The notes below the pieces were generated by a model, which had not been told where the DNA came from, searched no databases, and saw nothing but the letters and a program-made list of their open reading frames with translations. This document shows, piece after piece, positions 1 through 64,000 of a stretch of 64,000 nt of DNA. How positions within the stretch are numbered: the stretch's first letter is position 1; each line of letters starts with the position of its first letter. The stretch covers positions 3,865,455-3,929,454 of the forward strand of contig OZ316899.1 in NCBI GenBank assembly GCA_973895155.1. Direction: 5' to 3'. Position numbers and translations under genes: made by a program. This DNA is from Marsupella aquatica. Its lineage: Eukaryota > Plantae > Marchantiophyta.

Positions 1-1962
1 TTGGTCATTGGGCAAGTTTTTGAGATGGGTATGTCAGAAGGAGTTACCAGAGGATGACATTGCTGCGATGGAGATATTTGGAGTAGAGATTGTTTGCAAG
101 TTGGAGAAGGCACTTCCACCCTCATTCTTTGATGGTCAGGTTCATTTCCTCATACATTTAGTGCGCGAGGTAGCAATTGCAGGCCCGGTACATTGTCGAT
201 GGATGTATTGGGTAGAGCATTATATGGGGGTGATGAAGTCATATGTCTCTAATCGGGCTAGGGTGGAAGGTAGCATTGCAGAGCGTCATCTTGGAGCAGA
301 GAGTATGTTTGATTGTACAAACATAGTTGCCACACTAGATCCAAGGACACCTAGGGGATGGATAGATGAGGTGACACGAAAGGCAGACTATGAGGATGAT
401 AGACTCACTGGGGCATCAGGAGAGCGTGGCTTAGGCTCAGCAGAGCGTTTGCAACTTACAACATTTATGTTGTATAACTCACCAGAGGTTGTAGGGGAGT
501 GGACAACATTTTATGAGGAGGAGAAGCAAAATAGTCGACGGCCACGGTTGTTTCCCAAGTTTCATCCATACATGAAATCAAAGTTGTTAGAAGTGGATGC
601 CTTGGTGGGTACCGGAGACAGTATATTACATTACCCACAAGTGACTGATAAGCTTCGTACCTTGGTTCATGGTCCATTGCTTAAAGTCACGACTCGGACA
701 GCAATGTGGTCAAAGGGGAGGCATTTCCGTGTGGAATGACTTGATGAGAAGAGAGCAGCTACACAAGATTGTGGGGTGATGGGTTGGTTCACCCAGGATT
801 CCCAGAGTAGCACGTCGGACATGAACCCCATTCGCTCCACCGTGGCCCATTATGGGAAGATTGATGAGATCCTGACAGTGAAGTACCATGCACATACTAC
901 TTTGGAGGAGGTGGTATTTAAGTGCAAATGGTTCAAGATGAATCTTGTAGGCAACAATCGAACATGTGAAGATGATGCATGCGGATTTACCCGTTTGAAG
1001 ACATCTGCAAATAGTGTCATTAGTTCCAATTGAAGGTCCTCAGATCCCTTTGCCTTCCCACATCACCTTGAGCAGTGCTTTTACCTACCCTATCCAAAGG
1101 ACCTCCAATTGCCATATATCCCTAGATCAAGGTCTATAGTCCAAGAGAGACCCAATGTTGTTGTAGTGGAAGACAACGACATCCCCGACCCTCCACAAGC
1201 TAGTTAGTACATTTTGTATGTAGCTAGGGCCCCCCGCAACCACACCACCTTCATGTTTTTTTTAATCGGCAATATAAAAGTTGGCATCATTACTTCTTTA
1301 ATTGTCATGGTATGCACATGCCCAAAATCTCTTGGTTATATATAGAAGCGACCTTACCTTATATACCCTTCCTAAGAACCCCCCCCCGCCTTATGTCCCA
1401 TTGACCGTCCCATGAAAAAACCATCGGATTTCCATCGAACCTTCTAAAAACAAAAACCAGACTTTCCGATACTCCCAACTACGGACTATTCCATATAAAA
1501 CCCATCGGACACACATTTTTGATCCTCTCCACAACGGACGCCTTTTCCTCCTTTGTTGATGAGGTATCCGATCCAACATCCGACGGACAATGTCCGACAT
1601 AACCTTTTACGCACAAACTATGCAATCCTAAATCCAACGGACACAAACATCCGATGCATTCCGTGACGGTCCTAGTCCGATACAACTACCAACGCAAACA
1701 TCTTGCGATGCATTAAGGTTTAGATGTATTATGCGGTCATTGCGACATAGTTTTCGATATGTTTATTGTCGGACAATGTCCGATAGTAATAAGATGGGAC
1801 AACGTATGCGATGGGCTTTACATTGGAATGTGGAGGTCCGATGGGATCAGGATCGGAAAATACGTTGCGGGGCACATCGGATATTGTCCGAAGTGTTCGG
1901 AATCGAATGGGTGAAGTTTGGCTCGAAAGGAGTATCAAAAAACCGCCAAAAATGTACTGGTG
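1..1962 (+). mobile_element. CACTA/EnSpm element 1, 3' part only (runs off the left edge), inserted into a gypsy RT gene
   Basis: Transposase C-terminus at 8-1204. TCCGA/TCGGA-rich subterminal repeats at about 1390-1950. Terminus ...AAAAATGTACTGGTG ends at 1962 (reverse complement CACCAGTACATTTTTGG), resembling CACTGGTACATATTTTGG at 59141. The gypsy RT reading frame breaks at this point. Confidence 0.85.
8..1204 (+). pseudogene. CACTA transposase C-terminal region (DUF4218/DUF4216-like), disrupted
   Basis: Motifs FFDGQVHFLIHLVREVAIAGPVHCRWMY, HYGKIDEI, VVFKCKWF and DPFAFP..EQCFY. TGA stops at 737-739 and 1031-1033 sit where the paralog at 60012-60926 reads R and W. Confidence 0.88.
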
Positions 1963-3645
1963 TCTACCCCAAAAAAACATTTGGTGGGATGTAGCTTGAG
2001 GTTAACCTCTCGGCATCGTTGTAGCGTACGCCATAGATATTCGGGGTGCATGGCGACAGTTCCGAAGATGGCAAAGTTGGCGATAAATATTTCCAGAAAT
2101 TCCCGTAGGAAATCATGGAAGATATTCATCATGAGTCGCTGAAACATGGCCGGGGTGTTACACAGCCCAAACGGCATTCTCCGAAATGCAAACGTCCCCC
2201 ATTCCGTAGTGAACGTTGTTTTGAGCTAATCCGAGAGGCGGATCCAGATTTGATTATAACCCGAATACCCGTCAAGGAATATATAAATTTTGTTTTGGGC
2301 TACCATATCGAGAACCATATCTGTGAATGGTAACGGGTAATGGTCTTTCCGGGTTGCATCGTTCAGATTACGATAGTCTTGACAGATCCGGATCTTAGGT
2401 TTTCTGTCCGTACCTCCCTTCTTTGGTACAATGACAATGGGAGAAACCCAGTCGCTGGCCATTATCGGGTAGATGATATCTGCGGCGAGGAGGCGACCGG
2501 TTTCCTCCTTCACTAAGATGGAGTACCTAGGGTTCATGCAACGTTGTTGCTGTCGTACTGCATGGGCCCCGAGGTTCAAATTGATCGTGTGTTCTCCCAA
2601 CTTGGGGGAGACTCCCGTCAAATTGTGATGGCTCCATGCAAACACATCTTCATATTCCTTGAGCAGGGCTTGGATAGATTTTTCTGCCTCCCCCGTCAGA
2701 GCGTGTCCCAGGTTAAAAGACTTATCCATCCCAATGGTGTACTTTCGGTAGTGCTCCCTCCTTATGACTTCCACCTGGTTCCGCAAGCTCGGGTCCAGGC
2801 TTGCATCCAGCTCTGCTAACCAAACTCCTCCGTACATAGGTGGAACTAGGATTGGTTTTGGAATTGGAGTTACTACCTCCAATTGCGGGATGGACGGGTC
2901 CCAGGAGACCCATTTCTTATGCCTTGGTTTTGGGTTTTCGGCCTTGGGCAGTTGTTTGGCCGTGGCGTGGTCACTAGGCTCTGTACTGGTAAAAGCAACA
3001 TCAGCTCCCTGCTTAGCTGGAGCCGTGTCCTCCGTATTGATGGGACAGTTTTGCGTTTCTTCAGCCCTGGAGGTAGAGGTGCTCGGGGTGGACTCAATAG
3101 CAACTTTTGGGTAATTCAGGAGATGCATTTCCCGGGTTGCCTCTACTCCAAAGACATCTTCCACGGACAGGGACAAAATGAGTTCAATCATATTCCTCGG
3201 GTCCCTGTGGCATTTCACCCTGATAATCATCCATTGCCCATGATACTTGTACTGTGGGTGTCCCGAACCGTAGCTCCTTCTTTCCCCAATCCGTGACTAC
3301 ACGGCCACCATACAGCCACAGCCTGCCTAGAAGGACCGGATAAGAGGAGGGCCGAACCGGCCTCATGACTAGGAAGTTGAGATAGAACTCCACCCCTCCT
3401 ACAAGGGTGAGCACCCGCATGAGCGTGCCCAATGGAAGGACCCTTGCCCCGTTGGCTAATCTGATCGCTCGGGCTGTGGGTTGATACGTGAGGTATCCTA
3501 ACTTAACTGATGTTTCCTCAGTCATGATGTTGACTCCCGCTCCTCCGTCTACGAGAACCATCTTGATGGTACAATTATTGATCTCAATCGAGATGTTCGA
3601 CGCTCCTAGGTCCTCGCATATCATGTTGCAGTCCGCGATCCCCAC
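1963..3645 (-). pseudogene. Gypsy aspartic protease and reverse transcriptase, frameshifted and truncated
   Basis: Protease motif VLVDGGAGVNIM (3184-3645). RT motifs WVSPIVIVPKK, RICQDYRNLN, KDHYPLP, FLDGYSGYNQI and MPFGLCNTPAMFQRLM. Confidence 0.92.
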
Positions 3646-3702
3646 TCTGGATAGTCACCTCCGTCGCCAACCCGTAAGCAACTCCCTGAGTTTCCATCGG
3701 TA

Positions 3703-5723
3703 CTATGGATTGTTCTGCAGCAGTTGCCCTACCATTGCCGTAACCGGGCAACTCTTCACGTCTTCCTTAATATCATAGTCCTCCTTCTTTTCTTCCTTCG
3801 GCTGCTGCTTGGCTTCCTCCTCCTGCTTTTCTTGCTCCTGTTGTCGGGCGGCCTCGGCTGCTTTGATGTCCTTATCGATTGCCTTCTGGTATTCCCGAGC
3901 TTCATAGGCCTCCAACTGTTTCTTTACCAATTCCTCAATGGGGGGGAAAAATAGTTTTGGGTCGTCCCGACGGTAGTCATCATCCTTCTCCGGGGGTATA
4001 TCTATGGCTGGCTGCACTGGAGTAATATCTTGCTTTTTCTTGCGTTTTTCTTCATGTTTCTCTTCCTTCCGCTTGGCTCTTGTTGACACTCGGTAGCACT
4101 CAGCCTCGTCTGATGGATTAGGGTGCTCCGCCACGTCCACCAGATTTACCCACTTGGTGTTGTCATCCTGCCATTCCACAACAATCATTTGGACGACTGC
4201 ATCGCTCGTGGCCGGTCCGCCCTGGGCCCGTCTTCCTGCGTTTGTTCAAGCGCGCTATTACCAATGGATAGTTGGCCATGGAGTGAGCTTCCGTTTTGCA
4301 TACTTGACATAGTGGTGTGCCTCGGCCATCCCCCTGCCGTCTTGGTTCGGTGCATTCCCTCGCAAAGTGGCCTGGCTTCTCACAGTTGTAACAAACCGGG
4401 GATCGCCAAATCCCTGGCTTGGGAGGAATGCTCGGGTTACTGATAACTTGGAAACTTCTGCCATTGTTTGGGTAGGGGTATGCAGTTCTACCTGCTAAGT
4501 TACGCGGACCCATCGTTGAAATCTGATACACCAAATCAGTGGGATCTTCGAAGAAATACTCCATGGACTCTGATTCATGTCCCGGGTTGTCAACATCATC
4601 TAATTCCACCCGATGGACTTGGTTCTTCCATCTTGGGCATTCCTGCACGACATGCCCAAATTGGAAGCACTTCGAACACCATGCATGTGCTCGGGTCTCG
4701 GGTGGCTTCTTCTTCTCCATAGGTTTTTCCGCGAGATGTACTGACAGTGCTTTGAGACGATCCGTGATTTTGTTAAGCTTGTTTGTTTCGGCGGCCTTTG
4801 GATCGGGTATTGTTCTTCAAACACGGGGCTTGATTTTTCCTTCCTTCTTAACCCGCCTCTTCTTCTTTTTGCCCCGGCTCTTGCTCTTCAAATCACTTCT
4901 TGATGAGCTAGAAGTGGAGGAGTCGAAGTTGAATCCGAACTAGATTCTGTCTCCAAACTGGACGAGGTCGAACAATGTTTCTTCTTCTTCTTGCGTTTCT
5001 TCTTCTTCTTGTCGTCCGATTCGGAGTCACTGTCACTGAAGGTCTCATACTTGCCCTTCTTGCGGCGTGCCCGCTGGCTTCGCCGGGAGTTATAGGTGGA
5101 CTCCCGGTAGGTTTTGGCGCACGCTATAGCTGCTTGCATTGAAATTGGGTTATTCTAGTGCACCCAGAATTGCATATTCGTGGGCAAACCATGGAGGAAC
5201 CGCGTAAGCTGGAGAGCATCACCTGGCCTAGGTCGGATTTTGGCAGCAAGTTTCTGAAACTTCTTAATGAACTTTCGCAAGGACTCTTCTTTCCCATGCG
5301 AAGCTGGCCGATCTTTAATAAAGAACGCTGCTTTGATCCAATGGCACGAAACTCTTGTAGCAACGCAGCTTGGAATTGTGCCCATATAATCCCGGGTTGC
5401 AACGAGTTGTACCATGGACGAGCTTCTCCCCGCATCACCCTGGGGAGGACGGTTAGCTTAATGGCGTCTTCCCCATTGGCCTTAGCAGTGGCTTCAAACT
5501 CATCCAGCCATTCATCCGGATCATCCCCATGACGTCCTTTGAAAGGTCGATAATGGAACCGCGACCGCTGTGATATTTGTGGGGGAGCTTGGGCAGCGCG
5601 GGCCATTGGTGGGGCGGCTGCCATAGGTACTGGTGGCGGTGGTGGTGGTGTAGCATGGACCGGAGCAGGACCGGCTGGACCGGACCCCGAAGGTCCCGGT
5701 GGTATGTTCATTTGTCGAGGCAA
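3703..5723 (-). pseudogene. Gypsy gag with several CCHC zinc knuckles, frameshifted
   Basis: FKGRHGDDPDEWLDEFEATAKANG...EARPWYNSL (retrotransposon gag-like). Knuckles CSKCFQFGHVVQEC and CYNCEKPGHFAREC. Confidence 0.85.
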
Positions 5724-5914
5724 TTGTGAATCCTCCGAGCCTGAAGAGTCGGAGCTTGTTGGGGTTGCACTCTCTCGTTTGATTCAAGTAAGCTGCTTGA
5801 GAATGAGTGACGGGCATTTACTCGTATAAATGCAATGGTTAGTAACTCACAAGGGCCTGGTGTATTCTGCCTAAGTGCACCCGCACATGTCTCCCCTCTA
5901 CTACACGTAGAGTG

Positions 5915-5933
5915 CCCCCTCCATCTACCGCCA
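5915..5933 (-). promoter_or_regulatory. Primer-binding site, tRNA-Asn-like
   Basis: TGGCGGTAGATGGAGGGGG. The paralog at 56060-56078 reads TGGCGCTAGATGGAGGGGG. Both are close to the complement of the plant tRNA-Asn 3' end as recalled from memory (TGGCGCTAGAAGGAGGGG). Confidence 0.7.
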
Positions 5934-5945
5934 AAACAAAGGCTA

Positions 5946-6510
5946 TGTCACGTCGTCAGCCTAGGCCTTAACCCGGGCTTCAGCTTAGACAGACACATCC
6001 TTCGTCAAAATAAGGGTTTGGGCAGGGAGGGATGCACAGAATGCACCTAACTCACGTAAACTAGCGCTAAGTGCGCCTATGGTCATATATGGACACCTCC
6101 TAGGTATTGTTTGTGTTCCACCGTCGGAACGTACCTCAATCGATAGTAGGATCAACCCCGGCTTACGGGCTTCTAAGCCTTTGTGTTTTCCGCCTTTGAT
6201 CCGGATTCGATGGTATGGGTACTAAACCCGGGCTCGCAACCACTTACCCGCAAGCTGCACCCCATGCACGACTTGGGTAGTGCGTTTGGCCAAGTGTTGG
6301 CACCTATACACGAGATTCACACATATACATACGCACAAGCATACAATCTCGATTTACACGAAGGAAATAGTGGGAAAGGATTTTACTACATAGGAGACAT
6401 ATGCGTACACTTAGTTGACCCGAAAGCCCTGGAATGAACAGGTCCGAGGCCAAGTGTGTACACTACAACGAAGCCCGGCTTTGCACTCACCCAGCGAGCT
6501 TAGTCCTACA
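5946..6510 (-). repeat. LTR (565 bp) of gypsy copy 1, in an internal position
   Basis: TGTAGGAC...GTGACA, immediately preceded by the polypurine tract AAGGGGAGGG and followed 12 nt later by the PBS. A homologous 564-bp segment lies at 55483-56046. Confidence 0.7.
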
Positions 6511-6892
6511 CCCTCCCCTTGGTACTCTTTCACTCCCAGAGGTCGGGACTCCCCGCACATACCGCGGATGTCCAACACTGAGACTAAAAATCCCCCCCTT
6601 GCCTCTACTAAGGGGTGCACTAAATACTAAGGGCCAAGGAACGAAGTGCCCTCGCGCCCAAAGATTCGCTAACTAAGGTCCTAACTAAGCTGGCTGTCAG
6701 GCTGGAAAATGGCTTGTCTTATTAGAAGATCCTAATCTACGCAGGTTGTACAGCATGGCAGTGCTGCGCTAACTAGGGCAGGTGCTTGTTCCTATAGACT
6801 AATTGAGCTATTCCTAACTCTACTCTAATCCTACTCCACCGCTAGTGCCTGGCACGCTTGCCAGAGCCGCCTGAGTGGGAACGGCTATCCCG

Positions 6893-9420
6893 CTACCTTC
6901 TGAGCCTGTCGGCGTCTTGCTTGAGTAGCTGGACCTGGTCCAGCAGAGATTCGTTTTCCCGCTTTGCCGCGTCTGCCTCTTCCGCGGCCTCCTGGGATGC
7001 CTCCTCCAGTTGTTGGGTGTTGCTCGTCAGCTTGTCCACCAACTGGGCCTGTTTCGTGGCTTCTCCTTGAAGCCGTGCCACCTCTGCCTTCAGGGCGTCA
7101 ATCTTGGCTGTGTCCCGCTGAGACCTTGAGTCAGCTTCCTCCAGATCCTTTTGCCAACTGACGGCTTGCCCCTGCAAACCGTCAATCTTGGTACGGAGCC
7201 GCGCAATCTTGACATCCTTTCCAAGCCCGACCTGTACTGCCAACGCTACTTGGGCTCTAGCCTCGGCGACCTGGTCCTCCGTGGCCGTTACCTGAGGCCG
7301 TAGTTGCTGGAGTTCAGCCTCCAGGGTTGCCACTTCATCCTTCAGGTAGGCAGACTCAACCCGATATTGCTCTATTCTCTACGCGGACTCTGCCTGCGCA
7401 TGTCCTGCCCTTACTGCCGCAACCAACTCCTGGTTGAAGAAGTAGGCCACCCTCCAGGCCATCTATTCCCCGGTGTCCCAAGAGATCTGTTGCGAGAAAT
7501 CTCCCAACAACCCATTCAAAAATGTGCCCGACGCAAAGAGTTCTGGATGGTCTAGACTGTGTCCTTTGGGATTCGGGCACGGGCAGACTCCAACCCGTGC
7601 GGGAGTAGGAGTGGACACATCCAGGCCTTGAGGTAAGTCGGTCAAAGGGGCTGGTTCCACTAGAGGTGGGTGGTTCTCCTACATAACCGCGGGGGGTGGA
7701 GGAATCTCCCCGGCTACCATGGCTTTGCTTCAGGTACGGCTTCATCCGGCCCGGCTTCGATGGCATTGTCCCGATTGATCGCGTCTAAGGTCGCAATCAC
7801 GTCAATGGGTATGCCTGGCGGGGCGGCAATGGCGGGTTGCGGGGCCGGGATAGCAGGACTTGCAGCTGCCAGACTTCGGGCCTCGAGCTGCGGTCGCCTT
7901 ACCTGGGCTGGGAACACCCATTTTGGCGGGGTCAGCTCGGGCTCATTGAGACGCGAGATGCTCCGACGGTCAAAATGAGCGTACCACTCGAGGATGATTT
8001 CGACGTGGCTAGCGAAGTACGCCCTCCCACCAAGGTACAAAGTCTTCCTTCTGCGCTCCATCTCCTCGTGGAACTTCTTGATGAAGAAGGACGCCCACTT
8101 CTTGGGCCGATAGTTCTCCACCTGGATGACCTGAGCGGCCGATATTTCTCCTCTAGGTTCCATCATGTGGAGGGCATACCGCTGGAACTCTAGGCGTTTT
8201 GCTACCTCCAGGATGAGGCACGTCCTCATTAAGAACCCATTCTCCACTACACCTTTGGCCGGGAAGCTAGATGACTGGTATTTAGCTCCCTTGCCCCCAG
8301 GAGCCCGCGACTCTACCCGGTTTATCCCCTTGGGTAAGCCAAAAATCATCTTCAGACGTGCCTCATCGAGACACATCACTCTCCCATGCGCTCGGGTTTG
8401 TTGACGGGCCTCATCAAAGTTTTGAATGAACTCCGTCATATCCTGCCCGTAATACCTGCTCCCGTTCCAAGGGAGAGAGGCGAGGTGCTCAAACCCCTGG
8501 GTCTTCAGATAGCATGCATGCTTGGGGTGGAGGATGTTCTTGTGAACGTTGTCCCCCATGCGATGCATGGTCAGCTTGGCTACCGCAACCGTGGCCAAAG
8601 GCAACCCGGATACGACTGTGGGCTCCTTCCTCTTCCTACCCCAAGACTGATTCCCGGGGTGACTAGAAGAAGGGGACATCTCTCCATCCTCTCGGTCAGG
8701 TGGTGGTAGCGCGACTGCCATGAGTATTGGTGTCGGGGCCGCTAGCGTTACCGTGTTGTCCCCTCGGGCTTGCTGGGGTGGTGTGGGGTTGTTCGTACCC
8801 CGCGGTCGTCGATTCAGAGGAGGGTGAGCCTCCTCGTCTTTGGAGCTGATATGTACCGCATTCACCACGGATCGTACTCAAAGAGGTGGTGGAACCGGTG
8901 GCGGGGACCGGCTTGGCTGAGGCCGAGGAGGTGTAGGTGCGGGTACGGGAACGGGTTGGCCGACACTAGTCATTGATGGTAGAGTTGCCATGAAGTTCTG
9001 CAAGTGCCGGTGGAGGTTTTCCGACGCAAGTGAAGATGGTCCTGTCGACCGGGTAGTGTTGAACTTGCCATTGATGATAGCCCGAACCCGAGCGGGGATG
9101 TGGTCGAAGTGGTGCCTCTGTAAGTCGATCGTGCCCGTAATATTGAAGACCTTGTCCGGAAGCCAAAGCAATGCCTCCCAGAAGCCGATGTATTTGCCTC
9201 CGTCGAAGAAGTACCCTGATACCTCTTCGGGTCGGTAAAGCTCGCTCTGGGACGGGTACTCAAAGTTAAGGAGATAGTGGTGTCATCCTGCTAGGCGGAT
9301 GGCTCTCTCGTATTCACGTTTGATCTCGTATCGGCACGGGTTGGCGTGTTTCAATGTGTCGGCCAAGTGTCCTCCGATAGACAGGAACTGAGTCCATAAT
9401 CGTATGGCCCAACTGGAAAG
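6893..9420 (-). pseudogene. Accessory ORF cluster of the Tat-like gypsy: ORF-A about 8878-9420, ORF-B 7714-8868 (384 aa), coiled-coil ORF-C about 6893-7660
   Basis: Long ORFs on the same strand as gag. ORF-B contains an FIQNFDE...HGRVMCLDEARLKMIFGLPKG segment reminiscent of plant retroelement extra-ORF proteins. ORF-C is heptad-rich and conserved at about 54450-55110. A TATAAAA lies near 9540 on the minus strand. Confidence 0.55.
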
Positions 9421-9908
9421 GATTGTGTGCGATATTCAGAGGAGATGGTAGGTGACTAAGGGAAAGCGAGAGAGCTGGGATCAAAGCTGGCGCGTGGACT
9501 GGAGAGCTTGGTGCACTGCAAAGGATCGGCCCCCTTTTTATACCCTGAGAGTTTGTCGATCGCCCGATGCCTCCTTGTCGCTTATAGGTCGAGCCTTTCA
9601 CGCTCACAGTGTATCGGCCCCTTCTCCAGTCCGGGTCAGCTCATGTCAGTGGCCGCCTCCCGGAGTTTGTTATACGGACCCAAGGGAGGGGGAAAAAGGG
9701 CCCATTACACGCTTGCAACCCGGGCGTGTGAATGGCGACCCGCCACCAGCCCGAACATGGATTCCCCTTATTGACTAATGATTTCCTACTCATAATGGCT
9801 ACCTAAGTAGTGTCGTTATGCTAATAATAACGGCCTAAGATACCCCTAACGCGCATGCTAAGCACAGTTAGACCAAATTACTCATTACCCGCCGTACCGG
9901 CGGCGTCA

Positions 9909-12900
9909 TAATAATAATGGATATCCATGGACAAGATTGGTCACCGCATCTGCTAATCTGAAGCCACGCGACCACTGGTCTGTTTTCAAGGTCCGTTGCA
10001 TAGGTGTTATTCAATGTCAAAATTTGAATTGTTCAAAATTCAAAGAGGCTGGGGCCAAGAATGAAGCTGCATTCCCAGGAATACCTCTTCTTACAGATGT
10101 CTTCCAGCCGGGTTCCCTTGTTCCTGAAGGAGGTTTGGTTTGCGGGTTTTGTGACAAAAGACCTTTTTGTGTAAGGCCCTGTCCTACTAAGATGTTTTAT
10201 GTGTACGCAAAACCGGCCTTGGATTCACATATATCAAAGCATATGTCTCGACTTGCTGTGCATATGGGATTTCATGATCATCCAGTTCGAACGGGGAAGT
10301 GTCGAGTTGCCAAGAAGAAAGCGGAAGAAGTTATTCAAGGCGTCCAGATAGCTCATCCACTAGCAACACCTTCCAGGGTGAAGAACATTTCTATAGGTAC
10401 ATTGATATCGCTTTTGCATCCCGAGTCATGCCAAGATCTTTCAAAAGAAGAGGAGGTTGAATTGTGGAATTCAATGAAAGTTGTGTCATTGCCGGCAAAG
10501 TTCCATGCAATTTTTTGAAGTGTTAAGATAGGAAATCCCAAGAAAGGTGAGTTGGATTCACTTCGTGAGATGCAAATGCGTGTGAGATTTCCATTCCTTC
10601 AGAGGTTCATGTTCCCGGGACAGGCTGGGAAGTCCATCCAGGCTCATGTGTTCAAGATGAGTACCATGGGTCCAGGTTCAGGTGTTGACATTCTCCGTTG
10701 CATGCAAAGAGGAGGAACTTTAGAGGGGGCATGGGTGAGTTTTGACGTGATGCATAGGATAACAACAGGTTGGCTCACTTTCAGTGCTCATGTTTATGAT
10801 CACACTTACCGTGCCCTTTGTACAATATTCACTTGTGAATTGAAAGCTGAGGATGCTGACTCTTTGAAAACTGCATGGCGTTTAATGTTGGAGGTTGCTG
10901 CCGAGAATGGTATTAGTGAGGTAGAGATAGCAGGTTTTATGGCTGACAATGCTGAAGCTGTGTAATAGAGGGGTTAAGCCCTTAAGGATAGAAAAGTTAT
11001 CTTATGTGAAAAAAATAGTTTTCAATGACCATGTTGAGGAACTTGAATGACTATTTAAGCATCTGTGAGTATATTAAGCTTGAATCATGCCAAGGTGCAT
11101 ATAAAGATGTTATGGTCCCTCATCCGACTCAATAGTGAAAGAGAAATAAAACCATAAATGGATTGGTATTGGAAAAATCTGATAGCGAGGAGAGACCTAC
11201 TTCAACCCCTCAAGCAAAGGTTTAACTTTGGAATTGAGATCCAACTTTTCACAAATTTGAGTTAGACGGCTAATTCTAAGGTGAATTAATCAGTGCATTT
11301 CAGCAACAAGTAGCTCAATCTTTTATCAAGGTTGTGTTACCCCACCTTCCAGTAGTTCATGGAAAAAATTACACCAACTAAGTGATGGAAATTGAGGAGT
11401 TATTCCATCCGGAATTTGAACCGGTTTCCATCCGGTTTTTGAGCCGGTTTTTGATCCGGTTTGGACATACCATCCGGTAGAAAAATTACCATAACTCTCA
11501 AACCATTTATCCAAATCAAGATCTGTAAAGTGTGTTGGAAAGCTCTTTCCTATGCGGTTAAGATATATATATAAAGAACTCTGAAAATGGACTCGAAATG
11601 ACCCACTTAATATTATGAGACTCCAACCGGTGCAACCAAGAGATATCCGAGATTTCCGGACAAATAATGGAATGAAGATTTTGAAGCGTTGCTTCCACAC
11701 CATTTGACCTTCAAGATGTCTGACTTTGGACCAAGAAAGCATGATCCATAGCTAAAGACCTTAACCAATCAAAATGGTTGGATAAGTATGAAAGGATACT
11801 ATGAAAAGATATACCCATTCATTGGAAGATGGAGAGACTCGATAGTCAAATTCTTATTACTCTGGCACTCCTACGTTTTACTTACACCAATGGACATTAT
11901 CTCAAGACTTCATTTTTGGAAACCTTTCACTTTGAAACCAAGAAATGTACTACTTGCTTCCTATCTTACTACTACCTTTGGAGGTATCACTTTCATGCCA
12001 AACCCTCTCAACTCCATTGATCCAGCAGTAGACTCCACATCGGTGAAGCCTGACACTTCAACTCCTGAAGAGTAAAAAGTTATTCCATCCGGAAGTTGAA
12101 CCGGCTTCCCATCCGGTTTCCCACCCGGTTTTTGATCCGGTTTTGTGTTTGAAGCCATATAAAACTTAGTATAAGAAGAATTAGACTTTGAATTTTTGTT
12201 GAGCACTTTATCTCATAGTCTAGTTTCAGAATTTAACATTACTTTTTACTTTTACACTTAGGTTAGGAATTGAAGGGGCATACCTCTTCAACTTTTGTTT
12301 AGAGGAGACTTGTCCCTAAGTATAAGAGGGAAAGTTTCCACCATTTTACTCAGACTTGCATTTCACTTTTGAAAGTCTCCTTCTTTGAAGAGAAGTAATA
12401 GATTCATAATTTTGGTGATCTATGTTTTGTGTTTGGACATTAGTGTGTGACCATTCTTGCTAGAAAATCTATGAAAAGTGACTAGCAATGTCATAGTTAA
12501 CCTTTAGGCTGACTGGAAATGCATGCCTGAGATCATACAAAGGTCTAAAGATTCATGTTGACTATGGAATACTTATGGCTTATTAAGTATTAGTGGAAGA
12601 AGCACCATACGAGAACTCACAAATTGCGTAGTCCTAAAAGAGCAATCTGAAGGATTGAATAAGTTAGTTCGGAGTAATCAGTACCACCTTTGCCTTGACA
12701 TAGGTCAGAAAGTTAATACAGGCTATCTTATATACATCTTTTACAAATTCTTAGATGGTTGGCTTTAAGGATTAGCTTTAGGCATCAGCCTAATTTAGTC
12801 AGACTCTCTGTTGACTCTTAATCGTGCCTAACTTAGTCATAGATTGCTAAGTGGCGAGAGGAGATGAGACATTTAAGGCTCGCCTAATCCTCTCTTTACG

Positions 12901-15198
12901 CCTCTGGCTTTTGGTTGTTTTGTTATAGTTTTAGAATTAATTATTGCACTGTTGATGATGCAAACATCACAATACCTGAGGATGTATTAAAAACTCCTTC
13001 CACCTGACCTAAGCATGTCGGTAAGCTTAACTATCTCAAAGTATATTAATACAATCTTTTAGGTTTCACAAGCTCTTAACAGGAACGAATTCTGGTTGTT
13101 TAAGAGGAAAGTAGTTCATATTTCTTTAAACCCTACTCTACAAGCTGGATGGATTGCTGTGAGAAATGTTTTCTTTGATGGTGTCCGGTTCCCAGAAAGA
13201 GAACATAGTGATGCATTCCATTTGTCTCAGTCTCTGAGACGTCATACATTGGAGGGAATTCGTGATGGGAAACATTCAGAGCATTACAAGATGTGGGAGA
13301 AATTTCGGAACGCTCCAACATATGTTGAGGCATACAGAGTGGCAGACGAGATTCAAGAGTGGTGGAAATCTTGGAATTGTCATCATGGTAAATTGAGGGC
13401 TTTGCAAGGCTGGATTGCCTGGTGGGTTGTTCGTTGGCGACAATGGGGAAACTACTTCAGACTGGTAAGTGAAGTAAACCACTTGAGTTGGCTAGCGAGG
13501 TCGCTAGCATTCTGGTTAAGTGGGAGTTTATGTTTGGGGCCTTTCATCATGATACACAATCTTATGTTGTTTTTGTATTGGATTTCAGACTCAAACAACA
13601 AAGGAGTCAGCATTGATGCCAAATTGTACTGGAGCGGAATCTGTACATGCGTCAATGAGAGCCTGTCAAATGAAGAGGAAGATCGGATTGTTGGAAGCTT
13701 GTGAATTGGATCAAAATTGAGCTGGTGGACAGATTGCTGCCTTTGCTGCGTACATTGAGGGATGTCACAGGGGACATGGACCAACCATTTTTGAACTTGC
13801 ATATCGGAATGCAGATACTCTTGGATCTCTTGATGCTTTCGAGAAAGCATCAAATCTTTTGCTTGAGTCGTCTCCAAAGTACAATTTCCATCGTACCCAA
13901 CCACTTCACGGGGATCTTTGCACAAAGTCTGGAAAGCGAAAAGGTCCTGCTTCGACAAGAGTTGGTGTTGAAGACTCTCATCGACATGATAGGGTAATGC
14001 AAACCGAGGCAGTGACCAGGGGGTACATCCTAGAAATCTATATTTGGATTTTGGAAGTGTGAAAGTGGTGGAAGATAAGCAAGATGTTTTGGAAACTTCC
14101 GGAATACTCCATCACTCAATGTTGTCTAGAGGTCCAGAAGTTGTTTTGGACCCATTCGTTGTGATCCTTCTTTCTGATAATGAAGAAAATGGCATTGATA
14201 TGTCGATTGATGACACTCAAGAAATTCCAAGGCCGTTGCATGAAGAAGCTGTATCTCCTCTTGGTACAGGGGAACCAATTCATATTCCACCTTGGCAAAT
14301 ACCAGTTGTACATGAAGTAGACATACCATTTGGGACTTGGCACTTCCGGAGGTGTGGAAACGGAAATGGTCCAGTCTGCAATGGGTCTATGGATCGAACC
14401 ATTTCTGGAAGAGACGAGTGTAGGAACTTCATCAAGGAAGTTGGGTATCACAAAAGATCATGCGGTGTTGTTGGGGTTGCCATCCACGGTTTGAGGATCA
14501 CTTCGCCGCACACTCAACTTCTGTACTTCTGTCCAAACAATATCTGTCACAAAACAATGGGTCGCAAGTCAATTTCCCAACTTCCTTTAGTTCCTGAATC
14601 TCTGAAAGTTCATCGAGGGACAGGGTTAACACCTCCTGAAATCAACTTCTTGATTCAGATGGGTTTTCAAATTGAGGGTCTCTACTACATGGACTGCCAA
14701 CCAGATGGCATTGTTTCTCCTCCAAACCGGGTGGAACTTCGCATTGACATGAACTCTTTTCCAGAGAAGGTTGATGTAACCTACCCAAATAGACGAATGA
14801 AGACATGGAATGGAAAAGGTACTCGACAACGTTTCAACTTCACAGGAGAACTCTTGAAAAGTATTCAGGCTGCAAATGACGAACAAATGAGGGTCGTAGC
14901 TTCTGAGAAAGTTGTCCAAGGAAACGGATGGGGATCACAGTTTTTGATTGCTACTCATGAAAACAATCCAAGTAAGTCGAGTAAATATTGGATTCAGTTG
15001 TGCTCTTTTCCTTGTTGTTCCTGTCCAGATTTCTTCAAGCGGCATTCGCATGGAAAACCTTATATGTCTTGCAAACATATTCTTTGGGTTTTTAAGAATG
15101 TTTACCGTTTGAACTTGGATAGTGATGATATTGTTAAGCAGCCTATTTTAACCATAGCTGAAATTTCTGATCTTACTCAACGGGCACTTGAGGTTTGA
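9909..15198 (+). pseudogene. MULE transposase: GCM-like Zn domain, DDE core and C-terminal SWIM finger; spliced and disrupted
   Basis: GCM-like KVRCIGVIQC..C..CGFC..C..HMGFHDHP. Core motifs SFDVMH, GFMADNAEA|GWIAVRNVF (split by the solo LTR) and GAESVHA. SWIM CSCPDF...CKH. Intron GTAAGT at about 13465. Confidence 0.85.
10961..13142. repeat. Solo LTR, 2182 bp
   Basis: TGTAATAG...CTCTACA termini with 5-bp TSD AGCTG (10956-10960 and 13143-13147). No coding capacity. Removing it restores the transposase frame. Confidence 0.88.
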
Positions 15199-15940
15199 GA
15201 TGGACAGGTCCTCTTTGGAAAGAGTTTTGTTTTTAAGTGAGAAGTAAGTTGGATTTTGTTTTAATTAATTTAGATTTCTCGGAGGGTGAGATATTTTGAC
15301 CATGATATCATGACCATAAGGAGTAGAATATTTTGTTTCTAAGTTGTGAGCATAGATATTTCCATTAATAAAGGAATGTTCTTTTCAAGCATATATAAAA
15401 ATACCATATGTTGGTTGTTTTTTTGCTAGCGAGGTCGCTAGCCTTCATTTTTAAAACAGTTCATTTATGGTGTATTATTTGAACAAATGGTGGTTGTTCA
15501 GAAAAACACCCTTGTTGTTTTTCCTTGTGCATACAAAATAGGATGCCTCAATCATATTACATTATTGAATGAGGTGTGATTGTATCAGACTATGAATGGC
15601 GAGGTTATTTTCCCCTCATAAGGTGGTATATCATGTTTGTAGTGGGGTGGTCTTTGTATGATTGCCCAAACCCTAAACCCTAGTTGGAAATGAAAAGTAG
15701 AACTCAAGACCATTAGTAATTTTTGCCTGAATTGTGCTTAGCTTACAGGACCTTCTCTGATAAATCCAACCAAACTGCTCGGCCATTTTTGGCTAGCGAG
15801 GCAAGTTATTACTAGCGGGTTGACATCTGAACATTGTTATGAGAGAAAAGGGCCCATTTTGCCAAAAAAAAACCTTCTTACAGCAAATAAAATCCTGTTA
15901 CGAGCATTTTTTTCCTGTTCCTCGCATGGTAGTCATACCC

Positions 15941-17965
15941 GGATAGCAGGACCAAGGCAGAACCTCAGGTGGGAAGGCTGGCAATTGACACATTTGATGA
16001 CCACTAATACACCATTAATTCACGCTATGGGGCTACACGATCAAGATTATATCCACAATGGGAAGAAGCTAGTGAATCCATTGGATTCTACTTCTAGGAC
16101 TTTGAAGTTAGGATCACAAATGGCAAATTTGAGTCACTTAATACACCTAGAGGAGCTATATGATGTAAGTGAGCATGGTCTGAATAAGGTTGACATAAAA
16201 CGGACTGATAGGCAAAACTGGGCTAGTGCACAACAACTCTGTAGCCGGAAAGTGAGTCAGACACTGAGGGCATTGCGGATGCGCTTGGATGCAAGAATAG
16301 AGCTCACTCTTGGGATAGAGGTTTACACACAAATATGTGCAGATTCTGAATACTAGACTCACTTTGCAAGAGCGGATTGTGTTGTGTGCAAAAGTGGGCT
16401 TCTTTCTAAGGCTTTGGCGTCTGTGGTGTTTCCATGGGAACCATGCAGTGGGGGGAAACACTCAACGGATAACTTTTTCCAAAAATTGCATACCCATGCA
16501 GACTTTCCTTGACATTCAAATGTTTGTTCATTTTGTACTCCTCTTGATAATCCAGTTTAGGGATAATTTCAGACATCTTGCAGTGCCTTTGTACCTGACT
16601 GGGTCAGATGCTTGCGAATAGTTCTTCTCCAAGGTAGGAGGCATGAGGGGGAATGAGCGAAGCTATGACATAGCAGAATTAGTGGATTGTGCTAGAAATC
16701 TGAACCAATTGGTTGCGATGGATCTGGCTGAGGGAATGATGGGGGCTGGGAAGAGCCATAAGAAACACTCAACCATCTGGATGGATCTTCATCCGGTAGC
16801 CAATCATAGGGAGGCAGATCAGATGAATTATACAGGAATCTAGACTAATGCAGAAGTTGTGAATGCTCTACAGGAGGGCTTTGTATTGGCCCAAGGTGCT
16901 GCAATTGAGTTAGAGATGAATCCCTCCACATCTTGCAGGGACCAGGTCTGGTGGAAAACTCCCTGGAAGCAAAAGGGGTAAAGTTTGGTGGATGGTGTGA
17001 TATCAATGTGGATACTTTGGTATCTTCTTTGGATGATTCTTTGGGTCCACGATTGAGTGTAGTGGTTGCAAATGAAGGTGAATCATCAGTTGCTGTTGTG
17101 AACAAGGGTGTAGTAGTTGCACAGGAAGGTGCATTACCTTTTGCTCCTATGGAAGAGGAGGCTATTCTTGACGTCTTTACTGGTGAGGACATAGAGGTGG
17201 CGTGTGCTCAGGTGTCCGCTACTATGAACATTTTGCATTCTGACTTGCTGTATGGGGCAGCAAGAAAGGATGTGAAACCAACTATAAGTTACCAAGATCG
17301 ACACATCTACAAGAGCACATTGGTTAGTGAGTTAGTTGGGAACCCTCATCTTAGTAAGGATTGCTTGACCCGTGTACGACAGAGTATTTACTTCAACAAT
17401 TTAGTGGACAAACGAAACATTCGGGAAGGTGTTCAAACTATGTTCATGACAGTAGACAGTGACTGTGGAGTGTTTTTTCTTGATGAAAGTGAGCAAGTGA
17501 CTAGGACCACCAAGAACACAGTGGCATTATCATGAGGTAATAAAGGGAAGGGAAAGGAGAGAGGTTGGTAGAGCCAAGCAGTCAAACATCAAAGAGGCCA
17601 AGAGGAGAACCTGTACAGGTTTCTTCTATTTTCGGGGGAAAGTATGTTTGGTGGATTGGGAGAGTGCAAAGCATCCATAGAAAATATGGGAATCATTTAG
17701 CCAGGTCTAGGGAAGCATTAGATTTGCTTGATAGGCCTAGTGCCAAAGACTGTTGTCAAGTGGTTTTCAATTCATTTGGTTTACTCCGATTGGGAGCAAT
17801 AAGCACAAATTCGCCTACAATATGGTAGATCCACAGTCCATTGACCTGGATTGTGTGATATCAACAGTGAATTTTACAGTTGATCCACTGTACCCAACAG
17901 TCTTCAAGTTGCATCCAGATGATGTAACTACTCTGGACAATTTTGTCACAAACAAGATTGTGTAA
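15941..17965 (+). pseudogene. Degenerate P-element-like (THAP9-type) transposase; 5' part displaced by MULE-1
   Basis: DYIHNGKKLVNPL (D.PH..K..RN-like), DRQNWASAQQLCSRKV (insertion-domain-like) and GSDACE*FFSKVGG (QD..E..FS-like) occur in the expected order. Several frameshifts; downstream segments (16845-17965) are less certain. Confidence 0.55.
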
Positions 17966-18841
17966 TTTTGATCATTAGGGTAAGGCTACACCAAAGTGTA
18001 TATCATCTGATGGTTACATACTTAGTGTGCGCTTGCTACAACTTTCTATTGGTAGGATACCTGGTTTTAAATGTAGTTTGACTAGTATATATTGTGATTG
18101 TACTCGTAATTCAAACTCTGATATTCCTACTGCTATTGATATGTGCTTCCTTGGTCTATTGTTGGATCAGTTTGATTTGCTTGCTAGAATGGCTTCTAAC
18201 AGGTACATGATTGCTACTTGCAATAATCGCTTGGAGCCTGTGGTCAGGCCTGTGGATTCAATTCTAAGTCAAGTGGCAACAACAAAGGATCCTGAATTGC
18301 ATAGGATCGATGATTAAGCAAAATGGAGCTACATGGAGAATGACATGCAGATGGACGTGCAGACAAATGGATCCTGTTGGCTTCTTCTTAGCCCAATTGG
18401 GAGTCCAATTCATGGGTGTGGAGGCCCCAGTGGAGACGAGACTAGAGGGGTTCTTTGAAATTGTTCCTGGTTTGGATTCCAATTTCATGACTAGTGTTGT
18501 ACCAACACACTTCCTGCAACAAATATTTTGTCGAGCTGGATTGCCTCTTGGGTGGCCTGCAATCTGCTGTCCTACAAAGTCACCTACAAATGATGATGAG
18601 GATGGGGATGAGGATGATTTTGATGAGATTCTGTTCAATTTGTTTGATGATAGTTCTGTAGCCCGTTCTGTAGTTGGGGGACACCCACTGGATACTTTAG
18701 TGTCCCAAGTGAGTCCTTCTATTAGTACCTACACCTGCACCTAGATTAGTTGTATCTTAGCTTGATTTTCTGGTTTTTAATCCGGTTTAATAGTCTTTCC
18801 AAGCCAATGTAGTGTGCAGGCCCTATGCAGGTTGTGCCCAT

Positions 18842-19173
18842 TGTCACACCATTTAGAGTGGTAGTAAAGTATATCGTACTATCTAGGATATAGAGGTTTT
18901 GTATGTGTGCTATATGAGCACTTTGTGTTTAGTTTGAGTTGGTGTGAGGGATAGTTATCCCCTTGTGTTGGCTCAAAGGCCTCATCTTTCAATGTTGAGC
19001 CTTTGAGCATGAGCTTGGTGGCTATGGTATGGCTAACCAGGTTGTGTGCATGTAACGTGGATTCCTTGAAGCACAAGGTGCATTGGGCTTGACATATATG
19101 TGTGATCGTGTCGGACGGGATCGTTGTTGGATTAGCATTGATCGTTGTTCGATTTCATCCAGAAAAGATTACA
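18842..19173 (+). repeat. Left LTR-B (332 bp)
   Basis: TGTCACACC...GATTACA. Near-identical copy at 34187-34509 lacks 7 internal bases and the terminal CA. Confidence 0.85.
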
Positions 19174-19503
19174 TTGAAAGATCACTGCAGGTTGATTCAA
19201 AGTTGTTTCGAAGCTTGCTGTATTGCAGAGTTGATCCATGGTAGCTTGGATTGTTGAGATCTTGCTGGTTGACTTGTGGTAGCTCAAGTCAGATCAGCCG
19301 TTGGTAGATTGGAGATTGTGAGCTATTGATTGCTCTGAGAGTACAGCGTGGTGCTGTTTGAAGCTCTCTAATAGTTTGTTCATTGAAGTTCTCTCTGGAG
19401 TTGATTACCGGATTGACATTTGGAGCTTCTCGAAGCTATGGCAATGAGGGACTGATTGAAGATCAGAAGGCGCCTCAAGTGGTAGTTGCTACATTGTGTT
19501 TTT

Positions 19504-22500
19504 TATTCAGAGACATAGACATCGTGCGCCAACAAACTCACTACCTTCTATTTCACTTGGGAGTATGGGGGCTCCCTATTTAGTACAAGGTGTGGTGGTT
19601 ATGTAACCACCTCTTATCCCTATTCACTAGGGTAAGTCTAGTTTACTGGGGTTAGGTTTATCACTTATAACACTCCCCCTTGGTTGGGTGATGAGTGTGT
19701 TACAGCCAACCATGTGATGGGAAAAACTAACCCTGTGGTCTATAGTCTGGCCCAATGTAGTATGGTCTCATTAAAACCATGCTTCCTTCATGGAAAGAGT
19801 GCCACTACTATAATATGGGTTGGGGTCCAGTTATTGACTGTAAGTCCTTTGAGTGTGCAAAAGGGAAATTAAAGGGTGTAATCTCTATGTATGTGTTTGT
19901 TAGTGTGTCTAAAGACTCGTGGTCTGTCTTTATGTTTAAGGAGCTGTTTGCGCTTATACCCTAATCCTGCGGGCCACGGGGTGGACGCCTCCTAGTCGTC
20001 AGTCTATTGCTTTGGTGGGCGGCTGACGTCGTTTGAATCTTCGTTTGTTCGGTAGTCGGTGTGGCCATGTCGGGAGGTCGTCGTTTGTGTGTTGAGATTG
20101 GTCAAGTCTCATCGGTTCTGCGTGATTCTCGATGGTTCGGGGTGGCGGATTGGGGTTAGCCTGTGGTGTTAGAGCTCCCGTTGTATCGGTTTGATTGGCA
20201 GTAATAGGTATGCAGTTTGGGTAAGTTCCTCAATGGCCTGCGTTATTCTTGTCCTTGTAAAAGTGATGCCATACTGCGCAGTCCTATCCCGTGGGCGTGT
20301 TCGCGGTGTAGCGCTGGTGGGAGTGGTTTGGTGAATAAGTCCGCGCGGTTGTCCTTACTTGGAATCCATTGTACTTGGACCTGTTCGCCATGCTGTTCAT
20401 GAGTGAAAAAGAATTTGGGTGCTATGTGTTTGATTCTATCCCATTTAATGAATCCCTGGACTATCTGCTCCACACAGGGTCGGTTGTCTTCGTATATAGT
20501 TGTTGGTTTGTTTAGCTGCGATCTTCCTGTATGCAGGTGTATGTGGTTTATCAGGTTTCTCAGCCAGATGCTTTCCCTGGTGGCCTCGTATAGTGCTATT
20601 ATCTCGGCGTGATTTGAGGAGGTCGCTATGAGTGATTGTTTGCTGCTTTTCCAAAAGATCGCCGTGCCACCTTGTAGGAAGACGTATCCCGTTTGGGATT
20701 TTGCATCGTCTGGGTCTGAGAGGTAGCCCGCGTCTGCATAGCCGGTCAGTATGTTTTCTGAGTTCTTGGGGAAGAATAGCCCCATGTCCGTTGTGCCGCG
20801 CAGGTATTGAAATACCCTTTTTACTCCGTTCCAATGTCGGATTGTGGGGTTGGAGCTATGGCGAGCGAGTAGATTGACGGCGAAAGCGATGTAGGGGCGT
20901 GACTGTGTCGCCAGGTACATCAGGGCCCCGATGGCTGAGAGGTATGGCTTCTCGGGGCCAAGAACCTCCTCTGTCTCTGCCCGTTTTTTAAATGTGTCCC
21001 TTGTGGGGTCTGAGGATCTCAGGTCCATGGGGGTGCTGACCGGGTGGGCGGATGCCATGTTGAATTTCCGTAGCGCCTTTTCGGTATAAGTTGATTGGTT
21101 GATCAGGATGCCCTATTGCAAGTAGTTGAATTGTAACCCCAGGCAGTAGCTCGGCTTCCCGATATCCCTCATCTCGAATGTCTTCTTCAGGATTTTGATT
21201 GTCTTGTGCATTATCGTTACTGTGCCGAAGATGTTTATGTCATCTACATAAATTGCGATGATAACGAATTCATGTGCCTCCTGTTTGAGGAACAAGCAAG
21301 GGGCAATGTCGTCAGTATTGAAGTTCAGTGCAAGCATTTCAACTTTGAATCGTTTGTACCAGGTGCGTTCGCTCTGTTTTAATCCGTACATTGAGCGTAG
21401 GACTTGGACTGCAAGTTCTTTCTTGACTCATTTCGGCTGTGTAGCAGCGGTGTTTGGTAGGAGGAGCGTTCGTTTCCTGCGGTCAGATGTGTGAAGCACA
21501 TCCTTTGGTGTCGGTACTGCAGGTCCGAGCTCGCTCGTCGTTTTGTCCAAATCGCCTGTAGGGCCAGTTTGGGTTATGCCCGGTTGTAGACCGCGGTCTG
21601 CGGTACCGTTCTTCTCCCCCTCAATGTGGAACCTTATTCTTTTGATCAGTTCCGGGGGTGCCTTCATGTATATTGTGGTATCTAGGATACCATACAGATA
21701 GGCTGTGATCACGTCTAGCGTGTACATGACGAGCTTGTGCAGGAGTGTAAATGCAATGAGGTACCGGTATGTTATGGAATCCATCACCGGTGAGTATGTT
21801 TGATCGAAGTCCCGGCCGGGGATTTGGGTGTAGCCCTTCGCTACCAAGCGAGCTTTGTATCTGATGACCTCTCCTTTTGCATTTCGTTTCCTCAAGAAAG
21901 TGAACTTATATCCCGTAAGGTGTGTCCTTGCAGGTGCGGGGATTACGGGTCCGAAGACGTTTCGTTTTATCAGGGAGTCTAATTCAGAGTTTATGGCCAG
22001 CTCCCATTGATGCCAGTCTGGTCGAGATTGAGCCTCTGCTACTGTAATGGGGTCAAGGGTTTCGTTGGTTATCTCCTCAGAGATATGGAATGCGAAGTGG
22101 TCGTTGATTTGTGTTTTATTTCGCTGTAGCATCTGTCCGGTGTGTGTGTAGCTGATTGTTATTTCCTTGTTTGCTGTATCCCTTGGAGGGGGTGATCTTC
22201 GTGCAGGGGTGGTCGTTGTTGCTGGTGATGCGCTGCGTGGTGGTCGCGGGTATGTATCCTTAGAGCTCGGGGGTCATCCCCGTTTTGCCTTTGGTGCGGT
22301 TGCCGTTGCCGGTGGGGCTGTTCGTGAGATTCTTACGGGTATATTTGCTGCCTTCGTGTGTGACCGTGTGACTGCAGCTGCATCGTTGAATGAGTCGGGT
22401 AAGTTCGTGAGCATTTTCTGTAAATGGAGGACCCTCTGTACTCCTTGGTCTGCTTCTCTGGTCCGGTGGTCATCAGTGATTGGGTTCGTGGGCAGCCATT

Positions 22501-25500
22501 GTAGTTCATGTGCTTTGACATGTCTGCTTCTAGCAGTGTTTTCGGCGAGGGTTGGGAATTCTTCTTTGAAGAATTGGCAGTCTTGGAACCTTGCTTTGAA
22601 TACGTCTGTTGTCGTGGGTTCCAGGTACCTGATGATAGAGCGTGAGTCTAGTCCCACGTAGATGCCTCGTTGTCTCTGGGGTCCCATTTTGGTCCGTTTG
22701 GGGCCTAGTATTGGGACCAGGACCAGGCATCCGAATGTTTGGAGATGGGTGATGTCCTGTGGCATCCCGTATGCCAAGAAGTGAGGGGTCTGGGTATTGA
22801 AGGAGGATGGCCTTATTCTTAGGAGGGCGGCAGCGTGCAGGACCGCATGGCCCCATGCTGAGGCTGGTAAGTTGGATTGCATTAGTAGTGGCCTGGCCAC
22901 CATCTGTATGCGTTTTATCACCGATTCAGCGATACCATTCTGGAAGTGGACGTGTGGGACCGGGTATTCGGTGTCTATCCCTGTAGTCTCACAGAAGTCG
23001 TCAAACGTTTTTGAGGTAAACTCCCCGCATTGTCGACTCTGATGGTTTTGATTGGATTCTCTGGGAATTGGTGTTTGAGTTTCAGTATGTGAGATAGGAT
23101 TCTGGTGAAGACCAGGTTCCGTGTGGAGAGCAAGGAGACCTGTGACCATTTGGTGGAGGCGTCTATAATGACCATGAAGTATCGAAATGGGCCGGAGGGT
23201 GGTTCGATTGGCCCGCAGACATCTGCTTGTATCCTCTCTAAAAATTGTGGGATCTTGTGTATGGTTTTTGATGGTGCAGGCCGAGTCACCATCTTTCCCT
23301 GTGAACAAGCGATGCAGGGTCTATTCGAGGCTGAGAGGCGAACTCCATGGGGTATCCCCACCGTGGTCTTCAGTATGTTATGGTACATATTGGTGCCGGG
23401 GTGACCAAGGCGATTATGCCAGGTTTGAGTTAAGTTGAGGGTGGGGTGTTCTGTGTGGTAAGAGTGTATTCTGGTGATGTATAAGCCAGGGGGGTAAATC
23501 GGTAAGATCTCTCGTACTCCTCCCCCTGGTTTTGTGTTGTCTAGTATCTGCAGCACTTCCCTATTGTTGTGGGTGTCTGTGTGGATGTGTAGATTATTTG
23601 CGCGGATATCGTTGAAGCTGATTAGGTTCCTTGTGGCACTTGGTGCGTAGATTGCTGAATCGATGTAGATTGTAGTCCCTTTTGGAAAATTGACTCTGGC
23701 CGGGCCGTAGCCTTCCTCTATGTGGTTAGGTCCTGTTATCGTTGTCATGGATCTGTTGGATGGTGTGATTCGGAGGAAATAATGTGCTCGTAGTATTGAG
23801 TGAGATGTTCCGCTGTCCACAATGCAGTTACTCTGGTCATTTGGTGGTGTTGAGGTGAAGCCTAGTTGGGCGGTGTGGACCTCGGGTACTGCTGGGTCTA
23901 ATTTGTAGCCCTCAATGTCGTCTAGGGCCTCCATGTAATTCCCCTGTGTTCTGTTGGTGGGTTGTTCCCGGCTCTGCTTGTAGAGTGTGACCAGGTGTGC
24001 GGGTGCCCGACAGTCTCTTTGTAGGTGTCCCTTTGTTCCGCACCTGAAACATTCAATGGGGTTATTTTCTTCTCGGTTCCAATTGTAATGTCCCCCGGCG
24101 TGGCGCCCCCCTCGGCCTCTTCCTCTGAGTCCGCCTCCTCTTCCTCTGTATCCGCCTCTTCTGTTAAAGTTTCCAAATGTTTGGTCTTCTCTATTGGGTT
24201 GGTCGTTGCCTCTACCGCCTTGTTGGTATCTACCCCTACCGGGGTTTCTGCCTCTTCTCCCTCTGAAGTTTCCGTTTCCTCTCCCTCTGGGCCTGACGTT
24301 CTGGCGATTGAAGTTGGCTTCTGGTCTTGGTGGTGGTGCAGCGGCCCCTGGTGGGCGGGATTTGGAATTCTCCAGGAGGAGTAATTGGTGTTTTTCGGCA
24401 AGAAGCATATATGTGATCAGTTCGGAATATTTAGTGAAGCCCATATTTCTGTACTGCGATGCCAAGAGTAAGTTTCCTGCGTTGAACGTTGAAAGGGTGC
24501 GCTCTATCATTTCATCATCGTTGATGGGGTGGCCGCAGACTGCCAGTTGTGAGGTGATCCAGAATAGTTTGCCATTGTAGCTGGCGATTGAGGTGTGATC
24601 TTGGACCCTTAGGTTGATCCAGTCGTGGCGGGCCGCTGGCAGGGAGACAAGCCGCATGTGGTCAAACCGTAATCTCAGATCTTCCCAGAGTATTATGGGA
24701 TTATATTGGTTGAGATACTGGGTCTTGAGTGGCTCAGCCAAGTGATGTCGAATGAATATTAGCGCTCTTGCCTTCTGTTGTAGTGTGAGGCCTGCATCGG
24801 TTAGGATTGCGTCTTGCAGATCTTTGGATGCGAGATAGGCCTCAATGTCAAGTGACCATGTTAAATAATTTGCGCCATCTATGGCTAATGCCTTAAATTG
24901 TAATTTCTCAATCATATTCATTGTTCAATCGAAGTATTGTATCTTCAGTAATCGGGAGTCTCAATAAATGGAAATTGCTTGAGTTGTCCACGACGTATCT
25001 TGTTTGAAATTGTGTAATCGTGGGGGATGGGGTGGGAACTTCCCTGGTATTGTTCCGTGTGGGGCCGTTCTTGCTGGTCCGTTTGCCTTGTATCGACCTT
25101 CCTCTTGTCTGCTCCGATCTTTCGCGGGCCGTCCTCTCCAGATGTTTGGTAATTTTTTGTGGAGAAGATTGCGTTCGGGGAGGAGGGCTATTGTTGGAAT
25201 CCTCGAAAAAAAACTGAAAATCCTTAGACGTTTTTGTCTTCCGTGGGTTGGTTTGGAGATTTTCCAAACAAAATTTTGCTCGAGCTGATGTGTAAGGAGA
25301 AAAAAAATTTGCTCAGATCAAGAGTCGTGCTGATAACGTATTCAGAGACATAGACATCGTGCTCCAACAAACTCACTACCTTCTATTTCATTTGGGAGTT
25401 TGGGGGCTCCCTATATAGTACAAGGTGTGGTGGTTATGTAACCACCTCTTATCCCTATTCACTAGGGTAAGTCTAGTTTACTGGGGTTAGGTTTATCACT

Positions 25501-25507
25501 TATAACA
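19504..25507 (-). mobile_element. Copia-1, Bianca-lineage Ty1/copia, full length
   Basis: 169-bp LTRs at 19504-19672 and 25339-25507 with 4 differences, TG...TA ends, TSD TTTTT, PBS CGTTATCAGCACG and PPT AGGGGGAG. Confidence 0.95.
20243..24921 (-). pseudogene. Copia-1 gag-pol (gag, CCHC, PR, INT, RT, RNase H), frameshifted
   Basis: Bianca-type gag DGANYLTWSLD...FIRHHL. Other motifs: CFRCGTKGHLQRDC, IVDSGTSH, WHNRLGHPG, RIQADVCGP, YKARLVAKG, YVDDIN, GYADAGY and IYEDN. Confidence 0.95.
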
Positions 25508-25761
25508 TTTTTGGAGTTCTAGTCCTTATCGATTGCGTTGCAGCATCGCAAAGGCTATTGCGGATTTGAGTTTTGTTGATGGATAGTATACTTTTACGAA
25601 GAAAGTGACAATCAAATGTTGGTGAATTGCGTTGTCGGTGTCACAATGGAGTCCACGTTGCGACGAGGTGCGGCGGCGACCTAGGGCACAAGGAAAACGA
25701 CAATATTGTTGAACAGTGTTTTGGTCCGAGAATTGCGGTGTGTTTTGTGGCGCGCCTTGTT

Positions 25762-26204
25762 TTGGACTGGGATCATCCGAGTCCAATTGTGGGTTGTCTC
25801 TTGAGACTTCATTTTGACTCAAAGTTGGATTTGGATTGGGATCATTCGGGTCCAATTGTGGGTTGTCTCTTGAGACCGCATTTTGACTCGAAGTTGGATT
25901 TGGACTAGGATCATCCCAATCCAACTATACATTGGTAACTTTGGACCCCATTTGGACTTGAGGTTGAAGTTGGACTGGGATCATCCCAATCCAACAATAC
26001 ATTGACAACATTGGAGACTTGATTTTGGGTGAAGGTGAATTTGGATTGGGATCGTCTCAATCCAATTGTATGTTGGCGTATCCAGAGACCTCATCTGGAC
26101 CTTGAAGTGGATTTGGAAAAGGATCAACCCAATCCAACTGTATCTTGGCGACTTCACCTGTGTAGAGGATGTGAAGGACTTGGACTGGGATCATCCCACT
26201 CCAA
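25762..26204. repeat. Array of 7 copies of a 25-bp palindrome (consensus TTGGAYTGGGAT-C-ATCCCAATCCAA), period 67-72 bp
   Basis: Copies start at 25762, 25831, 25900, 25970, 26041, 26113 and 26180. An isolated eighth copy lies at 29398-29422. Confidence 0.9.
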
Positions 26205-26457
26205 CTTGTGGACCGGGCGTCCGGATGACTATTGAATGGATTTGAATTGGAGGTTCACCCCGACGTAGCGAAGTGTGGCGGGTGTGAAGGGCTCCCTTAG
26301 GCTCATCTCGGCGTTTCAAGGCGACTCGTGACAAGGGACGTGAGGACGGAACAGGAGCCAGACCGGAGCGGGCCGCAAGGTAGCTTGTTGGTACGTGAGG
26401 AGTAGTTGACAATTGGTTGGTTTGGAGTGCCTAAGTTGGTGCATAACTCCAAGGGGG

Positions 26458-26517
26458 GAGGTCACCCATCCCAAAGCTATTCCTCTTGCGCGTGCTTAAC
26501 CGTGGAGTTCTTATGGC
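26458..26517 (-). other. 5S rRNA-derived fragment (internal control region, A-box to C-box), not a full gene
   Basis: Minus strand AGAACTCCACGGTTAAGCACGC...GGGATGGGTGACCTCC versus plant 5S AGAACTCCGAAGTTAAGCGTGC...GGATGGGTGACCTCC. The 5' and 3' parts of 5S are absent. Confidence 0.75.
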
Positions 26518-26956
26518 ATGCAGTGTACACACAAGCTTTCACAACTTGTTGTCTAAGTTAAAGGGCCAGGGGGCTTTATACACTTATTAGTTTGTCTAGA
26601 GACCTGTTTTGGGCCAAATCAGAAGCTACTTAGAGGTTTTTGATACTTCTGAATCCATCTAGATGCATAGATTGGATTAATTTTGCATGGATTCTTAGCT
26701 ACAACCTTGGGGCATTGTGAAGCCTATTATGAAGGTGATGGTGATGATTTAGGGCAGATTTGTCATCACGGATTCTTCGGGTGCTACGGAATTGTCCGAG
26801 GGACAGAGGGCCGGTTTCACTCGAAGTGGGGTGCCATTTTGGCCAACAACATTGATAGCAGTTGCAAGTGCAGGTTCAGATAGTGATTCTGACGAGGACT
26901 CTGTGACCAATTCTCCTTGTCATCAGGTGATTGCACCTTTGTTGTGGGATATGGAA

Positions 26957-29469
26957 GAGATGTACGGGGCTACAAAGGGCCCACGACGATACTCTGGTGC
27001 AGTTGGCACGATTGATCTGGATGACTTCATCCAGGAGTTTGATACGTGGTGCTATATGCAGTCATTACGTAATGCCACGTTGTTTACCCCTTTCATGGCA
27101 TGGAAAGGATTATTTCAGCATTTGGAGGGGCCACCCATGGATGACTACCATGAGTTTTGGAAGACTCATTTGGTTGAGATTGAGGCATGGAGGCAGCATT
27201 GGTCGCCTAATTATGTGTCCATCACCTATGGCACTAGAGCGGCTGCCCAACCCATTACTACAACTGTTGCTTCTTCTAGCAACACTAGCCAGAGTGGCAC
27301 ACCATCTACCAGTACCACTCCAACAACATCCACCGCTACTCCTACCGGTGCGATTGTGACAGGGGTTGGAGTTACGCCAACATTTAACCCTGTGGTGGAG
27401 TTCTTTGAAATATTAAAGCAAAACTATCAGGGTGTGAGGACTGATAAGTTGAAGGGTCTCCAGGAGTTTCAGCGCAAGACTGGAGAGAGTCTACGTGAGG
27501 CATACACTCGTATGCGCAGATTAATCACTGTCACCAAGGGAGTGACAGAGGCTCAAGCAGTCCAATTTTGGTATGCAATTCTAGATAGAGAATTGCGACG
27601 TAGAGTGAGAGATGTCACTCTACTTAGGGATGCAAATCCCACATTGGTAGTTGTTTTTACACTTTCAGAGCGCATTGAGCTCAATATGGTGAATGAGAAA
27701 GTGGTGACTTCCGGGTTTGCCAAGGAAGCACCAAAGGCTGCATCTACACCCACATCACAGCCTACTGCACGTAAGAGTCAGAGGGAGAAGCCCACTGCAT
27801 GGGAATCTACCAGTCAGAGACCTGTGCCTTCCTATGCTGGACAGCAGTCAGGATGTTGGACCTGTGGTGGGGATCATGCGCAGTGGTATTGCCCTAATCA
27901 TAGAGGGTCAGGAGGGGCCTCAGCACCTGATCAGCAGCAATGTGATCATTGTGGAGCTCCTGGACACACCAAGGATAGGTGTTTTTCACTCCATCCTGAG
28001 TTACAGAGAGGGGGACAACGCACACATGATCGGGGAAGAGGAGGTAGAGGTGGTGGTCGTGGCCGAGGTATGCCACATGTAGCAAGGCAGGGAGGTGATA
28101 CTGCTCCTGCTGTGACCATAGATCCTAAGGATATTAAGATTGCTCAATTGGAGCAACAACTAGCTGCTATGGCTAGTTCTCAGGTGAGACCTGCTTCTGG
28201 TGATGGGGCTTCTACATCCTATGAAGCTTCCACATCTTATGGGGTTGATGGAGATCTTGCCACTATGGGATTCATGTGTGGCACTGCACACATTGATGCA
28301 TCAACAACTTTGACGCGTGGGGCAGCAAAAGCTCTTGAGCCCCGAGGAGCAATAGTGGAGCTAGATCCACAGAGGGGGGGTGCACGTCGGCAGACAAAGC
28401 TTCCTCAGTCTTTTACATTGTCAGAGACAGTACAGACTGCCTCTATGAACCCGGTTCGGACAAACCCTAGTGTGGGTCAGTTGGCAGAATCAGGTAGTGA
28501 TGCAACAGGGATGACAGGTACCTTGCTGGGGGCGGCTACGACCATAGTGCGCACCCCATTATTTTCAGCGACAGACATGTTGAACTTGGGAGTTGGTCCA
28601 GCTGATGCGTTGAGATTGGTAGCCACATTATGCGAGGATACTCCAATTTTGGCTTCTCGTGCAGAGGCAGCATGCAGTTCTAGAGCAGAAAAGTTGACAC
28701 CACCTACTGCTACTAGTGAGACCTGGCATGCAGCAGCAGCGAGGTTGGTGGATTTACCAGCACGCCCTGCATTTGAGAGGACTAGGTTTAAACCTAGTGT
28801 TGTGTCATTGGATAATCGGAGTGGTATCTTCCGATTAGTTGGGCCTACTGGAGCCATATACCAGCCAGAGAGAGTGTTACTAGATACTGGTGCTCAGCCC
28901 TTGATGTTGGGTAAGTCAACGGTACGAGGATTGGCATTGCATCCAAATGATCTGGAGGAGTGTCCCTTTCCTATTCAGACTTCATTGGGGGACCTACACC
29001 CACACAGCACATCACCAGACGACCACTTGAATTGAGGATTCAGGAGGGTCATGCCAAGGATAGCTCCCACATACAGGCGCAAGCTATTTTGACTAAGGCC
29101 GAGTTGTATGATGTGTTGGTGGGATGTACAGTGTTATACCCCATGGGATTTATTCTTGATTTTTGGGATGAATCAGTGTCATACAGACTTGATTGGCAGT
29201 CAGGAGATGCTCGATTGAGCAGGTTGCCAGTGCAATTTAGTGGACCTGTGGGAGGCTCTAAATTCACACTATTGTCTTTGGCAGCCTTCAGTGGTGTGAA
29301 CACTGGTCCTGATGATTTGACGGAGGGTAATGCACATGCAGCAGATGTTCCATCAGTGGAGGAGTCACATGAGGAGCAAATGGTGCGAAGGAGCAACCTG
29401 GATTGGGATCATCCCAATCCAACTAGTGTTGTGCCACCAGTATGGGGTACTGCACAAGCCTTGCCGTAG
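26957..29469 (+). pseudogene. Gag, two CCHC knuckles, aspartic protease and linker of the DNMT-gypsy
   Basis: FQRKTGESLREAYTRMRRL, CWTCGGDHAQWYC, CDHCGAPGHTKDRC and VLLDTGAQPLMLG. Frameshift near 28990; TAG at 29467. Confidence 0.88.
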
Positions 29470-29481
29470 AGGGCAGCACAA

Positions 29482-30747
29482 TTGGTACATGATGCATGGC
29501 GTCATGCTTTTACACCACAGTCAGGAGCAGAGCAATCTCCTACAAGTGGGCCAGTGACTCTTTCACCATTGGATACCATCCCTATTGCGTGGCAATATCC
29601 ACCAGAGGGTATTTGTTTGCTCGATCTATTTGGTGGAATTAGCACTGGATTGGCTGCTGTTCTTCAGGCAGGAATTCCTATGCGTCGTTACTTGTATGTG
29701 GAGACAGATGAGACAACACGGAGAGTCTCATTGCGCCATGTGGCTATGTTGGTAGAACGTTATCCACAGTTGTTGCCAGTGGATGCTGTTCGTGGCTATC
29801 AACATGCATTGCCGGCTGATATTTTATTGCTGGGGGCGGATCATTTGGACCGCGTTGGCCCCATTGATTTGGTGATTGCTGGTTGGCCATGTCAAGGCCA
29901 ATCAAGAGCTGGAGTTGGACATGGACTTCATGATCCACGCTCTGCATTGTTTTGGGAGATGTTACGGGTATTGCGTCATCTCCAGTTACATCAAACACAT
30001 TCCCCTGCCTACATTTTGGAGAATGTGCCACTATTGGGTGATGAGCGTCATCGACTTGTTGCTAGTGTTCATCAGGTCAGATCTTGGATTGGACCTGCTG
30101 TATTATTGGATGCTGCACGTGTGGGTTCTCGTGCACATTGTCCACGCTTGTGGTTGACTAATTTGTTACCTTGTGAAGTGTTGAAGCAAGCATTTGATAG
30201 CATTCCTCGCTCAACATCCTTGGTGGTGGATGATATTTTGGATCCAGGGCGTTGTGCACAACATGTGACCCAGTCTGACAGATCTCCATTGGCAGTGGTC
30301 AATGTAGTTGGTCGTCCGCGTTGTGCATTACCCACTTTTGTGAGCCATTCTGCTTCATATGCATTTAGAGCAGGTGGGCCTGGACTTGTATGGGATACAA
30401 CGCTACAGCAATTAGTGGAGCCTACTGCTGATGAAAGAGAGCGTGCTATGGGATTTTTGACAGGCACTACTGCAGTTGCCTCAGTATCAGAGAGTTCTCG
30501 CCGCCAAGTCCTTGGTCAAGCCATGGATTTGAATTGCTTGACTTGGATTATCAGCTTGGGAGTAGCTGGACAGTTGCGGATGCGCTCTGCTGGTGTTACT
30601 GATCGTCCATTAGTGAGCTTGCGGTCCATTGAGACAGTGATGACCACAGTTGGGGGCGAGCAGATAGTCCATGGACCTATGGCAGGATTAGCCAAGGCTG
30701 GACAGATTGTTGAGCAAGAAGGGACTGTTCAATCTACTGCTAAATAG
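29482..30747 (+). CDS. C5-cytosine DNA methyltransferase domain (DNMT3/DRM-like) within gypsy pol
   Basis: Motif I LLDLFGGISTG, II YVETD, IV DLVIAGWPCQGQS (catalytic PC), VI ILENV, VIII SRAHCPRLWLTN, IX ERERAMGF and X RRQVLGQAM, in canonical order. Confidence 0.93.
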   Translation: MVHDAWRHAFTPQSGAEQSPTSGPVTLSPLDTIPIAWQYPPEGICLLDLFGGISTGLAAVLQAGIPMRRYLYVETDETTRRVSLRHVAMLVERYPQLLPVDAVRGYQHALPADILLLGADHLDRVGPIDLVIAGWPCQGQSRAGVGHGLHDPRSALFWEMLRVLRHLQLHQTHSPAYILENVPLLGDERHRLVASVHQVRSWIGPAVLLDAARVGSRAHCPRLWLTNLLPCEVLKQAFDSIPRSTSLVVDDILDPGRCAQHVTQSDRSPLAVVNVVGRPRCALPTFVSHSASYAFRAGGPGLVWDTTLQQLVEPTADERERAMGFLTGTTAVASVSESSRRQVLGQAMDLNCLTWIISLGVAGQLRMRSAGVTDRPLVSLRSIETVMTTVGGEQIVHGPMAGLAKAGQIVEQEGTVQSTAK

Positions 30748-30795
30748 CAATCATCAACTATCTCTTCTACCCTACAAAAAGATATTAGGGATCTG

Positions 30796-32307
30796 GTGGA
30801 GAGTTGGGAGCCACAGATTGATCCTAAGTTGACTGGGGAGGAGAGACGTCGCATGCATCGATTCTTGAAGAGTTACTGGAATTGTTTTGCATTCAGCATG
30901 AAGGATTTGGGGACATTGAAGGGCCCTGGTATTCAGATTGAATTGGCTAGTGATGCACCAATCTTTCGTAGACCATATCGTTATAGTGACATGGAAAGAG
31001 CTCTGATTCAGAGCAGAACTCAGGATTTGTTGGAGGCTGGTTTGGTGGAGATCTCATACGGGGAGTATGCATCTGCCATAGTGATGCCAGCCAAGAAGGA
31101 TGTGCATGGTAATTACACGGATAGGCATATGTGTGGTGATTACCGACCTATTAATCGTTAGACAAAATCTGATCGATATGCCATGCCCACACCTGAGGAG
31201 ATCTTTGATGCAGTGGGGCATGCAAAGGTTTTTAGTTCATTGGATCCGAGGGCAGGGTACCATCAGCTTCCAATCAGACATTCTGACAGGTCCAAGACAG
31301 CATTCTGGGGAATTGATTCTTATGGCAAGGATCGTTTGTATCAGTGGTTGTTCTTACCATTTGGGTTGAAGAATGCACCAGCTAAGTTCCAGAGAGTCAT
31401 GGATCGAATCCTTGCAGGTTTGGATTTTGTTAGATGTTATATTGATGATATTTTGGTTTATTCTTCTACTATGGAAGAACATCAACGACACTTGCAGATT
31501 GTGTTTGAGAGATTGAGGGAACATGGATTGAAGCTCCATCCCGGCAAGTGTAAGTTCTTCCAAGACCAGATTGAGTATTTGGGCCACACTATATACCCAG
31601 GGGGATTGGGTGTACAACAGACTAAAGTGGAGGCCATTACACAGATTCCTCGTCCTACTGATGTGAGCAGAGTTTGTGCATTCTTGGGATTGGCGAGCTA
31701 CTATAGGAGGTATGTTAAAGGATTTAGCCAGCTTGCTAAACCTTTGACCATACTCACTAAGTTGGATCAGGAATGGATTTGGGGTGATGATCAGGAGCAT
31801 GCCTTTCAGGAGTTGAAAGAAAGATTGGCATCATCCCCTATTTTGAGAAGACCCATTTCAGGGAGACCATTTCAGCTACACACTGATTGGAGTGGAGTAG
31901 GACTTGGAGCAGTGCTGACTCAGAAAGATGATGAAGGACATGAGTTTGTTGTGGCATATGCCAGTAGATCAAACAATTTAGCAGAGGCTAAGTATAGCTC
32001 TTATGAGAGAGAGTGTTTGGCAGCAGTGTGGACTGTGGCACACTTCCGTTGTTACTTGTTTGGTAATCCTTTCACTTTGATCACTGATCATCAGCCTCTC
32101 AAGTGGTTAATGGAGTCTGACAAGCTTACAGGGAAGCTTGCACGATGGGCATTGTTGTTACAGGAGTATGATTTCCAGGTGGTGCATAGGCCTGGAAAGG
32201 TGAATTTGGATGCAGATGGGTTGAGCCGCAATCCATGTACCATTCAGGAGGATGAGACTGGAGCCAGATGGCATGATGAGTCAGATAAGGAGATGGTGTC
32301 AGGATGA
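30796..32307 (+). pseudogene. Gypsy reverse transcriptase and RNase H
   Basis: MCGDYRPIN, LDPRAGYHQ, LPFGLKNAP, CYIDDILVYS, FQLHTDWS, YSSYERECLA and TDHQPLKW. In-frame TAG at 31159 and TGA at 32305. Confidence 0.95.
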
Positions 32308-32352
32308 CATGCATCTGCCTTCCTTTGTTGGGTTCCAGCATGCAGTGGTTCT

Positions 32353-33872
32353 GTGGACTCTACTTCATTGGATGAAGCAGATGATGAGTCTTCAGATGTG
32401 GATGTTGGTGATGTAACTTTTGGACAACAAGATATTCACAATGATGTGAAAGTGTTGGAATATCTGCGCAGTGGTTCTATTGTTGGCAGTATTGATGCCA
32501 AGGAACGTGACAGGGTTCTACAGAGAGCCAAGAAGTTTCGATGGGAAGGAAACCATCTTTTGAGAGTACTACGTGATGGTAAGGTATTGGTGGTACCAAA
32601 ACCATCACAACGAGTACATTTGGTGTGACATGCGCACGAGGAGTTAGGGCACTTTGGTGTCAAGCGCACTTATAGCTTGTTGCAGACACAGTATTGGTGG
32701 CGTGGTATGCACACTGATGTTCAGCAATTGATAGCTAAGTGTGCGGTTAGTGATCGAGTGCGAGCATCATTTAATGCTCCCACTCCCCAATTGCATCCAT
32801 TGCCAACATGGGTTTGGGGTACAGATGGAGTTTGGACTTTGCTGGTCCATTGTCTCTCACCCAACGACATAACCGTTATGTTTTGGTTATGGTGGAGCAC
32901 TTCTCCAAGTGGATTGAACTAGTGGCATTGCCAAATAAAGCTAGTGGAGGAGTGGCTACCACATTTCTAGATCGAGTACTCAGTCACTTTGGAGCACCAG
33001 CTGAGGTGTTGACTGATCAGGGCACGGAATTCCGTGGAGATTTTGAGAGTTTGTGTGAGCAAGCTCTGATTGACCATCGTACTACTTCTCGCGATCATCC
33101 TGAGGCAGATGGATTGGCAGAGAGAGTTGTACAAACTGTGAAGAGAGGATTGCGCAAGTATGGCTTACAGGTTGGTCATTTGGGAGACTGGGATTTCCAA
33201 CTACCTTGGTTAGCTATGGGCTACCATTTCAATCGACAAGCATCACTTGCATCCTTCTCACCCTATTTCTTGCTCTATGGTAGAGAGCCAGATTTGCCAG
33301 CGGCTATTCATCGTGATGTTGCAACTGTTGTGGGTTTGGATGATCCAGATATTTGGGTAAAGGTTTGTTCAGAGAGGGCACGAGTTTTTGAGAGAGTCAT
33401 GCCCATGGCCTTTGACAACCTTGCTATTGCCCAGCATCGTGATACTTTGCGATATGCTACTATTCGTGGAGGAGGTTATCGCACGAAGATTAGGAGATTT
33501 CATCCTGGCGATTATGTTTATTTGCAGCAGACAGCACCAACAACGCTTGATGTGACCGCAGGGCGGACAATCTTGCGTGTGCATGAAGTGTTGCCTTCTG
33601 GAGTCCTTATGTTGGAAGGGCGTGATGATATGGTTTGGAAGGATCACGTGCGTAATTGTGCGCCATGTCACCTTCCAAACATTGATGGCACTGTGGATCC
33701 AAGCTTGGCACATGTTTGTGCTAGCTTGAAGTGTATGTTGTGTGGGTCTGCTCAGGAAGCAGCTACTATGTTGATTTGTGATAAGTGTTCTAGAGGATGG
33801 TACATGTCGTGTTTGACACCACCCTTGCACATGATTCCTAGCGGATCATGGTTTTGTCCTCAATGTCGGTGA
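32353..33872 (+). pseudogene. Gypsy integrase with a C-terminal PHD finger
   Basis: HEELGHFG, YWWRGM, WSLDFAGP, LTDQGTEF and GLAERVVQT. C-terminus CMLC...LICDKCSRGWYMSC...WFCPQC is a C4HC3 pattern with His replaced by Tyr. Confidence 0.92.
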
Positions 33873-34048
33873 TGCCGACTAGTTATCATTTGTGTTCTTG
33901 TGGAAAATATAGATTGCAGGTAGGTGATCGATGGGGCTCACTTGCACCCGGCCTCCTGATCTTTGCACCTACAAAGGTGTATATTAACCTTGTAGAACTC
34001 ATGGCTAGCTAGAGTTAGGGGACCTCACTCCCAGCTTAGGGGGGCGAT

Positions 34049-34646
34049 TGTGGGTTTTGGGCATGTGTGGACATTGGTTCTATTTGTACTCCATTCTCTT
34101 ATGTGCGTGTTAGTGGATTGTGACTATGTTTGGATATGTGTGACAAGCGATGTATGTTGTGTAGCGATGTGTATGCGCACGACAGCTGTCACACCATTTA
34201 GAGTGGTAGTAAAGTATATTGTACTATCTAGGATATAGAGGTTTTGTATGTGTGCTATATGAGCACTTTGTGTTTAGTTTGAGTTGGTGTGAGGGATAGT
34301 TATCCCCTTGTGTTGGCTCAAAGGCCTCATCTTTCAATGTTGAGCCTTTGAGCATGAGCTTGGTGGCTATGGTATGGCTAACCAGGTTGTGTGCATGTAA
34401 CGTGGATTCCTTGAGGTGCGTTGGGCTTGACATATATGTGTGATCGTGTCGGACGGGATCGTTGTTGGATTAGCATTGATCGTTGTTCAATTTCATCCAG
34501 AAAAGATTATTGTGGGTTTTGGGCATGTGTGGACATTGGTTCTATTTGTACTCCATTCTCTTATGTGCGTGTTAGTGGATTGTGACTATGTTTGGATATG
34601 TGTGACAAGCGATGTATGTTGTGTAGCAATGTGTATGCGCACGACA
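34049..34646 (+). repeat. Composite right terminus: A (34049-34184), GC, B' (34187-34509), T, A (34511-34646)
   Basis: Two near-identical 136-bp TG...CA units flank a copy of LTR-B. The first A directly follows the PPT. Confidence 0.85.
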
Positions 34647-35563
34647 CCATGCTTGTGGGGATGTTGCTACTTCCCACCTATCTTACCTAGTCTTGCCTAT
34701 ACCAGTTTAGCCAAACTGGTAAAACATATATAAATTGTATGCATTATTGTATACCCCATTGGGGTCCCGCTGTAAGCATCATCATTTTGAAAACTTGTGT
34801 ATCTTGTAAGTTAGCCCTATCTTGGGGTTGTCTACTTATAATTCCTGAATGGATTTTTAAATATATATTTTTCTGTTTTATAATACACATGGGTATGGCC
34901 ACCGAGACACGAAACAGGAAAACAGGAATTCTGGTAGCAGATTTTTTTTTGCTGTTATTAGGAATAGGTTGCTGTTACCAGGAAAAGTTAGTCATTGGAA
35001 TAGGATAATACTTCATTACTTCAAGCCAGATACATCTGCAAAAAAGCAATATGCATTATGCTTCATTTACATTCTAGAGCTTAGAACCAACTAACAGGGC
35101 AATAATTGTTGTCTGATGATAAGTGAGCCCGGAATCACCAACATACTTCTGGAAAATAGTGTCCCAAAAACCACAAACACACAAACATTTACCAGTGAAT
35201 GCCATGGGAAAAAACATTGACATGGTCGGTCCCACCATAAGTAACATAATATTATAGGCCAACAATAAGGCAGAAAACCAGAAATGAAAACTTTGGACAA
35301 TTTGAAAGACCATCGGCGATGGGCTAGCGCCTGGCGCTAGCTAAAATGGAAACAACCAACCCATTTAGAAAATGACATTGGATGAATGCATAATGTGGGA
35401 AACAAAAATTTAAAATATCATTTGTAGTGATAGGATTACAATGAAGTAAATGATAATAAGGAAGACTTCCATCCCAGCGCCAGGCGCTAACATAAAACTA
35501 TACCATTGTAATACGACAAAAACTAATATAACCGTTTCAAGTATAGGACAAATATATCCTTCT

Positions 35564-38500
35564 CTATAAACCATGAGCATTCTCCCTCTCCAAGATCAGT
35601 CGGACTTCTCCAACTATGAGAATTGGTTGGCTGGTCAAAGTAGATTCCTCAATGTCTAGTTTGAAAACGGTTTGGAAAACCCAGTACAAATGTTTGCAAG
35701 GCATATATGGATGTCTGCGAGAATGTCGACGATAGAAATCCTCACAAGAACAAGTCGGGAAAATACAAATCTGCACAAAGTAACTATTCGGCGTCCTTAG
35801 ATTCTCATGTGTTTGTACTTTGAATTGCTTCCCCCATGAGTTCCCAATAGAAACATCCCACTATCCCTGGACGGACATGGTCTCTTTTCTTGCAGATTCA
35901 ATCCTCTTCATGTGACCATGGGTCAAGGTCGATCAAGGAACCGTGTTCTTTCCATTCCGACTTTGGAGATGAACAGTGGGTTCCAAAAGATTCACTCTCT
36001 CTGGAAATAAGTTTACGTTGATTCAAAGCTCAAAAAGTGATGGTGAAGGTAGAGGACCGTCTCTTCCTCGGGCTATAGGTATTCCCTGGTCAACAAGATA
36101 CTTCATCTCAGCTTCCGAAACATTTGTTCCTTTTATAACAGGAAGAACATCAGGAACGGAGGGCAGGTTCACTACACCACGGCGGGGACGGCCCCGATAA
36201 CATGTGTTGTTTGGGCAGAACCATATCATTTCGGCTATGGGTTCCCCCCTGAACATGCGTTGTCCTTTGACAACAATTCCAATGACACCATTTGATGAGG
36301 GGAACCCAACTTTCTTCACTCTATTTCGACACTCATCTCTCTCGGAACTACTGCCAAATGACGCGTTGCATTGTGGACCGGCCCCAAATCTTGATGTCCA
36401 ACGCAAATGCCATGAACCCTGCATGACTTCTGTTTCAAGAACTAGAGATTGGAGCGATGTCTGCTGAAGTATAGTGGAGGCGCTTTGTGGGTATTGTGTT
36501 GAACGTGATTGATGTCGACTCTGCGGTGTACTGAAATCATCACGATCTACATCCCTCAAATCATCACTTCCTGAGAGATTGACAACGGAAATGTCATCAG
36601 GTTTTTCTTCCAATACGGAAGCAAACTTGTGTGGTGCAGATTTTTACGCTTGATTGATCTGGTATTCGGCGATGTGATAAGGACTTTATCATGCTGGTGG
36701 GAGTCTTGTGGCAAGACAATCCCAGTTGCAGGTCCTTTCCTCTTGACAGACTTTGTTAGAACATCTCCATTGAGAGGAACGTTTCTCTCCAAGTCAAACT
36801 CAGCTACATTGGAGAGGAGCATGTTCATCGCATCCTCGAACAGCTTTGGGGAACCTGCCTGGTCAGCTGAACGGAAAGCCAGTTCCCATATTGTAGGACC
36901 TCTTCCTCTACTCAATCCTTTCTGATATGTGGTATATGCTGCAACCTGCGATATAGCTCGATTCTGATCCATTTCACATGCCTCAAAGAGCCCAACTTTT
37001 TTTTTCATTACCCATGCTTTCATTCATGCGTGAACAAACTCTGACCCGGTACAGTTAGGAATCCTAGCGCCTTCTTCAGCACTTTTGTCCTGGAACGACA
37101 AAGCATCAACACTAGTAAGAATCCGCAAAACATACTAGCGCCAGGCACTAGGCAGAACATTTAGACAAAACCATCAATATTATTGTGTAATCACATGTTT
37201 ATGAAAATAAACAGGTCAATATTTGAGAATCAATTACATTATTTGGATTCTTTGGATGGAATGTTGAGGAATGTCATCTGAAAAATGTACTTCTACAAAG
37301 CAATCTGACTTGCATATTACTAGCGCCAGGCGCTATTACTCACCAAGTGAATAAAATTTCCCCACTGCCTCCAATGCACGACCCACCACGATATCCAACT
37401 CTGAAGCATTCGGAGCTTTCCAGGTAAGCAATTACCCGACTGCCACCATAGGTCAATCTCTCTTGAAAGTCAGTAAGCCTCTACAAATGTCGGTGCGTTC
37501 CGTAATTTATCCCATAGCATTCGATGTTCCGCCTGCTTCTCTTCCAACACTCCTTCAATAGAATGGCGATGAAAAGCTTGGTAAAAATGAAAAGCGCCCG
37601 TCCTCTCCTGTTCAGGGTTTGGGTGCCCTCCAAAAAAAACATTTCGGACTGCTAACCATCCGGCTTGGGCATTGTCTACCATGAAGCCAAGAATGGTTGG
37701 ATTATCTAACCCATTCTCTTTGGAAACCTCAATCATTAATCTCCAAGCCTTCTCGAACGACGCCATGTCCTTGGCTTTTAGCTCGCAAGTAAATATTGTA
37801 CACAATGTGCGGTAATTGTGATCGTAAACGTGTGCGTTGAAAGTCACCCAATCCTTGGTCATTTGTTTCATGACATCGAAGCTTACCCAAGCACCTTCAA
37901 GCATCCCTCCAGGTTGCATTTGCCGCAAAAGATCCACCCCAGACCCATGGCCTTTGGAAGTCATCTTAAATATGTGAGGTCTGTCTTCTTGAGATCCTTG
38001 ACCTGGAAGGATGTACCTATGTAGAAAAGGCATGTTGATATTCTTTTGATACCAAACAAGAAAATCCAACTCTCCACGGCCTTTCTGGTCCTGCCTAACA
38101 CTCCTGAAAAGAGATGCAAACTTTTGTGGAGTAGAAACTACCATTAGAGACTGGAAAATCTCTGTCTCTTTGATATCTTCAATCTCACCCAAGCTCTCAC
38201 ACAAAGACTATACAAAAGATCCTGTCGCTACATTTTTAATCCCGGTAGGCGTCCAAGTCAGATTGCCTTCCAATTTCTTTTTTATGACATCTTCAACTAC
38301 CTTTTCCGCACTCCGGGAAAATACCTTACGACAAGGATGGTTGTGGGTGCCCATATGAATCGCAAGGCGAGACATGTGACTACAGGTATCTGAGTCAAGC
38401 AGAACTTGAGGATACATATAAAACAGTCTTGAGCATGCCTCTACACAAAAAGGGAGCTGCTGGCAATAATGACAAACAACTCCACCCTGCTCAATGAATG

Positions 38501-39119
38501 ATCCAACACGGTGAGAGCCTCCAAGTTTTGGGGTACCAGCCCATGCCTTTGCATTCCTCCTCTTCTTTCGGCGGAAGTAGTCACAAGTTTTATTCCTGCA
38601 CTCAATAAATCCAGTACAAGTGACTTTACCAAATTCCCAGTATTTCTTGGGCTGCACGTTTGTAGTGGTAGGAAATATTCTAGTCCAGATGTAGCAATCC
38701 TTGGTTCGGTCCATGTCCCGTAGACGGGATCCTTTTGAAAGAATTCCTGACGATGGAGGCAACTCAAACACTACGTTTCCATTGTACTTTGACGGCAAAC
38801 AAGGTACTTGTTCATGCCGGAAGTTTCCAGCCAAAATGAACCTCGAAAGTTTGTTGGACCCAGTTGACTTGAGCAGCGCGTCCATTGCACTTCTCCGGTA
38901 TACAATATGGGATTGCGACGATGGCATCTCCTCTTTGACAAAGACCACTTCAGGCGCCGAAGGCTCCACGAAGGGGATCCTTGGTGGCTCCTCATCATCA
39001 CTATCAGAAAGAGCAACTACATCCATCGGATCCCTTTGAGGGGATTGTCGATCTCCTTGATTTGGTTCCCGAACGACAATGGAGTAGCGCAACCCAGCAT
39101 TAAGGTGCCAAAATCTCAC
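35564..39119 (-). pseudogene. MULE-2 transposase (GCM-like, DDE, SWIM), spliced, with stops and frameshifts
   Basis: KVTCTGFIECRNKTC...CHYC...HMGTHNHP; SFDVMK, GFMVDNAQAGWLAVRNVF and AFHF; SWIM CSCEDF...CKH. Intron GTGAGT at about 37345. Confidence 0.88.
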
Positions 39120-40422
39120 CCCGTCATAGACATCAAAAAGTGCAACAGATTCAAAGTCATTGGCTTCCGTTCCCTCCTAAATGATTGCCTCTATGTCATT
39201 CATGCGCAAATCAAACCTTCCACAAAGATAAACCTCACTTATGTGCCTGTACCTTTCAGCCACAGACACTGGAATGGAAACAATGTCGCCGGTGGACATA
39301 CGGGTAACTACGATTGACTGAGACATCACAGAAGCCTCGGAAGCGAATGAGTGTAGGAAAATTATGAATCAAAATTCCACCGACGAGGACTGTTATCGAT
39401 CCTGACTAACAGTTCCCTAAAGCCGTTATAATAAGACAATCCTCTGACACCATAAATGTGTTTTGTCGTTATATCAACGTCATTTACGATCAACGGCATT
39501 AACGATAAACGTCATTTAGGAAGAACCCTTTTGTTCTAGAAATATCATATGATGAATAGTGCCAGGCGCTATTAAAAACATTGCAAAAGTAGAGGTCCAT
39601 GCAGAGTCAATTTATGTTCAGCGCCTGGTGCTATTCATAACAATCCAAAAGGTTGGGGTCCATCTAACGTCAATTTATGTGTAGCGCCAGGCGCTAATAA
39701 AAGCAAATGACATAAAACAAATTCCTAACGGAGACCCTGGATGATTAGCGCCAGGCGCTAATATTGATATCATTCATATTATGAACGTATACAATGGTAA
39801 AAACTACAAGTATGAGGCTTCAAAAGGATGGAAAAAGGCTTTGTTTTTTGCTAGCGTCGGGCGCTAGTTTTCTTTTGTATCAGAAATATGAGAAAATCGG
39901 ATTTTGGGGAAAGTAATGGCATATTAGCGCCTCTTATGGCTCTATATTGAATTCCCAACTGACATAAAAATTAAAGATTTTAGGCCTTGGAAATTACTAG
40001 CGTCGGGCGCTACTATTTGGTGAGTAAAAATTAATTCTATATATTCTCAGGTTTTCCTTTCAACGGTCATATTCAACGGTAACTATAGGTTGTGTGACCC
40101 TCAATACATCGATCCCCTTATGTGTTGTCAAATAAGATAACGACATGTGTCATAGATCCAGGCCAGGAGTTCAGTTTCCTTAGCATATATGTCATGCTCT
40201 GTGCTCTAGATTCTTCTTATTTCCCATGTTAAGAATAGTATGATCGATGCTGTGTGACGGGTTTTTGCCGTTCACGGTACGGAAAGAGCGCGGTGGTCAT
40301 CAGTGCTTCCTTTGCCCTTGTGCGAGCAATGGACCTTGCCTTATCCTCCTCTCAATGCTAGTGGAAATGGACACAGAGAGGTCGTTCCCTCGCAAACATC
40401 TGAGTGCTCATTTTCAGGATCT

Positions 40423-43400
40423 ATGTATAGTCGTCGAGTGACTCGATCCACTGCTTCGCGAGCCCCTGAAGCAGAACCCATTGTATCGTTCCCAAATAGC
40501 AAGAGAGGGAAGATGGATGATTCTGATTTGTTTGCTGTGGAGGACTTTGGAGAGACGTCGCTGACTGTTTACGATGTGATCTCCAAACACATTATGTCGT
40601 TTGGAAAAGATTTCTGAGGACATGACAAGGATCCGCCAAGGATTCCAATGTGCCAACTACTTCATATGGAAGTAGTGTGGACATTACAGAAGGGAAGTCC
40701 TTCGATAGAGAAGCTGAAAGACTCCTTTCAGAGCACAGGATACAATTCTAAGATCGGCATGCTATTTTACGTCCAACCAACAGATTCCAATGGTGATGTC
40801 CAGATCTGCACGCCAGAGATTCGTGCTTCCTGGGATGCAATTTGGGTTGCAGAGAACAAAAAGTTTGAGGCGGAATGCGCTGCCGACCCTGACTTCTCCG
40901 TCCTACAGGATAAGATGTTTTCTGTGTTTGATGGAAACCATCGACTCTACGCATGGTCCATCGTCACGAAGGAGAATCCGGATGATGTGAAATACCATCC
41001 TCGCATCCAGTGCACAATATTCAAGGGAGAAAAGGGGTCCTTGATCGAGATTGAGGTGGCGATGCACACTGTTAACCAGTAAGTGTCTCTTCCAATATAT
41101 TTCTATTCTAATCTATGATCACAGTGTTTCACTAGCGTCGGGTGTTACTGACTCCCTCTCTCGTTTTCAGGCTTGGGCAGGCAGTGGTCGAACCCTCTTG
41201 GATACTTGATGCAGACCGTATCAACCAAATTCTCTCAAATGAACTCAATTACTACAAGTCTATCATTGACGCTGCAAACTTCAAGAAGTTTGGGCAGATC
41301 ATGCAGAAAACACGGAAGGGATCGTGGTATACAAAAAAAATGCCTCAAGAAGCGCTTCTGTACATCTTGTGTGAGAATAACATCAAGTCTTATTCTAGAC
41401 AGTTTAAGATGGATCTAGAACATGCTGCTGCTCAAGGTACACCTTGGTCTCCCGCAGAGATTTCAAAAAGACATGCAGCGATGATGAAGGAGGCAACAAT
41501 GGATTGGGCGATAAAGGTGTCAAAAATCACTCCTCTGTTAAGCCCTACTTTTGAGGATTTCATGCGGACATGTGCTGAGATGTACCCCCTCACAGAGAAG
41601 AATAAGAGAGAGAAGAAGCCGGATGCAGTTGTCTGTACAATGGATCAAGCAAGATTGTTTACCGCTGTCTCTGCCCTCGACCCCAAGCTAAGGAGTACCC
41701 TTTTGGTTGCCCATTGTACACCGGAGCTGAGGAAACAATTCTTCCATCCACAGAGCGTTAATGACAATCCAGTGAAGCAATGGTGCCATACCTGGCAAAC
41801 TTGGAACACTGTGGAGGGAATCGCTATTGGTTTGCTGCAAACTTCCCTACGCCAGGTCAATGATATAGTCCCCGCCAATCGGTTGCAAGAGTGGGAGTGT
41901 GAGTCAATTGAATCGCTTATTGAAATAGTCTCAAATGACTTCAAGAAATTTGGGGACACTGTGAAAGGTAAGTTTTTTAATACAATGTGGCCTTCCAAGT
42001 ATCTCGACAAGGTTGATTACACCCTCAAGAATCAGAAGAGGGCCAAACGATACCTGTACCGTTTCTTCATGCATATGGAGATTGTGAAGCCAGATTACTT
42101 TTGGGCATACCCTGCTGCTTTCCAAAAGTGGATCGTTGTTCCTGAAGGAGACATACTGGCCGACATGTATTCAATGTATCCCGCTAAAGGGTGTCTTCCA
42201 CCAAGGAAATTGTCAGAATGGGAGAGAATTCATTGTCCTTGGTATTTGGACACCAATAGATGGGACTCTCCATTCGGAGACATTGAGAAAGACGCATTTC
42301 ATAAGCTTTCAAAGTCTCAGGTCCCTCCCAAGTTTGTGTCCAACATGAAGCAGGGAATCGAAGGTGGTGTGAGCAAGTTGGCGACAGAATTGCAATCGGT
42401 GTGCGAAACTATGGTTGTTCATGTTGATCAAAGTCGCAAACCCAGAGCCAAAGCAAAAACCGAAGCTGCGGCACCGAGTACCTCAACGCGGTCCGCCAAA
42501 AAACGTAAGTTGTCATTCAGCTTGTAGCTTCACATTTTGGTTAGCGCCAGGCGCTGCTATATGACTATGTCTATTGGTTTGTTTTTTCAATTGGTTTGGA
42601 CAGCGCCTGGCGCTATTATTCAGCATTGAATAAATTCTGCTCTTTTTCCTTTAGGTGGGAGAAAGTTTGACGCTGCAACCGACGAAACAAAAGTAGATGC
42701 CATAGCCTTCCGAAGCCAATACCGGTGCCTAGTCAGACCCAGTAACTCCAATTGACAAAGCAAAAGAGATCGTCCCTCTTGATGCAACCAGTACAAAGAA
42801 GAAGAAGAAAAAGGCAATTCAAGTTGGAGAATCTTCCCGAGATGATGCCGCTGGAACTGGTGTTTAGAGAGATGTGGGAACCTTCAAGAGCAAATCTTCT
42901 AGGCATTGCATGGTGGAAACAAGTATCCAAGAATTTATTGATACTGCTTTCAACAAAGCAGCGAAACCAGATTGGGTGACTGATGCAGAGAAATGGGGAA
43001 AGGACTTAATCAAGTCGGGTTCCCGAGTAAAGGGAGTAATCAGAGGAGGAAAAGAAAGATCGTTTGGTGTCAATGCAGGATTCATCTATCTTCCTACTGG
43101 ACTTAAACCTACGCTCATGGACCGTCGGGTTCCAAAGTGGAATGTACCAGACCACACAGTTCCCAGTTCTTTCTTCAAAGCGATGGACCCTTTCCTTTCT
43201 GATGATGGCATGCTTGCGATCTTGTATTCAGATGACCATGACCAGGTCTTGCAGGTCATTTCAGCATGCCAGCAGTCAAAAAAGTTCCATTGTGTCAATT
43301 CTCACAATGTCGTCATGTCTATGCCCATGTACAGAGCAAAGACCGATATTCAGGTACAGATCGTTTTATCTCTTGTTTATTGTTAGCGCCCGGCGCTAAT

Positions 43401-44434
43401 TTAGTCTTTGCTGTAGTTCTCGAAACATTACCCGTCGGTTGATAATTTGAGCCAAACGTGTGCGATGCGTGCAGGTATTTACCCTTAGGCTAGACATATT
43501 TTGTCGGACTTCTTCAAAAGGAAAGGTACCAAAGGATCCAAGGTTTAAGCCTCTATCAATAAGTGAAGATCCTTCGATCTCTAACTTGATTGGGCTCCCA
43601 ACCTTGAAGACAGATCATTGCCCGGAGTTGGATTTTGCTGGGAATGCCTGTCTTTCGGTTGGTTTTATGTAGTCGGTGATAGAGCTTTTTACTCTTCCTG
43701 GAGATATTGTCCTTGACTGGACTGTAGGTTCAGGAAGCACATTCATTGCTGGTGATTTTTCTGGTCGTTTCGTGATTGGGTTGGAAAATAGGCGTGAGTT
43801 TGTTGAGACCGCATCAAGGGTTTTCTTAGAACTTCTTGATCCCAGGCATGTTCCGATATTGCCTCCTCCCGCGACCAATTTAAGTGGTCGCAAAAAGAAA
43901 GATAGACTCCAATCTGTTCTCAATTTTGATTCCGACGAAGAGGAAGGTACCTCTGGAGATGTCGGAGATGACACAGAGAAAACACAGGAGGAAGATTCTT
44001 CGGAGAAGAGCGAAGACTCAGACGAGTAATGTTCTTCCAGTAAGCTTCTTTATCCTTTCAAGTGTTGTTGACAATTCTGGGTTCTTGCTCTCTTATCTCC
44101 TAAACTCATATGTTTTTCCGTTTTACTGGATCAGGTCAGAATGGAATCCGAGGAAGCGTTTCCAACTCCGGAGGAGACTAGATGGAATGTAATTGTCACT
44201 CCTGAGAAGCCGTTTGTTTTGCCCTCATATGCTGAAAATGCCGCTAGGAGGGTTGACAAAATTAGAACTCTTTGTTGGGAAACAAAAGGTCTACGTCTTC
44301 AGAGGGGAGCAGACAGGAAGTTCATGAGGAACCCTTATATAGATGATGTTTCCCAAAGCAAGTACATTGATGACGAAGCCGCGTCCACGGACAGATCTGA
44401 AAGCTCCGCATCAGAAACATCTGGTAGTTTATAG
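40423..44434 (+). pseudogene. Multi-exon gene: N-terminal ParB/Srx-like domain, uncharacterised central region, beta-class N4/N6 amino-methyltransferase domain and acidic tail
   Basis: ParB-like SVFDGNHRLYAW. SAM-binding motif I region ELFTLPGDIVLDWTVGSGSTFIAG...GRFVIGLE, upstream FLSDDGMLAIL segment. Frame-preserving GT-AG introns at 41079-41170 and 43354-43474; further probable introns at 42505-42654 and about 44030-44135. In-frame stops at 40615 and 43670 and in exon 3. Confidence 0.8.
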
Positions 44435-47400
44435 GTAGAAATGGGGTTTTCTTCAAATACGTCATTTAATGTTTCAATATGTAACCATTTTGATGAATTG
44501 GCTGATTTTAAGCCCTTTCAACTTTTACTAGCGCCAGGCGCTCCTCAAACATACTGTCACTATTATATTTTTATTTCAGATCCTTGAAGTTTGAGTTGTG
44601 AAGACGTGTTCTCAGGTGCAATATTGGCTAGCGTCGGGCGCTTCCCAATTTTCTAAGGGTTCTTGGGTGTGGATTCTTTCCGGGCTGTGGTTGCATGAAT
44701 GTTTTGTTTTCCGTCTGATTTTGTGGTATTAGGTGAGCTGGCGGGAATAGTCATGGATCTTTGCAGCTAGATGTCTTCTGGAAAAACCCTGATCGGGAGG
44801 AGGCTAGAGTAGACAATGGTTGTCAACTGGGATGATTGTAGTAGTGCCAGGCGCTAATGAAAGGTTTTGGTTAATTATAATTGACTTAAATAGCATTCCG
44901 AGATCGAACATTTCATAACCCCCTTCATTAAATATCCTCCGAGAGTGCAATTGGTACAAATTATAGACTCTTCATAGCGCCCGGCGCTAGCAATAATCGT
45001 GGAGAGTTCCTACTGGTACGAGTTTCTTATATTTACTCCTGTTTGTTTTTTTGGTGTCTTTTAAAAAAACCTCGCCTTCGGCGCTATTTTTACCAGCGCC
45101 GGGTGCTACCAGAATTTTTTTTCAAAAGTTTGAGACTAGAATTTTCCTGTTACCAATCTTTTTCCCTGTTACCAGTTTCTGTTATGAATGCCTGTTTCCT
45201 GTTTTCCTGCCTTTTGTAAACACCTCATACACATAAGGGTGCCAAAAATTATCATAAAGTAAATTTTTAGATATAATAAGGGTAATGTAAATGAGGGAAA
45301 AAATACTAAGAAGGGGGGCAAGGGGGCTCCGGTCGCAGGGGGTTCACTTAATATACATAGAGTGAGGGCCCAGGGGGGTCAATGCATGAGATGCTTGCTT
45401 TGAATTGGGATCAAGAGGCAACTACAAAATTGAATTAAGCTGCTATAGCTTCAGGCATGGGATGCTCATCAGAATTGGCTGGCTGCCTTGATGTTGCTAA
45501 TTGGAATAGAGCTATGGCTACTGATTGGATAAAGTTGCTTGCTATGGAGGAATAGGTTGCTGCTGATCAAGAGGTGGCTGGCTGCTGCTCATCAAAATAG
45601 ACTGCTAATAATCTGAATAGGCAGCTGCAAAATTGAATTGAGGCTAGCTCGATTCTGAGAATAGAGAGGTTGTTGGCTAGCTGTGAGCTATATATGGTGG
45701 GCTACGATGTTGAGTGGGCTAAAAAATTGAAGGGCTAGCGGCTGATCAGACTGACTGCTACACAAGAATTAGAAGGGTTGGCTTCGGGCACGAGATGCTA
45801 CTGCTACACAAATTGATGTTGATTCAATGTGCTACCACGAGAGAATGCTGCCGTTTCAGATTGAATTCAAGAGAGGAGAAAAACAGCTGCAAATTTGAAT
45901 CGGCTTCTTCCCCACTCTTTCCCTGCCATCCCTGGATCCTTACCAACTTCATAGCTCTTCCCTAAATATATCTCTTACCCCCAATCGTAGCTCTCTATTA
46001 CTCCCTGAGTCCTTGCATTTGTAAGCCGTCTCTCTTCTCCCTTTATAAACTCCACTCCCCTGATTGATAAGAACTTGGTCCTTACGAGAGTCGTGGCCCT
46101 GGTGACACTTGGAATCCCTATAAGGGGCGTGTAAAGAGTAAGTGTAATTGCGACATGGTTTATACCTACTTTACACCAAAAAAAGGCCAAATGAAAATGG
46201 GCATAACTTGGGCTAGGGGCATCTGTTGGGGCTTTGTGTTAAGTAAAGGGAAGGTAAGGCACCCCTTAGTGAAGGTGGAAACCCAAGAAAAGAAACACCC
46301 AAAGAAATTCTTAGTCGAGGCCAAGAGGGGGTCCCGATAGCTTACAAACCGGAGCCGATATAGGGGAATGAATACCAGATTTAGAGGCTGACCTTTCTCG
46401 CACCCATACCACTTTATTTAGGATCTAGGGAAGGGTACTTACCCTTGGTCCAAGGTGTAAGGCCAACAAGTTAAGAGAAGTAAGCATAGAGGGTAGTTTA
46501 CTTAGGGTAGTAAAAGGGTTACAAGTAAAATAAGGTCAACTTTGACTAGGCATAACTTGAGACTCACTCACTCTTTTGGCAAGCTTTCAAGTGGGTTAGA
46601 AATCTGGTGAGGAGGACCATAAGTGGGAGCTGGTTTGGAGGTCAAAGCATGCAACTCATGTGCGACATATTCCAGGGCTTGGAAGGAGTCAAAACAATAG
46701 GTTGTAGAGTGGGCTATGAACTATAGATTTGGACTTTGTGTGTTAGGAGGACTTGGGGGAAGTGTAGTTGGACCCCAGGTCAAGCTTGGTGTGGTGTGGA
46801 AGGAGAATAGTATATAAGGTAGAAGTTTTCCTTTATTAAGGGCCCATAATTCTCAGTTCTCAATGTATAATCTATACCTTGCTAAGTTGGGGCTAGGCTT
46901 GAGAAGGAGGTGAGGGTTTAGGTCAGCCTCTAAATCTAGGTGGAAATGAGTGGGTTCCTAACATTTACAAAGAATACTACAACTGGTGGGTGATAGCGGG
47001 CGAGACGCCAGGAGAAAGGGATGAACCGTCTGAGATAGCGAAATAAGTTGCGTTACCAGCGTTGGGCTTGCCGTCAAATTGATGTAGTGATGGCAAGCGA
47101 TGCGAAGGCAACCGAGTGGGAGGCTGCATATGAAAGAGAATTAGGGCAGCCGCTTATTTTACAAGGAGGATGGATTGATGAATAGAACTAGGTTAGGAAG
47201 AGGAGAGTAGCTCAATAGAATCACGGTGACCATTGCCCCATTCTTAGGACCAATTGTAAAGTATTTAAACCCCTGGTCCAAAGCAATGAGGGGGGAACAT
47301 TATTCAATTACATGGCATGCAGTATTTGCAAGCAGATTCGCGTTGATGTGCAATGTTCTTTTCCCATTCTGATAAGTCAATCTTTATTGAATTTCTAGTG

Positions 47401-48391
47401 GAGATTGTCATTGAGGAAGTGAGATTCAAATACTAACAATAGTGACAACATGAGGCTATCTTCCCCTGGATTGCAAGTTGTTCGGACCAGGATCAAGTTT
47501 GGATAAGTTATATCACTTTGTGGTTGTGGGTCTTGCCTATGACAAGAGCAAGGATGAAGAGGCTCTGCCATGATGTGGTAAGCATGGGGGTCTAGCGGGA
47601 ATTTATCTCCCAAGCTTTACCGCTTGTCTATAACCTGGAGAATCACCCATCGGATATAGGCCCTTTGTGTGTTGCCCTAGTAGTATACGACTGTTCGAGG
47701 GTGGTTGAGGAAAAAGAGGTAGTCTCCCCTTTTTCCTATCCCTTGGGTGGTTTGGACACTACTAGAAAGCTTGCCCCCGCCATTGTGTACCTTCTTGTGA
47801 CCCCATGGTCAAACTAGAGGAGGGAGGTACCTGGTGGAGGTTTGGACAAAGCGGAGTGCTTTGAGTGGACGTCCAGGATAAACCTAGACCAAACTTGAGG
47901 TCCTATTCTTGGTCCAAACACCATCATGATAGGACATCTGGTTCAAAATTCTGTAAAAATGACTATGAAACTGAAGGTTAGGACAACAAGAACTATGCAC
48001 AACCATGCATTTTTCTCAGTAATCCGTGCCTTGGTGCCCCTTTTTGACCAGTGGTGGGCAAGTCCTTTGAATCTCCGAGGGGCTTTCCATGCAGTAGTAA
48101 TAGAGTAAGGGTTGTAGGTAGTAGTATTGGTAGTGCATTTATTTGTGTAAGGCCTTGTAACCTAGGGCTATAGAAAGGTTCCCTTGAAAGAGGATAGTTA
48201 ACTAGTTTTAGACTTGGGGGGGTCACTTTCACGGAAGTGGCACATCACGTGCGACAAAGTAAAGACCCATTTAAATAGGTGTGGCGGAAGACTTCCAAAG
48301 TTTGGTGGAAGAACACATAGGGCATGTTTTATTGACTAGTCAACTTTAAAGAACACATAGGCCTATTTAATTGTAAAAAATACTTTCTTTA

Positions 48392-51300
48392 TGTTATACC
48401 CTACCCGGAAACCTACCTGATCCGAGGTTAAACCTCCTATACAGTTAGACCAAGCCTAACCGCCTAAACTGTCTAGCCACCATAAGAGCTATATGTAATG
48501 ACCATATGATGAATGAAGTTATTAGTTGTTCAATCCTTTACAACACGTTATCAGCACAATGCTGATTTGAATCAATTTTTTCAAGATCATCCTCCTTTTT
48601 TCTCCTGAGAGTGAAATTTTACCACCTCTTAGGAAGGAATTTATGGCAGGCATAGGTGCAGCGGTGGCTAGAACCATGAAGGGTGATGGAACATTATAAA
48701 TCGAGATCACCATCGCAATGAATTGGGCGCAAAACCGAACATTGAGATAAGACACTCAAATTCGCCCATTACAATTCACAATTCCTTACTTCAATTCCTC
48801 AGATTTGCAATTGCGATGTTGTAATTCGCCCCTTACAACATTCAAATACATTAGCAAAATTGTGCTTACAGTCTACCACTAAAATGTCATCGCATACTAT
48901 GGAGAAGCTCTTATTTCAAGCACTCAGCATCGATGGTGCCAACTACTTGTCATGGATACTTGATACTGAAGCTCATCTAACCTCAAAGAATCTCCAGGAT
49001 ACCGTCATCACTGACCAAGGACAAACACTTCAGCAAAAGGCGCAGGCACTGGTCTTAATTCGACACCATTTGAGTGAACCTTTGAAGAGGCAATACATGA
49101 ACGAATACAACCCGAGAGTTCTTTGGGACGCCCTTCAGTCACGCTTCGACCACACGCGCACCATACACCTGCCAGCGGCCAGACACGACTGGATTAATCT
49201 TCGTGTCCAAGACCACAAAACCATTGCTGATTACAATTCTGAACTATTTCGAATTGTATCCCAATTGGCCATATGTGGCCATCCCGTCAATGATGACGAA
49301 CAGATTGAGAAAACGCTCTCTACTTTTCACTCCACGAATCTCATTCTCTCTACCCAATATCGCAACATGCGTTTTACACAATACTCCGAACTAATTGCCG
49401 ATATGCTCTTGGCCGAAAAGCATCAACTATTGCTCTTACAAAATTCCCAACGTCGACCCCCTGGAACTTTACCTCCAGCCACAAACCCCGAATCCCACTA
49501 TGTCATCACTCAGAGGGGAGAGAGTTCAACTTACCGCGGCCGTGGCAGCTTCAGGGGGAGAACCCCATATAGAGGCCGAGGTAACTCCTTCCGAGGACGT
49601 GGAGGCCGCAGCAACAATTTCCGAGACAGATCCAGGGGACGACATCAAAACAATGGCGGCAACTTCCAAAACAATTGGCAACGAGGAAACAATCAGCCTC
49701 GACCAAGGACCAACCTACAACCCAGCAATCAAAGAGATAAACTCGATAACCCCTCTACTTGTTTCCGTTGCGGCACTAAAGGCCACATTCAAAAATTCTG
49801 CCGTGCCCCTACACATCTTGTACAGCTATATAAGCAGAGCATTTCACAAAATGAACTTGAGACGTACGGGACTTTCTTAGAATCTGTTGATTTAATACCA
49901 TCTATCAACATGACTATACCAAGCCACGATTCTAATATAAGAGAAAATCTTTCCCACTGCATCGTCGACAGTGGCACATCGCATTCCATTTTCCAACATA
50001 AGGCATACTTTAAGCAAATTACTCCATCACAAAGAAAACTCACGACAATTATGGGCCAGCATCAATTGGAAGAGGGTTTCGGACCTGCACTGGTCACCCT
50101 ACCAAATGGCACACCAATCCATGTGAAGTCGGCGATATACGCTCCGAAGGCCACCAGGAATTTACTCAGCTTCGGGGACATCCGCGCAAACAAGCTACAC
50201 ATCAAGACGGGCACCAAGGATGGAGAGGATGTCTTATATGTAACCTCGGGGGAACCCCCACATACCCAGATCAGGGAGATCCTTTGTGCATCACCCCCTG
50301 GTTGTTATACCACCAAAATTTACAATTTCCATACCAAAGCACCCCAAGGCACACTTACTGAGATCTGGCATAGGAGATTGGGCCACCCTGGAACGACGAT
50401 GTTCCACAAACTCATCTGGGAAACCCAGGGTATCCCGGATAGGGTACACCCTACGTCTATGAAAGCCCCCTGTTTAGCTTGCTCACAGGGCAAGCTCATA
50501 ATACGACCCTCTCCACCCACAACTGAACACCAAATCCCACGTTTTCTGGAACGCATACACGCCGATGTATGTGGACCAATTGACCCTCCTAGCGGCCCAT
50601 TCCGATTTTTCCTGGCAGTCATCGATGCATCAACAAAATGGAGTCAAATATCTCTGTTATCCACAAGAAACCTGGTATTCTCCAGACTCCTCGCCCACAT
50701 ACTCAAACTGAGAGCACAATTCCCTGAGAACCACATTAAAACAGTGCGAGTGGATAACGCCGGTGAATTCACCTCAAAGACATTCGAAGATTTTTGCCAA
50801 GCCACAGGCATCGACGTCCAGTACCCGGTCCCTCACGTTCACTTCCAAAATGGGATAGCGAAATCCCTGATCAAACGATTACAACTGATTGCCCGACCCC
50901 TACTGATGCAGACGAACTTACCCACTGCTGCCTGGGGCCACGCCATACTCCACTCTGCTAAGCTATAGACCTTCATCCTTTAACTCAACTACCCCCCACC
51001 ATTTAGCATTCGGCAGCATGCCAAACGTCTCCCACCTACGAACATTTGGCTGCAAAGTCATGGTCCCCACCTTAGGCCCCAAGAGATCCAAGATGGGGCC
51101 CCAACGCCACACCGGCATCTACATAGGTTTCGATTCAACCTCCATCATAAGATATATGGAGCCTACTACGTCGGATGTATTCAAAGCACGTTTTGCCAAC
51201 TGCCACTTCTACGAAGAGATCTTCCCCAGCTTACAAACGCAACAACAGCTGGACACCGAGAAGCAGACCCAACTTACTTGGCAAATTGATACTAAATTCT

Positions 51301-54166
51301 GGAATGACCCACGGGACACCCATACGGACATTGAGGTACAGCGGATCCTACATTTGGCGAGGATGGCCGACCGCCTACCTGATTCCTTCACGGACGCCGC
51401 CCAAGTGACTCGCTCCCACATTCCAGCAGCAAACGCACCATCAAGAATCCAAATGGAGACCCAACCAGCATCAACTACTGCCCCGAAAGCAAAAAGAGGT
51501 CGCCCATTGGGATCTGCAGACAGACAGCCAAGACAACGAAGAGCCGCCCCACCAACTGCATCACCCAGAGGACAATCTCCACCCCCACCACTTGTACCCG
51601 AAGACAATGCAGAAATATCAATAAACTACCACAAAACCGGGCACGTCTGGAACCGAGAACATACCACAATAGACGAGCAATTTGCCTTCCATATCGCACA
51701 ACAGATTGAAGATGAACTGCCAGATCCACGAACAATTCGAGAAGCGGCAGCTCTACCTGATTGGCCCGAATGGCAACAGGCCATCTACTTAGAGCTGGAC
51801 TCATTGATCGCCCGACAAGTATTTGGACAAATTACCATAGCAGAACCTGAAGTACACCTCACAGGTTATAAATGGACGCTGGTTAAGAAACGAAATGCAA
51901 AAGGCGAAGTTACCAGATACAAGGCGCGACTGGTGGCCAGGGGATTTACCCAAGTCCCTGGCAGAGACTACGACCTCACATACTCACCAGTGATGGATGT
52001 CATCACCTACCGGTACCTCATCACATTCTCACAGCGACATAACCTTTCCATGCACCAAATGGATATTGTTACAGCATACTTATATGGGCACTTAGACAAA
52101 GTCATCTACTTGGAGGCACCACCCGAGCTGGTGAAACGAGTACAATACCACACTAAAGGAAAACATATACCCACCGTTGGCACCCACAATCTGGCGGAAA
52201 CATTTGAGCACACCAATTCAGAGATACTCCTGAAGACTGCATCGAAGATAGCACTCAGCGAACCTAGCCAGCATCAACGGGACACCACTCAAAGAACTCG
52301 ATTTGCAGTACAAGTACTGCGATCCCTGTATGGCCTTAAACAAAGCGGTCTGACCTAGTATAAATGATTTAAATCGGAAATGTTGGCAATGGGCTTTACT
52401 AATGCTGACATCGCACCCTGCCTATTCCTAAAACGAGAACACACTGAATTCATTATTGTCGCTATCTACGTGGACGACTTAAACCTATTTGGAACCAGAA
52501 AGATTATGACAGAAACGATTGCTCTCCTGAAACAAGTTTTTGAGATGCGCGACCTAGGGCAGACTTCTTTCTGCCTAGGTCTACAATTTGAGCACCTGCA
52601 CAATGGCATTGTTTTGCATCAGTCCACCTACATTAAAAAGATACTTCGACAGTTCAACATGGATAAGGCCACTGCGGTCAGATCCCCCATGGACATCCGC
52701 TCACTTGACAGAGAAAAAGATATCTTCCGGAAGAGAACTGAGACGGAGCCACTGCTTGGCCCAGAGAAACCATACCTATCTGCTATAGGCGTACTGATGT
52801 TCCTCTCGAACCAGACAAGGCCTGATATAGCCTTTGCCGTTAACTTATTGGCACGCCACAGTGCCACGCCGACTATCCGGCATTGGAATGGGATCAAGCG
52901 CATATTCCGCTACCTTGTGGGTACCATGGACCTGGGACTTTTTTACCCATCAAATACTAACTATACACTTACAGGATATGCCGATGCAGGTTACCTCTCG
53001 GACCCAGAAGATGCGAAGTCACAGACCGGTTATATTTTCTTGATGGGACCGACAGCTATTTCATGGTGCAGTTGCAAGCAAACATTAACCACTACATCAT
53101 CAAACCATTCCGAAATCATTGCCCTCTACGAAGCAAGTCGCGAGTGCATTTGGCTACGCAACATCATCAATCACATCCACGAAAATACGGGCATACCTAT
53201 ACTCACCACACCAACCATCATCCACGAAGATAACAGAGCCTGTGTCGAACAGATCCAAGCAGGCTTCATCAAGGGAGATCGAACCAAACACATTGCCCCC
53301 AAGTTTTTCTTTACGCATGAACAGCAAGGTAATAACATTGCAGTTAAATGGATACAAAGCTCAGCAAACATCGCAGATTTGTTTACGAAATCACTTCCTC
53401 CTGTACTCCATAGACAACATACACTCTCCATAGGGTTGCGAAACTTAGCTGAATTACAGGACTAACACTCTTCGGACTCCATCCGACCTACTTGTTTTCC
53501 TGCCCAGGGGGAGAATACAGGTGACCCTCACAGCAGCTCCACGACCCCAACCAAGATGCGCTTAGACACAACAGACCTAACACCACATCAGGGGGAGCAT
53601 CGACCATTGACCATCGACCATCGACCCTCGCTCTCAACGACGAGTAACAAGACGCCCACCATCGCAAATGTCAAAGACCTCACAGCTGCAGCTCACACCA
53701 CGATCACACTACAAGATGCAACTCACCTAACGCACATCACATCCACAATATCAAAACCTAACGATGTGCACCTTACGACCAGCAATACACTGTGTATATA
53801 GACACATTATACATTACCATTATTTTTCATGACTTTAGATTACTATATAGCTCGGAGGAAATGGTAACACTCTTTCCCCCTGCAAGAAAGGAGAGGGGGT
53901 TTTAATGAGGTTACATTTTCCCTCCACAAATTACTAGGATAAACTACATCCCAAAGTAGGTTTTTCAAATGGCTGCAACATCACCTTGGGTTATGTTACA
54001 CCCAAGGGGGAGTGTTATACCCTACCCGGAAACCTACCTGATCCAAGGTTAAACCTCCTATACAGTTAGACCAAGCCTAACCGCCTAAACTGTCTAGCCA
54101 CCATAAGAGCTATATGTAATGACCATATGATGAATGAAGTTATTAGTTGTTCAATCCTTTACAACA
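48392..54166 (+). mobile_element. Copia-2, Bianca-lineage Ty1/copia, full length and young
   Basis: 154-bp LTRs at 48392-48545 and 54013-54166 with 1 difference, TSD CTTTA, PBS CGTTATCAGCAC and PPT AAGGGGGAG. Confidence 0.96.
48884..53465 (+). pseudogene. Copia-2 gag-pol
   Basis: Same Bianca motifs as Copia-1 (DGANYLSW, CFRCGTKGHIQKFC, IVDSGTSH, RIHADVCGP, YVDDLN, GYADAGY). Frameshift near 50965; stops near 52357. Confidence 0.95.
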
Positions 54167-54449
54167 CTTTAAAGTTTTTAGGGGTTTTTAGTAAAAAATG
54201 ACAAAATTTAAAGAAAGAAAGGGTTTTGCAAAAAAAATATTTTTCACTTATAAGTTAGGGGGGTCAACCCTAAAACGTCGCACGCGATGTATGGCCCTCC
54301 ATGTAATGACCCCCCCCGAGGTTTTAGAGTGTAATGTGCTCCCCACAAACCAAACACATGACTCATCAAGGGAGAAGACTGGTCCAGATACATAATCATG
54401 GCCTGGGTTTGTTGCTTCTTTGTGCTCCACCTCGACGATAACAACCTAA

Positions 54450-57400
54450 TGAACTCGGAATTCTTTGCTCCGGGTACATATTTGAATGGGTTGCTTGGCA
54501 AATTCTTTGTAGAAGTCAGTTAAGACATGGGGGTGTCTATGGCCCAGAAGGTGGCATACTTCTTCAGCCAAGAACTGGTTACAGCAGTAAGGGTAGGGCG
54601 TGCATAGTCCAAAGCCACAAGGAGGATAGAGCAATATTGAGGTAAGGCAACCCTGTTAAATGAAGCCTCAGCCCGAGAAGCCGAGCTACAACTTTTACAG
54701 CCCCAACTTGCAACTGCCTTGGCCCAGATCACCAAAGCCAAAGCCAAGACAGCCTTGGCCGCACAAGCTGGAGCCGGAAAGGATGTTGAGCTTGCATGGA
54801 TTTGGAAACAGATTGATAGCTTGAAGGGACAATCTATCATTTGGCAAAAGGATCACCAATGCTCGGGCCCAGAGAGATGCGGTGGAGGTTGACGCCTTGA
54901 AGGCAAAAGTGGCACGATTTCTACAAGAAGCCACAAAATAGGACCAATTGGTGGCATTGCTGACGAGCAACGCCCAACAGCTAGAAGAGGCATGCCAAGA
55001 TGTTGTGGAGGAGATGGACGTGACAAAGCAAGAGAATGAGTCTCTCTTGGATCAAGTCCAGCTACTCAAGCAAGACGTAGGCCGTCTGAGGAGACAGCGG
55101 GACGGTCATTCTAGGTCCAACTCGGGTAGGTTTGGCAAGTGTGCCAGACATTAGTGGTCGGGTAGGTTTAGAGTAGAGACAAAATGAGACAGTAAGGACA
55201 AACGCTGGAGACAAATGCCAAAACTAGTTAGCGGCATTGTCTTGTCTGGCCGGCCCCACTTAGTGCAGACTCTTAGAATAGGACACACCATTTTTTGGTC
55301 TGACAATTAGACAAAACTTAGGATAGGATAGAATTAGCATCGTGGCCATTCCTGGACACGGACCTTAGTCAGTATTTAGTGCACCCCCTTGATAAAGGTA
55401 GGGGGATTTAGGTTCAGAACCGGGTAGCCATAGGATGTGCAGGGAGTCCCAACCTTCAGGACTATTGGGCACCAAGGGTGTGTGTACAACTAATCTTGCT
55501 GGGCAAGAGCGGAGCCGGGCTTTGTTGTAGTGTACATCTCATTGCCATTGGGCCTGTTAGTCTGGAAGAAGTCAAGTCAATCGTGTGTATGTGGATACAT
55601 GATTTTGAAGTAAAGTCTTTTTTCATCATTTCCTTTGTGTGAATTGGGATCTTGATGTTGTGAAGTTTGTCGCAGTCGTGAGTCCTGTATGTGTGCAGAG
55701 ATGCTTGGCCAAATGCATTATGCATGTAGTGCACAGGGTGCCAGCAGCGAATAGTGGTTGCAAGCCCGGGTTGAGAGTCGCATCAACAAATCCAGATCGG
55801 AGGTGGACAGCACAAAGGCTTAGAAATCCTTAAGCCAGGGTCAATCGAGCTACAACTAAGGTACATTCTGGCAGTGGAACACAAAGCATACCTGTGGTAC
55901 GTGTGTATGTATAGTCGGGTGCGCTTAGTGCTAGGTTAGGAGTATAAGTACATTTTGCAATTCCTCCTTGCAAACCCTCAATACTAATGAAGTTTATGTC
56001 TATCTGAAGCCAAAATTTGCGTAAGGACTCATCTTTTGGCGTGACATAGCCCTTGTTTTTGGCGCTAGATGGAGGGGGCACTCTTGGTCTTGTGAGAGTG
56101 GGGCCATGTGCATATGTATGTCATAACGGGGTCCAACACCCTAGTGAGTTATTAACTACTGCATTCATAGGAGTAGATGCCCGTCACTTGCTCTCGGGCG
56201 GCATACCTAAGGATATTGACAAGCAAACAAGAAAGTGTGTCAATAGCGAGTTCTGAATCTTCAAACTTGGGGGATTCACTCTCACCGCAATGGATGAATG
56301 TCCTACCTGGACCGTCGGGTTCCAGTTCAATAGGCCCTACTCCTGCCCCTGCTGCAGCTCCGCCAGCACCACCTCCTCTAGCCGTGCCCATGGTGGCAGC
56401 CCTGGCTGCCCCTCAAGTATCACAACAATTGCGATTTCATTATTGCCCATTCAAGGGACGCCATGGGGACAATCCGGACAAATAATTGGATGAATTTGAA
56501 GCCAAAGAAAATGGGGAGGATGTAATTAAGCTCATAGCTCTTCCAAGAGTAATGAGGGGTGAAGCTCGCCCTTGGTACAACTTGCTGCAGCCCGACATTA
56601 CTTGGCCGCAGTTCCAAGCCACCTTACTACAAGAGTTTCAAGCTATTAGGGCAGAGTTGCATTCCTTGTTGAAAATCAGCCACCTTCAAATGGGGAAGAA
56701 GGAGTCCTTGCGGAAGTTCATTAAGAAGTTTCAGAAACTGGCAACTAAAATTTGGCCCAGGCCGGGCGATGCGCTCCAGCTCACATGGTTTCTGCATGGT
56801 TTGCACATGGACATGCAATTTTGGGTTCAACAAAATAACCCAATCTCAATGCAAGTTGCCATAGCATGTGCCAAAACATACAAGGAGTCCACTTATAACT
56901 CCCGACAAAGCCAACGGGCATGACATAAGAAAAGCAAGTACCAGACCTTCAGTGACACTGATTCCAAATCAGATGATGAGAAGAAGAAGAAGTGAAAGAA
57001 GAAGAAAAGAAGAAAAAACATTGTTCAACTTTGTCCAGCTTGGAGATAGAGTCTAATTTGGCCACGATGTCATCCAGCATCTCCTCCACCTCAAGCTCAT
57101 CAAGTACTGATTTGGAAAGTGAGTCCCAAAGCAAGAAGAAGAAACGGCGAACAAAGAAGGAGGAGAAAATCAAGCCCCAAGCCCAAAGAGGAGTATCGGA
57201 CCCCAGAGTGGCTGAGGCAGATAAGCTCAATGAGATCACCAATCACCTGAAAGCCTTGTCTATACATCTCGTGGAGAAGCCTATAGAGAAGAAAATGTCG
57301 TCCAAAACCCAAGCACATGCGTGGTGCTCCAAGTGCTTCAATCAGGGCATGTGGTGCAAGAATGCCCGAGGTGGAATGATTGGGTCCATCAAGTAGAGTT

Positions 57401-59094
57401 GGATGATGTTGACGGGCCCAGCCCAGATCTGGAGTCAATCAAGTACTTTTTTGAGGACCCCCTGACTTCGTGTATCAGATCTCCACGGTGGGTCCTTGAA
57501 ACTTGGTAGGAAGAACCGCCCATACCCTAATGGTGGCCGGGGTTTACAAGTCATAAGTAACCCGAGCGTTCCTCCAAAACCAGGGATTTGGCGGTCCCCA
57601 ATCTATTACAACGGTGAGAAACCCAACCACTTTGCAAGGGAGTACACTGAGCAAAGATGGCAAGGCGATGATAGGGGCATGCCATTGTGCCAGGTTTGCA
57701 AGACAGAGGCTCATTCCACTAATTGCCCATTGGTAATAGCTGCACAAGCAAGCACAGCTAGACCGACATCTTGGGGGGGTCACTACATGGAGGGCCATAC
57801 ATCGCGTGCAACGTTTTAGGGTTTGACCCCCCTAACTTATAAGTGAAAAATATTTTTTTGAAAAACCCTTTCTTTCTTCCAATTTTGTCATTTTTTACTA
57901 AAAAACCCCTAAAACTTTAAAGAAGTATTTTTACAATTAAATAGGCCTATGTGTTCTTTAAAGTTTAATAGTCAATAAAACATGCCCTATGTGTTCTTCC
58001 ACCAAACTTTGGAAGTCTTCCGCCACACCTATTTAAATGGGCCTTTACTTCGTCGCACGTGATGTGCCACTTCTGTGGAAGTTACCCCCCGAGACCGACA
58101 TAGGTCAGCTAGCTTTGAGCAATGCGGTGGTACAAATGATAGACATGGAGTGCCAAGATGATACCACTGAATGGGTCGACTTGATCAACTTGATGGAACA
58201 CCCCAACCCGTCTGATGAAGCCAAATGCTACCAGGTGTCAACTAGGTCCAAAAACATGCAAGAGAAGCAGGAGGAAAAACAAAGGAAGAAGCAAGATACC
58301 ACCCGGGTACAGCCAACAGTAGACATACCTCCTGAAGAGGATGACGACTACCATCGGGATGACCCAACACTATTCTATCCCCACATAGAGGAGTTAGTAA
58401 AGCAACAATTGGAGGCTTACAAAGCACAAGAATACCAAAAAGCAATCGACAAAGACTTGAAGGCAGACGAAGCTGCTCAATGTGAAGACCAAGAGAAGCG
58501 GGAGGCCAAGGCAAAGCAACTATGTACCCACGGAGGAGAAGAAGGGAGATTACAATATTTGACAAGATGTGAAGAGTTGCCCAGTCACGACCACGGTCGG
58601 ACAACTACTCCAAAATAACCCATGGTACCGGCAACAACTGAGGGAGCTGCTTATGGGTCGGCGAAGAAGACAATTACCCCGTGTAGGCACTGCAAATTGT
58701 AACATCAAGATAAAAGGTTGTACCATCAAGCTAGTCCTTATGGACGGAAGAGCGGGAGCCAATATCATGACTGAAGAAACGTTTGTTAAGTTGGGTTATC
58801 TCACCTATCAGCCCATGGTCTGCGCTATTTGATTGGCAAATGGAGCTTGACCCTAAACCCTAAACCCTTGGGTACACTCACTAAGGTCCTCACCCTAGTA
58901 GGAGGTGTGGAATTGTACCTCAACTATTTGGTCATGAGGCCAGTCCGGCCATCCTCCTACCCAGTCCTCTTGGGGAGACCATGGTTGTATGGTGGCCGAG
59001 TAACTACGGGCTGGGGAAAGAAGGAGCTAAGATTCAGGACGCCTACGGTACAAGTGTCATGGATAGTCGATGATTATCAAGGTGAGACTCCACG
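54450..59094 (+). mobile_element. Tat-like gypsy copy 2, heavily decayed: ORF-C, LTR 55483-56046, PBS 56060-56078, gag, knuckles and protease
   Basis: Colinear homology to about 7560-3200 (minus strand). FKGRHGDNPD, RVMRGEARPWYNLLQ and VLMDGRAGANIM. Interrupted by MITE copy 2 and cut at 59095. Confidence 0.88.
57770..58093. mobile_element. MITE copy 2 (324 bp)
   Basis: CTTGGGGGGGTCAC...TTACCCCCCGAG, TSD ACCGACAT at 57762-57769 and 58094-58101. Confidence 0.92.
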
Positions 59095-59140
59095 GGGTAT
59101 TTACAAACAACAAGAAACACAAAACAGTAACAAGAAATAG
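59095..59140 (+). repeat. Terminus of a third MULE-family element, immediately interrupted by CACTA-2
   Basis: GGGTATTTACAAACAACAAGAAACACAAAACAG resembles both MULE-2 termini (GGGTATGG... and GAGGTGTTTACAAAAGGCAGGAAAACAG). Gypsy coding sequence stops at this position. Confidence 0.6.
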
Positions 59141-60011
59141 CACTGGTACATATTTTGGGTTTTTCCGATGCTCTTCTTTTGGTCGGCGACACTTTCCGAT
59201 ACAGAGAAGATCGGTACTCTCCGATTGTCCCCGCATTGGGGATTTACCATACATTCTACATTGGACACGTGCTGTCCCATACTATTACAATCGGAAATAG
59301 TTTCCCATTTAAAAACTATCAGAGCATTTCCCATTCTACCTGCATCGGACAGTGAGACTGCCGCGACGCAAGAGGCATCCGATAAAGAAAATATTGCATG
59401 TTGGTTCCGATGAACTGAGGGACGAAAAGTTTCCGATATTTGTGAAATCGGAAATGTGTTCCGACTTTTGTCCGAAACCATTACAAACGGACGTTGGTTC
59501 CGATGTGGTAAAGATGGCAAAGTTTCCTGATACCTGTAGGATGGCACATGAGTTCCGTTTCTTTTAATATTGGAAATATCGGTTTTCAGTAGAGCCGGGG
59601 TTTTTTGAGGGTTTTATCATCTTCCTAGCTTCTAATTAAGGCATGTTGTGTTTCCGATAGGTTTTTGACTCCATTTCCATTTGAAGTATGTGGGAACTCA
59701 ACTAGGGTCAACTTGAAATGAATTGGAAGCTTTCATTTCATATATATTAAAAGCATAAATATATAGCCACAGCTAGAGCCCAGAGATTTAAGTGGTATAT
59801 ATAAGTAAAGTAACATGCAACAAAAAATGGTAATGACAATGTAGATAACATATATATGCCAAAAAAATCAATACATGGAGGGAAGTGGTCATTAATTAGG
59901 TCTAGCTAGTGCTAGCTACCTAGCTTTTACCATGAAATTCCTAAGTAGCTAGTTGTTCTCATTTTCCAAATCTTCCACAACAACTACATTTGGCTGTTCT
60001 TGGACTGTGGA

Positions 60012-63000
60012 TCAGGATCGAGGAATGTAAGGCATTACAATGGACCACTCAGGATCATCTGGATAAGGGAGATAGAATGCCTGCTCAAGATTATGAGGAA
60101 ATGCAAAAGGATCTGAGGCCCTCCAATTTGAGCTGATGATAGCCCCTGTCTTCAGTCGTGTGAAGCCGCAAGCATCCTCTTCACATGTCCGATTGTGGCC
60201 AACAAGATTCATCCAAAACCATTTGCACTTCAGCACCACCTCTTCCAATGTTGTATGCGCATGGTATTTTACAACAAGGATCTCCTCTATCTTTCCATAG
60301 TGAGCTATAGTAGAACGGATGGGATTTGTGTCAGATCTGCTACTTACAGAATCATGGGTGAACCAACCCATCACCCCACAATCTTGTGTAGCTGCCCTCT
60401 TGTCATCAAGTCGTTCCACACGAAAGTGTCTCCCCTTGGACCACATGGCAGTCCTGGTTGTAACTGTAAGTAGAGGTCCATGAAACAAGGTGCGCAACTT
60501 ATCAGTCACCATTGGGAAGTGTGATACACTCTCCCCAGCAGCCACCAAGGCATCCACTTCTAACAACTTCCCCTTCATGTACATGTGGAATTTGGGAAAT
60601 AAGCATGGTCGTCGACTATTGTGCTTATCCTCCTCATAAAATGTGGTCCACTCCCCAACAATCTCTGGAGAGTTATACAACATGAATGCAGTGAGTTTAG
60701 TGCGCTCACTAGGGTCAAGAAGCCGTTCTCCCTTTGCACCTGTCAAACGGTCATCCTCATAGTCTGCTTCTCTTGATGCCTCATCTATCCACCCCCTTGG
60801 AGCATTTGAATCAAGTGTAGCAATAATGTTTGTACAATAAAACATGCTCTCTGCTCCAAGATGACGCTCTGCAATGCTACCTTCCACCCTTGCGCGATTT
60901 GAAACATAGGACTTCATCACTCCCATGTACCGCTCTACCTAGTACATCCAACGACAATGTACAGGGCTTGCAATACCAACCTCATGCACTAGATGTAGTA
61001 GAAAATGAACCTGACCATCAAAAAATGGAGGAAGGGCCCTTTCAAGTTTGCACACAACCTCCACTCCAAACACCTCCATTGCTGCAACCTCATCCTCGTT
61101 CACCTCCTTTTGACACACCCATCTCAACAACTTACCCAACGACCAAAGGGCATCACGAAGATCCTCACTACCCTCGGGGGTCTCAGTATATGGGGACCTC
61201 CCCATCGCCTGCAACATTTTTAGGCCTCGGACCCCCTAAAATGTAAGAAAAAAAATTATTTTTTAACCCCTATAAAGTTGGAATATTCTTGGAATATTCT
61301 AAAAATTGGATTAAGAAGACCCTAATGTTCTTATAAGTCTCAAAATTGAATTTAAAAGACCCTATTGTTCTTCTACAAAAATTCTTAAGTCTTCCCTTAG
61401 AACATAAAATGACCCTATCCTTCGTCGCACGTGATATGCCATTTTTGTGGAAGTGAGACCCCCGAGTCACTACCCAATCCAATAATAGCAATTGGAATAA
61501 CATGTTGCAATAAGCGATGATAATCATGGGTCTTCAAGAAAGCTGGCCATTTTGGAGAGTCAAGTCCACCAAATGCCTTGCGAAGATTGGCACCATACCC
61601 TGTAGGAAATCGCATAGACCCTATGCATTTGCAAAACTTGGTCCGCTCACCTTGTGTCAAAACCCAAGGAGGATGAATAGTAAGGGGGGCATTATTGGGA
61701 TCCATAGATGGCCAAAAACCATGAGGGCCATGCATCCCCATCTCTTCACAACTCTCTCTCCAGTTGTTGTCTTTCTCTCCATATAGGCGGCAAATCAAGG
61801 ACCTCCCAACATTTCCCTCAATATGCATAGGGTCAAATAAATGGTGAAGTGGCATCTCAGCCCAATAAGGCAGTTGTGACAATGCAAACAAACAAGTCAT
61901 GCCACACCGGGCATACTGCAATGGGTCATCTGGATTAGATACTCTCTCCCATACCTCTTTCCAATATGCAGGATCTTTTGGAATAGGTTGTGGTCGTCTG
62001 TCTGGTTGGCCATCCTCAGTGTCATATAAAAAGGGGTCTCTCCTCCAATCATGGTCTGGAGGGAGGTACTTGGTGTGACCAATATACACTATCTTCCTCA
62101 AGGTCTTTGACTTTGGCCGCGCTATTCCTTCCAAATCAGGTCCACAAGTTGGGTAAGCTCGATATCCTGATGTGGTCAGGCCAGAAATATATCCAAACCC
62201 TGCATATAAATATATATCCCATGCATAAGTAAATAAGTTTATTAAAAGATATATGTGCTCCTAGCTAACTCAATACATAACAAAGTATGCTAGGTACGGT
62301 TGCCTAGCTATGGGAAGGGATAATCTAACAAAGATTCATACCTGGAAGATCATGTATGGTCCACATAAGAATGGCCTTCAACTTAAATTCTCGACGTACG
62401 TAAGCCCCCCGTTTGCACTCGACCATCATAGCAATCCACACCCCTCCAAAGCTTTTGTAGCTCCTCAATCAATGGTTGCAAGTACACATCAATTTTTTCC
62501 ACTTGCTTAGGACCAGGGATAATCATGGAAAGGAGCAAATGACCCTTCTTCATGGACATCCATGGAGGGATGTTGTAATTAGTAAGGACCACTGGCCATA
62601 GTGAATATGGTTGGGCCTTACCTGCTAGTGCAAATGGGCTGATGCCATCCGCTGCCAATCCTAGGCGAACATGACGTGGGTCAGTTCGGAACTCACCCCA
62701 TCTCTCCTCCATAAACTTGTTTGCAGGGGAGTCAACCATCATGCGCATGGTGGGTGGTTGTGAACTCATATCTGAGCAATTTTGGGAATGCCAAACCATA
62801 TACTCAGCCAACTCAGCACATCTATATTGGTGGCGCAAACAAGGTATAAGAGGAAAGTACCTCATGACCTTCTGAGGAACTTTTCCCGTCAACATGTCCT
62901 CACGATACCTCGGCTTCTCACATGTAGGACATGACGTTGCATCTTTATAAGTGCCTCTAAACATAACGCAATCATTCACGCAAGCATGTATGACTTCGTA

Positions 63001-63519
63001 CTGCAGACCTATGGACTTCAACACCTTCTTTGCCTCTTTCCAAGAGTCTGGCAAGTTGTTTCCTTCTGGCAAGATACAATCATGCAATGTCCGAAAGAGA
63101 TCATCAAGAAGTAGGTTGCTTGCTCCATGTCTTTGCTGCAAGTTCAACAACAACATTATTGCTGAAAGACGAGACAAGCATGATCCATCAAATATCCGAG
63201 TTTGCGCATGTTGACGTGCTTCCTCCCACTGTTTGGAGGCTGAACTCCTTGAACCTTCTTGATGTGGAAGTGGGACCTCAATGTTCTCCCCATCAACCAT
63301 GTCATGATCACCATCCTCTATGTCATAGAATTGGTGCATCAAGTCATCCATGGCCCTATCTTCATCAACTCTTGATTGGGAGGCATCTGGTTCCTGCTCT
63401 GGAACATCCGGATTGCCACCTGGTGGTAGAGAGGCATGTCGCCAATCTTCCATGGCCTGCACAAGGTGTTCGCGCATAGCTCGTGGTAACACCACAACAT
63501 CCGGCTCAACATATGCATT
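60012..63519 (-). pseudogene. CACTA transposase (Transposase_21/Tnp2, DUF4218, DUF4216-like)
   Basis: IHACVNDCVMFRG...CPTCEKPRY, RYFPLIP, RLGLAADGISPF, LWPVVLTNYNIPPW, FDPMHIEGNV and LKTHDYH. Disrupted by MITE copy 3 and a TAG at about 60940. Confidence 0.93.
61173..61466. mobile_element. MITE copy 3 (294 bp, diverged) inside the CACTA-2 transposase
   Basis: TIR CTCGGGGGTCTCA, TSD TCACTACC at 61165-61172 and 61467-61474. Removal restores ...GLGSEDLRDALWSLGK. Confidence 0.92.
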
Positions 63520-63628
63520 CTATCATACAACGCACAAAACAGATATATACGTTTGAGTTAGCCCATGGATTCCTAAAAAAACTACAATATTCTTATATTA
63601 CTTCAAAAATGGGGAATACACATATGTG

Positions 63629-64000
63629 CTAAGTGTGGCCAGATCGAATGCCCATCTTGGGCGTGTTCCATTCATAGTCACAAAACAACTCATCACCCGC
63701 CCTAATGGTCCATATGGCTACTGTCATAACATGATCATCCATATGTGTGACATAGTAAGGCAGAGTGGGTGGGCCAAAAATCTGAGCCCACTCTACATTA
63801 GGCTGGAGTCCACTCCCTCTACCATGTGTACTATTGATGTACCCAGTTATGTTATCTGAACGCACAGGGTCCCCATCAATCATCCTACAATGCCAAGGCC
63901 TCCTTAGGACCTCATCTGGGTCTGAGTCCATCTGCAATGCATATACCCCCCAAGCTAGATGTTGGCGCAAGAGGATGTTCCAACTCTTGGATGTATACAC
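63629..64000 (-). CDS. SET-domain (lysine methyltransferase-like) coding segment, 5' end outside the window
   Basis: MIDG...SDNITGYINS...PNV and VAIWTIRAGDELFCDYEW match the SET signatures (N...FINH..PN and I..GEEL..DY). Confidence 0.75.
   Translation of the reverse strand: MYTSKSWNILLRQHLAWGVYALQMDSDPDEVLRRPWHCRMIDGDPVRSDNITGYINSTHGRGSGLQPNVEWAQIFGPPTLPYYVTHMDDHVMTVAIWTIRAGDELFCDYEWNTPKMGIRSGHT

Follow-up and report, generated by a model that had tools for sequence, protein, structure and literature searches.

A candidate Mutator-like element of the liverwort Marsupella aquatica pairs a transposase gene with a methylase-like accessory gene and an array of palindromes

Accessory genes that combine ParB-like and DNA-methylase domains are known from algal transposons (PMC12477816; bioRxiv 10.1101/2025.02.11.637652), with similar proteins in Ectocarpus Sola1 as well as in transposons from green and red algae. 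In Sola1, the accessory gene and the transposase gene occupy opposite strands; the encoded protein, ~1,100-1,200 amino acids long, has a ParB-like domain followed by a prokaryote-type N4C/N6A methylase, and the proposal is that it binds the transposon that carries it and modifies it (Petroll et al. 2025). In the Plavaka elements of Bostrychia moritziana, a ParB-homologous N terminus is set on a DNA-modifying-type domain (PAG3, ParB with a 2OG oxygenase), the adenine methylase belongs to a separate protein (PAG2, a SET fusion), and inverted-repeat arrays adjoining the gene have been proposed as self-binding sites (bioRxiv 10.1101/2025.02.11.637652). Among Mutator-like elements (MULEs), VANC of the Arabidopsis VANDAL elements binds motifs in the non-coding DNA of its own family, and these motifs differ among related families (PMC5735166); a MULE transposase itself has also been described as a sequence-specific activator (2026 preprint).

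Here, we analyzed a 64-kb stretch of M. aquatica DNA (the window), in which a sequence-only reading had recognized a complete Mutator-like transposon with a spliced ParB-like and methyltransferase gene and had put it forward as an undescribed system. That last point did not survive, as ParB-like plus methylase accessory genes had already been published for the algal transposons, whose proteins we compared by description. Like Sola1, the element at 34891-45226 carries an accessory gene (ORF2) with ParB-like and methylase-like domains beside its transposase gene; it differs, again by description, in its carrier (a MULE of liverwort type here, Sola1 in a brown alga there), in a catalytic tetrapeptide that is degenerate family-wide, and in a documented palindrome array. 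Relative to the Plavaka genes, ORF2 is predicted to encode a single polypeptide, is MULE-borne, and has palindromes also inside its introns. With VANC it shares the combination of a MULE accessory gene and short family-specific non-coding motifs, binding by ORF2 being a prediction; the VANC motifs, however, are non-palindromic, VANC does not descend from a methylase or a ParB protein, and homology between the two is not expected.

Element boundaries and the two-gene layout

The element is enclosed by an identical 8-bp direct repeat, ATACACAT (34883-34890 and, read directly, 45227-45234), a length within the ~8-11 bp of MULE target-site duplications. Its terminal and subterminal regions (34891-35010 on the plus strand, with GAAACAGGAAAACAGG sub-repeats, and 45110-45226 on the minus strand) were placed by local alignment and, on the right, also by the ends of family contigs. 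They form imperfect inverted repeats that are weak yet exceed chance (local score 53 versus 28.6 +/- 5.3, maximum 47, in 300 shuffles); the similarity begins ~14 nt in from the ends, and the outermost 13 nt are dissimilar. Matches to three contigs, which represent other copies of the family, end at exactly 45226. Both ends proposed earlier were confirmed in this way, and the earlier view of the locus as a Mutator-like DNA transposon whose two genes stand head to head was supported. Its completeness was overstated for the window copy: stops interrupt both ORF2 and the transposase, and ORF2 has frameshifts as well. The element is best read as a structurally complete but coding-dead copy of a high-copy MULE family with liverwort relatives, a family with two divergently transcribed genes, the DDE/SWIM transposase and the accessory ORF2. 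Four sequencing runs were DNA-like (introns evenly covered, GT..AG joints absent) and are informative on copy number and variants only.

The MULE-type transposase gene (35564-39119, minus strand; ORF pieces 39119-38211, 38204-37473, 37023-36559, 36613-36026, and 35776-35567) contains at least one in-frame stop, at 38208-38210. It had been assigned to the GCM-DDE-SWIM type; the minus-strand MULE-type gene stood, and the domain calls were less firm. The profile of the C-terminal SWIM zinc finger typical of the MuDR/FAR1 clade (PF04434) scored 18.0 bits (E 0.0021), under the Pfam cut-off of 19.6, the CxC...CxH pattern being kept also in a sister copy, and a Pfam search gave no match to PF10551 (MULE/IS256 DDE) at E <= 1. 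The best named clusters by language-model features were all PF10551 (score 0.94). Identity to this transposase was 38-54% for the sister transposase at 9922-15198 of the window and 32-51% for those of elements in Calypogeia and Riccia. The sister MULE is truncated and has palindromes at 13492 and 15426 next to its transposase.

ORF2 (40423-44434, plus strand), which carries DGNHR and GDIVLDWTVGSGST...GRFVIGLE, follows a predicted five-exon layout. Exon 1 (40423-41078) encodes the N terminus and the ParB/Srx-like domain with DGNHR. Predicted intron 1 (GT..AG, 41079-41170, 92 nt), across which the frame joins CA to G, falls at an alignment gap in the proteins of L001, L003, and L006, where the ParB-like domain ends and the middle domain starts. 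Exon 2 (41171-42504) encodes this middle domain of ~440 aa, rich in conserved Trp, and is followed by predicted intron 2 (42505-42654, 150 nt), with palindromes at 42543 and 42602. Exon 3 (42655-43353) encodes a basic linker and then the methylase-like domain's N-terminal half, in which YLPTG takes the place of DPPY; predicted intron 3 (43354-43474, 121 nt) has a palindrome at 43385. Exon 4 (43475-44025) supplies the C-terminal half of that domain and an acidic tail, and exon 5 (44135-44434) a conserved C-terminal tail (..PSYAE..RNPYIDD..) that can be aligned to its counterparts in Riccia P0029 and P0118 and in L003, L006, and L010. An intact ORF2 would be a conserved accessory gene of ~1,180 aa composed of a ParB/Srx-like domain, the ~440-aa domain, the basic linker, and a methylase-derived C terminus.

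The window copy is a pseudogene that cannot make protein. It has in-frame stops in exon 1 (TGA, 40615-40617), exon 3 (TAG, 42865-42867; family contigs read C at 42865), and exon 4 (TAG, 43670-43672; the homologues L003, L006, and L010 read CAG, for Q), as well as frameshifts from a 5-nt deletion relative to the family contigs at 42702/3 and from a 1-nt deletion at 44183, after which all family contigs have an extra A. Because family contigs keep the intact letters, these three stops and two frameshifts are copy-specific. A short intron that would excise the TGA at 40615 was considered and rejected: the sole GT..AG pair delimits 34 nt, whose removal would shift the frame, and homologues continue uninterrupted here. 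The earlier account of a spliced gene was right about the exon layout and too strong about this copy.

The head-to-head gene pair was also found in elements of Riccia sorocarpa (L001 and L005) and Calypogeia fissa (L006), with pairing and orientation kept at 25-50% protein identity; the pairing is conserved across two liverwort classes. Riccia has more than 45 ORF2-type gene models, and an intact protein of 1207 aa is known from it. When relatives outside the family were sought by profile and word searches, only Riccia proteins and a single metagenome contig came back, and the named matches came from Riccia and Calypogeia only. Over 220 codons of the middle domain, dN/dS was 0.10 against a 64%-identical relative (L002), with dS saturated. 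The proposal that ORF2 is a stable accessory gene of the element is supported by the pairing together with this dN/dS.

Methylase-like, ParB-like, and middle domains of ORF2

That the ORF2 C terminus has the layout of beta-class amino-methyltransferases was borne out by several kinds of comparison. PF01555 matched the C-terminal piece above its cut-off (31.4 bits versus 26.7, E 2.4e-7), though over only 46 residues; in the Pfam search over all ORF2 and transposase pieces, these last 46 residues and the weak SWIM were the only matches. A profile of the ORF2 family found M1.HpyAVI (E 1.2e-4) and CcrM (E 1.5e-3) among PDB sequences, hhalign aligned the domain over 192 columns with a DNA adenine methylase from a cyanophage (probability 89%, E 2.4e-6) such that Riccia DLPTG stands opposite phage DLPYG, and language-model features pointed to N6_N4_Mtase. 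Foldseek, run with an AF2 model of moderate quality (pLDDT 65), gave DNA amino-methyltransferases with permuted fold as all of its top 43 matches (E 1e-8 to 6e-5), including M1.HpyAVI, CcrM, M.MboIIA, M.RsrI, M.PvuII, bdelloid N4CMT, and type III Mod subunits. In the Foldseek, hhalign, and PDB-profile comparisons, strand 4 comes before AdoMet motif I, as in a permuted Rossmann fold. By Pfam, profile, alignment, and structural model, then, the predicted C terminus is a beta-class N6/N4 DNA-methyltransferase fold, and it derives from a phage or bacterial enzyme of that class.

The two halves of the domain differ in conservation. Motif I (D-x-F-x-G-x-G-T/S-T) and the acidic residue after strand 2 are present (VLDWTVGSGST...GRFVIGLE in the window), with motif I equivalents in Riccia, L003, L006, and L010, and the motif I region is 53-61% identical between lineages versus ~31% for the catalytic half. 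Motif IV, (D/S/N)-P-P-(Y/F/W), was located by hhalign and by the AF2 model strand at 960-964. In the alignments, the AdoMet-binding half is conserved and (D/S)PP(Y/F) is lost in all six lineages examined, its replacements being YLPTG, DLPTG/DMPSG, FLPNS, CFPHN, and STPTN, in which P alone is invariant. Riccia has D[LM]P[TS]G in 12/12 copies, and the YLPTG of the window recurs in the 64%-identical relative. Because the catalytic motif is replaced in six lineages, the marking of copies with 4mC or 6mA, as had been suggested, becomes the less likely mechanism, and ORF2 is unlikely to be a conventional writer of either mark.

The enzymes M1.HpyAVI, CcrM, M.MboIIA, M.PvuII, bdelloid N4CMT, and Marchantia DN4MT1 share with ORF2 the permuted fold, motif I, and the acidic residue. 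They carry DPPY, SPPY, or TSPPY, whereas ORF2 lacks the aromatic residue, has ~900 extra N-terminal residues and introns, and is carried by a transposon instead of being a host gene. Pseudo-methyltransferases of the METTL14 type, in which the catalytic motif is degenerate, are kept as nucleic-acid-binding partners. ORF2 resembles them in joining a methyltransferase fold to a degenerate catalytic motif, but METTL14 has lost AdoMet binding too, whereas motif I is the best-conserved segment of ORF2.

For the N terminus, the ParB/Srx-like motif noted earlier was confirmed, though a significant HMM match was absent. In an alignment with 11 homologues (12 sequences), D-G-N-H is invariant and R nearly so, in keeping with the D-G-x-H-R-type motif that follows a beta-strand in the ParB/Srx superfamily. 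Matches to TIGR03187 DGQHR (E 0.021, 14.6 bits versus a cut-off of 58.9) and to PHROG ParB-like profiles (E 0.15-0.18) were sub-threshold; nothing significant was obtained in Pfam, NCBIfam, PHROGs, PADLOC, or PDB profile searches, and tblastn against phages gave a single match at E = 3. Atlas (language-model) features gave ParB_N, DUF6551, and DUF3723 at 0.90-0.96, and the AF2 model (pLDDT 43.9) was too poor for a fold search. With DGNHR and sub-threshold matches as its basis, the ParB/Srx assignment is only a lead. The middle domain has 105 homologues at E <= 1e-3 and no match in Pfam and profile-versus-PDB searches.

Family-specific palindromes and the role of ORF2

The palindrome (T)AGCGCC-N-GGCGCT(A) occurs 18 times (<=1 mismatch; 0 expected from 100 shuffles) between 35326 and 45107, always within the element and nowhere else in the 64 kb. 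None falls in the five exons of ORF2 or in the homologue-matching transposase pieces; the copies occupy subterminal DNA, an intron of the transposase gene, the stretch between the genes, introns 2 and 3 of ORF2, and the 3' region. Six of them cluster in the intergenic divergent promoter (39558-40011), where the flanks are unconserved; the 15-bp site itself is conserved without its flanks. A tandem-repeat finder gave nothing relevant on the element, and the palindromes therefore do not belong to conserved repeat units. Of the 8 copies with a single mismatch, each has either C>T or G>A, and in each the change falls at a CG or CCG position.

Other lineages have other palindromes: TAGCGA-NN-TCGCTA in Calypogeia (23 copies, 0.01 expected), TAACGA-NN-TCGTTA in the ENA contig L003 (20 copies), TAACGG-NN-CCGTTA in L010 (9 copies), and, in Riccia, CAGCGG-N3-CCGCTG (9 copies), CGGCGA-N3-TCGCCG (6 copies), and CGGCGG-N3-CCGCCG (6 and 11 copies). 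In Riccia L001, one type occurs only near both ends and another only between the genes. Each of the six lineages examined thus carries a palindrome of its own, which contains CG and is present 6-23 times in non-coding DNA, and this accumulation of short family-specific motifs is a trait of VANC- and TnpA-like systems. One of the element's own proteins probably binds the palindrome.

As the best explanation, we give about even credence, by analogy, to a degenerate-methylase ORF2 that is a self-targeting binder of the element's palindromes, serving as TnpA does for En/Spm and VANC for VANDAL. ORF2 would no longer be an ordinary 6mA/4mC writer. As a dimer, it would bind DNA in a sequence-specific and possibly AdoMet-dependent manner, recognizing the palindromes of its own element, and would activate its own copies or shield them from host cytosine-methylation silencing, as VANC and TnpA do, and/or help assemble the element ends for transposition. 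A more specific version is tentative and, in our judgment, rather doubtful in its entirety: in liverwort-type MULEs, phage-type ParB-methylase dimers might read a fast-evolving private palindrome dispersed over promoter, introns, and ends and, by AdoMet binding and perhaps a non-canonical reaction, keep copies unmethylated (CG/CHG) or mark them, with protein and palindrome co-evolving by subfamily.

Other readings of the same locus differ in how well they fit. The stops and frameshifts of the window copy are what would be expected if ORF2 were a functionless captured fragment, as in Pack-MULEs, or a neighboring host gene outside the element, but this reading is largely refuted and very improbable: the lesions are private to this copy, the same pairing and orientation recur in Riccia and Calypogeia at the identities given above, dN/dS is low (dS saturated), and the target-site duplication, inverted repeats, and palindromes all enclose ORF2. 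A one-off capture is ruled out by the conserved pairing and the dN/dS. The palindromes could alternatively be sites of the transposase, subterminal or internal as in Ac/Ds or MuDR, with ORF2 having a separate role such as chromatin or nucleic-acid binding or ParB-like nicking. The confinement of one Riccia L001 palindrome type to the ends, the usual place of transposase sites, fits this, as do the two palindromes beside the transposase of the truncated sister MULE and the report of a MULE transposase as activator, and the possibility that the transposase is the binder is a caveat to the ORF2-binder reading. We nevertheless find it unlikely, since the sites extend beyond the termini into the promoter and the introns of both genes, perfect palindromes are well matched to a symmetric dimer (for example, of ParB-type or beta-class methylase proteins), and no palindrome-bearing element demonstrably without ORF2 was found, the sister copy being truncated upstream.

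The other caveat is that the conserved AdoMet motifs would also suit an active enzyme with an unusual catalytic loop. ORF2 would then deposit 4mC or 6mA on the palindromes or in their vicinity, marking its copies or blocking host C5 methylation; the intact motif I, the acidic residue after strand 2, and the beta-class fold agree with this, no part of ORF2 is better conserved than the AdoMet-binding half, and the palindromes contain CG and CCNGG, plausible cytosine targets. Moreover, Riccia keeps D-x-P, and the second position of motif IV is tolerant because the closest phage relative found carries DLPYG rather than DPPY. In (D/N/S)PP(Y/F/W) enzymes, the first and fourth positions both touch the flipped base. 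In ORF2, however, the aromatic fourth residue is missing in 6/6 lineages (T, S, N, or H instead), and the first varies among D, Y, F, C, and S, which is unexpected under catalytic constraint; we consider continued amino-methyltransferase activity unlikely.

Implications for liverwort transposons

These comparisons extend the ParB-methylase transposon architecture to land plants, in two liverwort classes and a related genome. New here are the pairing in R. sorocarpa and C. fissa, the dN/dS of ~0.1 (with saturated dS), and the lineage-specific palindromes. The methylase domain has retained its AdoMet-binding half and lost the canonical catalytic motif; a PF01555 match on such genes should not count as evidence of 4mC or 6mA. 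The protein-palindrome pairs of each subfamily can be tested in relatives of the tractable model Marchantia. If ORF2 proved to be a programmable, sequence-specific reader that alters methylation at its target, it would represent a second, independent transposon anti-silencing invention and possibly a tool for epigenome targeting. If the ParB-methylase is indeed self-targeting, land plants would have in it a counterpart of VANC built on a wholly different, prokaryote-derived chassis.

Boundaries, copy number, and gene content of the element

The element (34891-45226) lies between two identical 8-bp direct repeats, ATACACAT (34883-34890 and 45227-45234), and its ends formed an imperfect inverted repeat with a local score of 53, compared with 28.6 +/- 5.3 (maximum, 47) in 300 shuffles. 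End-to-end inverted similarity began approximately 14 nt inward of the termini and contained GAAACAGG-type sub-repeats. Contigs from public runs were aligned to positions 40000-45300 for boundary, copy, and variant evidence: in 3 contigs of other family copies, the match ended exactly at 45226, fixing the right terminus independently. Contig pieces 90-99% identical to the same region numbered in the hundreds to thousands, and their summed word depth was very high, showing that this family of Mutator-like elements (MULEs) is highly repeated in two organisms.

The sequence-only reading had called the element complete, which holds for its structure (target-site duplication, inverted repeats, and terminus) but not for its coding capacity. 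ORF2, the plus-strand second gene, was modeled by reading the window sequence against homologues and has five exons (40423-41078, 41171-42504, 42655-43353, 43475-44025, and 44135-44434), with GT..AG introns in every case. This copy was broken at 5 sites: a TGA at 40615 that homologues read through; a 5-nt deletion at 42702/3, where extra letters in family contigs restore the frame; a TAG at 42865, where family contigs of 4/4 runs have C; a TAG at 43670, which is CAG (Q) in 3 homologues, within a conserved GFMQ; and the loss of 1 nt at 44183, the family contigs all having an additional A there. Both stops with a known intact letter (42865 and 43670) were made by a C-to-T change, and transitions dominate the family-wide variant spectrum in the contigs, a pattern that fits the decay of a methylated repeat.

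The transposase, in pieces running from 39119 to 35564 on the minus strand, had a SWIM finger near threshold as its sole Pfam match (18.0 bits; cut-off, 19.6), and its central piece grouped with PF10551 MULE clusters (0.94) by protein language-model features. Pieces 39119-38211 and 38204-37473 share one frame and are interrupted by a stop that is absent from a sister copy; this transposase is thus damaged as well. The window holds a sister MULE as well, with a transposase (9922-15198, plus strand) 38-54% identical to that of the element; it is 5′-truncated near 9900 and interrupted from about 10965 to 13100, and no ORF2 homologue was found beside it within the window. Elsewhere in the window, a GC-richer block (~0.50-0.55 GC over 2-10 kb) contains LTR-retrotransposon-like ORFs, those at 2226-5800 (minus strand) resembling gag (CCHC zinc knuckle), protease, and reverse transcriptase; a 384-aa ORF lies at 7714-8868 (minus strand). 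From 16000 to 34000, GC skew is positive throughout (0.12-0.25) and AT skew strongly negative, reaching -0.31 at 20-24 kb.

Homologues of both genes were found head to head, oriented as in the window, in elements of Riccia sorocarpa (L001 and L005) and Calypogeia fissa (L006), at 25-51% protein identity. Riccia had more than 45 ORF2 gene models, and comparison of the middle domain with that of a related Logan contig gave a dN of 0.24, a dS of 2.35 (saturated), and a dN/dS of ~0.10 over 220 codons. Conserved pairing, Riccia copies, and dN/dS together exclude a one-off capture; ORF2 belongs to the element, as an accessory gene stably kept by the transposon family, just as had been proposed.

Domains of the ORF2 protein

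The C-terminal exon piece passed PF01555 (31.4 bits; E, 2.4e-7), and a C-terminal-domain profile (A1) matched the PDB sequences of M1.HpyAVI (E, 1.2e-4) and CcrM (E, 1.5e-3). Riccia sorocarpa encodes full-length ORF2 homologues (e.g., one of 1207 aa) and offers intact ORF2 proteins such as KAL3677308.1; an AF2 model of its methylase-like domain (pLDDT, 65; pTM, 0.69) had as its top 43 Foldseek matches exclusively DNA amino-methyltransferases of the same permuted fold, including M.MboIIA, M.RsrI, M.PvuII, bdelloid N4CMT, and type III Mod subunits. By hhalign, the ORF2 family matched a cyanophage “DNA adenine methylase” (89% probability; E, 2.4e-6; 192 columns). With these results in agreement, the claimed methyltransferase-type domain is upheld, and its predicted DNA amino-methyltransferase ancestry is sound.

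The hhalign alignment set D-L-P-T-G of the ORF2 family against phage D-L-P-Y-G, i.e., the catalytic motif IV, and the model strand concurs. Its sequence is D[LM]P[TS]G in 12/12 Riccia copies, YLPTG in the window copy as well as in a Logan relative (64% identical), FLPNS in Calypogeia, CFPHN in one metagenome contig, and STPTN in another; proline alone is invariant, and none of the lineages compared has Y, F, or W as the fourth residue. The motif I segment, G-D-[IV]-V-[LI]-D...G-x-G...G-R-x-V-[IV]-G-x-[ED], is 53-61% identical across lineages, whereas the catalytic half is ~31% identical. We read this conserved segment, set against a degenerate motif IV, as suggesting that ORF2 keeps AdoMet binding without canonical amino-methyl transfer. 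That ORF2 is still an active enzyme with an unusual catalytic loop would accord with the retained motif I segment, but the degeneracy of motif IV speaks against it, and we consider it improbable.

At the N terminus, where a ParB-like domain had been claimed, DGNH was invariant and R nearly invariant among 12 aligned ORF2-family sequences, yet no profile match reached significance: Pfam and PDB profile searches with the domain gave no match, and those to TIGR03187 “DGQHR” (E, 0.021; far under the model cut-off) and PHROG “ParB-like partition protein” (E, 0.15-0.18) were nonsignificant. An AF2 model was unusable (pLDDT, 44). Language-model features placed the domain with ParB_N, DUF6551, and fungal DUF3723 clusters (0.90-0.96), and a ParB/Srx-like identity is a reasonable lead. 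Besides fungal DUF3723, the nearest language-model neighbors of the ParB-like domain (P0108 residues 170-335) include unnamed cnidarian and mollusc clusters. DUF3723 is an accessory gene of Starship elements, and ParB-like domains carried by transposons may form a broader family across eukaryotes. The middle domain (~440 aa) had 105 homologues at E <= 1e-3 and no match among family profiles and solved structures.

Palindrome arrays and a candidate binder

The palindrome (T)AGCGCC-N-GGCGCT(A) occurred 18 times in the window at <=1 mismatch, with 18/18 copies inside the element and 0 in shuffles. Copies lay in subterminal DNA, a transposase intron, the intergenic space (6), ORF2 introns 2 and 3, and the 3′ region, with 0 in ORF2 exons and 0 in the transposase pieces matching homologues. 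Their flanks were unrelated, the 15-bp site alone being conserved, and the 8 single mismatches were without exception transitions (C>T or G>A) in a CG or CCG context.

Different palindromes were found in other lineages: TAGCGA-NN-TCGCTA in Calypogeia (part of a 24-bp palindrome; 23 copies versus 0.01 expected), TAACGA-YR-TCGTTA in ENA metagenome contig L003 (part of a 26-bp palindrome; 20 copies), TAACGG-NN-CCGTTA in ENA metagenome contig L010 (9 copies), and, in Riccia, CGGCGG-N3-CCGCCG in L004 and L005 (6 and 11 copies), with CAGCGG-N3-CCGCTG (9 copies) and CGGCGA-N3-TCGCCG (6 copies) in L001. The sister MULE has its own, GCTAGCGA-GG-TCGCTAGC (2 copies, at 13492 and 15426), which differs from that of the element; a 5.3-kb partial contig (L008) had no palindrome with >=3 copies. 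Every array site has a CG in each half-site, spaced 6-7 bp. Surveyed lineage by lineage, the array recurs among these elements while the site sequence turns over.

The L001 palindromes are compartmented (4255, 8573-9228, and 14354-15079), with CAGCGG-N3-CCGCTG near the two ends only and CGGCGA-N3-TCGCCG confined to the space between the two genes, which hints at two binding specificities. Centers of the L003 sites (33-5809) are CG in 7, TG in 8, and CA in 4; the TG and CA centers look as if a central CpG had been deaminated. None of the 19 exact sites has lost either arm CpG, and the 20th, with one mismatch, also retains the pair. A DUF659 (hAT-associated) gene directly downstream of the L003 ORF2 homologue (6035-6946, minus strand) might represent a further transposon nested next to the homologue.

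The most economical reading would be that an element-encoded symmetric dimer binds the palindromes. ParB-type proteins bind palindromic sites, methylases of the CcrM and M1.HpyAVI type are dimers, and the sites occur in the promoter and introns as well as toward the termini; for these three reasons ORF2 would be the better candidate. The transposase could itself be the binder, which we regard as less likely. ORF2, as the favored candidate, might serve in self-activation or shielding from host methylation, and/or in end synapsis, by analogy with VANC and with TnpA of En/Spm.

Relation to known accessory genes

The suggestion of an undescribed system did not survive comparison with the literature. 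Ectocarpus Sola1-1_Ec32 is reported to encode, opposite its transposase, a 1104-aa accessory protein with ParB-like and DNA-methylase domains; Plavaka elements of Bostrychia have a ParB-2OG-oxygenase gene with arrays of inverted repeats at its flanks and, separately, an adenine-methylase-SET gene (bioRxiv 10.1101/2025.02.11.637652); and Iyer et al. described chlorophyte and chytrid Dam-type methylases fused to ParB-HTH. DN4MT1 of Marchantia has TSPPY and is an enzyme of the host, whereas the ORF2 family is transposon-borne with a degenerate motif IV; the bdelloid paper stated that its own enzyme was without eukaryotic homologues. Our literature search on ParB-methylase accessory genes brought up nothing on land plants or on MULEs from bryophytes. 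The kind is already known from algae yet uncharacterised there, and to it the present elements add a land-plant range, a degenerate catalytic motif, and lineage-specific palindromes.
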